Both the position numbers and the translations under genes were made by a program. Of a stretch of DNA of 43,018 bases, positions 1-43,018 are shown in pieces; positions within the stretch are counted from its first letter, which is position 1; the number at the start of each line of letters is the position of its first letter. The stretch is taken from NCBI GenBank assembly GCA_964419675.1, contig CAYQPN010000001.1, positions 44,885-87,902 of the forward strand. The letters are read 5' to 3'. The notes beneath the pieces are model-generated. The model was not told the DNA's origin. It was given only the letters and a program-made list of their open reading frames with translations, and searched no databases. This stretch comes from an uncultured Candidatus Saccharibacteria bacterium (lineage in GTDB: Bacteria; Patescibacteriota; Saccharimonadia; Saccharimonadales; SZUA-47).

Positions 1-54
1 CCTACAGGTTCATACCAGGTGCAAGCTGACTTCATTGCAACAGCTACGTTCTAA
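1..54 (+). CDS. 3' end of an upstream surface protein (partial), paralogous C-terminus to 107..1168
   Basis: Frame 1 reads PTGSYQVQADFIATATF*, which matches the C-terminus of the next ORF (PGLYATTLTYMAVATF*). Confidence 0.75.
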   Translation, partial: PTGSYQVQADFIATATF

Positions 55-106
55 ATTAAGTAACTAAACAATTGGTTTTAGGAAATTTACAAAAAGGCGA
101 GTTAAT

Positions 107-1168
107 ATGGTTAATTTGAGAAATCAAAATTTAACGTTAACAAGATGGGTACTGTCACTATTGGCAGTACCCATTGCCTTATTTATATTGTTGCAACCAG
201 TATCTTCTTTAGATATGACCTCACGCTCAGTAAACATTTCATCAGCGGTGCCTAGTAGCACTGTAAATAATCTGTTTACTTTTGTTATTCCATCAGTTAG
301 TGCCATTGGCTCACTGTCTTTCGAGTACTGCGATAACTCACCTCTGGCCGGCACTGCTTGTACTGCCCCAGCTGGCTTCAATGCTCTAGGGGCAAGCATC
401 ACGGGACAAACCCTCAATACTGGCTTTAGTTTTGACGGAGCCAACACTACGGCTAACAGGATAGTTCTTACTCGTCCTAGCGCGCCGGCAATTGTAGGAA
501 CTAGTACTTATACTTTTAACGGAATAGTAAACCCTAGTTCGTCAAATCAAACGGTATTTGTTCGAGTTGCTTCGCATGCATCAATTGACGGAACCGGCGC
601 AAGGGTAGATGAAGGTTCGGTAGCTTTTTCAACAACGCAAGCTGCTTTTATAGTTGGGGTATTTGTACCTCCTTACCTATCTTTCTGTACTGGACAGACA
701 GTTAGCATCGACTGTAGTTCTATTGCCGGAGCCTTAGTTTCGTTTGGTGAATTATCTTCCAGTAGTGCTACAGCAGTTACTACTCAAATGTCGGCAGCAA
801 CAAATGACTTTAGTGGGTATAATATTTTTATTAGTGGGCAGACACTCACATCAGGTAATAATGAGATTAGCGCTTTAAGCGCCCAAACAGCTAGTCTAAT
901 TGGTACTCCACAGTTTGGGTTGAATATGCGCTCTAACAGTAGTCCTTCTGTTGGTGCAGATCCCGATGGTACTGGCTCCGGAGTGCCTGCAAGCAACTAC
1001 AACTCCCAGAACCAATTTAGGTTTGTTGATGGGGATTTGGTGGCACAATCTCCGGTCTCCTCAGACTTTACGCGCTTCACATCAAGCTATTTAGTAAACG
1101 TACCCGTCGGGCAAGCACCTGGTTTGTACGCGACCACTCTAACCTATATGGCGGTCGCTACTTTCTAG
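107..1168 (+). CDS. Secreted Ser/Thr-rich beta-sandwich surface protein (WxL/pilin-like, CPR family)
   Basis: N-terminal signal peptide, paired Cys, S/T/G-rich, C-terminal G-x-Y-x-T-T-L-T-Y-x-A-x-A-T-F strand; lies next to a DUF916-like gene. Confidence 0.6.
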   Translation: MVNLRNQNLTLTRWVLSLLAVPIALFILLQPVSSLDMTSRSVNISSAVPSSTVNNLFTFVIPSVSAIGSLSFEYCDNSPLAGTACTAPAGFNALGASITGQTLNTGFSFDGANTTANRIVLTRPSAPAIVGTSTYTFNGIVNPSSSNQTVFVRVASHASIDGTGARVDEGSVAFSTTQAAFIVGVFVPPYLSFCTGQTVSIDCSSIAGALVSFGELSSSSATAVTTQMSAATNDFSGYNIFISGQTLTSGNNEISALSAQTASLIGTPQFGLNMRSNSSPSVGADPDGTGSGVPASNYNSQNQFRFVDGDLVAQSPVSSDFTRFTSSYLVNVPVGQAPGLYATTLTYMAVATF

Positions 1169-1237
1169 ACCGAAAATTAACTTGCACAGTATTGGTTAGT
1201 CGTTTATGCTTAAGTAGAATAAAAAAATGGAGGCGCA

Positions 1238-2287
1238 ATGTTACTATCTAATGAGTTAAAAATTTATAAAAATCGAGTATTTGCAGTCATATTGGTGGCT
1301 CTAATTGCTTTGGCAGCATTGCTTGCACCGGGCTTAACTCGGGCGCAGGAAGAAGGAGGAAGTGGTTTAAGCATTTCTCCTACACGTACTGAACTTTCGT
1401 TGCTACCTGGTACATCAGATGTAGTTACTGTTTCCCTTAAGAACATTACAAGTGGGCCTATTGATGCAAAAGTTTTTATTAATGATTTTGAGCCAGATAA
1501 TGAAACAGGCGAACCACGTATCGTAGTGGATCCAGAAAGAAAAAATGCAGCCTCGATCTCAGGCTTCTTGTCTGGTATTGAAGACGTGACTCTTCTAGCT
1601 GGCGAATCTAAGGATGTGTCAGTGGACGTAACTATTCCTGAGAATGCCGCACCAGGCGGGTACTATGGTGCTCTACGTTTTCAGGCAGTACCAGTAGGTT
1701 CAAGCACAAATCAGACCGGTGGTAGTGAGGTATCATTAACGGCTAATTTACTAAGCCTAGTACTTATAGAAGTTCCAGGTGATATTGAACAAAAAGTTGC
1801 AGTGAATTCGGTGCGTGCATACCTTGATACCAATGCAGGTAGTATATTTACTAAAAAACCAAACTTTGTCGGAATAAAAATAGAGAATAAAGGCAATAGT
1901 TTTGTTAAGCCTTTTGGTCGTGTTTCAGTCAAGAACTTTAGAGGGAATGAGGTATTTACCTACGAGTTGAACGACAGTAATCCTAGGAGTAACATTCTAC
2001 CTACAAGCACTAGAATATTTAAAGATAGGTTGACCAACCTTGAAAAGAAGAGTGTTAACGGGCTTGAAGTGACGAATGAAACCAGCCCTATAACAAGCCC
2101 AGGTCGCTATACTATAACTGCTGATGTGTCCTATGGTAATGGAGGGGAAGTATTCACTGTAAGTTCAACTTTTTGGTACATACCAGGCTGGTTAATGATT
2201 GTACTTGGTGTCTTATTGCTTGGACTAATCCTCGGAGCTTATATGCTCTACAGGAAGTACTCAACTCGTTCTACTCGTCGCAACTAA
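1238..2287 (+). CDS. DUF916-like (WxL-interacting/chaperone-like) surface protein with C-terminal TM anchor
   Basis: Signal peptide; LSISPTRTELSLLPG; VTIPENAAPGGYYGAL; IENKGN..VKPFGRV; C-terminal TM followed by a basic tail; SD GGAGG upstream. Confidence 0.7.
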   Translation: MLLSNELKIYKNRVFAVILVALIALAALLAPGLTRAQEEGGSGLSISPTRTELSLLPGTSDVVTVSLKNITSGPIDAKVFINDFEPDNETGEPRIVVDPERKNAASISGFLSGIEDVTLLAGESKDVSVDVTIPENAAPGGYYGALRFQAVPVGSSTNQTGGSEVSLTANLLSLVLIEVPGDIEQKVAVNSVRAYLDTNAGSIFTKKPNFVGIKIENKGNSFVKPFGRVSVKNFRGNEVFTYELNDSNPRSNILPTSTRIFKDRLTNLEKKSVNGLEVTNETSPITSPGRYTITADVSYGNGGEVFTVSSTFWYIPGWLMIVLGVLLLGLILGAYMLYRKYSTRSTRRN

Positions 2288-2360
2288 AAGCACTTGTGCT
2301 TACATCTAAATTAGGCGTATAATACAAACATTAATAAGTAATAAAAAAGTACCAAAACAA

Positions 2361-3293
2361 ATGAAACAGCTAATACCTCGCTCCTGGCAGGATATGAAGC
2401 GCATGGTTGTAACCATAAGTTTCGTTCTTGCAGCATTCTTCCTCGTGTTGGGTGCCAACGGAGCCAGCGCTCAATCAGACCCAGTCCAATCTGGGTCTGT
2501 TGGTTTAACGGGTACAATCAGTGCTCCGCCACCAACAACGGGTGCTACCATTAGTTTTCCAACAAGTGGCCAAAGTTTTACTGAACTACCGGTAATAATT
2601 AAAGGACTTTGTCCAACTGGTTTATTGGTAAAAGTTTTTAAAAATAATGTATTTGCTGGCTCAGTTCAGTGTGAAAATGGCAGCTTTAGTCTGCAAACCG
2701 ACTTATTTGTTGGTACAAATGAACTTATCGCAAGAGTTTATGATGACTTGGACCAACCAGGCCCGGACTCAAATGTAGTGAACGTTACGTTTAAAGATAA
2801 CCGCATCGGAGCTGGGTCCAGAGTAAGCCTTACCAGTAACTATGCTAAACGCGGAGCTTTTCCAGGTGAAACTTTGACTTGGCCAGTAATTCTAAGTGGA
2901 GGCTCAGGTCCGTACGCTTTCAGCGTAGATTGGGGAGATGGTAAAGAGTTTGACCTCTTCTCTGAGCCATTTGCAGGCACAATAGATTTAAGTCATATTT
3001 ATGATGCTCCAGGTGTTTACAACATAATTGTTAAAACAGTTGATACTAACGGTGTTACAGCGTTCTTGCAGCTTGTCGGTATAGCAAATGGGCCCCTATC
3101 ACAATCTACCGATAATGGTGTTCCTGCCGGGAAAGATAACAGCTTAACCACAACTAAGACTAAAATTTTATGGTGGCCAGCAACCTTACTTGTGCCATTT
3201 GTTGTTTCTACTTTCTGGTTGGGTAAGAAGTATATGGTGCGGGTTATGAAGAAGCGTATTGAGAGAGGCGAGCACCCCTTCGCGGATCTATGA
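2361..3293 (+). CDS. Ig-like/PKD-domain surface protein with C-terminal TM anchor (start may be 2394)
   Basis: Signal peptide ending GASA-Q; PKD motif VDWGDG...HIYDAPGVY; C-terminal hydrophobic segment and basic tail. Confidence 0.7.
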   Translation: MKQLIPRSWQDMKRMVVTISFVLAAFFLVLGANGASAQSDPVQSGSVGLTGTISAPPPTTGATISFPTSGQSFTELPVIIKGLCPTGLLVKVFKNNVFAGSVQCENGSFSLQTDLFVGTNELIARVYDDLDQPGPDSNVVNVTFKDNRIGAGSRVSLTSNYAKRGAFPGETLTWPVILSGGSGPYAFSVDWGDGKEFDLFSEPFAGTIDLSHIYDAPGVYNIIVKTVDTNGVTAFLQLVGIANGPLSQSTDNGVPAGKDNSLTTTKTKILWWPATLLVPFVVSTFWLGKKYMVRVMKKRIERGEHPFADL

Positions 3294-3450
3294 GACAAGG
3301 GCAGGCCCTTTTCTCATCGCGCGGCGTGACTTTCTGAAACAGTTCACTCCGGCTGCTCTTTTCCCAAATCGGAATCTGCTTTCGCCGAAGTGAATTCGCC
3401 GACGCAGATGATTGTTCATTGCGTATCCTCAAAATTCCAATCTGCCTCAA
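3288..3450 (-). repeat. Dispersed structured non-coding element, copy 1 (long form)
   Basis: Shares GAGCAGCCGG, CCGCGCGATGAGA and TCTCATAG blocks with 22563..22629; contains several hairpins. Confidence 0.7.
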
Positions 3451-3507
3451 GTATAGTCCCTAAAGATTGATTATTGGGCTTTAGCTACTCATATTCGAAA
3501 GTGTTAC

Positions 3508-3516
3508 TGGTATACT
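3508..3516 (+). promoter_or_regulatory. Extended -10 promoter (TGgTATACT) 7 nt before the mnmA ATG; probably leaderless
   Basis: Sequence tggtatactgttttagATG; no SD. Confidence 0.55.
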
Positions 3517-3523
3517 GTTTTAG

Positions 3524-4564
3524 ATGAAAAAGGTTTTTGTTGGTTTATCTGGTGGGGTGGATAGCTCTGTCTCGGCTGCTTTATTGAAAGAGCAGGGCTA
3601 CGACGTAGTTGGAGTTTATATGAAGAACTGGTCAAAAGATTTGCCAGGTTTTCCTTGCCCTTGGAAAGAAGATTATCAGGATGCTAAAAGAGTCGCGGTG
3701 AAACTGGGGATTTCTTTTGAAATGTTTGATTTTGAGAAAGAATATTTTGATAAAGTTGTGCAATACATGTTGGACGGATTTAAATCTGGCATCACTCCAA
3801 ACCCCGATATAATGTGCAATCAAGAGATAAAATTCAAGTTATTTTATGACGTTGCTCGGGCAAAAGGAGCTAATTTTATTTCTACGGGTCATTACGCACA
3901 AACAGAGGATGGTAAATTATTGATGGCCATCGACGGCAATAAAGATCAAACCTATTTTTTGTATAGAATATCTCATGAAGCGCTTGAACACACTTTATTC
4001 CCGATAGGGCATTTGACTAAACCCCAGGTTCGAGAAGAGGCTAAAAAGCGGGGCCTAATTACTGCAAACAAAAAAGAATCTATGGGTATATGTTTTGTTG
4101 GTAAAGTAGGAATTAAAGAATTTCTAAGTCAATATGTAGAAACTAAGCCAGGAAAAATATTAGACCAAAATAGACAAGTCATAGGTGAACATGACGGCGC
4201 AATTTTTTATACTATCGGCCAGAGACACGGCTTGGACGTTGGTGGCGGGTTGCCGTATTACGTAACAGGCAAAGATATGAAGAAAAATGAAGTTTACGTG
4301 ACTAGTAACATATCTGACGAATCTCTCTGGTCAGACACTATCGAGCTGACAAATTGTCATTGGATAAGCGAAGTTCCTAAATCAAATCAAAGACTCCAAG
4401 TACGTACTCGTCATAGGGCTAAACTAGAGGACTGTGAGCTTGTTAAAATTAGTGGAGACAAAGCAACTTTGAAGCTTAAACACCCAATCCGCGCCCTGAC
4501 TCCAGGCCAATCAGCAGTAATATACTCAGAAGATATTTGTTTAGGGGGCGGTATAATCTACTGA
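3524..4564 (+). CDS. mnmA: tRNA 2-thiouridine(34) synthase MnmA
   Basis: SGGVDSS PP-loop; TPNPDIMCN; STGHYA; KDQTYFL; ESMGICF; TPGQSAV. Confidence 0.97.
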   Translation: MKKVFVGLSGGVDSSVSAALLKEQGYDVVGVYMKNWSKDLPGFPCPWKEDYQDAKRVAVKLGISFEMFDFEKEYFDKVVQYMLDGFKSGITPNPDIMCNQEIKFKLFYDVARAKGANFISTGHYAQTEDGKLLMAIDGNKDQTYFLYRISHEALEHTLFPIGHLTKPQVREEAKKRGLITANKKESMGICFVGKVGIKEFLSQYVETKPGKILDQNRQVIGEHDGAIFYTIGQRHGLDVGGGLPYYVTGKDMKKNEVYVTSNISDESLWSDTIELTNCHWISEVPKSNQRLQVRTRHRAKLEDCELVKISGDKATLKLKHPIRALTPGQSAVIYSEDICLGGGIIY

Positions 4565-4575
4565 ACTGTTTGCAT

Positions 4576-4603
4576 CTGTAAACTGTAAACTGTAAACTGT
4601 AAA
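4576..4603 (+). repeat. Tandem heptamer (CTGTAAA)x4 immediately upstream of the alaS start
   Basis: ctgtaaactgtaaactgtaaactgtaaa read directly. Confidence 0.9.
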
Positions 4604-4607
4604 TAAT

Positions 4608-6491
4608 ATGACAGCGCAAGAAATACGTACGGCTTATTTGGCGTTTTTTAAGAAACAGGGGCATGCTGTGATTCCCCGTGCACTATTAATACCTCAAAAT
4701 GACCCAACAACGTTATTTACAGGCTCAGGGATGCAGCCTTTAATTCCGTATCTTCTAGGGGAAAAACATCAAAATGGCACAAGGTTAGTTGATAGTCAAA
4801 CCTGCTTACGTTCTGATGACATAGATGAGGTTGGGGACAATCGTCATACAACATTTTTTGAGATGTTAGGAAATTGGAGCTTAGGAGATTATTTTAAAAA
4901 AGAACAGCTCGGGTGGTTTTTTGAGTTTTTAGTCGGAGAGGTTGGCTTAGACCCTCAAAGACTGTACGTAACTTGCTGTAGCGGGTTCCCAGAGTTCAAC
5001 GTCCCAAAAGATACTGAATCTGCTGAGATATGGACGGGACTATTCAGCGAACAAGGTGTTGGAACTAAGCAGGTAGAAATTGGCTCTGAACAAAATGGTT
5101 ATAAAGTGGGTGAGCAAGGTGGCCGGATATTCTTCTATGACGAAAAAAATTGGTGGAGCAGAAACGGTGCTCCTAAGAACGTGAAAGTTGGAGAGCCTTG
5201 TGGCCCTGACAGCGAAGTTTTTTATGTTTTTGAGCAAGTTAAGCATGATAAAAAATGGGGTGAATTTTGCCACCCAAACTGTGATTGCGGTCGCTATGTA
5301 GAAATAGGTAATTCTGTATTTATGGAATATTTAAAAACAGAAAAAGGTTTTGAAAAGCTTCCATCTAAAAACGTAGACTTCGGAGGTGGATTAGAGCGCA
5401 TTGCCACAGCTTCCATAGACAGCCCCGACTTCTTTAAGATTAGTATTCTATGGCCAATTATTGAGAAACTAGTGGATCTATCTGGCAAATCTTACGAATC
5501 AAATACTGAGGCAATGCGGATAATCGCTGACCATTTACGGGCTGCGACATTCTTGGCTGTTGACGGAGTTGTGCCAAACAATAAAGAACAGGGCTATGTT
5601 ATGCGCCGTCTAATGAGAAGAGCGATTTTGAAAGCTTTCAATCTTGGGATTGAACAAAATTTCATGCAAGAAGTCGTTCCGGTTATTGCAGATTTATATC
5701 ATGAAGATTTTCCGGAAGTTAAAGAAAATAGAATGAAAGTGATTGATGTGCTTGCTAAAGAAGAGAAGATTTTTCGCCAGACAATTAGGAATGGAAAAAG
5801 AATCCTCACAAAAATGTCAGACAACGGCTTAACTGGAGCAGAAGTATTCATGCTTCACGACACATATGGCTTTCCTGTGGAGCTGAGTATCGAAGAAGCA
5901 AAAGTAAACGGAGTAAAAGTAGACGAGAATTGGCAATCAGAATTTGATGTAAAAATGAAAGAACAGCGAGAGCGCTCGCAAACCGCTGCAAAAGGGACTT
6001 TTAAGGGTGGTCTTGGTGGTCAAAGTCTTCAGCATATGAAGTATCACACAGCAACGCATCTAATGTATCAGGCGCTTCGAGAGGTTTTGGGCGACCACGT
6101 TGTACAGCACGGGTCTAATATCACAGAAGAACGTTTACGCTTTGATTTTTCACATCTTGAAAAAGTTACACCAGAGCAAATTGCCAAAGTTGAAGAAATT
6201 GTGAATAAGCAGATAGCTAATGATTTAAAAGTAACTTGGGCAGAATATCCAACTGCGGAGGCAACAGGAAAACTTGGTGCGCTTGGACAATTTGGCGACC
6301 GCTACGGCGACACAGTCAAGGTTTATAAAATGATTGCTGATAACGCCGATAAACCATTTAGCTTTGAAATCTGCGGAGGTCCACATGTTGACCACACTCT
6401 TCAGCTTTTTGAAGACAACAAAAAATTCAAAATCCTAAAAGAAGAATCAAGTTCAGCCGGAATCCGTAGAATTAAAGCCGCTCTGGTTTAA
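4608..6491 (+). CDS. alaS: Alanine--tRNA ligase, short form lacking the C-Ala domain
   Basis: DPTTLFT; RHTTFFEMLGNWS; GGGLER; IADHLRA; HTATH...CGGPH editing motif; ends at AGIRRIKAALV. Confidence 0.96.
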   Translation: MTAQEIRTAYLAFFKKQGHAVIPRALLIPQNDPTTLFTGSGMQPLIPYLLGEKHQNGTRLVDSQTCLRSDDIDEVGDNRHTTFFEMLGNWSLGDYFKKEQLGWFFEFLVGEVGLDPQRLYVTCCSGFPEFNVPKDTESAEIWTGLFSEQGVGTKQVEIGSEQNGYKVGEQGGRIFFYDEKNWWSRNGAPKNVKVGEPCGPDSEVFYVFEQVKHDKKWGEFCHPNCDCGRYVEIGNSVFMEYLKTEKGFEKLPSKNVDFGGGLERIATASIDSPDFFKISILWPIIEKLVDLSGKSYESNTEAMRIIADHLRAATFLAVDGVVPNNKEQGYVMRRLMRRAILKAFNLGIEQNFMQEVVPVIADLYHEDFPEVKENRMKVIDVLAKEEKIFRQTIRNGKRILTKMSDNGLTGAEVFMLHDTYGFPVELSIEEAKVNGVKVDENWQSEFDVKMKEQRERSQTAAKGTFKGGLGGQSLQHMKYHTATHLMYQALREVLGDHVVQHGSNITEERLRFDFSHLEKVTPEQIAKVEEIVNKQIANDLKVTWAEYPTAEATGKLGALGQFGDRYGDTVKVYKMIADNADKPFSFEICGGPHVDHTLQLFEDNKKFKILKEESSSAGIRRIKAALV

Positions 6492-6560
6492 ATTTTAACC
6501 AAAAAGAACTCTACTCATCTCTGTTTATAGAGCCTGTTAGCATGGTACAATAAAACGCAT

Positions 6561-7862
6561 ATGCTAGAGAAGTTATCTAAAGCAAAAAATACTGTTAAAT
6601 CAAAGATAGCAGAGCGCAAAGCTATTGCTGGCGAACGCTATATCGTGGCTCTAGATATTGGTACAGAAAACGTAAAAGCACTTATCGGAAAAGTCACAGC
6701 AGGTGGGGTAGACATTATTGGTGTTGGACGTGCTCATCAAGGTTTAAGCGACATGCAAGCGGGGGCGATTTCTGATATTGCATCCGTAACCGCCAATTGT
6801 AACAAAGCCCTTGCTCAAGCAGAAGAAATTGCCAAAGTTAGTGCTAGGGCGGTAGTTATTGGTATAGCAGGGGAACTAGTAAAAGGTACAACTATATCCG
6901 TAAAAATAAGTCGCAGTGATGCCAAAAAACCGCTTGATGTTGAAGAAGTTGAAAAAATTATATCGCTAGTCCAAAAAAGAGCATTTGAAAAAGCCAAGGA
7001 ACAGATAGCTGATGAACTTGGAGGCAAAGATGTCGATGTCCAACTGGTAAATAGCGCACTAGTGCGTATGGAGATTGACGGTTACACTGTCACCAACCCA
7101 ATAGGCTTTCAAGGGAAAGAAGTCTCAGTTCAACTCTACACCGCTTTTGCCCCACTAATTCACATCGGAGCGCTAGAGCAAGTTGCCACTCAGCTTGACA
7201 TGGATTTGCTGGCAGTTGCTGCGGAGCCTTTTGCTGTTGCTCGTTCAGTTGTTGGTGATGATTCAGACTCAACGATGAGCGCAGTTTTGATGGACGTGGG
7301 AGGTGGTACCACAGATATTGCGGTTTTAAACGAGGGCGGAGTTCAAGGTACACAAATGTTCGGAATCGGTGGCCGGGCTTTTACTCGTAGCATCGAAAAA
7401 AGTCTAGACATCACATTCGACGAAGCTGAAACATTGAAAATCGCTTTGGGCAAGAACAATTTACAAGAAAATAAAGCTCGCTCAGTTGAAAGTGCTTTGG
7501 CAAACACCGTTGCAGTTTGGCGTTCCGGTGTAGAGCTTGCGCTAGAGGAATTTACGGGCTTAGATCATCTACCGCATAACATCTTGCTTTGTGGGGGAGG
7601 CGCCAGTTTGCAACTTCTTGTTAATGAGCTTGAAACACAAAGCTGGTACCGCGACCTTCCGTTTGCAAAAAAGCCCGATGTTCACTACATTTCGCCTGAC
7701 TCAGTAGTAGGCATTTATGACACAACCGATAAATTAGCAGACCACACATTTATAACGGCAATGGGGCTACTTAGAGTTGGTCTTGATACAATAGGTCAAA
7801 CAGGTAACAAGGACGCCACAATTACAATTCGTGATCGAATTAACAGGATTCTTAGGATATGA
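6561..7862 (+). CDS. FtsA-like actin-family ATPase (possibly a paralogue; no adjacent ftsZ)
   Basis: ALDIGTE phosphate-1; AEPFAVA; DVGGGTTDIAV phosphate-2; LCGGGA; C-terminal amphipathic helix IRDRINRILRI. Confidence 0.85.
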   Translation: MLEKLSKAKNTVKSKIAERKAIAGERYIVALDIGTENVKALIGKVTAGGVDIIGVGRAHQGLSDMQAGAISDIASVTANCNKALAQAEEIAKVSARAVVIGIAGELVKGTTISVKISRSDAKKPLDVEEVEKIISLVQKRAFEKAKEQIADELGGKDVDVQLVNSALVRMEIDGYTVTNPIGFQGKEVSVQLYTAFAPLIHIGALEQVATQLDMDLLAVAAEPFAVARSVVGDDSDSTMSAVLMDVGGGTTDIAVLNEGGVQGTQMFGIGGRAFTRSIEKSLDITFDEAETLKIALGKNNLQENKARSVESALANTVAVWRSGVELALEEFTGLDHLPHNILLCGGGASLQLLVNELETQSWYRDLPFAKKPDVHYISPDSVVGIYDTTDKLADHTFITAMGLLRVGLDTIGQTGNKDATITIRDRINRILRI

Positions 7863-9553
7863 GCATAAAAAAAAGTCATGTAAAAATGGCTCCTAGCCAC
7901 GAACTATCTCAGTCTGCTACTGCCTCAAAAGATACGATATATATTGATGTTGATGACGAGATAACCTCAGTTATTGAACGTGTTGATAGGGCAAAGCATA
8001 AGGTTGTGGCTTTAGTATTGCCAAAACACGTTACTGTCTTTCAAAGTGCGGTGAACATGAAGCTTCTAAAAAAAGCGTCATTAAACTCCTCAAAAAACTT
8101 AGTACTTATCACCTCTGATAAAAGCGTTATAGCAATTTGCGCTGCAGCTGGAATCCATGTGGCAAAAACGCTTTCTACCAAGCCAGAGATTCCGATGCGC
8201 ATTAAGACCCATAGTTACGACGAGGGTTCGGCCGGTTCAACCGAAAAACTGGAGTTAGAAAGCGAACAGTTATCCACCAGTCCAAAAACTACTGATAGTG
8301 ACATTATTGAGCTAGACAATAGCGATTCTGCGTTGAAAGGTAAAGAAAACACAAACGTAAAAGAAAAATCATCAAAATTTAAAATACCGGACTTCGGGAA
8401 CTTTAGAGTTAAACTAGGAGTTTCGGTTTTAGCATTAGTCCTATTAATCGTCGGTTGGGTGTACGCATTCGTGATTGCCCCAAAAGCGACAGTTACTATT
8501 AACACAGATGTCTCAACCAGTGCCGTTGACGCTAAAATTGTCGCCAAAGTAGGTAGTGCAACCTTTGACCTTGAACAAAACATAATTCCAGCGCAACTTG
8601 TTCAAGTCGAAAAGCAGGATACAGCTACGGTTCCTGCAACCGGCAAAAAGAATGTAGGTCAAAAAGCAATCGGTACAATGACTCTTACTAACTGTATTAA
8701 TGACGGGGAAGACAAGATAATACCCGCTGGCACAACATTTTCTTCCGGTAGTTTTAATTTTGTAACTACAGAACAAGTAACGATTCCTTTTGCAATCTAT
8801 GCAGGAAAAACATGTAAGAGCAGTGAATTTGGTAGGCAAAAAGACGTTGGCGTGATCGCTTCCCAATCTGGTTCTGACTACAACATCGCCGCGCGGTCCT
8901 ACACCTCAAGCATTAGCGGAATTCAAGCCTATGGTTCAGATATGAGTGGTGGAACCAACGATTATATAACTGTCGTTTCAGCAGAAGACGTTGATAATGC
9001 CAAAAAACAGTTGAGCGGTGTAAGTAAAACTGCAGCATTGGAAGATATGAAAAAGCAGTTGACAGAGCTTGGGTTAAAATCGATTGATGAAACTATTACG
9101 GAGGGTAAACCTGAAGAATCAGTCACGCCAGCCGTCGATAAAGAGGCTAAAGAGGTTAAAGTAACGGTTGCTATCAACTATAGCTTAATCGGTGTTTCAG
9201 AGGAGCAGTTGGTTAGTATCCTAGACAATGAAATATCTAAGAACCTTGTAGATAAAAAGCAAAATGTTAGAAGTAACGGACTAGATAAATTAGTCTTTAG
9301 GGTTCTAGAAAAACCTTCTGAGGCTGAAACAGTTTTAAATATTCAAACAATCGCAACTGTTGGGCCGGAAATTGATGTTGAGCAGATAAAACGCGACGTT
9401 GTTGGCAAAAAGCGCGGTGATATTGAAAAGCAGATTGAATCGTTGAGTGGTGTTCGTTCAGTAAGTGTTGAATATAGCCCGGTTTGGATAACTACAACTC
9501 CAAAAAGTGTTGATAAAATTGAAGTAATTATTTCTGAGCAAGATGGTCAATAA
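7859..9553 (+). CDS. Bitopic membrane protein with a large extracellular beta-rich domain (baseplate-J-like by recollection)
   Basis: N-terminal IYIDVDDEITSVI...VNMKLLKK domain, acidic linker, single TM, then ATGKK..GQKAIGTMT, IPAGTTF, GSDYNI, MSGGT motifs; overlaps the ftsA-like stop. Confidence 0.6.
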   Translation: MSIKKSHVKMAPSHELSQSATASKDTIYIDVDDEITSVIERVDRAKHKVVALVLPKHVTVFQSAVNMKLLKKASLNSSKNLVLITSDKSVIAICAAAGIHVAKTLSTKPEIPMRIKTHSYDEGSAGSTEKLELESEQLSTSPKTTDSDIIELDNSDSALKGKENTNVKEKSSKFKIPDFGNFRVKLGVSVLALVLLIVGWVYAFVIAPKATVTINTDVSTSAVDAKIVAKVGSATFDLEQNIIPAQLVQVEKQDTATVPATGKKNVGQKAIGTMTLTNCINDGEDKIIPAGTTFSSGSFNFVTTEQVTIPFAIYAGKTCKSSEFGRQKDVGVIASQSGSDYNIAARSYTSSISGIQAYGSDMSGGTNDYITVVSAEDVDNAKKQLSGVSKTAALEDMKKQLTELGLKSIDETITEGKPEESVTPAVDKEAKEVKVTVAINYSLIGVSEEQLVSILDNEISKNLVDKKQNVRSNGLDKLVFRVLEKPSEAETVLNIQTIATVGPEIDVEQIKRDVVGKKRGDIEKQIESLSGVRSVSVEYSPVWITTTPKSVDKIEVIISEQDGQ

Positions 9554-9962
9554 ATTGATTGGTGATATCATTGGGCTTGACGTAGGGTCGCGCCGTATAG
9601 GCGTAGCTAGGGTTAGCACGCAGGCTAGACTACCGGAGCCTCTTAAAGTTATAGATATGGGGGCTCAAGAGCCATTTTCAGCCGTTCTAAGCACAATTGA
9701 TACACATTCTGCTGTAGCTGTTGTTGTTGGTCTACCTAGGGGCCTAGATGGTCAAGAAACTTCACAGACCAAATATTGTCGGGATTTTGCCAAGAAATTA
9801 GAGCAAAAAGTCAAAATCCCAGTATTTTTAATAGATGAAGCAGGTACAACTAAAGAAGCAGAACAACGTGCTAAAGGGGTTGAAAGCGTAAGTATTGACA
9901 GTGTTGCGGCGATGATTATATTAGAAGATTTTTTAACTCAATTAGACAGAGGTGAAATATAA
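9543..9962 (+). CDS. yqgF: YqgF/RuvX pre-16S rRNA nuclease
   Basis: GLDVGSRRIGVA; VVVGLP; IDEAGTT; IDSVAAMIILE. Confidence 0.92.
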   Translation: MVNKLIGDIIGLDVGSRRIGVARVSTQARLPEPLKVIDMGAQEPFSAVLSTIDTHSAVAVVVGLPRGLDGQETSQTKYCRDFAKKLEQKVKIPVFLIDEAGTTKEAEQRAKGVESVSIDSVAAMIILEDFLTQLDRGEI

Positions 9963-11008
9963 TGACGACGTACCACAAAAAAAGAGGGATAGCTAAGAAA
10001 AGAAAATGGCCCTATATTCTAGCTGGGTCGATTTTAGCTCTAATAATCGGCGTTGTAATTAGTGTTTTTTCTTGGTATACAATTTCTCTGCGTCCTCTAT
10101 CGTCGTCTCAAGAAGAGATAATTATAACGATTCCGGTTGGGGCAACAGTTGAGCAGATAGGCGTAAACCTACAAAGTAACGGTGTGATACGGTCTTCAAA
10201 GGCTTTTGATTGGTACATACGCTTAAAAGGTTTTAGGGGTCAAATGCAAGCTGGTGGCTATAAATTTACTCCCTCTCAATCGGTTGAGGAAATAGTTAGA
10301 AACATCGCTGACGGGCGTGTAGCAACAGATTTAGTAACCATATTGCCAGCACAGAGATTGGACCAGTTGGAAGCTTCTTTTCTTGTAGCTGGTTATAGTC
10401 ATGAAGAAGTTTTAAACTCCCTCAACCCCGCTAACTATGCTGGCCACCCAGCGCTAGCAGATAAACCCGCAGATGCATCGCTGGAGGGCTATCTTTATCC
10501 AGAGAGTTTCCAAAGGTCTTCTACAACGAAACTGGACACCGTAATCGGAGCAAGTTTAGACGAAATGGCAAAAGCGCTAACACCTGAACTAAAATCGGCT
10601 TTCCAAAAGCAAGGCTTAACAGTTCATCAGGCGGTTATTCTGGCCTCAATTGTTGAAAAAGAGGTTAGTAATTCCCAAGACCGCCCAATAGTTGCACAGG
10701 TATTCTTGAAACGCTATAAATCCGGGATAATGCTGGGCTCAGATGTAACAGCCTTTTATGGTGCTAAAATAGTAGATGCAGAACCGTCGGTTACATTCGA
10801 TAGTCCGTATAACACGCGTATTTACAGTGGTTTGCCCCCCGGCCCCATTAATAACGTTGGAGCCGAATCGCTTAGGGCGGTTGCGTTTCCGGCCGACACA
10901 GACTATCTATATTTTGTATCTGGTGATGACGGGAAAACGTACTTCTCGTATACTCTTGCCGAGCATGAATCGCTTACCGCGCAACATTGTATAGAATTAT
11001 GCAATTAG
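9962..11008 (+). CDS. mltG: Endolytic transglycosylase MltG
   Basis: N-terminal TM; LEGYLYPES; LASIVEKE; SPYNTR..GLPPGPINN; YLYFV. Confidence 0.95.
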   Translation: MTTYHKKRGIAKKRKWPYILAGSILALIIGVVISVFSWYTISLRPLSSSQEEIIITIPVGATVEQIGVNLQSNGVIRSSKAFDWYIRLKGFRGQMQAGGYKFTPSQSVEEIVRNIADGRVATDLVTILPAQRLDQLEASFLVAGYSHEEVLNSLNPANYAGHPALADKPADASLEGYLYPESFQRSSTTKLDTVIGASLDEMAKALTPELKSAFQKQGLTVHQAVILASIVEKEVSNSQDRPIVAQVFLKRYKSGIMLGSDVTAFYGAKIVDAEPSVTFDSPYNTRIYSGLPPGPINNVGAESLRAVAFPADTDYLYFVSGDDGKTYFSYTLAEHESLTAQHCIELCN

Positions 11009-11047
11009 TCAATTTATTTAACAGGGGTAGGGAGCGCTTTTAATAGG

Positions 11048-11076
11048 TTGACACATATATCTGTGCCTGCTATACT
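11048..11076 (+). promoter_or_regulatory. Sigma70-type promoter TTGACA-17 nt-TATACT with extended TG
   Basis: ttgaca 11048-11053; tgc-tatact 11068-11076. Confidence 0.8.
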
Positions 11077-11082
11077 CTTCTC

Positions 11083-11250
11083 TTGTAGTAACACTTTAGA
11101 ACCCTAGATACATAAGTTCTAAGAAAGACTACCCGTAAGCTGTTAAATATGTAATAAATAATCGAGGCAGGTCGAACTACCTCGAAATAAATTAACTAAC
11201 CCCAGCTATTGCGGAAGGTGCATCAGAAGATGAAGACTAGCACCAGGAGA
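11083..11250 (+). ncRNA. Structured 5' leader of the LysM/CHAP gene (candidate cis-regulatory RNA, possibly the lysM-TM7 motif)
   Basis: Nested stems gtagt/actac + ttagaac/gttctaa; ccgtaa/ttgcgg + gctg/cagc + tcgaggcag/ctacctcga; ggtgc/gcacc directly before SD AGGAG. Confidence 0.6.
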
Positions 11251-11255
11251 GATTC

Positions 11256-12431
11256 ATTCGTACGTCAAATATTATTGCTAACACAACGGCTCAGCCGGTC
11301 GCGAAGCAAGTTAATACAGTAAAAGAGGTGGTGCAAAAGAAATTGCGCCACCAATTATTTAGAAGCAAGAAGCGGGTTGTTCGCAATGGCTTAGTTGCGG
11401 TAAACGCTGCTTTAATTATAGCTGTAGGTGGATTTGTATTGTCCAGTCGTTCTCCGCAAACGCAACAATCTGGTCCAGTTCTTAACACTAAGCTTGCTAG
11501 TGCGGTTGCCGATCCCCTAGATACAGTTTCTAGTGCTGATATTGCAGTTCAGATTGCTCAACTAGCTCGAATGGAAGAAGCTGTTGCAGTTGCTAATAAC
11601 GCCGATACTGTAAATTCACAGCTCGAGACAGTTCCTACTGACTCGCAAGTTGTGACTAAACCTCAAATTGTCGAGACGGCTCTAAAGTCTAAGGATGACG
11701 TGCAAGTCTATGTCGCTGTAGAAGGTGATACCGTTGCAAGTATTGCAGAACGTTTTGGCGTGACAACCGACACGGTTCGATGGTCCAATAACATTACTGG
11801 GGCTACTGTGAACGCTGGAACTGAACTTAAGATTCCGCCAGTAAATGGACTAATTTATACTGTTAAAAGTGGAGATACAGTTGATTCTATTACCAGTAAG
11901 TACAGCGCGAATAAAGATCAGCTAATAGCATTTAACGATGCAGAACTAGCCGGCATTGCGGAAGGTGACGAGATTGTTATCCCTGATGGCAAAGTACCTG
12001 TAACGGTTAGATATAGTGCGCCGACGTATTCTGGTTTCAGGTACGGCTCTGCCGCAGTTTATGGCTATAACGGATATGATTACGGATACTGTACTTGGTA
12101 TGTCGCGAATAAAAGAACAGATATAGGACGTCCTATTCCTGCAAATCTAGGAAATGCTAGTACCTGGAAGGTCTTAGCACAGAGGGCGGGCGTCTCAACA
12201 GGTAACACTCCTCAAGCAGGCGCAGTAATCTGGACTCCACCTCGAGACTACTACGGTCACGTAGGTTATGTAGAGCAGGTGCTGGACGACGGCAGTGTAT
12301 GGGTATCAGAAATGAACACCCGCGGATTTACGACGATGGATTTAAACGGAGATAGAGGCGGTGGTTGGGGACGAGTAAGTTATAGATTGTTATCACCTGA
12401 ACAAGCGGCTAACTATAGCTACATCTACTAG
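11256..12431 (+). CDS. LysM x2 + CHAP peptidoglycan hydrolase; probable ATT start at 11256 (ORF track start GTG 11328)
   Basis: TM segment; LysM repeats (EGDTVASIAERFGV; VKSGDTVDSI); CHAP motifs YDYGYCTWY and YYGHVGYVE...VSEMN. Confidence 0.9.
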   Translation: MRTSNIIANTTAQPVAKQVNTVKEVVQKKLRHQLFRSKKRVVRNGLVAVNAALIIAVGGFVLSSRSPQTQQSGPVLNTKLASAVADPLDTVSSADIAVQIAQLARMEEAVAVANNADTVNSQLETVPTDSQVVTKPQIVETALKSKDDVQVYVAVEGDTVASIAERFGVTTDTVRWSNNITGATVNAGTELKIPPVNGLIYTVKSGDTVDSITSKYSANKDQLIAFNDAELAGIAEGDEIVIPDGKVPVTVRYSAPTYSGFRYGSAAVYGYNGYDYGYCTWYVANKRTDIGRPIPANLGNASTWKVLAQRAGVSTGNTPQAGAVIWTPPRDYYGHVGYVEQVLDDGSVWVSEMNTRGFTTMDLNGDRGGGWGRVSYRLLSPEQAANYSYIY

Positions 12432-12606
12432 GCTAACTGAAAATTAACCATTGGCAATTAGACACTAGCTTTAGATTAAAGATATGCAATTTGCATTTTA
12501 GTTCGCATTTAATTGACTTGTAAATTATCAACCGCTTACCATGTAGCCCGTAATGGCTAAATGATAATTGCTAATTCATGGCTAATAGATAATTGCCATA
12601 CAATAA

Positions 12607-13931
<1,325 letters not shown>

Positions 13932-13932
<1 letters not shown>

Positions 13933-14561
13933 TGACCATTGAGTCTGGCGCTGATATTCAACGTGCCTCTACGGGGGCGAGTATACTTGCACTAGGTACA
14001 ACTCTTGCTAGGCTAGCTCTTATTCCTCCGGCCGTTAATTCTATACGAGAAGGTGATGTTGAAGCGACGGGGGTGTGGATGGGGGTGATAGTAGGAGCAG
14101 ACATCGCTGATGGAGTTCTAACAAGAGCTGTTAATGTAAATGCAGATGGCCCTATTAGGAGAGTTACAGATGGATTAGTTGATAAAGTGACGGCACTAGG
14201 CTGTTTTGCATCATTAGCAAGTACACATCCTGAGACAATGTTTTGGTACTCACCCCTTGCTGTGAGGGGTGTTTTGGCGGCTAGTCAAAATGTTTATAAT
14301 TTCGTAAAAAAGAAAATAATTATTGTTGGTTCCGGTTGGCACAGATTAGCGCTCCTATCTCAAGTTGGCTTAGGTGGCGCGCTGGTTGCTGATGAGCCGT
14401 TGCCAATAAAAATAGTAAGTGCTGCTACGGCTTATTCAGTAAACACACTACATACAATGAGCTATAGGGGTAATTCATACGAGCTCGAAAAGTCTACACA
14501 TTACTCAACAAGAAAGATTTCAGGCTTTTCAGGAGTAAGAAAATTCATAGGTAAGAATTGA
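13932..14561 (+). CDS. CDP-alcohol phosphatidyltransferase family membrane protein (divergent)
   Basis: TLARL; DIADGVLTR...G...DGLVDK matches the DxxDGxxAR...GxxxDxxxD signature. Confidence 0.7.
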
Positions 14562-14587
14562 AATTTAATCGGTGATACACTTTAGCT

Positions 14588-16012
14588 ATGACATTTTATT
14601 TTTATGACTTAGAGACCTCCAGCGGTAGCCCCAGGACGGGGCGGATAATGCAGTTTGCTGGGCAGAGAACTGATGAACACTTAAAACCTATCGGTGAACC
14701 AGATAATATACTTATCAAGTTAAGTAACGAAGTCTTACCAGAACCAGATGCAATCTTAGTTCATGGAATAACTCCCCAGAAAACGCTGGAAGAAGGTATA
14801 ACTGAAGCTGAATTTGTAAAATATTTTCAGCAAAAAGTATCCCTGCCCAACACGATATTTGTTGGCTACAATAACATCCGCTTTGACGATGAATTTATGC
14901 GCCTGATTTGCTATAGGACGTTCTTTGACCCCTATCAATGGCACTGGAAAGACGGTAGAAGCCGTTGGGATTTACTAGACCCAATGCGCATGATGCGCGC
15001 TTTGCGTCCTGAAGGCCTAAGATGGCCTGACATAGACGGTAAGCCAACGGTAAAGCTAGGCTTAATGGCTAAAGAAAACGGTTTTTTGCACGATAAAGCA
15101 CACGACGCGCTTAGCGATGTTCAAGCCTTAATTCAGCTGGCAGTTGCTTTCAAAAAATCACAGCCTAAGCTTTATTCATATTTACTTGAAACTAGAGACA
15201 AAAAGAAGGTTGCAAATTTGGTTTTGGGGTCGGCGCCTTATGTTTACTGTTCAGGAAAGTACAAGAGCGAATATCAAAAAACTTCTGTAGTACAGACTTT
15301 GTTTAAGCACCCTAGAATTGACGCCGCTATTGTGTACGATTTACGTGAAGATCCAGAAAAATGGTTTAAAAAATCAACAGCTGAGCTGGTTGAACATTGG
15401 CAAGTAAGATACGGCGATGAAATGGAGCAGTTACCGGTTAAAACAATTAAATTCAATAAATGTCCAGCGGTTGCCCCGCTTGGAGTGCTAGACAAAGAAA
15501 GTAAAAAACGAATCTTAATTGATATGAAGCAAATTGAAGAAAACAGACAAAAACTGGTAGCCAATGTTGAGTTTAATGAAAATTTGCAAAAAGCACTCGA
15601 CATTATTGAAAAAGCCCAGCAAACAAGCTTTGCTCTAAACGATTCAGTAGACGAACAGCTCTACGACGGTTTTTGGGGTGATAATGATCAAGCAGAACTC
15701 ACAAAAGTTAGAGACACTGAACCCGAAAATCTAGGAGAATTAAGAAAGTCATTGAAAAACAAGCGGATTCGAGAAATGGTACCACTTTATAAGGCCCGCA
15801 ATTTCCCGGGGTCGTTAAATGCCGATGAAAGAGAAGAATGGGAAAAATATCGTCATAATTTATTAATTGAAGGTGGCGAAAAGAGTAGATTTAGCAAGTT
15901 TTATATGCGATTACAAGAAATACTAAAAACAAACAGTTTATCAAAAAATGACGAGTTTCTGCTTACCGAATTGCAGTTATATGCCGAATCAATAATGCCG
16001 GATATCGCTTAA
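14588..16012 (+). CDS. sbcB: Exodeoxyribonuclease I
   Basis: YDLETS; QFAGQRTD; GYNNIRFDDEF; SRWDLLD; AHDALSDV; NKCPAVAP; QLYDGF; YKARNFP. Confidence 0.95.
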   Translation: MTFYFYDLETSSGSPRTGRIMQFAGQRTDEHLKPIGEPDNILIKLSNEVLPEPDAILVHGITPQKTLEEGITEAEFVKYFQQKVSLPNTIFVGYNNIRFDDEFMRLICYRTFFDPYQWHWKDGRSRWDLLDPMRMMRALRPEGLRWPDIDGKPTVKLGLMAKENGFLHDKAHDALSDVQALIQLAVAFKKSQPKLYSYLLETRDKKKVANLVLGSAPYVYCSGKYKSEYQKTSVVQTLFKHPRIDAAIVYDLREDPEKWFKKSTAELVEHWQVRYGDEMEQLPVKTIKFNKCPAVAPLGVLDKESKKRILIDMKQIEENRQKLVANVEFNENLQKALDIIEKAQQTSFALNDSVDEQLYDGFWGDNDQAELTKVRDTEPENLGELRKSLKNKRIREMVPLYKARNFPGSLNADEREEWEKYRHNLLIEGGEKSRFSKFYMRLQEILKTNSLSKNDEFLLTELQLYAESIMPDIA

Positions 16013-16185
16013 ATTGTAATACTGTTGATAAAATCAGTAATTTGGCGTTTGATTTGCCGGTGCTCTTTAACTAATAGACGAATTAAATATGCTAAAGTCG
16101 CGTATCCTGCAACTGTTGCTACTAACCCAAAACTAATTTGTACGTCAGTGCCCGGGACTAAACCAAGAATAATAAATTGCTCCAC
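16009..16185 (-). CDS. Small 58-aa membrane protein missed by the ORF track
   Basis: GTG start; MEQFIILGLVPGTDVQISFGLVATVAGYATLAYLIRLLVKEHRQIKRQITDFINSITI*; one TM then a basic tail; co-oriented with 16244..16666; stop overlaps the sbcB stop. Confidence 0.65.
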   Translation of the reverse strand: MEQFIILGLVPGTDVQISFGLVATVAGYATLAYLIRLLVKEHRQIKRQITDFINSITI

Positions 16186-16243
16186 TTGCTACTCACACCG
16201 TTTAATTAAAGCTTATGGTAGCATAAAGTTGCTATAAATGCAA

Positions 16244-16666
16244 CTACTTTTTACCGTAACGCTTAAGCATTTTTTCTAGTTTAGAAATTCTATTTCTATT
16301 TAGTACGGCAATAGTTGTTGAACTTGCTATTAGACCAATGCTTAAACCTTGTAATATCCAGTGATTATTTGTAAAACTCAGTACTATTCCCCCGGTTAAG
16401 ATTAATAGTGCTACCGAATCCCAAACTCTTTCAATCAGTAATTTACTTGGGAATATAATGCCTCTCAAAGACTTAGAATGCTTTTTAACGTACTGAAGCA
16501 TATTATCAGCCCAGTCATGATTGACCGCTAGTAGTCCAAGACCCGCAATAATTAGAGGTATTCCACCAGGCCCAGGTATTGGGCCCAAGAACGGTACAGC
16601 AAGCAGGCAAAGAACACCGGCAGTATCGGTCAACACACGTTTAAAAAGCGGTTGCTTTGAAGCCAT
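16244..16666 (-). CDS. PGPGW-family membrane protein
   Basis: PIPGPGGIPLIIAGLGLLA...WA motif; about 4 TMs; TATAAT 7 nt upstream of the ATG. Confidence 0.7.
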   Translation of the reverse strand: MASKQPLFKRVLTDTAGVLCLLAVPFLGPIPGPGGIPLIIAGLGLLAVNHDWADNMLQYVKKHSKSLRGIIFPSKLLIERVWDSVALLILTGGIVLSFTNNHWILQGLSIGLIASSTTIAVLNRNRISKLEKMLKRYGKK

Positions 16667-16754
16667 GATAATAATTATACGTTATGAACTTGCATAAATA
16701 GCTTCAGGTGCTAAACTAAAATCATAAGCTTAACTAGTTGAGGGAAAAACAAAG

Positions 16755-17657
16755 ATGAGTGACAAAAGAATTGGTTTTGGGAGGAATGCGTTGAGATCGA
16801 ATCTTAGAGACCGGAATTCAATGGTTCTGGTTGACCAGGTGGTTTTGCCCCACAGAGGATTTTTCGTACCAGCTTTTGGAGTAAGAAGGCAATTATTCCC
16901 AAATGATGCTGCAATTGAGTTTCATGCAAAATTGACAGAGTACTGCGAAAGAAAGCCGTATAGGGCATACGATTTACGCCAAATGGGTATAACTGTATTG
17001 GACAAGAGTAGACTTGTTGGTGTATTTCATCGATCTGATGTTCAGCCAGATCCAGCGCAAATGTTACAACTTGCAAAAAACGTCCGGGAAGCGATAGGGC
17101 TATGCGTAAAATCGAAACCCCACTTACTAGCAGTTCCAATGGGTAATGTAGCTGTATTTGGAAATCGAAATAACAAAATTTGTGCAACACTTGATGGATG
17201 GAGAGGTTTTAAGGGATCCTACGCCAGCAAAGATAGTGCAGGTAGAGTATTAGCTAATGGGCAAATAGTTAGAGAAATAAATGCTTCAGTTGGTGAAGTT
17301 GTACAGTTTATTGACGGTGGAGTGAACGGTGAAGGGGACTACGTAGATATAAGTACTCGTGCGATACAAAGACAGTCACCTCACTTTACGTTTGCCGAAA
17401 AAACGCGCGGACAGATTGGGAACAGTGAGCGTGCCGACATTGACGGCCAAATCGGGGAGTTCATGCCCGATGAGCTTGAGTTCTTTGATCCGGTTATACA
17501 TCTTGGTTTATTAACTCCAGGTTGTGAAACAACAGGTTACACAAATAATATGCAAGATGCTACAGAACAAACAGCAGGCCTGTTTGTTAGAAGGCCTAAA
17601 TTTCGAGATTTTGGTAAAGATTTTTTTGAGTCATGCTTTGGTATCGCTGCAGCATAA
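16755..17657 (+). CDS. Hypothetical protein (possible degenerate 2H-phosphoesterase-like fold)
   Basis: 300-aa ORF with SD-like GAGGG; one PHFTF motif. Confidence 0.55.
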   Translation: MSDKRIGFGRNALRSNLRDRNSMVLVDQVVLPHRGFFVPAFGVRRQLFPNDAAIEFHAKLTEYCERKPYRAYDLRQMGITVLDKSRLVGVFHRSDVQPDPAQMLQLAKNVREAIGLCVKSKPHLLAVPMGNVAVFGNRNNKICATLDGWRGFKGSYASKDSAGRVLANGQIVREINASVGEVVQFIDGGVNGEGDYVDISTRAIQRQSPHFTFAEKTRGQIGNSERADIDGQIGEFMPDELEFFDPVIHLGLLTPGCETTGYTNNMQDATEQTAGLFVRRPKFRDFGKDFFESCFGIAAA

Positions 17658-17666
17658 ATTCATTGG

Positions 17667-17696
17667 TTGACCAAACTCAATAAGAAACCCTATAAT
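17667..17696 (+). promoter_or_regulatory. uvrA promoter TTGACC-18 nt-TATAAT, 8 nt before the ATG
   Basis: Read directly from the sequence. Confidence 0.55.
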
Positions 17697-17704
17697 AGTA
17701 GGTC

Positions 17705-20515
17705 ATGTCGGAGTTTATTCGGATACAAGGTGCTCGGGAGCACAACCTTAAAAATGTCTCTATTGATATACCTAGAAATAAACTAATTGTTTTTACCGGT
17801 TTGAGTGGTTCTGGTAAATCCTCTCTCGCTTTTGACACGATTTATGCTGAAGGTCAACGTCGTTACGTTGAAAGTCTAAGTGCCTACGCCCGTCAGTTTC
17901 TAGGCTTAATGGAAAAACCGGATGTTGATCAAATCGATGGCCTTTCGCCCGCAATTTCTATAGATCAAAAATCCAGTAGTCGTAACCCCCGTAGTACGGT
18001 TGCCACAGTTACGGAGATTTATGATTATTTAAGGCTTCTTTTTGCGCGAGTCGGAACGGCTCATGGTCCCGATGGCAAGCCTATAGAGATTATGACCTCT
18101 CAGGACATCGCTGATGGCGTTCAAAACTTGGAAAAAGGGCACAAGTTAATGATTCTTGCCCCGGTTGTCATCGATAAAAAAGGTGAGCATGCTCACATAC
18201 CAGAACTATATACCAGGCAAGGGTATGCTCGGGCGCGAGTAGACGGAGTAATTTATGCACTTGAAGAATTTCCAGAATTAGACAAAAAATTTAAACACAA
18301 CATTGAAATTGTAGTTGACAGGGTAGTCAACAATGAAGATCAAGCCAGCCGTATTTTTCAGTCGGTTGAAAATGCTCTTCAGCTTGCTGACGGTCAATTA
18401 ACAATTGTTGACGCGGACAATAAGGACCAAGCCCACCGTTTCTCCCAGAAATATTATAATGCTGAATATCCTGATTTTATTGCACCAGAAATGGAACCCA
18501 GGACATTTAGCTTTAATAGTCCGCACGGAGCTTGTCCGGTTTGTACCGGTTTAGGGAACCGAAAAGAAGTTGATCCAGAACTTGTTTTACCTAATGGAAA
18601 GCTGACGATTGCAGAAGGAGCTATTCGTCCCTACAACCGCCTAGCAGCCGATGCTTGGAATATGAAAAAGATGGTGGCGGTCGCTGATAGGTATGGTTTT
18701 TCAGTTCATGTACCAACAAGTGAGTTAAAGGAGGCGGACCTGGACAAACTTTTATATGGGACAGGTGACGAGACTTACACAATACCACTCGGTAGCGGTC
18801 GTCATTTTGACGCAACCTACGAAGGAGTAATACCCAACTTAGAGCGTCGACACAAAGAAACAGATAGCGATTTTATGCGTCGCGAGATTGAGCGATTTAT
18901 GGTTGAAAAACCGTGTCATGCTTGCGCGGGAAAGCGCCTTAAACCGGAAGTCTTGGCCGTTACAGTACACGGTGAGTCAATTATGGATATTTGTGAGCGC
19001 CCTGTTTCCGACGCTGTAGAATTTTTTGCAAAATTGAAATTATCTGACAAGCATCTGAACATCGCCAAGCAAATATTTAAAGAAATTAATGCTAGGTTGA
19101 AGTTTTTAGATGAAGTTGGTTTAGGTTATTTAACGCTTGCTCGTAGCGCTAACACCTTGTCTGGTGGTGAGGCACAGCGAATTCGTCTAGCCACACAAAT
19201 AGGTTCTGGTTTACAGGGAGTTTTGTATGTATTAGACGAGCCGTCAATCGGGCTTCATCAACGGGACAACGAGAGACTCATCATCACGTTAAAGCGCCTA
19301 AAAGAACTGGGTAACACTGTAATTGTGGTTGAGCATGACGAAGAAACAATCCGTACAGCAGATTACTTAGTGGATATTGGCCCGGGTGCTGGTGTTCACG
19401 GAGGCGAAATTGTCGCTCATGGAACACCAGCTGAAGTAGCCGTCAACAAGCGAAGTATCACTGGTAAATACTTACGCGGTGAATCTAAAATTGAAACACC
19501 TAAAAAACGCCGCCTCGGAACCGGAAAATCTCTTGTTGTTCGTGGTGCAAGGGAAAATAACCTTAAAAATATTGATGTGACACTACCTTTGGGTAAAATG
19601 TTGGTTGTCAGCGGCGTTAGCGGTTCGGGTAAGAGTACTCTTATTAACGATATCGTAGCAAAAGAACTTCATGTTCGACTAAGCAGGGCGCATGAAGCAG
19701 TTGGCAGGCATGATGACTTAGAAGGCATAGACAACTTAGACAAAGTTATTATTATTGACCAGTCACCTATTGGTCGTACCCCAAGAAGCAACCCGGCCAC
19801 ATACGTTGGTCTTTTCACGCCAATTCGTGATTTATTCTCTTCTACGCACGAGGCAAAAATTCGAGGCTACAAACCTGGCCGTTTTAGCTTTAACGTCAAA
19901 GGCGGTAGATGTGAAAACTGTCAGGGTGACGGAATGATTAAAATAGAAATGCACTTTTTGCCAGATGTCTACGTTCAATGCGAAGTCTGCAAGGGGAAAC
20001 GTTATAACAGGGAAGCGTTAGAGATACATTTCAAAGGTAAAACTATTGCCGACATCTTAGACATGACCTGTGAACAGGCTTTAGAGTTTTTTGAAAATAT
20101 TCCGTCTATTGCCAATAAGCTGAGTACCTTAGTTCAAGTTGGGTTGGGCTATATGCGCCTTGGCCAATCAGCTACAACACTATCTGGTGGTGAAGCTCAA
20201 CGTGTTAAGCTAGCGACTGAGCTATCTAAGCGTTCAACAGGTAGAACACTGTATGTGTTAGACGAACCAACAACTGGTTTACACATTGATGATGTCAAGC
20301 GACTTCTTGAGGTTCTGCACGCCCTTGTAGACACAGGAAACAGTATGATAATTATCGAACATAATCTAGACATCATAAAATCAGCTGATCACATTATTGA
20401 TATGGGCCCAGAGGGCGGTGCAGGTGGTGGATATGTAATTGCTGAAGGCACACCTGAACAAGTTGCAAAAAACCCTAAATCCTACACCGGCCAATTCTTA
20501 GCACACGTTTTATAA
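17705..20515 (+). CDS. uvrA: Excinuclease ABC subunit A
   Basis: GAREHNLKN; GLSGSGKSS; two LSGGEAQR signatures; GVSGSGKST; CENC/CEVC zinc finger. Confidence 0.98.
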
Positions 20516-20567
20516 TTACTATCTAACAATTTGTTTACATTTTGTGACGTCCGGCAAGAAATGTAGA

Positions 20568-21224
20568 CTACTTTTTTCGGTTTAGACCTACAAAATTGAA
20601 TAAATCTTTAATGTTCTGAACGAGTTTGTTTCTTGTTTTTGGGTCTTTTAGAATGTGGTGTAATGCAGGAGCGAAAGTAAGAAACATTGCAACCAACACA
20701 GCAGGCAATAAATACTTATCTATATCTGGAATTTTACTTCCAACAAAATATCCCAGTAGAGTCACGCCAATGCCCCAAAGTAATGCTCCGGCAACGTTAA
20801 AGAGCATGAACCTGCGTCTATCCATTTTAGCTGCGCCTGCTACTATTGGCGCAAAAGTTCGAACTACCGGTACAAAACGCGCAAGTGTAACCGTTTTTCC
20901 ACCATGGAGCTCATAAAACGCTTTTGCTCTCAACAAATATTCTGGTCTAAAAATAATTCCATCTTTTTTCTTAAAAATTTTATCACCAGTTCGGTGTCCT
21001 ATGCTGTAACCAACATTGTCACCAACAACTGCGGCAAAACATATGACACAGATTAGCCATACGATCGGCAGCTTATCTTGAGCGGCAAATACTCCGGCCG
21101 TAAGGAGTAAGGTGTCGCCTGGTAAGAAAAACCCAATCAGTAAACCCGATTCTGCAAAAACAATAGCCCCAATCATTAGCAAGCCGCCACTTTGAACAAT
21201 AGTTGTAGGGTCTAAAAAGCTCAT
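20568..21224 (-). CDS. dedA: DedA family membrane protein (start reassigned to ATG 21224)
   Basis: FAESGLLIGFFLPGDTLL; GDNVGYSIG; ARFVPVVRTFAP. Confidence 0.92.
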   Translation of the reverse strand: MSFLDPTTIVQSGGLLMIGAIVFAESGLLIGFFLPGDTLLLTAGVFAAQDKLPIVWLICVICFAAVVGDNVGYSIGHRTGDKIFKKKDGIIFRPEYLLRAKAFYELHGGKTVTLARFVPVVRTFAPIVAGAAKMDRRRFMLFNVAGALLWGIGVTLLGYFVGSKIPDIDKYLLPAVLVAMFLTFAPALHHILKDPKTRNKLVQNIKDLFNFVGLNRKK

Positions 21225-21311
21225 ATACAAGCAATAGTGTATCACGCAGGCTTTTAAGCTGTACTTTGCAATAGCTAATCTGTTATAATACATTCAATTA
21301 AGAGGTAAATA

Positions 21312-21983
21312 ATGAGTTCAGAGAAGATTGTTTTAACTGCCGATAAGCGTGAAGTGGTAGGAAAGAAAGTAAGTCGTCTGCGACAAGAAGGCTATATACC
21401 AGCCAATGTATACGAACGCGGTGAAGAATCGATAACAGTGGCTATTAAATACAATCCGTTGATAAAAGCCTTTAAGGCGGCTGGAAAGCACCACCCAATT
21501 GAATTGACCGTTGATGATAAAAAATTCCTTACGCTAATTAAAGACGTTCACATGGATCCGGCAAAAAACACTATCATGCACGTTGCGTTCCACGCCGTTA
21601 AACAAAACGAAACGGTTGAAGCTGAAATTCCTGTACACATTGAAGGTGATGTACCTGCCCTGCAGTCAGGTAACTTTATGGTTCGCCCAAATGATGTAGT
21701 CACCGTTAAAGCGTTCCCAGGTAACCTGCCAGACGTATTAAACGTTCCAGCTGCAACTTTGCTTGAAGTTGGCGATACCCTTACAGTAGCTGATATAGTT
21801 GCACCAAAAGATGTTGAGATTATTTCTGATCCCCACCTTGTGCTGGCAGTTATTGAAGAACCTCGTGCAGTAGTTGAACCAGAACCAACCGAAGAAGTCG
21901 ATGCGGCAGATGTTCCAAGTGAGCATGGTGATACAGAAGCACCTGCAGATTCTGAAGCTTCTAAAGAAGAAAAATCCGAATAA
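21312..21983 (+). CDS. rplY: 50S ribosomal protein L25/Ctc (long form)
   Basis: LRQEGYIPANVY; HVAFHAV; EIPVHIEG; acidic tail; SD GAGGT. Confidence 0.93.
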   Translation: MSSEKIVLTADKREVVGKKVSRLRQEGYIPANVYERGEESITVAIKYNPLIKAFKAAGKHHPIELTVDDKKFLTLIKDVHMDPAKNTIMHVAFHAVKQNETVEAEIPVHIEGDVPALQSGNFMVRPNDVVTVKAFPGNLPDVLNVPAATLLEVGDTLTVADIVAPKDVEIISDPHLVLAVIEEPRAVVEPEPTEEVDAADVPSEHGDTEAPADSEASKEEKSE

Positions 21984-21985
21984 CA

Positions 21986-22015
21986 TTGACAAAGCTCCCA
22001 AAAGTGTGATATAAT
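21986..22015 (+). promoter_or_regulatory. Promoter TTGACA-18 nt-TATAAT (extended TG), 8 nt before the GNAT ATG
   Basis: Read directly from the sequence. Confidence 0.7.
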
Positions 22016-22023
22016 ATACAAAT

Positions 22024-22536
22024 ATGGCACTAGAGCTACCAAGACTAGTCATCGATGAAGGGCTAGAAATAGTCCGTTTTACGGAAGAGTTTGTAAGGCC
22101 TGTGTTCGACTTGATTGAGACTAATCGAGCGCATTTAAGCCAGTTTAATGATGATACAGCGGATAAATATCAATCAATACAGCCTTTGTATGAAAGCGTT
22201 ATGCGCCCAAGAAACACTCTACGTGAGAGGTATGTAATATTGGGCGGTGATGCTGTAGTTGGTTCTATTAATGTTGAACCCACAGGTCTCAAAGCTACAT
22301 CGTTTGTCATGGGATACTGGCTTGGTGAACAGTTTACAGGCAATGGGTACGCCTCAAGATCAACTCGCGCCCTTTCAGATGAAGTACTACAGCGTCCAGG
22401 AGTAAGGCGAGTAAATGCGTATACACATCTCGAAAACATAGCTAGTCAAAACGTATTGCAAAATTCAGGGTTCGTATTGTTGGGTGCAGTTAAGCACGGT
22501 TCAGATATCAGTAACCGTTTTGTAAAGACTAAATAA
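22024..22536 (+). CDS. GNAT N-acetyltransferase, RimJ/RimL family
   Basis: NRAHLSQF; MGYWLGEQFTGNGYAS; NIASQNVLQNSGF. Confidence 0.85.
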   Translation: MALELPRLVIDEGLEIVRFTEEFVRPVFDLIETNRAHLSQFNDDTADKYQSIQPLYESVMRPRNTLRERYVILGGDAVVGSINVEPTGLKATSFVMGYWLGEQFTGNGYASRSTRALSDEVLQRPGVRRVNAYTHLENIASQNVLQNSGFVLLGAVKHGSDISNRFVKTK

Positions 22537-22562
22537 TCTGATTATTATATTGTCCCAGGGGT

Positions 22563-22629
22563 GAGCAGCCGGCTGAAGCTATTTACTCGATTCTTCCGCG
22601 CGATGAGAGGGGATGCTCCCCTCTCATAG
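22563..22629 (+). repeat. Dispersed structured non-coding element, copy 2 (short form); the hairpin may also terminate convergent transcription
   Basis: GAGCAGCCGG...CCGCGCG-ATGAGAGGGGA-tgc-TCCCCTCTCAT-AG. Confidence 0.7.
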
Positions 22630-22631
22630 GG

Positions 22632-24407
22632 TCAGTCCTGTAAAAATCCACCAGATTGGTGGCTCCAGAGACGGGCGTAGAGCCCGTCTTTCTTTGCTAT
22701 CAGCTCTTTGTGTGTTCCTTCTTCAACTATTCTACCTTCGTCTAAAACTAATATCCTATCCATTTTTTGGATTGTGCTCAAGCGGTGGGCAATAACAATA
22801 GCTGTACGGCCTTCCATAAGTTTCCACAGTGCTTGCTGGATCAGTACTTCACTTTCTGAATCAAGAGCACTTGTAGCCTCGTCCAGTACCAATATCGGTG
22901 CATCTTTAAGCATTGCTCGGGCAATAGCCACACGCTGACGTTGCCCACCGGACAGCTTAACACCTCTCTCTCCGACAAGGGTTTCGTATCCTTGAGAAAG
23001 CTCATTTATGAACTTATCGGCGCTAGCGTTTTTAGAAGCAGTTACTATTTCTTTTTTTGTAGCGTTTAATTTTCCATAAGAGATATTTTCGGTCAGAGTC
23101 CGGTGAAACAATAGTGGCTCTTGTGGAACGTAGGAGATATAATTTCTTATATCCGCTTGCTTAACTTTTGAAATATCTTGTCCGCCTACTAAAATTTGTC
23201 CTTCTTGGATGTCCATAAAGCGCATTAGTAGTTTGGTTATGGATGTTTTTCCTCCTCCGCTTGGGCCTACCAAGCCAATTTTTTCTCCGGGCTTCACTTC
23301 AAAATTCAAGTTGCTAAACAAGGCAGTCTTCTGATTGTTTTCTGGGTACCAAAAAGAAAGATTCTCTACTTTGATACCACTATTAATCGGTAGAAATCTA
23401 TCAGCGTTTTTGGGATCTTGGACTTCTGGTTTGCTTAATAGAATCTCTGTCATATCACTGGCGTCTCCAAACACGCGTGTAAACTGTCGAAAAGTGTTGT
23501 TAAGGTCCCACAGACGTCGCATTATCCCGATGGTGTATGTAAGAGCCAGGTAAATTACTCCAACTTCAATTTTTCCACCAACAGCTAAAATTACAGATAC
23601 TAAAATTGCAAATACATTGATGCTCCTCTGGAGAGAACCACTGACTAGTTCCTGCTTCATGTTTATCCTCATAGTCTCTATCGATCGTTGTCGCACTTCT
23701 TCAACCCGCTCGCGCATTCGCTTTAACTCCAGAGCTTCGTTTGCAAAAGATTTAACCGCGACTACGTTGGAAATAGAATCAGCTAGCTGACCGGTTCGAT
23801 GCGTCTCAGCCTTCGACCAGCGTTTGTTATAGGGCAATTGTCGTTTTCTGAAATACCAAACAACAGGTACATAAATTATGGTAATTATCCAAATCCCAAC
23901 TACAACTTGAGGCGCTTTTGGAGCAAGTATCAAAGATGTGAAAATGATTGAAAGAACAAGTTTATAGACGTTCCAGGTAAGTGGGTCTGTGAATCTTTCA
24001 AACGAACCTACGAATTTGTTGGTTTGGTTGACAATTGAGCCAGCAAATCTCTCAGCAAAAAAGCGGTAGCTCATACCCTGCAAATGCTTGAACACTGTCA
24101 TGTTTAGGTCGCGCATGACTGTTTCTTGCAAGCGCCAAAAAATTGGCACAACAACCTTATTCCACATTAAATGGCCAAATGCTTCAAGAAGAAATATAAA
24201 TAGTAGGGGTTTCCAAACTACCGAGGCAGCCAATTGGTCAGTATTGTTCTGGGCTATATTAGTAATAATTGCGCTCACCAAAAGGGGCTGAAGCATATCT
24301 TCGGCAAATTGAGTAATAGCCATGGAAGGGTAAATAATCCATAGCTCGCGCTTGTATTTCTTTGTGTGCTGCCAATATATACGCAGCGTTTGTGATGCCG
24401 TGCTCAT
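22632..24407 (-). CDS. ABC exporter, fused permease/ATPase (MdlB/MsbA-like)
   Basis: Multi-TM N-terminal domain; GPSGGGKT; LSGGQRQR; LVLDEATSALD; IAHRLST. Confidence 0.93.
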   Translation of the reverse strand: MSTASQTLRIYWQHTKKYKRELWIIYPSMAITQFAEDMLQPLLVSAIITNIAQNNTDQLAASVVWKPLLFIFLLEAFGHLMWNKVVVPIFWRLQETVMRDLNMTVFKHLQGMSYRFFAERFAGSIVNQTNKFVGSFERFTDPLTWNVYKLVLSIIFTSLILAPKAPQVVVGIWIITIIYVPVVWYFRKRQLPYNKRWSKAETHRTGQLADSISNVVAVKSFANEALELKRMRERVEEVRQRSIETMRINMKQELVSGSLQRSINVFAILVSVILAVGGKIEVGVIYLALTYTIGIMRRLWDLNNTFRQFTRVFGDASDMTEILLSKPEVQDPKNADRFLPINSGIKVENLSFWYPENNQKTALFSNLNFEVKPGEKIGLVGPSGGGKTSITKLLMRFMDIQEGQILVGGQDISKVKQADIRNYISYVPQEPLLFHRTLTENISYGKLNATKKEIVTASKNASADKFINELSQGYETLVGERGVKLSGGQRQRVAIARAMLKDAPILVLDEATSALDSESEVLIQQALWKLMEGRTAIVIAHRLSTIQKMDRILVLDEGRIVEEGTHKELIAKKDGLYARLWSHQSGGFLQD

Positions 24408-24447
24408 TCTAGTTCCTAATATCTATAATTTATTAAAATGTTTTTGT

Positions 24448-24504
24448 TTAACTAAGACGCGCGTAAGGCGTGCAAATTAAACCAGGGATATTTGTCATGA
24501 ACAT
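24448..24504 (-). CDS. Candidate leader peptide (18 aa, MFMTNIPGLICTPYARLS) upstream of the ABC exporter
   Basis: SD GGAGG 9 nt before the ATG; downstream of a TTGACG-18-TATAGT promoter; stop 40 nt before the ABC ATG. Confidence 0.5.
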   Translation of the reverse strand: MFMTNIPGLICTPYARLS

Positions 24505-24538
24505 TTTTTGCCGCCTCCGCTTAGTTGTTATTGAAACT

Positions 24539-24569
24539 ACTATACAACCATAAAATGCTTGACGTCAAG
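24539..24569 (-). promoter_or_regulatory. Promoter for the ABC leader (TTGACG-18 nt-TATAGT); -35 lies in the palindrome CTTGACGTCAAG
   Basis: Palindrome at 24558-24569; -10 at 24539-24544 on the minus strand. Confidence 0.5.
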
Positions 24570-24612
24570 TTTAATTTTATCTAACGACTTATTAGGTATA
24601 ATGTATAGAGAC

Positions 24613-25467
24613 ATGGAGAAAATAATACTATATTACAAATTTGTCCCGGTGAAAGACCCGGAGATGACTATGCATTGGCAACGAGAACTTTGCACTCGTC
24701 TTGGAATAAAAGGCAGAATTTTGATAAGTCCTCATGGCATAAACGGAACACTTGGTGGTGATATCGAGGCACTTAGAGCGTACAAACGAGCCATGAATGA
24801 ATCAGGAATTTTCAGGGACATTATGTATAAATGGAGCGACGGAGGAGTAAAGTATTTTCCAAAATTGAAGGTCAAAGTAAAACCTGAAATTGTAGCTTTT
24901 GATGCGGCTGATGAAATTGTTGTTACAGAAAAAGGAATTGTAAATGGTGGCAAGCACTTAAAGCCAGCTGCACTACATAAACTAGTAGAAGAAAAGGGTG
25001 ACGAGGTTATTTTTTACGATGGGCGCAATATGTATGAAGCCCAAATTGGACGGTTCAAAAATACTATTATACCCAAAACGGTTACTAGCAGAGATTTTAA
25101 AAAAGACTTAGAGAGTGGTGAGATTAGTAAACACAAAGATAAGCCGATTGTTACCTATTGCACCGGCGGAATTCGCTGTGAGATATTGAGTGCTATGATG
25201 CTAAATCGTGGGTTTAAAGAGGTATACCAAATGGACGGAGGTATAGCGAAATACGGCGAAAAATACAAAGACGACGGGCTATGGGAAGGAAAGTTATTTG
25301 TCTTTGATGACCGCATGAAAATGGGCTTTAGCGGTAACGCAAAAGACATAGCAGATTGTGAAAACTGTGGCAAGAAAACCAGTAACTTAGTAAACTCTAC
25401 CAACATCCGCCGCAAACTTCATGTGTTATGCGAAAATTGTGCAATGGAGGTCAAAATAAGTGATTAA
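24613..25467 (+). CDS. trhO: tRNA uridine(34) hydroxylase TrhO (YceA-type rhodanese); start reassigned to 24613
   Basis: ILYYKF; GRILIS..GINGT; DGRNMYE..IGRF; YCTGGIRCE; WEGKLFVFDDR. Confidence 0.9.
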   Translation: MEKIILYYKFVPVKDPEMTMHWQRELCTRLGIKGRILISPHGINGTLGGDIEALRAYKRAMNESGIFRDIMYKWSDGGVKYFPKLKVKVKPEIVAFDAADEIVVTEKGIVNGGKHLKPAALHKLVEEKGDEVIFYDGRNMYEAQIGRFKNTIIPKTVTSRDFKKDLESGEISKHKDKPIVTYCTGGIRCEILSAMMLNRGFKEVYQMDGGIAKYGEKYKDDGLWEGKLFVFDDRMKMGFSGNAKDIADCENCGKKTSNLVNSTNIRRKLHVLCENCAMEVKISD

Positions 25468-25472
25468 TTTAG

Positions 25473-25727
25473 CTAGACTTGAGTTCCGACAATTAAGACT
25501 TCATCTCGTAAAGCTAGCGCTCGTCTCTGAATGTCCATATATGCACCTTCCGATGTATAATCACCATCATTAAAGCATCTACCGGCGACTGTCCCTAAGA
25601 TATGTGCTATTGAATCAAGCATCCTGCAATCTCTATTTCGCCCAAATAGGGTAACGTCTGCATTTGCGTTGGTCAGGTTTTCGGGTGTTGGCGGATAGTA
25701 TCGTTCCATGCATATGCAATCAATCAT
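25473..25727 (-). CDS. Small hypothetical protein (start may be 25709)
   Basis: Fills the intergenic gap exactly; no motif recognised. Confidence 0.4.
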   Translation of the reverse strand: MIDCICMERYYPPTPENLTNANADVTLFGRNRDCRMLDSIAHILGTVAGRCFNDGDYTSEGAYMDIQRRALALRDEVLIVGTQV

Positions 25728-25796
25728 TAAAATACAATATACTGGATAATGTGTTTATGCAAGGAATCGGAGTGTCGGTATAATACAAGATATAAA

Positions 25797-27308
25797 ATGA
25801 CAGAATTAATAAACAACAAACTCAAGTCTCTACCCAAGACCTCAGGTGTATATTTTCATAAGGATAAATCGGGGGAGGTTATATATATTGGCAAAGCAGC
25901 TGTATTAAATAATCGGGTTAGGCAATATTTTCAAAAAAGCCGTGTTAGAGATCCGAAAACAGATGCACTTGTGGCAGAAATCGTCGATACTGAATGGATC
26001 GAAACCGAATCCGAAATAGATGCTCTTTTCTTAGAGGCAGAAATGGTGCGGCGCTATTTACCAAGATATAACATTCTTCTTCGTGATGACAAAAGCTTGC
26101 TCTATGTTCGTATAGACATTAAAACTGATTATCCAACAGTTACTTTTACTCGTCGTCCTCTTGATGACAAAGCTGAGTATTTTGGGCCCTATATTCAAGG
26201 CTACGCTGTGCGTAAGGCGCTTAGGCTACTGCGAAGAATTTTTCCTTATGCTGTCACCGAACAACAGGCAACAATGGGCAGTAAATTATACGAGCAAATT
26301 GGCTTAGACCCAGGTTTGAAGAGTGGCAAAACTAGCTTAGACGAATATCGCAAAAATTTGCGGAATTTAATGTCTTATTTGCGCGGAAATCGAGTGGCGC
26401 TAATCAACGAAATAGAAAAAGAGATGAAGCAATCAGCCAAAGAACAGAAATTTGAAAAAGCAGTGATGTTACGCAACAAACTATATGAGCTTAAATCTCT
26501 CAAAAAACAAATTATATTTTCAGACCGCGAATTTATGGACGCCAGCAAAGATAAAGGCTTGGCGGGATTGGCTGAATTACTTGGGATAGAACTTCCAAAA
26601 CGTATAGAGGGGTACGATATTTCACACATGAGTGGTACTGATAATGTGGCGTCAATGGTAGTTTTCACAAATGGAATACCAGATAAAACACAGTACCGAA
26701 AATTTAAAATGAGGCTGAAGGGGAATAACGATTTTGCACACATGAGTGAAGCAATTTCAAGACGCTTGAGTGAAAAAAATATAAAAGCGTGGGGTAAGCC
26801 AAACCTGTTTTTGATTGACGGCGGGAAAGGCCAGCTCAGCTCGGCTATAGAAGCACGGGATTGCCTGGGTTTTGATACGCCCATGATTGGGCTGGCTAAG
26901 CGGGAAGAGGAAATTGTTGTCGAAGACAAAAGGTCTAAAGTCAAAAGTGAAGGGTTACAGGATAGGGCTAAGAAATTTCAAGCATCAGTAAAAATATCAG
27001 ATGATTTCGTACTTCTAAATTTGCCTGATACCAGTGACATAGTTAAATTATTGCAACGAATCCGTGACGAGAGTCATCGTTTTGCGGTTAGCTATCACTC
27101 AACACTTAAACAGAACCGACAACTAACAAGCTGGTTAGATGATGTCCCGGGAATTGGTCCAACAACCAAAAAGAAACTTATCAGAACGTTTGGTAGCTCA
27201 AAAGGCGTTTTGCAAGCCAGAACAGAAGAACTAATTAAACTGTTGGGTGAAAGCAAAGCTACAGTTCTAAAACAATACATCCGTGCCGAAAAGAAGAGTA
27301 GTCTCTAG
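25797..27308 (+). CDS. uvrC: Excinuclease ABC subunit C (start reassigned to 25797)
   Basis: GIY-YIG domain GVY...YIGKA; PRYNILL; RIEGYDISH; LIDGGKGQL; RIRDESHRFA; HhH motif VPGIG. Confidence 0.96.
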   Translation: MTELINNKLKSLPKTSGVYFHKDKSGEVIYIGKAAVLNNRVRQYFQKSRVRDPKTDALVAEIVDTEWIETESEIDALFLEAEMVRRYLPRYNILLRDDKSLLYVRIDIKTDYPTVTFTRRPLDDKAEYFGPYIQGYAVRKALRLLRRIFPYAVTEQQATMGSKLYEQIGLDPGLKSGKTSLDEYRKNLRNLMSYLRGNRVALINEIEKEMKQSAKEQKFEKAVMLRNKLYELKSLKKQIIFSDREFMDASKDKGLAGLAELLGIELPKRIEGYDISHMSGTDNVASMVVFTNGIPDKTQYRKFKMRLKGNNDFAHMSEAISRRLSEKNIKAWGKPNLFLIDGGKGQLSSAIEARDCLGFDTPMIGLAKREEEIVVEDKRSKVKSEGLQDRAKKFQASVKISDDFVLLNLPDTSDIVKLLQRIRDESHRFAVSYHSTLKQNRQLTSWLDDVPGIGPTTKKKLIRTFGSSKGVLQARTEELIKLLGESKATVLKQYIRAEKKSSL

Positions 27309-27330
27309 CTACTGCTATAATTTCAACTAA

Positions 27331-28527
27331 ATGAATAATTTTACTTCAGAATTCTTTAATGGGAATAGGAAGCGCATAAGTGAGGCGCTTTTGGATTCTT
27401 TGATTCTGATTCCGGCGCATAGTTTGCTTCAGAGCTCTGCTGATACGCCCTTTCCGTTTAGGCAGGATAGTAATTTCTGGTATTTAACGGGTTTGGATGA
27501 ACCCAATCTTGTCCTGTCAATTGACACTAACAGTGGAAGAACCAACATTTTCCTACCAGAACAAAACGACTATCAAAAATTGTGGGACGGCGAACTAAAG
27601 GCCACAGAATATCAAAACATCAGTGGTATTACAGAATTCTTGCAGAGGTCTGACCTCCGCAAACAGTTGGTTAAAGCTAAGAAGCAAGGTTTACAGATAT
27701 GTTATTTGGCGCCGTTGCCAGAATTGGTTGAGCCGTATGGCTTTTATAGCAATCCGGCACGCAGAACACTTGAAACAGAGATTAAACTTATTGAACCGAA
27801 ACCTAAAGATATTCGATTGGAGCTTGCTAGATTAAGACAGATAAAACAGCCAATAGAAATTGAGGCTTTGCAGAAGGCAATAGATATAACTACTATAACC
27901 CTCAAAGACGTAAAAACAAGATTAGCAGATTTTAAAACTGAAAAAGAAATTGAGAGAGCTTTGAGTGCCGGATTCTTTAATAATGGTGCGGATGGACACG
28001 GTTATGAACCTATAGTTGCAAGCGGGAAGAACGCAACAACGATTCACTACATGAGGAACAATGACTCTGTGGATAACAAATCAATGATTTTGCTCGACGT
28101 TGGTGCGTGTGTTGGATATTACTCAGCAGACATTAGCCGTACTTGGTCTATCGTAAAGCCATCTCCTAGACAGTTGGAAGTATTTGAAGCAGTGGAAGAA
28201 TTACAAAATAGAGCCTATTCTTTATTGAAGCCAGGGGTGCTTATAAAGGAATATCAAAAGACTATGGAGGAAGAAGCTGCAAAAACTATGAAGAATTTAG
28301 GCGTAACTAAAAAACAACAATATCCACATGGTTTTTCACACTTTTTGGGATTAGATGTACACGACGCCGGAGATTACGACGCTCCGCTTAAAGAGAATTC
28401 CGTTATGACAGTGGAGCCTGGGATATATTTACCAGAAGAGGGCATTGGTGTGAGAATTGAAGATGATGTATTTATAACTAAAACTGGTATAAAAATTCTT
28501 TCTAAAAACATTCCAACAAGCCTATAA
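27331..28527 (+). CDS. pepP: Xaa-Pro aminopeptidase (M24B)
   Basis: FRQDSNFWYLTG; LLDVG...YSADISRT; HGFSHFLGLDVHD; TVEPGIY; GVRIEDD. Confidence 0.93.
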   Translation: MNNFTSEFFNGNRKRISEALLDSLILIPAHSLLQSSADTPFPFRQDSNFWYLTGLDEPNLVLSIDTNSGRTNIFLPEQNDYQKLWDGELKATEYQNISGITEFLQRSDLRKQLVKAKKQGLQICYLAPLPELVEPYGFYSNPARRTLETEIKLIEPKPKDIRLELARLRQIKQPIEIEALQKAIDITTITLKDVKTRLADFKTEKEIERALSAGFFNNGADGHGYEPIVASGKNATTIHYMRNNDSVDNKSMILLDVGACVGYYSADISRTWSIVKPSPRQLEVFEAVEELQNRAYSLLKPGVLIKEYQKTMEEEAAKTMKNLGVTKKQQYPHGFSHFLGLDVHDAGDYDAPLKENSVMTVEPGIYLPEEGIGVRIEDDVFITKTGIKILSKNIPTSL

Positions 28528-28542
28528 AAGAGTGTAGCCTAC

Positions 28543-28580
28543 CTACACATATTATACGCTATAGCGTATAATATGTGTAG
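28543..28580. repeat. Perfect 38-bp palindrome with no spacer
   Basis: ctacacatattatacgctatagcgtataatatgtgtag is its own reverse complement. Confidence 0.9.
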
Positions 28581-28626
28581 ACGAATAAATCAAATAGATA
28601 GCTGGTAAGGTGGTATAATAGAATTA

Positions 28627-28992
28627 ATGAATAAAACAAGATCGCGTTTTCTAGCGCGCTGGGCAGTAAGTTCGCTTGGCCTTTGGCTAGCATCAGAGTT
28701 ACTAGGTAATGAAAGCATAAGTTTTCAAGGTAGATTTGGAGCAATTGTAATCTCGGGTTTTGTGTTGGCTCTAGTTAATACTTTTATTCGTCCATTGGTA
28801 GTCTTTCTGTCACTGCCGGCAGTCTTATTGTCACTTGGAATTTTTATGGTTTTTATCAACGCAGCTATGATACTAATAGCAGCCTGGCTCTATGGTCCAT
28901 TTGAAGTATCTAGTTTTGGTATAGCGGTAATTACCGGTATGGTCATCGGTCTGGTAAACTGGTTAGTAAGTGCAATATTGGAGGAGAAGTAA
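28627..28992 (+). CDS. YvlD-like 4-TM membrane protein (phage holin superfamily IV)
   Basis: LALVNTFIRPLVVFLSLPAVLLSLGIF..FINA motif. Confidence 0.85.
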   Translation: MNKTRSRFLARWAVSSLGLWLASELLGNESISFQGRFGAIVISGFVLALVNTFIRPLVVFLSLPAVLLSLGIFMVFINAAMILIAAWLYGPFEVSSFGIAVITGMVIGLVNWLVSAILEEK

Positions 28993-29214
28993 ATGTCAAT
29001 TTGGAATCTAATTACTATCGGATCAGCTTTGGTATTAACAATACTTGTTTTAGTGCAGGTTAGAGGTGCGGGTCTTGGTGCGGGTCTTGGCGGAAGTGGT
29101 AGTAGCGAAATGAATACCGTGCGTCGAGGCTCAGATAAAACTATATTTCAGCTAACGATTATCGCGGCAACTGTATTTGGGCTGTCCATTCTGTTAGAAA
29201 TAATCTTGGCATAG
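28993..29214 (+). CDS. secG: Preprotein translocase subunit SecG
   Basis: LVLVQVRGAGLGAGLGG...RRGSDKTIFQLT; two TMs; SD GGAG. Confidence 0.9.
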   Translation: MSIWNLITIGSALVLTILVLVQVRGAGLGAGLGGSGSSEMNTVRRGSDKTIFQLTIIAATVFGLSILLEIILA

Positions 29215-29267
29215 GTCTCTTATAAAATTAAGACATCGCTACTAAAAAGCATCGGCTGACAAAACTT

Positions 29268-31073
29268 ATGGGAATTATTGACAGAAGAACAAGGCTAAAA
29301 GCAAGAAGAGCTGTAAAACGTCAAAAACGGCAAGTTGAGTCGATTACTGCACAGGCCGATGATGATATTAACAGGTTGTTTTTTAAGCGTCTTGTGAGGC
29401 TAAAACAAGTACGGAGGTTCTTTGGACTCTGGACTATGTTGGTTCTGCTACTGGGCCTGGGAGCATTATGGCAAGTTAAAAGTCTTGATAAATATTATCT
29501 AGTAGCATCACCAGTTGCTGGCGGTACTTACCGTGAAGGAATAATGGGATCATTTACAAATGCAAACCCGCTTTTTGCAACAAGTTCGGTCGACCTAGCC
29601 GTTTCAAAATTAGTATTCTCAGGACTCTTTAAAATTTCTCCTGACGGCGAAGTAGAACCAGATCTTGCCTCTTCAGTTGAGGCTGGTGATAGGGGTATAT
29701 TTTATACTGTTAAATTAAGAGATGATGTGATTTGGCAAGATGGTGAGAAATTTAACGCGGATGACGTTCTGTTCACATACCAAGCAATTCAGAACCCCAA
29801 TGCTAGGTCTTCTCTGAAATCTAGTTGGGAAGGGGTGAAGATAACAAAAGTAAATGATTATGAGCTGACATTTGAACTTCCTAGCCCGCTTGGTTCATTC
29901 CCATATTCACTTACAAACGGGATAGTACCAAAACACATACTTGGTAGCCTAGACGCCGTTGAGCTCAGAAGTAGCAACTTTAACACAGTGAAACCTGTCG
30001 GCACTGGCCCATTTACTCTTAAAACGGTCGAAGTAACCGGAGATACGAAAGATTCAAGGCAAGAACGAGTAGCGTTATCGAAGTTTGATAGATATTTCGG
30101 AACGGAACCATATCTGGACAATATCGTTATTAGATCTTATCGTGTCGAGGAATCTATGCTCAAGGATTTTGACGAACAAGTAATTCAGTCGATGGTAGGT
30201 TTGAGCGGAGTAGGTGACGAGTACAGACTCGGTCAAGGTGTACGTATCGTTAGCGTTCCTCTGACAAGTTCAGTGATGGTTTTTATGAATAATTCCGCAC
30301 CATCTCTAACAGATAAAAATGTTCGTTTGGCGCTTGTTCAGGCTACAGATGGACAAGAAATTAGAACCGCACTAGGCTTTCCGGCAATTGTCTCCGATAG
30401 TCCTTTTTTGAAAAGTCAGTTTGCCTATGACTCCACTAAAACGCAACTACCATATAATAAGGAGGCTGCGGAAAAATTATTAGACGATGCAGGCTGGATT
30501 AAGGGTAGTGATGGGAAACGAGCAAAGGATGGCAATTTTCTTACTATTAAGTTGGTCTCTCAAAGTCTCTCAGAGTATGCATCGATTGCACAAAAAATAC
30601 AAAAACAGTGGGCCGATATCGGTGTAACAGTTGAAGCAGTATTACAGCCTGAGGAAGATATTCAGGCGGGCGCAATCTCGCGTCATGACTATGATGTATT
30701 AATATACGGTATCTCTATCGGCTATGACCCGGATGTTTTTGCTTATTGGCATAGTTCTCAGGCTGATGCACGATCACAAAGCAGATTAAACTTATCGGAA
30801 TACAAAAGTACGGTAGCTGACAGTTCTCTTGAGGCCGGTAGGACAAGAGTGGATAAAGAGCTCAGAAGTATAAAATACAAACCGTTTCTTGAGGCTTGGC
30901 GTAACGATGCCCCCGCTATTGCACTTTATCAGCCCAGGTTTTTAATGGTCGTACAGGGTACTTTTGAAGGTTTTGATGATTCAGGACAGTATAGTACTGC
31001 AACTGACCGTTTTTGGTCGGTAACTAATTGGCAAGTCAGAAAAGCCGATGTAGTAAAATCTGAAAAAAACTAA
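29268..31073 (+). CDS. Membrane-anchored peptide ABC substrate-binding protein (OppA/family 5)
   Basis: GGTYREG; NPLFA; LRDDVIWQDG..FNADDVLFTY; PVGTGPF; LLDDAGW; basic N-terminus followed by a TM. Confidence 0.88.
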   Translation: MGIIDRRTRLKARRAVKRQKRQVESITAQADDDINRLFFKRLVRLKQVRRFFGLWTMLVLLLGLGALWQVKSLDKYYLVASPVAGGTYREGIMGSFTNANPLFATSSVDLAVSKLVFSGLFKISPDGEVEPDLASSVEAGDRGIFYTVKLRDDVIWQDGEKFNADDVLFTYQAIQNPNARSSLKSSWEGVKITKVNDYELTFELPSPLGSFPYSLTNGIVPKHILGSLDAVELRSSNFNTVKPVGTGPFTLKTVEVTGDTKDSRQERVALSKFDRYFGTEPYLDNIVIRSYRVEESMLKDFDEQVIQSMVGLSGVGDEYRLGQGVRIVSVPLTSSVMVFMNNSAPSLTDKNVRLALVQATDGQEIRTALGFPAIVSDSPFLKSQFAYDSTKTQLPYNKEAAEKLLDDAGWIKGSDGKRAKDGNFLTIKLVSQSLSEYASIAQKIQKQWADIGVTVEAVLQPEEDIQAGAISRHDYDVLIYGISIGYDPDVFAYWHSSQADARSQSRLNLSEYKSTVADSSLEAGRTRVDKELRSIKYKPFLEAWRNDAPAIALYQPRFLMVVQGTFEGFDDSGQYSTATDRFWSVTNWQVRKADVVKSEKN

Positions 31074-31195
31074 TCCTTAAAATTATTTAAAGTAATAAAA
31101 CTAAATTATCCCCAATAAATTGGTAATCGGGGCTCAACCTTTCATCATCCTTATGCTATTATTGAATCAATCTAAGTAAAGGATCGGTTTTCAGC

Positions 31196-32833
31196 GTGAA
31201 TAAAATTGCTCATTATTTACAACAGCACCTTGTCGGTGAAGTGCTAACGAGTCCTGATGTTCTGAAATATTTTTCTACAGATGAAAGCATATTTGAGATT
31301 AGGCCTTTGGTAGTAGTACATCCGAGAAACGAAAATGACTTACGCAAATCAGCAAGGTTTACTTGGCAACTAGCAGAGAGGGGACGGGTTATACCAATTA
31401 CAATCAAGGGCAAGGGCACAGATGTGACCGGAGCAAGTCTTGGCAATGGACTGGTGCTTTCAACTCCTGCTCATATGAATAAGATAATCGAACTTGACCC
31501 TAAATCTGGCATAATCAGCGTCGAAACAGGAGCAGTCGTTGGTAAGGTACAGCAAACCTTGTATACCCATGGTCGTTTCATACCGGCATTTTCGAATTCG
31601 GCTGAGTACAGTACTATCGGTGGTGCAGTTGCCAACAATGATGCAGGAAGTGGATCTTACAAATTTGGTCCAATCAGGGAGTTTGTTAGGGGTACAAGGA
31701 CAGTCTTGGCCAATGGTGAGCTCATAAAAACCGAAAGATTAACTAAAAGAGAACTTAATAAAAAACTTGGGTTGGCGTCATTTGAGGGTGAAATATACCG
31801 CAAGCTAGATAAACTGATTGAAGATTCGCCTGAGGTAATTGATACGCTCAAATTATTGGGCGTTAGGAGCAATGTTGGTTACGCAGTCGGTGAAGTTAAA
31901 CAAAAAGATGGATCTTTCGACCTAACTCCTATAATGGTTGGTAGTCAAGGGACTCTTGGCCTTATTTCTGAAGTCACTTTTGATACCGTCGCCTACAATC
32001 CAAAAACTTCATTAGTTGTGGGACTTTTTGATAATAAGCAGAGTGCCTGGGAAGCAGTTGCCAAGATTAATCAGTTTAAGGATGGGCCGTTAAGTGTAGA
32101 CTTCGTCGATAAATCAGTAATTTCACATGTACAGAAAACAAATCAAAACCTATTTAAAGGTACTATTGAAAGTAATAGTCCAGACACAATTCTATTTGTA
32201 GAGATTGGTGGTGATAGTGAGAGAAGTACTAAAAAGATAATTAAAAAAGTCAGTAGTGTTTTTGATGATTTACAGGCAGAAACAATTGTTCCTGAGCAAG
32301 ACGATGTTGATAGGTGGCAGTCTGTTAAGGACAGTAGTGCGCATTTCTTAAGTTATTCTGATACCAAAGCCCGAGCTCTGCCCCTGCTTGACGATGCTGT
32401 TTTGCCGGTAGAGAGATGTTCTGAGTTTATTTCCCGTGTTGAAGCATTGATGGCCGGAATTGGACTTGAAGATTACGCGTTTTGGGGTCAGGCAGGGTCA
32501 GGTATTATTCATACCGCGCCGATGTTTGATATATCAGCAGTTGGCGACAGACAAAAAATGTTTAAACTTATGGATGAATACTATAGTTTAGTTGCCGAAA
32601 TGGGGGGATCTACGTCCGGGAAGTATGCGGAAGGACGATTGCGGGGTGCTCAATCATACAGAGTGCTAAAACCTGAAGCAATAGATTTGATGCGTAAAGT
32701 AAAAGCCATTTTTGACCCCTTCAACGCATTGAATCCAGGAGTCAAAGTTGACGTAGATATGGAAACACTAAAGCCACTGTTACGCACCAGCTATTCATTT
32801 GACCACCAGTACAGCCATTTACCCAGAAGTTAG
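31196..32833 (+). CDS. FAD-binding oxidoreductase (GlcD/D-lactate dehydrogenase family)
   Basis: KGKGTDVTG; STIGGAVANN; GSQGTLGLI; KAIFDPFNALNPG. Confidence 0.85.
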   Translation: MNKIAHYLQQHLVGEVLTSPDVLKYFSTDESIFEIRPLVVVHPRNENDLRKSARFTWQLAERGRVIPITIKGKGTDVTGASLGNGLVLSTPAHMNKIIELDPKSGIISVETGAVVGKVQQTLYTHGRFIPAFSNSAEYSTIGGAVANNDAGSGSYKFGPIREFVRGTRTVLANGELIKTERLTKRELNKKLGLASFEGEIYRKLDKLIEDSPEVIDTLKLLGVRSNVGYAVGEVKQKDGSFDLTPIMVGSQGTLGLISEVTFDTVAYNPKTSLVVGLFDNKQSAWEAVAKINQFKDGPLSVDFVDKSVISHVQKTNQNLFKGTIESNSPDTILFVEIGGDSERSTKKIIKKVSSVFDDLQAETIVPEQDDVDRWQSVKDSSAHFLSYSDTKARALPLLDDAVLPVERCSEFISRVEALMAGIGLEDYAFWGQAGSGIIHTAPMFDISAVGDRQKMFKLMDEYYSLVAEMGGSTSGKYAEGRLRGAQSYRVLKPEAIDLMRKVKAIFDPFNALNPGVKVDVDMETLKPLLRTSYSFDHQYSHLPRS

Positions 32834-32880
32834 ATTGCATATTTAACAGGCACAAGGTATTCTTTTTTAGTTAGCAATAA

Positions 32881-32964
32881 GCGCGAGTGGTGGAATGGTA
32901 GACACGCTAGTCTGAGGGGCTAGTGTCGCAAGACGTGGAGGTTCAAGTCCTCTCTCGCGCACCA
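32881..32964 (+). tRNA. tRNA-Leu(GAG)
   Basis: Acceptor GCGCGAG/CTCGCGC, anticodon arm ctagt-ctGAGgg-gctag, long variable arm, GTTCAAGTC, encoded CCA. Confidence 0.95.
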
Positions 32965-32987
32965 TAGTGTATAATAAACTAAAGTTT

Positions 32988-33064
32988 GGGTGATTAGCTC
33001 AGTTGGCTAGAGCATCTCGTTTACACCGAGAGGGTCGGGGGTTCAAGTCCCTCATCACCCACCA
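32988..33064 (+). tRNA. tRNA-Val(TAC)
   Basis: Acceptor GGGTGAT/ATCACCC, anticodon arm tctcg-ttTACac-cgaga, GTTCAAGTC, encoded CCA. Confidence 0.96.
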
Positions 33065-33103
33065 ACTAAATAGTCGACCATCTCGGTCGGCTTTTTAGTT
33101 GGT
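33061..33103 (+). terminator. Long hairpin/terminator after tRNA-Val
   Basis: accaactaaa-tagtcgacc-atctc-ggtcggct-ttttagttggt. Confidence 0.7.
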
Positions 33104-33270
33104 GAGGCAGATGAAGTAAGCCAACTGCTTGGCTTGCGACGGACTTGAACAGTCGGAGCGATGTCAGAGTTTTGAGCTTTAGCGAAAAGGCGAAGACCGC
33201 GAGACGGGGTCGCGGAATTTTTCCGTCAGGAAAACTATCGGTGACTCAAGAGTCCTTACGTCACCCACCA
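33103..33270 (+). repeat. tRNA-linked structured element (diverged copy 3) ending in a duplicated tRNA-Val 3' end
   Basis: TGAGGCAGAT, GAACAGTCGGAGCGA and CCGCGAGACGGG resemble copy-1 blocks; tcacccacca 33261-33270 repeats 33055-33064; ggacttgaac 33141-33150 is antisense to the T arm. Confidence 0.6.
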
Positions 33271-33306
33271 AGAAAAAGTCCGGTCGTCTGACCGGATTTT
33301 TTCTTG
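33269..33306 (+). terminator. Intrinsic terminator
   Basis: caagaaaaagtccggtc-gtct-gaccggattttttcttg. Confidence 0.8.
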
Positions 33307-33445
33307 ATCAAGTTATTCTTTTACTTACAAATAAATACAGTGTACGGCCTGACAAGTTGTCTATGGTTTTTTTAGAAGTAGTATTAAAGTGATGTTTTGC
33401 AGGTGTCCCAGGTGATATAATAAAAGGGTAATTAAGGAGAGAAAT

Positions 33446-34003
33446 ATGCTTTGGGTAATATTAGCAGTCGCCGGACTCTTGGTGATTGCACTAGTTGCAA
33501 TGTACAACGGTCTAGTAAAAGGTAAAATCCGAGTTGATGAAGCTTGGAGTGACATAACTGTTCAATTGAAACGTAGAGTAGATTTGATTCCAAACTTAGT
33601 AGAAACCGTAAAAGGATATGCTAAGCATGAAAAAGGGGTGTTTGAAGAAGTAACTAAAGCGCGTGCAGCCGTTACTGGTGCAACTGGAGTTGCAGAGACG
33701 GCTAAAGCTGACAATATGCTTACTGGTGCCCTAAAAAGCTTGTTTGCAGTTGCAGAGGCCTATCCTGACCTTAAGGCCAGCACAAACTTCCAAGATTTGC
33801 AGGCAGAACTTGTCGACACAGAAGACAAAATTCAAGCAGCTCGCAGGTTCTACAACGCTGCTGTTCGTGAATTTAACACTAAAGTTAAGGTGTTCCCAAC
33901 TGTTATTTTTGCAGCAATGCTAGGATTTAGCGCACGAGAATTCTTTGAACTAGAAGAATCAGAACAAGCAGCCGCTCAAAAACCTGTTGACGTCAAATTT
34001 TAG
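33446..34003 (+). CDS. lemA: LemA family protein
   Basis: YNGLV; EAWSDITVQLKRRVDLIPNLV; AEAYPDLKA; ARRFYN; SD AGGAG. Confidence 0.95.
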   Translation: MLWVILAVAGLLVIALVAMYNGLVKGKIRVDEAWSDITVQLKRRVDLIPNLVETVKGYAKHEKGVFEEVTKARAAVTGATGVAETAKADNMLTGALKSLFAVAEAYPDLKASTNFQDLQAELVDTEDKIQAARRFYNAAVREFNTKVKVFPTVIFAAMLGFSAREFFELEESEQAAAQKPVDVKF

Positions 34004-34034
34004 TATAGGCATTAGATTTTAGGAGAAAGACTAA

Positions 34035-34916
34035 GTGTATTCGGAGATTGCCGCCAATAAGCGAAAAACAGTGATGTTGATTGCTGTTTTTATGGCTTTA
34101 ATTGGCGGTATTTCTTATTTTGCTGGGGTATATTACGGAGATTTTAGCGTTACATACACAGCTCTTGTAATTGCTGTGTTTTATACTCTTTTCAGTTACT
34201 TCGGTTCTGCAAGTGCAGCACTTGCCATGAACGGGGCTAAACAAATTGTAAAATCTGATAGTCCTAGACTTTGGAGAACTGTAGAGAATCTGTCAATTAC
34301 CGAAGGTTTACCGATGCCCAAAGTTTATTTGATTGAAGACCCTGCGCTTAACGCTTTTGCTACTGGTCGTGATCCTAGCCACGCATCGGTTGCAATAACT
34401 ACTGGCTTGCTTGAACAGCTGGAGGACAGCGAGCTTCAGGGTGTAATGGCTCACGAATTAGGTCACGTTAAGAACTACGATATCAGAGTAAGTGTAGTAG
34501 TTTTTGGCTTAGTAGCAGTAGTTTCCGTATTGGCAGATATATTTTTACGAATGAGCTTTTTCGGTGGTCGAAATTCTGATGATGACGATATGCCGGCGGC
34601 TTTTGCAATAATTGGCTTAGTTGCAGTTGTGCTGGCACCAATAATTGCTACACTTATACAATTATCAATTTCTCGTAAACGAGAGTATTTGGCAGACGCT
34701 ACCGGTGCTTTGACCACAAGATACCCTGAGGGTCTAGCCAGGGCTTTAGAAAAGATCAGAGATAACGGCTCGGCAATGAAACGCCAAAATACTAGTACTG
34801 CACATTTATTTTTTGCAAACCCTTTGAAGAAAAAGAGTTTCTCGGCACTTCTTAGTACCCATCCGCCAGTTGAGGAGAGAATTGCCCGTTTGCGGAGCAT
34901 GGGGCAAAAAGTATAA
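34035..34916 (+). CDS. htpX: HtpX-like M48 zinc metalloprotease
   Basis: NAFATG; AHELGH; SRKREYLAD; STHPP..ERI; follows lemA. Confidence 0.93.
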   Translation: MYSEIAANKRKTVMLIAVFMALIGGISYFAGVYYGDFSVTYTALVIAVFYTLFSYFGSASAALAMNGAKQIVKSDSPRLWRTVENLSITEGLPMPKVYLIEDPALNAFATGRDPSHASVAITTGLLEQLEDSELQGVMAHELGHVKNYDIRVSVVVFGLVAVVSVLADIFLRMSFFGGRNSDDDDMPAAFAIIGLVAVVLAPIIATLIQLSISRKREYLADATGALTTRYPEGLARALEKIRDNGSAMKRQNTSTAHLFFANPLKKKSFSALLSTHPPVEERIARLRSMGQKV

Positions 34917-34918
34917 CG

Positions 34919-35884
34919 ATGGCAAAAACCACAGCAAAATTAAAGACTATAGTAAAGACTCCCAAAGAATTAAAGCCCGGCGCAAAAGCAAGAAAAAAGC
35001 CGAAATATAAAAGTTTTAGACTACACAGAAGAATCAAGCATCATGAAGTGCCCTTGCCGAACTGGCGAATGCTTCTAAGAAAATCTGTTCAGCTGATGAT
35101 GGCTAACAAAAAACCTATATTCTATTTTGGTTTGATATACGGTTTTTTGAATTTACTTTTAGTACGAGGATTTTCTAGCCCAATAGATATCGGAGCATTG
35201 AGAGAATCGTTTACCTCAATAGTCGGGGAAGATGCAGCTGGACTAGCAAGTGGCTTTACGGCATTTGGTTTACTTATAAACGCTTCAACTCAAGGCTCAA
35301 GCGAAGTAGCTCAGGTTTATCAATCGTTTTTGCTCATCATTGCGTCACTAGCTCTTGTGTGGCTGTTTAGGCAACAACAGGCCGGTAACAAAGTGGGTAT
35401 TAAGATGGCCTTCTACAGGGGTATGTATCCTTTTATCCCGTTTACGCTAGTCGTGTTAGTCATGGGGTTACAGTTAATACCGGCGTTAATCGGAAATTTT
35501 TTGTATTCTACGGTTATAGATAACGGTCTGGCTGTGGGCTTTTTTGAGCAATCTGTTTGGCTAATGCTGTTTGCCTCTACAGTTCTTTTATCTCTTTACA
35601 TGTTAAGTAGTTCTAGTATAGCTTTGTATATTGTTACATTACCAGAAATGACACCGATGATTGCTCTTAGAAAAGCCAGAGAGCTAGTCAGGTTTAGGCG
35701 TTTTTCAGTTATGCGAAAAGTTTTTGCTTTAATTTCGGTATTGTTCCTTGTCTTGGTTGCTGTGGTGTTACCTATAATTTTTGTTCTTCCAGCATTGGCA
35801 GAATGGATGTTTTTTGCAGTGACAGTGTTTGGCATCCCCTTAGTTCATGGCTATATGTTTTCTCTTTATCGGGAGTTGTTATAA
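34919..35884 (+). CDS. Polytopic membrane protein of unknown function
   Basis: Basic N-terminus and about 6 hydrophobic segments; tightly coupled between htpX and ligA. Confidence 0.7.
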   Translation: MAKTTAKLKTIVKTPKELKPGAKARKKPKYKSFRLHRRIKHHEVPLPNWRMLLRKSVQLMMANKKPIFYFGLIYGFLNLLLVRGFSSPIDIGALRESFTSIVGEDAAGLASGFTAFGLLINASTQGSSEVAQVYQSFLLIIASLALVWLFRQQQAGNKVGIKMAFYRGMYPFIPFTLVVLVMGLQLIPALIGNFLYSTVIDNGLAVGFFEQSVWLMLFASTVLLSLYMLSSSSIALYIVTLPEMTPMIALRKARELVRFRRFSVMRKVFALISVLFLVLVAVVLPIIFVLPALAEWMFFAVTVFGIPLVHGYMFSLYRELL

Positions 35885-37903
<2,019 letters not shown>

Positions 37904-37953
37904 ACATTATTGTTTTGATAGCATGATTTATCTGTTATGATTCAGCCGACTCA

Positions 37954-38673
37954 ATGAGTAAATACAAATCGAACACCCTATACTGTTTTTCTCCATTAGT
38001 AATGGTATTAACGATAATTATAGAAACTGCACTTGTACTAAAAATTATTTGGCGCTATAAGCAATCAATGGTTGTACAATTATCTATCGCAACACTACTA
38101 TTACTGGCTCTTTTTCAGCTAAGTGAATATTTTGTCTGCACTACAAGTATGGTTAATTGGCAAAGGGTCGGCTACGTGTCTATTACCTTATTGCCCGTTG
38201 TTGGATTACATCTGTTATTTGTTCTTGCTGGCAATAATAACCGACGACTAGTTTTTTCTGCTTACGGAGTTGCTGTTTTATTATGTGTATATTTTGCAGC
38301 TGTACCAACAGCTTTCAAGGGACAAGTATGCTTAGGAAATTATGTGATGTTTAAGATTGGGCGCAGAGAAGGACTAATTTATGGTACTTATTATTTTGGT
38401 ATTTTGCTTCAGACCATTCACCTAGCTTTTAGCTGGTTAAAACAGCATACAGATAAACTTTCAGCTGTTCACAAAAATAGAAAAGCAATAATATCAGTAA
38501 TTGTTGGGTATTTTGTTTTTATTGTTCCTACGGCTTTGTCTATTATTATTTTTCCTGACAGCTCACGGGGTATACCGTCAATAATGTGTGGCTTCGCAGT
38601 TATTTACGCCGTTATTGTAGCTTTTTGGTTATTGCCCAATGCTGAACAAGCAGTAGTAAAAAAGCATAAGTAA
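37954..38673 (+). CDS. Approximately 7-TM membrane protein of unknown function
   Basis: YCFSP; LALFQLSEYFVC; PSIMCGFA; several hydrophobic helices. Confidence 0.7.
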   Translation: MSKYKSNTLYCFSPLVMVLTIIIETALVLKIIWRYKQSMVVQLSIATLLLLALFQLSEYFVCTTSMVNWQRVGYVSITLLPVVGLHLLFVLAGNNNRRLVFSAYGVAVLLCVYFAAVPTAFKGQVCLGNYVMFKIGRREGLIYGTYYFGILLQTIHLAFSWLKQHTDKLSAVHKNRKAIISVIVGYFVFIVPTALSIIIFPDSSRGIPSIMCGFAVIYAVIVAFWLLPNAEQAVVKKHK

Positions 38674-38711
38674 TACTAGATACTAAAAACGAAATACAGT
38701 ATACTTATTCG

Positions 38712-38822
38712 TGTACGGGTGTATCGGCCCCTCGAGCAAAATAAACAATATAAAAACAAAAAGCCCTGGGGCCAGGGTGGGCACACCCGAAATAAAAAAG
38801 ACCGTTAACCGCGGTCTTTTTT
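38712..38822 (+). ncRNA. Candidate small RNA (GC stems around an A-rich loop) ending at a bidirectional terminator
   Basis: TATACT 38700-38705 upstream; cgggtgt/acacccg and ggcccc/ggggcc stems. Confidence 0.4.
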
Positions 38823-38823
38823 A
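38793..38823. terminator. Bidirectional intrinsic terminator downstream of tRNA-Ala
   Basis: taaaaaagaccg-ttaaccg-cggtctttttta. Confidence 0.8.
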
Positions 38824-38824
38824 A

Positions 38825-38901
38825 TGGTGGAGCTACAGGGACTTGAACCCTGGATCTCTTCACTGCCAGCGAAGCGCTCTAGCCAACTGAGCTACAGCCC
38901 C
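38825..38901 (-). tRNA. tRNA-Ala(GGC)
   Basis: GGGGCTG...TAGCTCCACCA with G3:U70; anticodon arm cttcg-ctGGCag-tgaag. Confidence 0.96.
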
Positions 38902-38993
38902 AAGTAAGTACCATATTACGCTACAGCATTGTAAAATCTCAAATCTTAACTCTATTTTCTAAAATCTCGCACTGTAGCTGGTACAATACTTTT

Positions 38994-39983
38994 ATGAAGA
39001 AAATTAATCTTGAGTCAGGCGTAAATTTTAGTGGTGTATTTAAAGTCATAAAAAATCTACCAAACAAACTCTATAAGCAAATAGAACACTGGGATATCCC
39101 TAAAATCGTGAGACTTTTTGTAGCTGCTGGCATTGTCATAGGTATTGGAGCTTCTTGGTTTGGATACCAACGAATTTATATGAATCCAGAACGTCGGTTT
39201 TGGTCGGCAGTAAACAGCAGCATGTCTTTGCCTAGCGTTACTCGAACATTGACAGAAGGTGGAAGCGGTAATCAAGTTGTTCAAGACCACAGGTTTTATT
39301 ACGCCCCTCAGAATGTGGTTGAGAATAAGGTTTCATTTAATAACAAGAGCGCTACGGTTGACACAAGTGTTGTGACAGAGGGGATTGTATATCCGACAGA
39401 ACAATATCTAAGATATTCTAGCTTTAGCACCAACCAATTGCAGAATGGCAATCCAGTTAATCTTGATAGCCTTTTGGGACTTTGGGCAACAGACAAAGAT
39501 TCAGCTAACGACCCAGAAATGGCAAAGACAAATTTTGTCAGTGAAAAAATAAGCTTAGCAATCTTTGGAAATTACTCGTCTAGTTTTAGACGAGAGCTAA
39601 TTACGCAAATGAAGCAAGGTAAAGTTTATGGCACTGAACTAAATACCCCAACTGAGGTAGATATAAACGGTAGAAAAGTACTGCGCTATTCTGTAAACGT
39701 AGACTTGAAAAAATACGTAGCTATCTTGCAATCGTCTTTAGTAAAAGCCGGTTACGGAGAGTTTCCTCCACTAAATACTGACAACTACCGTGAAGGGTCA
39801 AAAGTAAAAGCAGGAATTGCAATAGACAAGAAAAGCGGTGCAATCGTTACTGTTGAATTTGGTGGTAGGACAGAAAACTATTCTAATCACGGTGTGATAA
39901 AAAATGTTCAAAAACCAGAGGCGTCTTTCAGTATCGACGAACTACAAGCAAAAGTAGAACAAACAATAGGCGCCGGGTTGTAA
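38994..39983 (+). CDS. Bitopic membrane protein with a beta-rich extracellular domain (LolA/LppX-like by inference)
   Basis: Single N-terminal TM; EVDINGRKVLRYSV; C-terminal VQKPE. Confidence 0.65.
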   Translation: MKKINLESGVNFSGVFKVIKNLPNKLYKQIEHWDIPKIVRLFVAAGIVIGIGASWFGYQRIYMNPERRFWSAVNSSMSLPSVTRTLTEGGSGNQVVQDHRFYYAPQNVVENKVSFNNKSATVDTSVVTEGIVYPTEQYLRYSSFSTNQLQNGNPVNLDSLLGLWATDKDSANDPEMAKTNFVSEKISLAIFGNYSSSFRRELITQMKQGKVYGTELNTPTEVDINGRKVLRYSVNVDLKKYVAILQSSLVKAGYGEFPPLNTDNYREGSKVKAGIAIDKKSGAIVTVEFGGRTENYSNHGVIKNVQKPEASFSIDELQAKVEQTIGAGL

Positions 39984-40057
39984 GCGTTCCCCTTGATATT
40001 TCTTTTGCTTATAATAATAAATAACCTATAATTTAGACTAAATATAAGTAACGAAGG

Positions 40058-41503
40058 GTGCCATTTATTATGGAAGACGACAAAGAAGCGGTAGCAGTCT
40101 CAACAGAGCCACAGGTTGAACCTACGGTTAACCCGCAAGCAGAAACTATTGCAACAGAAAATGTAGCGCCTAATAAACCCAAATTTTCATTAAAAAATCC
40201 AAGAACAATATTCCTAGCACTCTTTTTAGCCTTCATGCTTATTGGGGGTGGTGCAGTAGCATACGTTACTTATGTACAAAAGTCACCTGAAAATCTTTGG
40301 AAAAAAGCCTTAAAAAATACAGCTGACGGTATTGATGGATACCTAAAAAATGCTGAAACAATAGATCAATCAGGGTTCAAGATGAAAGGTGAGTTCAAAG
40401 TAAGTAGCCCGCTTGCAGTTGATGGATCGCTAGAAGGTCAGTGGGACGGTCCTAACGGATCGGCCAAGGGCGACGTCGGATTTTCGGGCGTACGAATAAA
40501 TACTGAGGTGAGGACTATTGCAGCTGACGATAATAGCACACCTGATGTCTATATCAACGTCGATGGGCTTCAAGGTCTAAGTGGGCTACTAGATTCATAT
40601 CTAGGTGAAGGTGCTGGTGCTGGAATAACAGATAGTATTTCAGGTATAAATGGCCAGTGGTATTTTGTTGATCACACCCTGCTAGACCAAATGACAGCTT
40701 CATCTGGGTCAAATTCAAGCCTAAACCTATCTCCTGGGGAAAGAAAGCTAATAACAGATAAGTTTATGATAGTTTTGCGAGACAGAATGTTCAGTACTGC
40801 GGAAGATAAAGCAATATTTAATATTGAGCAAAAATACGGTAAAGAAGATTTTGAAGGAACTGCAAGTTACAAAATGCGGGTTGGGCTAAATAAGGATAAT
40901 CTAAAAGAATTCGCGGTTGCCCTAAAAGATGCTGCTAAGGGCACAAAACTTGAAGAGATAATCTTGGCAAGTGAAACAGATAAAACTATAGAAGAGGTCT
41001 TGGATATCGATGAGTTAATGAAGCAAATTGATAGTGCAGACTTTTCTAAAATGCACGCTGATGTTTGGGTTGAAGCTGGTGGTTTGTACGTTCGAAATGT
41101 TCGCCTATACCCTGTCGAGGGCAAGGAAGACAGTAATTACATAGATCTTGGTCTTAAATATGAAGGCGGTGACGTTTTTCCTTTTCAGATTAAAGCAACC
41201 ATGGACGATGACAGCCAAAAAGGAACTTTCTCTTTGAATCTAGCGGTGAATAAGAAAAATGGGGACTTATCTACATCCTTCAATGTAGACGTAACTAGTG
41301 ATGGAAATGCAATTACGGCAGAAGGGTCACTTAGTATTAACGCTACAACAGACGAAGTTAAAGTCGAAAAACCCGAAAACACCAAAAACTTACTTGAGCT
41401 TATTGGGGATTTTCAATATCTATTTACTGGCCAAACTCAGTCTACCGATATTGACAACCTTTACAACTTGCCGGATTACGGCCTAGACGACGTAGAGCTG
41501 TAA
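40058..41503 (+). CDS. Bitopic membrane protein with a beta-rich extracellular domain (start may be ATG 40070)
   Basis: Acidic/Pro N-terminus, single TM; GKEDFEGTASYKMRV; ADVWVE; VKVEKPE. Confidence 0.7.
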   Translation: MPFIMEDDKEAVAVSTEPQVEPTVNPQAETIATENVAPNKPKFSLKNPRTIFLALFLAFMLIGGGAVAYVTYVQKSPENLWKKALKNTADGIDGYLKNAETIDQSGFKMKGEFKVSSPLAVDGSLEGQWDGPNGSAKGDVGFSGVRINTEVRTIAADDNSTPDVYINVDGLQGLSGLLDSYLGEGAGAGITDSISGINGQWYFVDHTLLDQMTASSGSNSSLNLSPGERKLITDKFMIVLRDRMFSTAEDKAIFNIEQKYGKEDFEGTASYKMRVGLNKDNLKEFAVALKDAAKGTKLEEIILASETDKTIEEVLDIDELMKQIDSADFSKMHADVWVEAGGLYVRNVRLYPVEGKEDSNYIDLGLKYEGGDVFPFQIKATMDDDSQKGTFSLNLAVNKKNGDLSTSFNVDVTSDGNAITAEGSLSINATTDEVKVEKPENTKNLLELIGDFQYLFTGQTQSTDIDNLYNLPDYGLDDVEL

Positions 41504-41521
41504 TTTGCAAATTGGCCAAAC

Positions 41522-42730
41522 ATGCGAAAATATATAGCCAAAATTCTTCAAAAACAAGTTACAAGATATCTAACTCAATATAAGCCTAAAGTTATTGTAG
41601 TAACTGGAAGTGTTGGCAAAACGTCAACTACTCAAGCCGTAGCAACAATGTTGCGTCAGAAATATATGGTCAGGTCCACAATTGCTAACTACAATACAGA
41701 TGTTGGAGTACCGTGTTCATTTTTTGGTCACGACCTACCTAAAACAATAAACAACCCTATCGCGTGGGGTTGGATTATATTAAAAAATATTGTTCTGAGC
41801 AGAATAAAGTTAGATTTTTCTGTTGTAGTTTTGGAACTTGGCACAGATAGGCCTGGCGAAATTGCCGAGTTTGCCTATCTTAAACCAGAAATTGCAGTAG
41901 TAACCGCCGTTGTTCCTGAACACATGGAGTTTTTTGGTGCTTTAGAAGAAGTGGCTAAAGAAGAGTTGTCGGTTGCCGAATATAGTGAAAAAACATATGT
42001 AAATAAACAAATGGTACCAGCAGAATATCTACATTTCGCAAAAAGTACGGAGATATATAACTACGGTAGAGATGATTATAAATCAGCAGGAATTAATGCA
42101 CATAAGCTGAACGTCGTTGGCCAACATAGCCTGGATGCCATATCTGCCGGCGTAATTGTCGGGAGGGAATTAGGGATGAGCGACGAAGAACTTCAGCGCG
42201 GAGCATCACATGTGAGCCCTCAAAAGGGAAGAATGCAATTACTTCAAGGTATCAACGGCTCAACTTTAGTTGATGATACCTACAATTCTAGCCCAGAAGC
42301 AGTATTCGCGGCGCTTGATTATTTGTATGTCACAAAATCTCCTCAAAAGATTGCACTTTTGGGTAATATGAACGAGCTTGGCGAAACGTCGGAGGCGGAA
42401 CATCGTAGAATTGGTGAGTATTGCGATTCTACCCAATTAGAACTGGTTGTGACTTTAGGGGAAGATGCCAATAAATTTACGGCCGAGTCAGCAAAAGCTA
42501 AAGGTTGTGCCGTGGCTGAAGCGAATAGCCCGCAAGAGGCAGCAGAAATTATCAAACATCAACTTAAAAACGGTGGTCTGGTTTTATTGAAAGGCTCGCA
42601 AAACGGCGTCTATGCCGAAGAAGCAACAAAAATTTTGCTAGCAAACCCCAAAGACCGCTCAAAACTTGTTCGTCAGTCTCCTCAATGGATGAATATTAAA
42701 GCAAAAAATTTCAATAGAGCTGAGGCCTAA
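41522..42730 (+). CDS. murF: Mur ligase, MurF-like (short N-terminus)
   Basis: VTGSVGKTST; VLELGTDRPGEI; DDTYNSSPE; LGNMNELG; LLKGSQ. Confidence 0.85.
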   Translation: MRKYIAKILQKQVTRYLTQYKPKVIVVTGSVGKTSTTQAVATMLRQKYMVRSTIANYNTDVGVPCSFFGHDLPKTINNPIAWGWIILKNIVLSRIKLDFSVVVLELGTDRPGEIAEFAYLKPEIAVVTAVVPEHMEFFGALEEVAKEELSVAEYSEKTYVNKQMVPAEYLHFAKSTEIYNYGRDDYKSAGINAHKLNVVGQHSLDAISAGVIVGRELGMSDEELQRGASHVSPQKGRMQLLQGINGSTLVDDTYNSSPEAVFAALDYLYVTKSPQKIALLGNMNELGETSEAEHRRIGEYCDSTQLELVVTLGEDANKFTAESAKAKGCAVAEANSPQEAAEIIKHQLKNGGLVLLKGSQNGVYAEEATKILLANPKDRSKLVRQSPQWMNIKAKNFNRAEA

Positions 42731-42731
42731 T

Positions 42732-43018
42732 ATGACGGTTTTGATCTTGCGTGGTGGCGATTCCCCTGAAAGAGAAGTATCTTTCCGATCTGGTGATGCA
42801 GTCGAAGCAGCTCTAATAGAGGCAGGATATAACGTGATAGTTTACGATCCTGCCGATGGTAATGTTGGGTTAGAAAAGTCTATTTCTAAAGCAGATATTG
42901 TACTACCGATTCTGCATGGCAAGAATGGTGAAGACGGGGTTATACAAGAACAGATAGAACAACAAAATAAGAAATTCTTAGGTGCCGGTAGTAAGGTCTC
43001 CAAAGTTACGATAGATAA
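42732..43018 (+). CDS. ddl: D-alanine--D-alanine ligase (partial, runs off the window)
   Basis: MTVLILRGGDSPEREVSFRSG...LPILHGKNGEDG; starts 1 nt after the murF stop. Confidence 0.9.
   Translation, partial: MTVLILRGGDSPEREVSFRSGDAVEAALIEAGYNVIVYDPADGNVGLEKSISKADIVLPILHGKNGEDGVIQEQIEQQNKKFLGAGSKVSKVTID

What the first reader, a model, noticed from the sequence alone, without database searches (positions are those of the whole stretch)
3288..3450. Dispersed structured non-coding element family, copy 1
Seen: 3288-3358 (+) reads CTATGAGA-caagggcaggcccttt-TCTCATCGCGCGG-..-TTCA-ct-CCGGCTGCTC. The reverse complement of 22563-22629 reads CTATGAGA-ggggagcatcccc-TCTCATCGCGCGG-..-TTCA-g-CCGGCTGCTC. The fixed blocks are identical, and the hairpin interior differs but still pairs. 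Both copies abut a stop codon in the same relative orientation. Copy 1 has a ~90-nt extension whose stems (CAGAUUGGA/UCCGAUUUG, AUCUGC/GCAGAU) pair best on the minus strand through G-U pairs. Inference: an unannotated non-autonomous mobile element (REP/MITE/PATE-like) or ncRNA family acting as single-stranded nucleic acid. No transposase or reverse transcriptase is present in the window.
Basis: partly seen in the sequence, partly recalled or inferred. Interest (0 to 1): 0.8.

Follow-up and report, generated by a model that had tools for sequence, protein, structure and literature searches.

The report
Dispersed triple-helix hairpin element of Saccharibacteria
The two look-alike stretches belong to a large, previously undescribed family of about 85-base folded non-coding elements scattered through Saccharibacteria genomes, whose tail appears to lie in the groove of its first hairpin as a triple helix.

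Summary
Both window copies (3285-3370 +, 22551-22632 -) belong to a family with 18 copies in this 783-kb genome. It was found in 50 of 61 related genomes of the same order, at up to 26 copies each, but is essentially not found outside that order. No Rfam family matches it.

Anatomy: hairpin P1, a one-base linker, hairpin P2 (bulged G, RURAA pentaloop), UG, then a roughly 10-nt pyrimidine tail. Both hairpins covary strongly: 91.7% of cells pair, against 39-58% in slid controls.

New here: the tail covaries with the purine arm of P1 in parallel register (G to C, A to U). 359 of 404 positions fit, and none of 2000 shuffles reached that. This is the code of a major-groove triple helix.

Copies fill operon spacers (groES-groEL, rpsC-rplP, rplJ-rplL), follow stop codons, flank rRNA and tRNA genes, and sit at hairpin tips inside a 23S rRNA and a cobalamin riboswitch. 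No associated transposase was found.

Function is inferred, not shown. The most likely reading is a self-contained stable fold that marks and protects transcript ends. The acting strand, and whether it acts as RNA or DNA, remain open.

The parts
3285..3370 (+). Copy 1, whole element as matched by covariance model R1
   Evidence: 69.4 bits, E 1.6e-18. It lies in the spacer between ORF 2361..3293 (a weak PKD_4 match, below Pfam's cut-off, is its only hit) and mnmA, which starts at 3524.
3290..3317 (+). Copy 1, hairpin P1 (purine-rich 5' arm 3292-3301, pyrimidine-rich 3' arm 3306-3315); the stop codon TGA of the upstream ORF is 3291-3293
   Evidence: Read; fold; model alignment.
3319..3353 (+). 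Copy 1, hairpin P2 with the conserved base GCgCG/CGGC (bulged G) and an atypical loop
   Evidence: pair counts.
3356..3365 (+). Copy 1, pyrimidine tail CTCTTTTCCC, the proposed third strand on P1
   Evidence: Read in parallel against the P1 5' arm GAGACAAGGG, all 9 purines carry the Hoogsteen partner (G with C, A with T). This can be read directly.
3374..3409 (+). Copy 1 'extension': extra hairpin (outer stem ATCTGC/GCAGAT) enclosing a second P2-type stem-loop at 3386-3398
   Evidence: Kept in the G018 ortholog, where the outer stem changes to ATTTGC/GCAAAT. Not shared by other copies.
22551..22632 (-). Copy 2, whole element as matched by R1
   Evidence: 66.8 bits, E 8.9e-18. It lies between the convergent ABC-transporter ORF 22632..24407 (-) and GNAT ORF 22024..22536 (+).
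22603..22627 (-). Copy 2, hairpin P1 (G-rich 5' arm GAGAGGGGA)
22568..22601 (-). Copy 2, hairpin P2 (pentaloop GTAAA)
22557..22565 (-). Copy 2, tail CTCACCCCT, the proposed third strand
   Evidence: 8 of 9 purines of the arm GAGAGGGGA carry the Hoogsteen partner in parallel register (read; listed).

Best explanation
What it is (shown): a family of roughly 85-nt structured non-coding elements, essentially restricted to one order (records titled Candidatus Saccharibacteria, Saccharimonadales or Saccharimonadia).

Each copy has this layout:
- a short G+C-rich 5' flank;
- hairpin P1, with a purine-rich 5' arm starting (A)UGAGA and a pyrimidine-rich 3' arm;
- one linker base;
- hairpin P2, with a conserved base GCgCG/CGGC, a bulged G and an RURAA pentaloop;
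- UG;
- a roughly 10-nt pyrimidine tail starting CUC.

The tail is the mirror image of the P1 3' arm. Read parallel to the P1 purine arm, it carries C opposite G-C pairs and U opposite A-U pairs, and it skips mismatched P1 positions.

How it folds (inferred from covariation): the tail leaves the foot of P2, which stacks next to the foot of P1. It then runs up the major groove of P1 as the third strand of a pyrimidine-motif triple helix of about 8-10 triples. The whole element becomes a compact, self-closing knot.

What it does (inferred, not shown): the knot is a self-contained, very stable fold placed at gene boundaries. The P1 side always faces the gene and the tail faces away. I think it most likely works in RNA as an end-marking and end-protecting module:
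- After a stop codon or a tRNA (forward orientation), the 3' tail is tucked into the triplex and blocks 3'-to-5' decay.
- In front of a start codon or a mature rRNA or tRNA 5' end (reverse orientation, the commoner one), the mirrored purine strand and the two hairpins shield the downstream cistron and set processing boundaries in polycistronic transcripts.

Its genomic behaviour resembles REP, ERIC or Rickettsia palindromic elements. It is tolerated, and occasionally gained or lost, in spacers and at hairpin tips of structural RNAs.
For: Family and spread:
- 18 full matches in the own genome (17 at 55.9 bits or more).
- 50 of 61 genomes of the same order have it (28 of 30 in the own family, 21 of 30 other families), at up to 26 matches per genome. 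These counts include two unpublished genomes, G006 and G019.
- In a phylum sample, 9 of 151 genomes match. Strong multi-copy hits occur only in the same order.
- 80 loci were listed from 119 matching stretches in GTDB representatives, almost all titled Saccharibacteria, Saccharimonadales or Saccharimonadia.

Hairpins:
- On 101 copies, 91.7% of cells pair, against 38.7-57.7% when partners are slid by 1-3 columns.
- 23 of 25 pairs carry changes on both sides.
- 539 compensated cells were seen, against 144.7 in shuffles (55 copies).

Triple helix:
- 359 of 404 arm purines beyond the invariant GAG have the Hoogsteen partner in register 0, against 29-69% at shifts of -3 to +3.
- Tail shuffles gave a mean of 264 and a maximum of 292 in 2000 trials.
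- With one copy per distinct arm (40 arms): 134 of 157, against 94.9 +/- 5.3; 0 of 2000 shuffles reached it.
- The number of A's after the mismatch tracks the number of U's in the tail (1, 2, 3 or 4). G-rich arms carry matching C-rich tails.
- In copies picked by a fixed tail (CTCTTTTCC), 79 of 95 arms are the predicted ..CAAAC.. class and none is G-rich. In the unselected set, 16 of 101 arms are G-rich.
- 'Mini' forms in another order lack P2 but keep the code (GAGGGGAAA with CUCCCCUUU; GAGAGGAAA with CUCUCCUUU).
- The code holds in every context class.
- It co-evolved at one orthologous site, own genome versus G018 downstream of the same gene.

Transcription of the forward strand:
- Copies are embedded co-directionally in a 133-nt insertion at a domain-V hairpin tip of 23S rRNA in G007.
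- Copies sit at the tip of the hairpin after the B12 box of a cobalamin riboswitch in the own genome, G014 and G018. DUF4430/DUF6580 genes lie downstream in the own genome.
- Mini forms start 0-7 nt after tRNA genes.

Transcription of the reverse strand:
- Copies sit between rplF-rplR, rpsC-rplP, rplO-secY, groES-groEL, rplJ-rplL, ftsE-ftsX, rpsF-ssb and yidC-jag. They also sit 1-10 nt before the 23S, 5S and tRNA 5' ends.

P1 faces the gene:
- Gap from stop codon to P1 is -9 to +7 nt in 16 of 36 cases.
- Gap from P1 to start codon peaks at 14-17 nt.

Sites are kept across families: groEL, jag, ssb, ftsX.

Both exonuclease directions exist here: RNase J (485 bits) and PNPase (878 bits).
Against: - No expression data: no RNA run was available, so neither strand nor ends are known.
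- Most copies lie antisense to their flanking genes when read in the forward orientation: 47 against 21 and 53 against 10. In most sites the transcribed strand is therefore the reverse complement. There the triplex would have to be of the purine motif, which from general knowledge is poorly tolerated in all-RNA helices.
- Wobble pairs are rare. If anything they favour the reverse strand: in forward notation G-U 25 and A-C 36 in A4, and G-U 13 and A-C 40 in A5. This fits DNA, or both strands, as well as RNA.
- Tails with runs of C would need several adjacent protonated cytosines.
- No promoter-like hexamer sits at a fixed distance upstream of the reverse-oriented copies. A 5' end there would have to come from processing.
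- Protection from decay is wholly inferred.
Confidence: 0.4

Rival explanations
1. It works as DNA. On transiently single-stranded DNA (replication, uptake, repair) or in supercoiled duplex, the two inverted repeats extrude. The mirror-repeat tail then forms an H-DNA-like intramolecular triplex: pyrimidine motif on one strand, purine motif on the other. This structure would serve as a recognition or pausing structure for a DNA enzyme.
For: - The mirror-repeat rule is symmetric, so both strands can form a triplex in DNA.
- The code is kept in both orientations relative to genes.
- Wobble pairs are rare and not biased to one strand in the way usual for RNA.
- The 2:1 orientation bias relative to genes equals the bias relative to GC skew in the own genome (12 to 6).
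Against: - The purine strand of the triplex is supplied in cis by a hairpin, which needs a single strand, not duplex H-DNA.
- Orientation is not strict relative to replication (12 to 6).
- Copies embedded in 23S rRNA and in a riboswitch must be compatible with RNA folding, and all four such sites (three riboswitches, one published 23S) have the forward strand in the RNA.
- The P1-to-gene spacing rule follows ORF ends.
- No partner enzyme was found.
Confidence: 0.25
2. It is a selfish non-autonomous mobile element (MITE, REP or RPE-like) with no host function. Its fold is kept because an unidentified enzyme needs it for mobilisation. Its distribution reflects where insertions are tolerated.
For: - Presence or absence at hairpin tips of 23S rRNA (filled in G007; empty in the own genome, G002, G008, G012 and G060).
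- Presence or absence in the cobalamin riboswitch: 2 of 29 loci hold it (own genome and G014), and G018, fetched separately, is a third. G003, of the same genus as G018, lacks it.
- A decayed remnant in G011 and none in G012 upstream of mnmA.
- Copy number varies from 0 to 26 among relatives.
- Copies cluster.
- The orientation bias in operons could be a selection filter.
Against: - No terminal inverted repeats or target duplications.
- No link with Y1 transposases: 19 of 50 against 4 of 11.
- Copies within a genome differ widely in stem sequence but keep pairing.
- Orthologous copies across families show compensatory change in place, which points to selection at each site.
- No near-identical recent copies apart from one tandem pair.
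Confidence: 0.2
3. In the forward orientation it is a transcription terminator: P2 plus the U-rich tail, or the P1 inner stem plus its U run.
For: - The main class has a U-rich tail directly after a G+C-based hairpin.
- Forward copies hug stop codons and are followed by long spacers (median 221 nt to the next start, against 41 nt for reverse copies).
- Forward copies are the minority inside operons.
- The mini forms after tRNAs are followed by a P2-type hairpin flanked by an A run and a U run.
Against: - The consensus scan calls no terminator at either window copy.
- G-rich variants have C-rich tails without a U tract.
- Forward copies sit inside a 23S rRNA gene and inside a riboswitch aptamer, upstream of the genes it controls.
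- A forward copy sits between rpsG and fusA with gaps of 4 and 20 nt.
Confidence: 0.1
4. It is a protein-loading site related to the boxB-boxA antitermination signals: the P2 pentaloop hairpin followed by UGCUCUUU.
For: The conserved block after P2 begins like the boxA consensus as I recall it. That consensus comes from memory and from no call. The order of hairpin then block matches the rrn arrangement, also as recalled.
Against: - Only the first five bases (UGCUC) are kept in G-rich variants.
- The rrn leaders of four relatives carry only loose boxA-like strings.
- Most copies are antisense to transcription.
- The tail covaries with P1, which a fixed protein site would not do.
Confidence: 0.05

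Closest known systems
REP/BIME, ERIC and Rickettsia palindromic elements (dispersed palindromic repeats of bacteria; properties recalled from general knowledge)
   Same: - Short, structured and multi-copy.
- Strictly outside ORFs, often inside operon spacers and transcribed.
- Found in both orientations.
- Copy number varies between relatives.
- Like Rickettsia elements, some copies sit inside RNA genes in a small genome.
   Different: - No associated tyrosine transposase.
- Stems differ between copies while pairing is kept.
- Conserved across a whole order, with orthologous sites.
- Carries a third-strand (mirror) rule that none of those families is known to have.
ENE / MALAT1 / PAN 3'-end triple helices (review PMC13541005: passages found by term search only; not read in full)
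   Same: A major-groove triple helix of U.A-U and C+.G-C type is proposed to hide an RNA end and stabilise the transcript.
   Different: - There a U-rich internal loop clamps an A-rich 3' tract.
- Here a hairpin supplies purine and pyrimidine strands, and a 3' pyrimidine tail is the Hoogsteen strand, joined through a second hairpin.
- This element is bacterial, multi-copy and found in both orientations.
- The review's passages on prokaryotes name only riboswitches and group II introns. The word 'terminator' does not occur in it.
H-DNA (intramolecular triplex at homopurine-homopyrimidine mirror repeats; PMC11667243, abstract in the search listing only)
   Same: Mirror-repeat symmetry of the pyrimidine strand; the G-to-C and A-to-T third-strand code.
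   Different: - The two mirror halves are split by a roughly 40-nt hairpin.
- The purine strand comes from the same strand through an inverted repeat, so a single strand rather than a duplex is required.
Intervening sequences of 23S rRNA (recalled from general knowledge)
   Same: One copy forms part of a 133-nt insertion at the tip of a 23S hairpin.
   Different: - The site is a domain-V hairpin.
- The same element is mostly found outside rRNA.
- Excision and fragmentation are not known here.

Membership tests
Any Rfam 15 family | Covariance-model match at or near the gathering score | tested here: not met
   The window at gathering thresholds gives only 3 tRNAs. Window 3200-3540 at E up to 10 gives two chance-level hits outside the element. 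Twelve copy loci at E up to 1 give no hit explaining the element. The AdoCbl hit belongs to a host riboswitch around one copy.
REP / RAYT system | Co-occurrence with, and flanking of, a Y1 (HUH) RAYT transposase gene | tested here: not met
   One PF01797 ORF lies in the own genome at C3:187971-188204. No R1 match lies on C3 beyond 145270. PF01797 occurs in 19 of 50 element-positive and 4 of 11 element-negative genomes.
REP / RAYT system | Single short (about 20-40 nt) imperfect palindrome with a fixed 5' tetranucleotide (recalled) | tested here: not met
   The element is about 85 nt, with two different hairpins plus a tail.
MITE | Terminal inverted repeats and target-site duplication | tested here: not met
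   The ends (5' ..ATGAGA, 3' ..TTTTCCC) are not inverted copies of each other, and the flanks are unrelated. No duplicated flank appears at filled versus empty sites. This rests on inspection only.
IS200/IS605-type palindrome-associated element | Subterminal hairpins at both ends plus a TnpA or TnpB partner | tested here: inconclusive
   Hairpins are present but no link with Y1_Tnp was found. TnpB was not searched.
Intrinsic terminator | G+C-rich hairpin directly followed by a U tract, located at the end of a transcription unit | tested here: inconclusive
   The consensus scan does not call either window copy. The main class has a U-rich tail, but G-rich variants do not. Forward copies sit inside 23S rRNA, a riboswitch and rpsG-fusA.
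Major-groove pyrimidine-motif triple helix | Third pyrimidine strand parallel to the purine strand, C opposite G-C and U/T opposite A-U/T | tested here: met
   Covariation only: 359 of 404 in register, 0 of 2000 shuffles as high. This holds in all contexts, in mini forms of another order and in tail-selected copies. No physical test was possible.
ENE-type stability element | U-rich internal loop flanked by stems that clamps an A-rich 3' tract (recalled) | tested here: not met
   No U-rich internal loop and no A-rich tract; the strand topology differs.
Integron attC site | R''/L''...L'/R' boxes with a conserved R' core and arrays of promoterless cassettes (recalled) | not tested
   By eye the recalled core motif is not seen in the alignments. 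No integrase search was made.
Small ORF | Conserved reading frame | tested here: not met
   The conserved 3' block falls in different frames in the two window copies because of indels between the blocks. Changes are compensatory in stems, not codon-periodic (my own reading of frames).

The most novel reading that the evidence does not exclude
Saccharibacteria carry a bacterial counterpart of exonuclease-resistant RNA. It is an autonomous two-hairpin module whose terminal strand is locked into an 8-10-triple major-groove helix. The module is used in both orientations as a cap on the distal side of cistrons, rRNAs and tRNAs. Forward copies stop 3'-to-5' decay (PNPase). Reverse copies, through the mirrored purine strand, stop 5'-to-3' decay (RNase J) and set processing boundaries in operon transcripts. 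It would be the longest natural triple helix known in bacteria and the first dispersed one. Because many triples would be C+.G-C, it might also respond to pH.
Probability: 0.2. Interest if true: 0.92.

Novelty: new variant of a known kind. Interest (0 to 1): 0.8.

Why it matters
Saccharibacteria are reduced, host-dependent bacteria with very little non-coding DNA. Yet they keep up to 26 copies of an 85-nt fold inside their most conserved operons, their rRNA operon and even a riboswitch.

If the triple helix is real, it is a new natural architecture: a hairpin plus a mirror tail joined through a second hairpin. It would also be the first dispersed triplex-forming element reported in bacteria.

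It gives a directly testable handle on how transcripts are processed and stabilised in a lineage where almost nothing is known about RNA metabolism. It also matters for annotation, because the element explains many 'empty' spacers, an insertion in 23S rRNA and a sub-threshold cobalamin riboswitch.

Tried and rejected
Rfam: there is no match at gathering or permissive thresholds. The one hit overlapping a copy is a host cobalamin riboswitch.

Expression: for window 2300-12000, no RNA holder was listed. Read laying was therefore not used. This says nothing about expression.

Promoter and terminator consensus: nothing is called at either window copy. No -10-like hexamer sits at a fixed distance upstream of reverse-oriented copies.

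Transposase partner: Y1_Tnp was rejected as a partner. Other transposase families, integrases and reverse transcriptases were not searched.

Replication polarity: 12 of 18 own copies have the forward strand on the C-rich strand, so there is no strict rule.

Tail pairing with downstream sequence: complements of 6 nt or more within 45 nt occur in 12 of 99 copies (A4) and 5 of 95 copies (A5). Shuffled downstream sequence gives about 10.1 and 5.0, so there is no enrichment.

Empty-site test:
- Upstream of mnmA, 27 loci were searched. Two carry the element there (own genome, G018). Two more carry one downstream of mnmA. G011 has a decayed P1, G002 a divergent copy and G012 none. No clean boundaries were found.
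- The locus from unpublished G006 was left out.

Small ORF: rejected, because the frames differ between copies.

boxA/boxB lead: this motif was recalled from memory. The rrn leaders of four relatives show only loose matches, so the lead is neither supported nor excluded.

A model of the permuted mini form was not built, because three sequences aligned out of register.

A generic mirror-tail scan of the own genome gave 14 hits, against 2 in the reversed genome. Four are known copies, one is a divergent relative (C6:1364-1433) and the rest are A/T-rich and probably chance.

Literature:
- Searches found no description of this element.
- Passages found by term search were read in PMC13541005, PMC8040213 and PMC5737381. 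The last names only a lysM-TM7 motif for this phylum.
- Supplementary motif tables of those surveys could not be seen and might list this motif.

Caveats on counts:
- A4 holds the 101 best matches in 90 loci chosen from the top of the lists.
- A5 holds 95 matches in 80 loci picked by a pattern that fixes the linker and the tail.
- ORF calls are my own longest-ORF calls, so start-codon gaps are approximate (negative gaps are over-long ORFs).
- Copies are related to one another, so shuffle counts are not probabilities.
Full report
**1. The observation**

- The 13-mer TCTCATCGCGCGG and the 10-mer CCGGCTGCTC each occur exactly twice in the window, at the stated places.
- The hairpin between CTATGAGA and TCTCAT differs in sequence but pairs in both copies.
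- Copy 1 overlaps the TGA of ORF 2361..3293.
- Copy 2 begins 4 nt after the TGA of the ABC-transporter ORF 22632..24407.
- A filter-free search with the family model finds these two copies and nothing else in the window.

**2. The family**

The window is G000:C1:44885-87902 of a 783-kb, 6-contig assembly with 40% G+C.
- A regex scan and then a covariance model (R1: 84 positions, 25 pairs, built from 16 copies) find 18 full-length copies in this genome.
- In 60 relatives plus the own genome, 50 of 61 genomes have matches: 28 of 30 in the same family and 21 of 30 other families of the order. There are up to 26 per genome and about 500 matches in all. G006 and G019 are unpublished and are included in these tallies.
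- In an even sample of the phylum, 9 of 151 genomes match. Strong or multi-copy hits occur only in the same order (2 of its 6 sampled genomes). Six single weak hits occur elsewhere.
The 80 listed records are titled Candidatus Saccharibacteria, Saccharimonadales, Saccharimonadia, Saccharimonas or Microsaccharimonas, apart from two odd bins and a few records titled only 'bacterium' or 'Patescibacteria group bacterium'.
- No Rfam family matches.

**3. Anatomy**

The conserved core runs from about 5 nt before P1 to about 12 nt after P2. The flanks beyond that are unrelated.
- P1 is a 12-pair hairpin. Its 5' arm is purine-rich and usually starts (A)UGAGA. A C.U mismatch at the fifth or sixth pair is common.
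- One base (C) separates P1 from P2.
- P2 has 13 pairs. Its base is GC-g-CG paired with CGGC, with a bulged G and an invariant C-G. Its loop is a pentaloop RURAA (AUAAA, GUAAA, AUGAA, GUGAA).
- P2 is followed by UG and a pyrimidine tail that starts CUC.
- On 101 copies, 91.7% of cells pair, against 38.7-57.7% for slid partners. 23 of 25 pairs have changes on both sides (for 55 copies).

**4. The tail obeys a third-strand code**

Reading the alignment, the tail is the mirror image of the P1 3' arm. Equivalently, read in parallel with the P1 5' arm, it has C where the arm has G and U where the arm has A.

Examples:
- GAGGGGAGA with CUCCCCUCU.
- GAGAGGAGG with CUCUCCUCC.
- GAGAGGGGA with CUCUCCCCU.
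- GAGA-c-AAACC with CUCU-UUUCCC.
- GAGA-c-ACCCC with CUCU-UCCCG.
- GAGA-c-AAAAC with CUCU-UUUUCC.

Formal test:
- Beyond the invariant GAG/CUC, and skipping non-Watson-Crick P1 positions, 359 of 404 arm purines have the expected tail base.
- Neighbouring registers give 29-69%.
- 2000 tail shuffles give a mean of 264 and at most 292.
- With one copy per distinct arm (40 arms), the count is 134 of 157 against 94.9 +/- 5.3, never reached in 2000 shuffles.

Further support:
- An independent prediction holds. Among 95 copies drawn mostly by a pattern that fixes the tail as CTCTTTTCC, 79 arms are of the ..CAAAC.. class and none is G-rich. In the unselected set 16 of 101 arms are G-rich. A shorter stem goes with ..CCT instead of ..CCC.
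- The rule holds in each genomic context.
- Both window copies obey it: 9 of 9 for copy 1 and 8 of 9 for copy 2, read directly.
- A parallel G-to-C, A-to-U relation is the code of a pyrimidine-motif major-groove triple helix.
- The topology fits. The tail leaves the foot of P2, which is one base from the foot of P1, and runs in the same 5'-to-3' direction as the purine arm.
- Tail C's opposite C-G pairs at the distal end would be C.C-G triples. The review PMC13541005 mentions that type for a group II intron (passage seen).
- No energy or structure tool here can test a triplex. This is covariation evidence only.

**5. Where copies sit**

Using my own ORF calls on 101 copies:
- 47 lie between co-directional genes with the forward strand antisense, so the mRNA carries the reverse complement.
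- 21 lie between co-directional genes in the forward sense.
- 13 lie between divergent genes and 11 between convergent genes.
- In the second set the numbers are 53, 10, 13 and 12.

The P1 side faces the gene:
- Forward copies start -9 to +7 nt from a stop codon in 16 of 36 cases.
- Reverse copies end 14-17 nt before a start codon.
- Forward copies are followed by long spacers (median 221 nt); reverse copies are not (median 41 nt).

Reverse copies occupy the spacers of classical operons: rplF-rplR, rpsC-rplP, rplO-secY, groES-groEL, rplJ-rplL, ftsE-ftsX, rpsF-ssb and yidC-jag. They also precede rplJ, nusG, nusA, tsf and rpoD. Pfam confirmed the proteins; the others are named from their N-terminal sequences by my own reading. 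A GCGAAGCG string often lies between P1 and the start codon.

In rRNA operons, reverse copies lie 10 nt before 23S (G013) and 1 nt before 5S (G041). One lies next to a tRNA 5' end.

The same site is occupied in different families, with different, compensated P2 stems: groEL, jag, ssb and ftsX.

**6. Forward copies inside functional RNAs**

*Cobalamin riboswitch.*
- Own-genome copy C4:78720-78801 lies inside a cobalamin riboswitch that falls below threshold only because of it (34 bits against 50).
- The core and the P1 helix of the riboswitch are intact. DUF4430 and DUF6580 genes follow.
- The element replaces the short apical loop of the hairpin after the B12 box.
- The riboswitch is single-copy in 45 of 61 relatives.
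- Among 29 loci, the element is inside it in the own genome and G014. G018 was fetched separately and also has it.
- G003 (same genus as G018), G007, G009, G011, G012, G015, G034 and G052 have a plain short hairpin there.

*23S rRNA.*
- In G007 the element lies in a 133-nt insertion at the tip of a domain-V hairpin of 23S rRNA, co-directional with the rRNA.
- The same pattern matched in the two unpublished genomes.
- The own genome, G002, G008, G012 and G060 have no insertion there.

These cases show three things. The forward strand is transcribed and tolerated as an autonomous domain. It is not a strong terminator. Copies have been gained or lost at genus scale.

**7. Variants**

- In three genomes of another order (G080, G108, G157), R1 finds 'mini' forms: P1, a roughly 10-nt linker and the tail, with the code intact.
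- The mini forms start 0-7 nt after tRNA genes on the same strand. They are followed by a P2-type hairpin, with the same loop, flanked by an A run and a U run. The modules are therefore permuted: P1, tail, then P2.
- A full form lies between rpsG and fusA in G201.
- The 'extension' of window copy 1 is the same idea. It is an extra hairpin (3374-3409) that encloses a P2-type stem-loop. The G018 ortholog keeps it with a compensatory change.
- A divergent relative that R1 misses lies at own C6:1364-1433, again followed by a P2-type hairpin.

**8. What it is not**

- There is no link with Y1 transposases, and no terminal inverted repeats or target duplications.
- There is no conserved reading frame.
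- No promoter or terminator consensus is called.
- There is no strict replication polarity.
- The tail is not enriched for downstream Watson-Crick partners.

**9. Which strand, and RNA or DNA?**

This stays open.

For forward RNA:
- The pyrimidine motif is the form known in natural RNAs.
- All four embedded sites (three riboswitches, one published 23S) and the tRNA-trailing mini forms are forward.

For reverse RNA or DNA:
- Most copies are reverse in the mRNA sense.
- Wobble-compatible departures are few and lean 2:1 to the reverse strand.
- The mirror code equally fits a purine-motif triplex on the reverse strand. That is usual for DNA. From general knowledge, single purine.purine-pyrimidine triples also occur in tRNA cores.

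The triplex rule is kept in both orientation classes. So either both strands are used, or the acting molecule is DNA.

**10. Mechanism I commit to (confidence 0.4)**

- The element is a compact triple-helix-locked fold that acts in cis on transcripts as an end-marking and end-protecting module.
- P1 is proximal to the gene and the locked strand is distal.
- It has spread and persisted in the manner of REP, ERIC or Rickettsia-type repeats.
- RNase J and PNPase are both encoded here; no RNB-family enzyme was found.
- Every functional step (ends, protection, processing) is inference.

**11. Novelty**

- Six literature searches and term searches within three papers found no description.
- I rate it a new variant of known kinds (dispersed structured repeats; RNA or DNA triple helices) with an architecture not described before.

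Noticed in passing
own genome G000:C4:78736-78860 (-) (loci L013, L288, L305), outside the window: A cobalamin (AdoCbl-class) riboswitch scores below Rfam's cut-off (34 against 50 bits) because an element copy sits at the tip of one of its hairpins. DUF4430, DUF6580 and a cytidylyltransferase-like gene follow on the same strand. One copy of this riboswitch was found in 45 of 61 related genomes, only 3 of them above the cut-off.
   Followed up: yes
L050 1464-1597 (-) = G007:C1, 23S rRNA gene: A 133-nt insertion at the tip of a domain-V hairpin of 23S rRNA contains a forward element copy. The part of the gene shown (L050, 3085 nt for model positions 872-2913) holds about 1 kb of extra sequence in all, so further insertions (introns?) are likely.
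   Followed up: partly
L071 1501-1612, L073 1501-1616, L075 1501-1610 (genomes G080, G108, G157 of another order): Permuted 'mini' forms (P1, short linker, tail, then a P2-type terminator-like hairpin) lie directly after tRNA genes.
   Followed up: partly
own genome G000:C3:187971-188204 (-) (L127, ORF 1315..1947 -): A 210-aa Y1_Tnp (IS200-like, HUH) ORF that is not flanked by the element. Similar ORFs of about 205-240 aa occur in 23 of 61 relatives, sometimes in 6-9 copies.
   Followed up: partly
own genome G000:C6:1364-1475 (+): A divergent relative of the element that model R1 misses: G-rich P1, a different linker, a matching C-rich tail, then a P2-type hairpin. The family is probably wider than R1 shows.
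   Followed up: no
P1-side flanks of reverse-oriented copies, e.g. L017 1585-1599, L020, L044, L091, L117: A recurrent GCGAAGCG string followed by an A-rich stretch lies between P1 and the start codon of rplJ, nusA, tsf, groEL, rplL, ssb and rpoD, without an obvious GGAGG. The forward-oriented copies after stop codons carry a comparable small G+C-rich hairpin (GGC-AA-GCC type) before P1.
   Followed up: no
window 22648-22691: Two overlapping terminator-like hairpins lie on opposite strands just inside the 3' end of the ABC-transporter ORF. Three such sites were found, against 0.5 expected.
   Followed up: no
loci L163-L168 (G003, G009, G010, G031): The mnmA match is split into two pieces (residues 2-128 and about 125-345) within one long open frame, so these orthologs carry an insertion of about 25-40 residues.
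   Followed up: no

Follow-up and report, generated by a model that had tools for sequence, protein, structure and literature searches.

Why should the DNA directly behind a tRNA gene repeat the 3' end of that same gene, once in antisense and once in sense? The question is raised by a tRNA-Val(tac) locus in a window of 43,018 nucleotides (the whole stretch of DNA that was analysed) from a saccharibacterial genome of 783 kb, in 6 contigs and with 40% G+C, here called G000. An original prediction, made from the letters of the window, had described a small insert at this place and proposed that it was mobile, that it was an integration scar, or that it produced an RNA able to pair with the pre-tRNA, and had counted it as the third copy of an element seen twice elsewhere in the window. 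In the present analysis the segment 33099-33270 (~170 nt) is found to be one member of a conserved structured family, named here the R1 subfamily, and R1 in turn is part of a wider class, the tRNA echo modules of Saccharibacteria and other CPR bacteria. The reading we favour, at a probability of roughly 0.55, is that the module in the window is a non-autonomous insertion element with tRNA 3' ends as its target and with its antisense and echo arms as the address.

Layout of the insert behind tRNA-Val

The insert lies between a pair of tRNA genes and an ORF at 33446, 3' of the insert, which from its translation we take to be lemA-like. The parts of the locus are as follows.

32881-32964: tRNA-Leu(gag), upstream partner of the tRNA-Val pair
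32988-33064, plus strand: tRNA-Val(tac), an intact gene with encoded CCA that closes the pair with tRNA-Leu(gag) (ARAGORN; Rfam RF00005, 68.9 bits)
33044-33064, plus strand: S1, tRNA positions 56-76 (T-loop C56 to CCA), the block that is echoed behind modules of the class
33060-33104, plus strand: hp1, an extended hairpin and T-run (CACCAACTAAA-stem-loop-stem-TTTAGTTGGTG); the tRNA CCA takes part in its outer pairs
33099-33116, plus strand: A, degenerate antisense of the tRNA CCA and acceptor 3' strand (TTGGTG..GATGAAG), as compared with the reverse complement of 33044-33066
33110-33257, plus strand: match to the R1 covariance model (117.4 bits, E 1.1e-26, filters off)
33116-33137, plus strand: P1 hairpin GTAAGCCAA-CTGC-TTGGCTTGC (as RNA, GTAAGCCAA-CUGC-UUGGCUUGC), hallmark of the R1 subfamily
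33141-33150, plus strand: A', GGACTTGAAC, exact antisense of tRNA-Val positions 53-62 (T-loop)
33152-33205, plus strand: P2 domain, GTCG-GA-GCG ... CGC-GA-GAC enclosing a hairpin that varies; the G/A internal loop is conserved
33206-33247, plus strand: P3 domain, GGGGTCGCGG...CGGTGACTC
33247-33270, plus strand: S2 echo, which repeats the tRNA in sense, in decayed form, between the T-loop (CAAGAGTCC) and TCACCCACCA; exact over 10 nt, or over 12 if one mismatch is allowed
33271-33306, plus strand: hp2, a second A-run, hairpin and T-run (hairpin and T-run at 33274-33303); the terminator scan flags its minus strand only

Every sequence feature that had been pointed out at this locus was recovered where it had been placed, and the description of the insert as protein-free, linked to a tRNA and flanked by tRNA 3' sequence in duplicated and inverted form is supported. 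The module begins 35 nt past tRNA-Val(tac), on the same strand, and the ORF list contains no ORF of note inside the insert. On its 5' side stands hp1, whose two arms (33060-33079 and 33085-33104; 20 nt, 90% complementary by inverted-repeat search) include stretches scored as terminator-like on the plus strand (33072-33092) and on the minus strand (33089-33075), and whose CCAA...TTGG extension is found in relatives as well. On the 3' side, TCACCCACCA at 33261-33270 repeats the last 10 nt of tRNA-Val, the echo at this locus being exact over these last 10 nt of S1 only, and further upstream within S2 the sequence CAAGAGTCC corresponds to CAAGTCCC in the upstream tRNA. hp2, which follows, is probably the original terminator of the tRNA-Val/lemA locus. 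A scan of 32700-33500 for sigma-70-like promoters returned none, and the same scan also misses the promoter of the tRNAs.

The antisense parts were likewise confirmed, GGACTTGAAC at 33141-33150 being the exact reverse complement of 33041-33050, so that the insert could, as had been suggested, base-pair with the 3' half of the tRNA through its antisense segments. Segment A is degenerate in the window, and in other copies (e.g., G010, G017, G003, L061 and L066) it is clearly tRNA-specific, with small indels. In the predicted fold of the window copy (-62.2 kcal/mol, z = -2.7) antisense and echo pair with each other and close the module. The stem gggtcgc/gtgactc, also among the features first noticed, is the base of helix P3 and covaries across the R1 family; the P3 base GGGGTCGC/GGTGAC recurs in the modules behind tRNA-Lys(ttt), tRNA-Pro(ggg) and tRNA-Lys(ctt), and so in the commonest other module type of this genome.

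The R1 family and the wider class of echo modules

A BLAST search with 33065-33310 against 41 relatives gave matches in 17 of them, at 73-81% identity over up to ~170 nt, in other genera and in one other family, the latter represented by G027 with up to 76% over ~150 nt. A covariance model (R1) was built from nine training rows, namely the window copy and eight copies from other genomes, with G006 left out; it gives the window copy, which is itself a training row, 117.4-117.5 bits. Among 10 aligned copies, one of them from the unpublished genome G006, compensatory changes occur in 28 of the 37 predicted pairs. The larger set of 45 copies, from which recognised duplicate fetches were taken out (some may persist), was aligned by fitting to the R1 model, which favours the pairing figures; here 94.2% of 1756 cells are paired, a level that none of 500 shuffled alignments reaches (71.5% +/- 0.7), and 35 of 40 pairs show compensatory changes, while slid controls stay at or below 45% paired. 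By helix, the 45 copies are paired in 99.5% of cells in helix 1 (P1, nine pairs, eight of them compensatory), 82.6% in helix 2 (antisense and echo), 98.5% and 94.8% in helices 3 and 4 (P2, with 9 of 10 pairs compensatory), and 88.7% and 96.8% in helices 5 and 6 (P3). Two pairs of P3 are conserved as G-U (in 34 and 30 of the 45 copies), and because of these the fold is assigned to the tRNA-sense strand. Conservation of the fold is equally compatible with a function for the host.

The spread of the family is patchy and multi-copy. R1 occurs in 12 of the 31 genomes of the family, at 0-5 copies each; of 151 genomes sampled across the order, 26 have it. When GTDB species genomes were scanned with an exact pattern, 42 loci came out, most of them from Saccharibacteria, with some from Nomurabacteria and Paceibacteria, and the R1 model finds 49 matches on these loci; a few contigs among them come from MAGs labelled as proteobacteria and are suspected of being mis-binned.

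The copies are tied to their host tRNAs in position and in sequence. Within the set of 45, 38 lie no more than 120 nt behind a tRNA called by ARAGORN, on the same strand, and these tRNAs comprise 17 anticodon species, with tRNA-Val(tac) the host of five R1 copies. Between P1 and P2 lies the antisense of host tRNA positions 53-63, which matches at 11 of 11 positions in 25 of 41 copies; in the window copy the match is 10 of 11, with 10 contiguous and exact. This anti-T-loop comes in 12 distinct 11-mers that follow the host tRNA, and the mean match is 10.12 for the cognate tRNA against 8.87 +/- 0.13 for non-cognate ones (maximum 9.24 in 1000 draws). In its 5' arm R1 has an antisense of the acceptor strand that is specific to the tRNA and contains small indels. 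On the 3' side, the direct repeat from T-loop to CCA measures 17-33 nt in most copies, the longest being 55 nt (in G027, perfect) and 52 nt (L062), with the whole hairpin included.

Membership of the insert in the element represented by copy 1 (3260-3450, minus strand) and copy 2, as held by the original prediction, has not survived. The matches on which that grouping was built do exist: TGAGGCAGAT occurs exactly twice in the window (33103-33112 on the plus strand and 3440-3449 on the minus strand), GAACAGTCGGAGCGA at 33147-33161 agrees with GAGCAGCCGGAGTGA at 3344-3358 (minus strand) in 12 of 15 positions, and CCGCGAGACGGG with CCGCGCGATGAG in 9 of 12 by manual count. The resemblance to copy 1 is nonetheless not above chance: a 10-mer shared between two stretches of ~200 nt is expected about 0.08 times by estimate, the pattern for the 15-mer was written from both copies, and the 15-mer pattern gives at least two matches in 2 of 100 shuffles. 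Alignment of the R1 relatives places the common 10-mer in a tRNA-derived, non-conserved part of the module. A second covariance model, R2, was made from copy 1 (3281-3370, minus), copy 2 (22551-22639, plus) and 12 further copies in G000, which have the pattern GAGCAGCC-hairpin-GCGCGATGAGA-hairpin. Run on the window with filters off, R2 gives 68.7 bits to copy 1 and 65.3 bits to copy 2, and at E<=10 it finds nothing on 33099-33270, the nearest match (4.8 bits, E 8.3) falling over the tRNA itself; this is the outcome that the original prediction had named as one half of its refutation. R2 has 18 copies in G000, none of them at the tRNA-Val insert, and relatives of the 3' half of copy 1 are found elsewhere in that genome. 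Conversely, R1 at E<=10 recovers the window module as its single copy in G000; on the window it leaves copy 1 unmatched, and in copy 2 only a single hairpin is matched, at 15.1 bits (E 0.034). On these scores the grouping is unsupported, and a common identity of the three is scarcely conceivable.

Comparable flanks are nevertheless carried by many other tRNAs of G000, and in this other half of its refutation the original prediction is favoured. Using as criterion a copy of at least the last 10 nt of the tRNA, with one mismatch allowed in the seed, an echo is found 115-206 nt downstream of 20 of the 38 tRNA genes, and decayed modules stand at three or more further tRNAs. The modules are placed after the last tRNA of a cluster. 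Their cores fall into several sequence types, of which the R1 type has the tRNA-Val module as its one member in this genome, and yet the commonest length of the exact echo, 21 nt (positions 56-76; 7 of the 20 modules), is found across different core types. One explanation considered for the echo length was a reverse-transcriptase stop at m1A58, with an 18-nt copy as in retroviral primer-binding sites; it was rejected, the modal echo of 21 nt including A58, and neither TrmI (PF08704) nor RVT_1 gave a match in G000.

Comparison with known RNAs brought no name for the module. At gathering score Rfam reports three tRNAs and nothing else, and at E<=10 on 33050-33320 it gives only chance-level matches, such as MicC at 23.6 bits (cut-off 90) and, on the minus strand, EFASI at 19.9 bits (cut-off 51.2). 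Likenesses of motifs to SRP RNA, 6S RNA, tmRNA and RNase P RNA were dropped, being without Rfam support and at odds with an element that is multi-copy and patchy. In full-text searches of the literature no description of such modules came up, and within that range we could not find the wider class of inserts in Saccharibacteria and other CPR bacteria described.

Turnover at tRNA loci and possible means of movement

The orthologous tRNA-Val(tac)/lemA locus has been the scene of turnover. In G024 and G029, which were considered as possible empty sites, it is filled differently, by one module in G024 and by two in tandem in G029, both of a different core type from that of the window. The start of the lemA-proximal hairpin, CCACCAAGAAAAAGTCC (17 nt), is identical in G000 and G024, which suggests that the echo and second hairpin are the older 3' end and terminator of the locus. 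L040 and L070, which belong to one genome, agree in hairpin 1, antisense part, P1 and core, and their decayed echoes are identical; the 3' ends in front of them differ, one being itself another module's echo. At the orthologous sites L046a and L060 the left part (hairpin, antisense, P1) has been swapped exactly at the anti-T-loop, and both tandem and nested copies of modules occur. The claim of mobility thus holds to the extent that the family behaves as if coming and going at tRNA genes; no pair of sites, one empty and one filled and otherwise identical, was found. For the young copy in G027 no empty ortholog was found, the relatives being too distant and the flank unalignable. Logan contigs contain the stretch in one freshwater sample only, and there (~4x) the module appears without differences and with no joint that skips it, a result that weighs neither for nor against mobility; the RNA runs listed have no more than small shares of the stretch. 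The modules of G000 are diverged and give no sign of recent activity there.

Among the enzymes looked for as possible movers of such a unit, none stands out as the catalyst. G000 and each of five out of five other module-bearing genomes have one tyrosine recombinase, with a highly similar match in each (149-159 bits), presumed to be of the housekeeping Xer type. No match to RVT_1 (PF00078), to TnpB-type (PF07282) or IS110 (PF01548) proteins, or to a serine recombinase or resolvase was obtained in G000; a reverse transcriptase is present in four of the five other module-bearing genomes checked. G000 does have one ORF of the Y1_Tnp family (214 aa, 43.1 bits), in which we read the motifs PNHFH and RYIHRNP, presumably HUH-like. 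Y1 ORFs of ~205-230 aa occur in 46 of the 151 order genomes, 14 of the 26 with R1 and 32 of the 125 without, an association with Fisher p = 0.009 when relatedness is ignored. Neither a module nor a tRNA was seen beside the Y1 ORF of G000. In IMG/VR viral contigs the R1 hallmark pattern has 0 matches, as an exact pattern that divergent copies would escape.

Several other readings have to be weighed against that of an insertion element. The module could be a trailer RNA in the service of the host, in which the antisense pairs with the 3' half of the tRNA or with the echo and tunes 3' maturation or termination, or in which the closed stem with its NCCA end acts as a decoy or processing stalk. This would suit a fold that is strongly conserved on the tRNA-sense strand, modules that end tRNA transcription units between two terminator-like hairpins, their presence at more than half of the tRNAs of G000, and the continued matching of echo and antisense parts to the tRNA. 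It is harder to see why a useful trailer should be missing as R1 from 125 of 151 genomes of the order, be replaced by unrelated core types at orthologous sites, share with other modules the architecture of the flanks alone and not the core sequence, let its echo decay (to 10 exact nt in the window copy), and occur in tandem and nested copies; moreover, hp1 is terminator-like and would halt transcription ahead of the module. On balance a host-serving trailer is considered rather unlikely. The duplicated tRNA end also invites comparison with decayed att-site scars, in which attL and attR and a stub remain from integrase-borne islands or prophages at T-loop-to-3'-end sites, much as in CIMEs. The block from T-loop to 3' end is the classical T-loop sublocation of integrase targets in tRNA genes, and direct repeats over just this block, as well as tandem arrays at one tRNA, are what the modules display. 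However, the core of ~100 nt has a conserved fold with covariation, unlike random remains, this precise unit is found again in 26 of 151 genomes, the R1 hallmark pattern is without a match in IMG/VR, and to our knowledge classical att scars have no antisense copy of the target. The scar originally proposed stands as regards the duplicated 3' end and is doubtful in the classical integrase sense, because the insert is a conserved folded unit and the six genomes checked have one tyrosine recombinase each, with no serine recombinase in G000; this origin is held to be improbable.

The Y1 protein offers another route, by which the Y1 (HUH) transposase-like protein of G000 would move the modules, as hairpin elements resembling REPINs, in the form of single-stranded DNA. 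The presence of a Y1_Tnp-family ORF in this genome, its greater frequency among R1-positive genomes, and strand-specific hairpins with G-T wobbles, which would fit a single-stranded DNA substrate, all favour it. Yet G027, which bears the youngest-looking copy (with the 55-nt perfect repeat), is without any Y1 candidate, 12 of the 26 R1-positive genomes are without the protein, and the association may merely reflect genomes rich in mobile DNA. Transposition of the IS200/IS605 type, as far as we know, makes no target duplication, a further point against this very improbable route.

The module is a non-coding, strongly folded segment of ~130-170 nt, and if, as we prefer, it is a non-autonomous insertion element, its target would be the 3' end of tRNA transcription units. 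In the order tRNA, hairpin, antisense of the tRNA 3' end, folded core, sense echo (56-76) and terminator, the 3' end of the tRNA gene stays whole and is repeated behind the insert. The antisense segment, chiefly the exact anti-T-loop, pairs with the echo and closes the module as a long stem, and the form under selection is the folded tRNA-sense strand, whether as single-stranded DNA or as RNA transcribed onward from the tRNA. Base pairing may then match the element to its target tRNA, while cutting and joining would be done in trans by an enzyme that the module does not encode. We infer that the modules move, that their junction lies near T55/C56 and that the paired segments act as a guide. 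An unlikely, speculative extension goes further and regards the modules as a protein-free, self-addressing mobile RNA or DNA element, in which the folded tRNA-sense strand bears both strands of the target (antisense T-loop and sense 56-76) in order to find tRNA 3' ends; both segments would be re-copied from the new target at each jump by a templated mechanism, such as fold-back at the tRNA terminator or a read-out into the flank as with omega RNAs, and only host enzymes or a catalytic P2/P3 core would be needed.

Known systems compared, and possible significance

One of the closest likenesses is RtT RNA (RF00391), known from the E. coli tyrT locus as distal repeats of 178 bp, each ending in a copy of the tRNA 3' end and released from the tRNA transcript. 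Like the modules, RtT is a non-coding repeat unit directly behind a tRNA that ends with the terminal sequence of that tRNA. Unlike the modules, it is known from one enterobacterial locus, whereas the class stands behind about half of all tRNAs and R1 alone behind 17 tRNA kinds; RF00391 is not matched on 33050-33320 at E<=10, nor at gathering score, and we know of no antisense T-loop copy in RtT. With tRNA-targeting integrative elements and CIMEs the modules have in common a target from T-loop to 3' end, flanking direct repeats, a tRNA left intact and tandem accretion, but they differ in being ~170 nt long and free of genes, in their covarying fold and antisense copy of the target, and in the lack of a dedicated integrase in the six genomes checked and of a pattern match in viral contigs. 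REPINs and MITEs, which are moved in trans (e.g., by RAYT Y1 transposases), are similarly small, protein-free, hairpin-forming, multi-copy and patchy; the 'terminal inverted repeats' of a module, however, are the 3' end of the neighbouring tRNA and vary from copy to copy, and modules are found strictly at tRNA 3' ends and have a complex core of three domains.

As regards a structured RNA of ~150 nt that matches or complements its own target, the modules resemble the bridge RNA of IS110, the omega RNA of IS200/605 and the EBS of group II introns. The 3' guide of an omega RNA is the flanking target itself, to which the echo of a module is comparable. In contrast to these guide-bearing RNAs, the module has no adjacent recombinase, TnpB or RT gene (G000 giving no match to PF07282, PF01548 or PF00078) and no Rfam match, and its guide-like segments, of 11 and ~21 nt, exceed theirs in length and form pairs between themselves. 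Finally, the attP of CTX-type phages and the attC of integrons are folded single strands that rebuild a duplex target, just as A, A' and the echo rebuild the duplex from T-loop to CCA; in those systems the sites are dif or attI and the enzymes Xer or IntI, whereas the modules show no sign of a recombinase acting on the T-loop.

For those who work with these genomes there is a practical side, in that echoes and partial tRNA copies can mislead tRNA annotation, the prediction of att sites and islands, and assembly at tRNA loci. For the biology of the group the meaning depends on which reading holds. Should the modules serve the host, they would add to the tRNA operons of CPR bacteria a layer of architecture that has gone unrecognised. 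If they are mobile, they would be a class of small, gene-free elements that hit the most conserved of genes without breaking them, and the genome of 0.78 Mb in which they fill over half of all tRNA loci has otherwise almost no machinery of mobile DNA. The presence in each copy of both an antisense and a sense image of the target suggests a system of addressing by base pairing, and systems of that kind, as in group II introns and in omega and bridge RNAs, have repeatedly proved to be programmable.

Apparently interrupted and possibly minimal echoes

The modules of the R1 subfamily, to which the folded segment behind tRNA-Val(tac) belongs, are closed by an echo, a sense copy of the 3' end of the host tRNA. 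At L040, a locus from another genome, an inverted-repeat insert of about 60 nt at approximately 3600-3665 appears to split the echo of an R1 module (ATCCC / insert / CCACCCTCTCTGCCAAG). An ortholog of this copy with an unbroken echo was found in a different genome (L064). L040 and L070 come from one and the same genome. In the source genome, G000, a tRNA-Gln gene is followed, just 29 nt downstream, by an exact 16-nt echo, and the intervening stretch has no folded core. This arrangement could represent a module that is minimal or has collapsed.

G000 contig C3, 37140-37214, minus strand: tRNA-Gln(ttg), with an exact 16-nt echo of its 3' end

Contig depth in the source metagenome, although an unreliable measure, was 36-105x over the region of the P3 helical domain (window 33192-33265) compared to about 4x in the flanks, which fits with related modules being present in other community members.

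P1-like hairpins and a Y1 transposase-like gene

The sequence of the P1 hairpin of R1 (GGAAAGCCAACTGCTTGGCTTTCC then GAAC..GAACGGCCGG) was also found in contigs labelled as Mesorhizobium (L044, L041 and L076), where matches to the R1 covariance model reached only 26-28 bits. No module-like layout was seen around the hairpin when L044 was inspected by eye, and the similarity may be due to chance or to an unrelated repeat with one hairpin in common.

L044, 5028-5063, minus strand: P1-like hairpin in a Mesorhizobium-labelled record

Outside the window lies an ORF that carries the motifs PNHFH and RYIHRNP (read by eye) and is similar to domesticated genes of the RAYT type. Across the order, 46 of 151 genomes contain ORFs of this type and similar size, at 1-9 copies each.

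G000 contig C3, 187787-188429, minus strand: Y1 (HUH) transposase-like ORF, 214 aa, single in this genome

Copies 1 and 2 and a palindrome

The two window repeats that the original prediction had grouped with the tRNA-Val insert belong instead to a structured family with 16 further members elsewhere in G000, as found by genome search.

Window 3280-3370, minus strand: copy 1, member of the 18-copy family
Window 22551-22637, plus strand: copy 2, member of the same family
Window 28543-28580: perfect 38-bp palindrome (CTACACATATTATACGCTA / TAGCGTATAATATGTGTAG), from the inverted-repeat scan

Members share the layout GGGAAAA-GAGCAGCCGG-hairpin(GATTTAYTC loop)-CCGCGCGATGAGA-hairpin-TCTCATA, with covariation in the hairpin stems, and an Rfam search gave no matches at E<=1. 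Copy 1 is atypical, because the gene ahead of it is convergent and the copy is directed into that gene's 3' end. Most members lie immediately upstream of genes, which, judged by their N-termini, are putatively nusG, rplJ, rsmH and jag, and the family would seem to be a 5'-leader or cis-regulatory motif not described so far.
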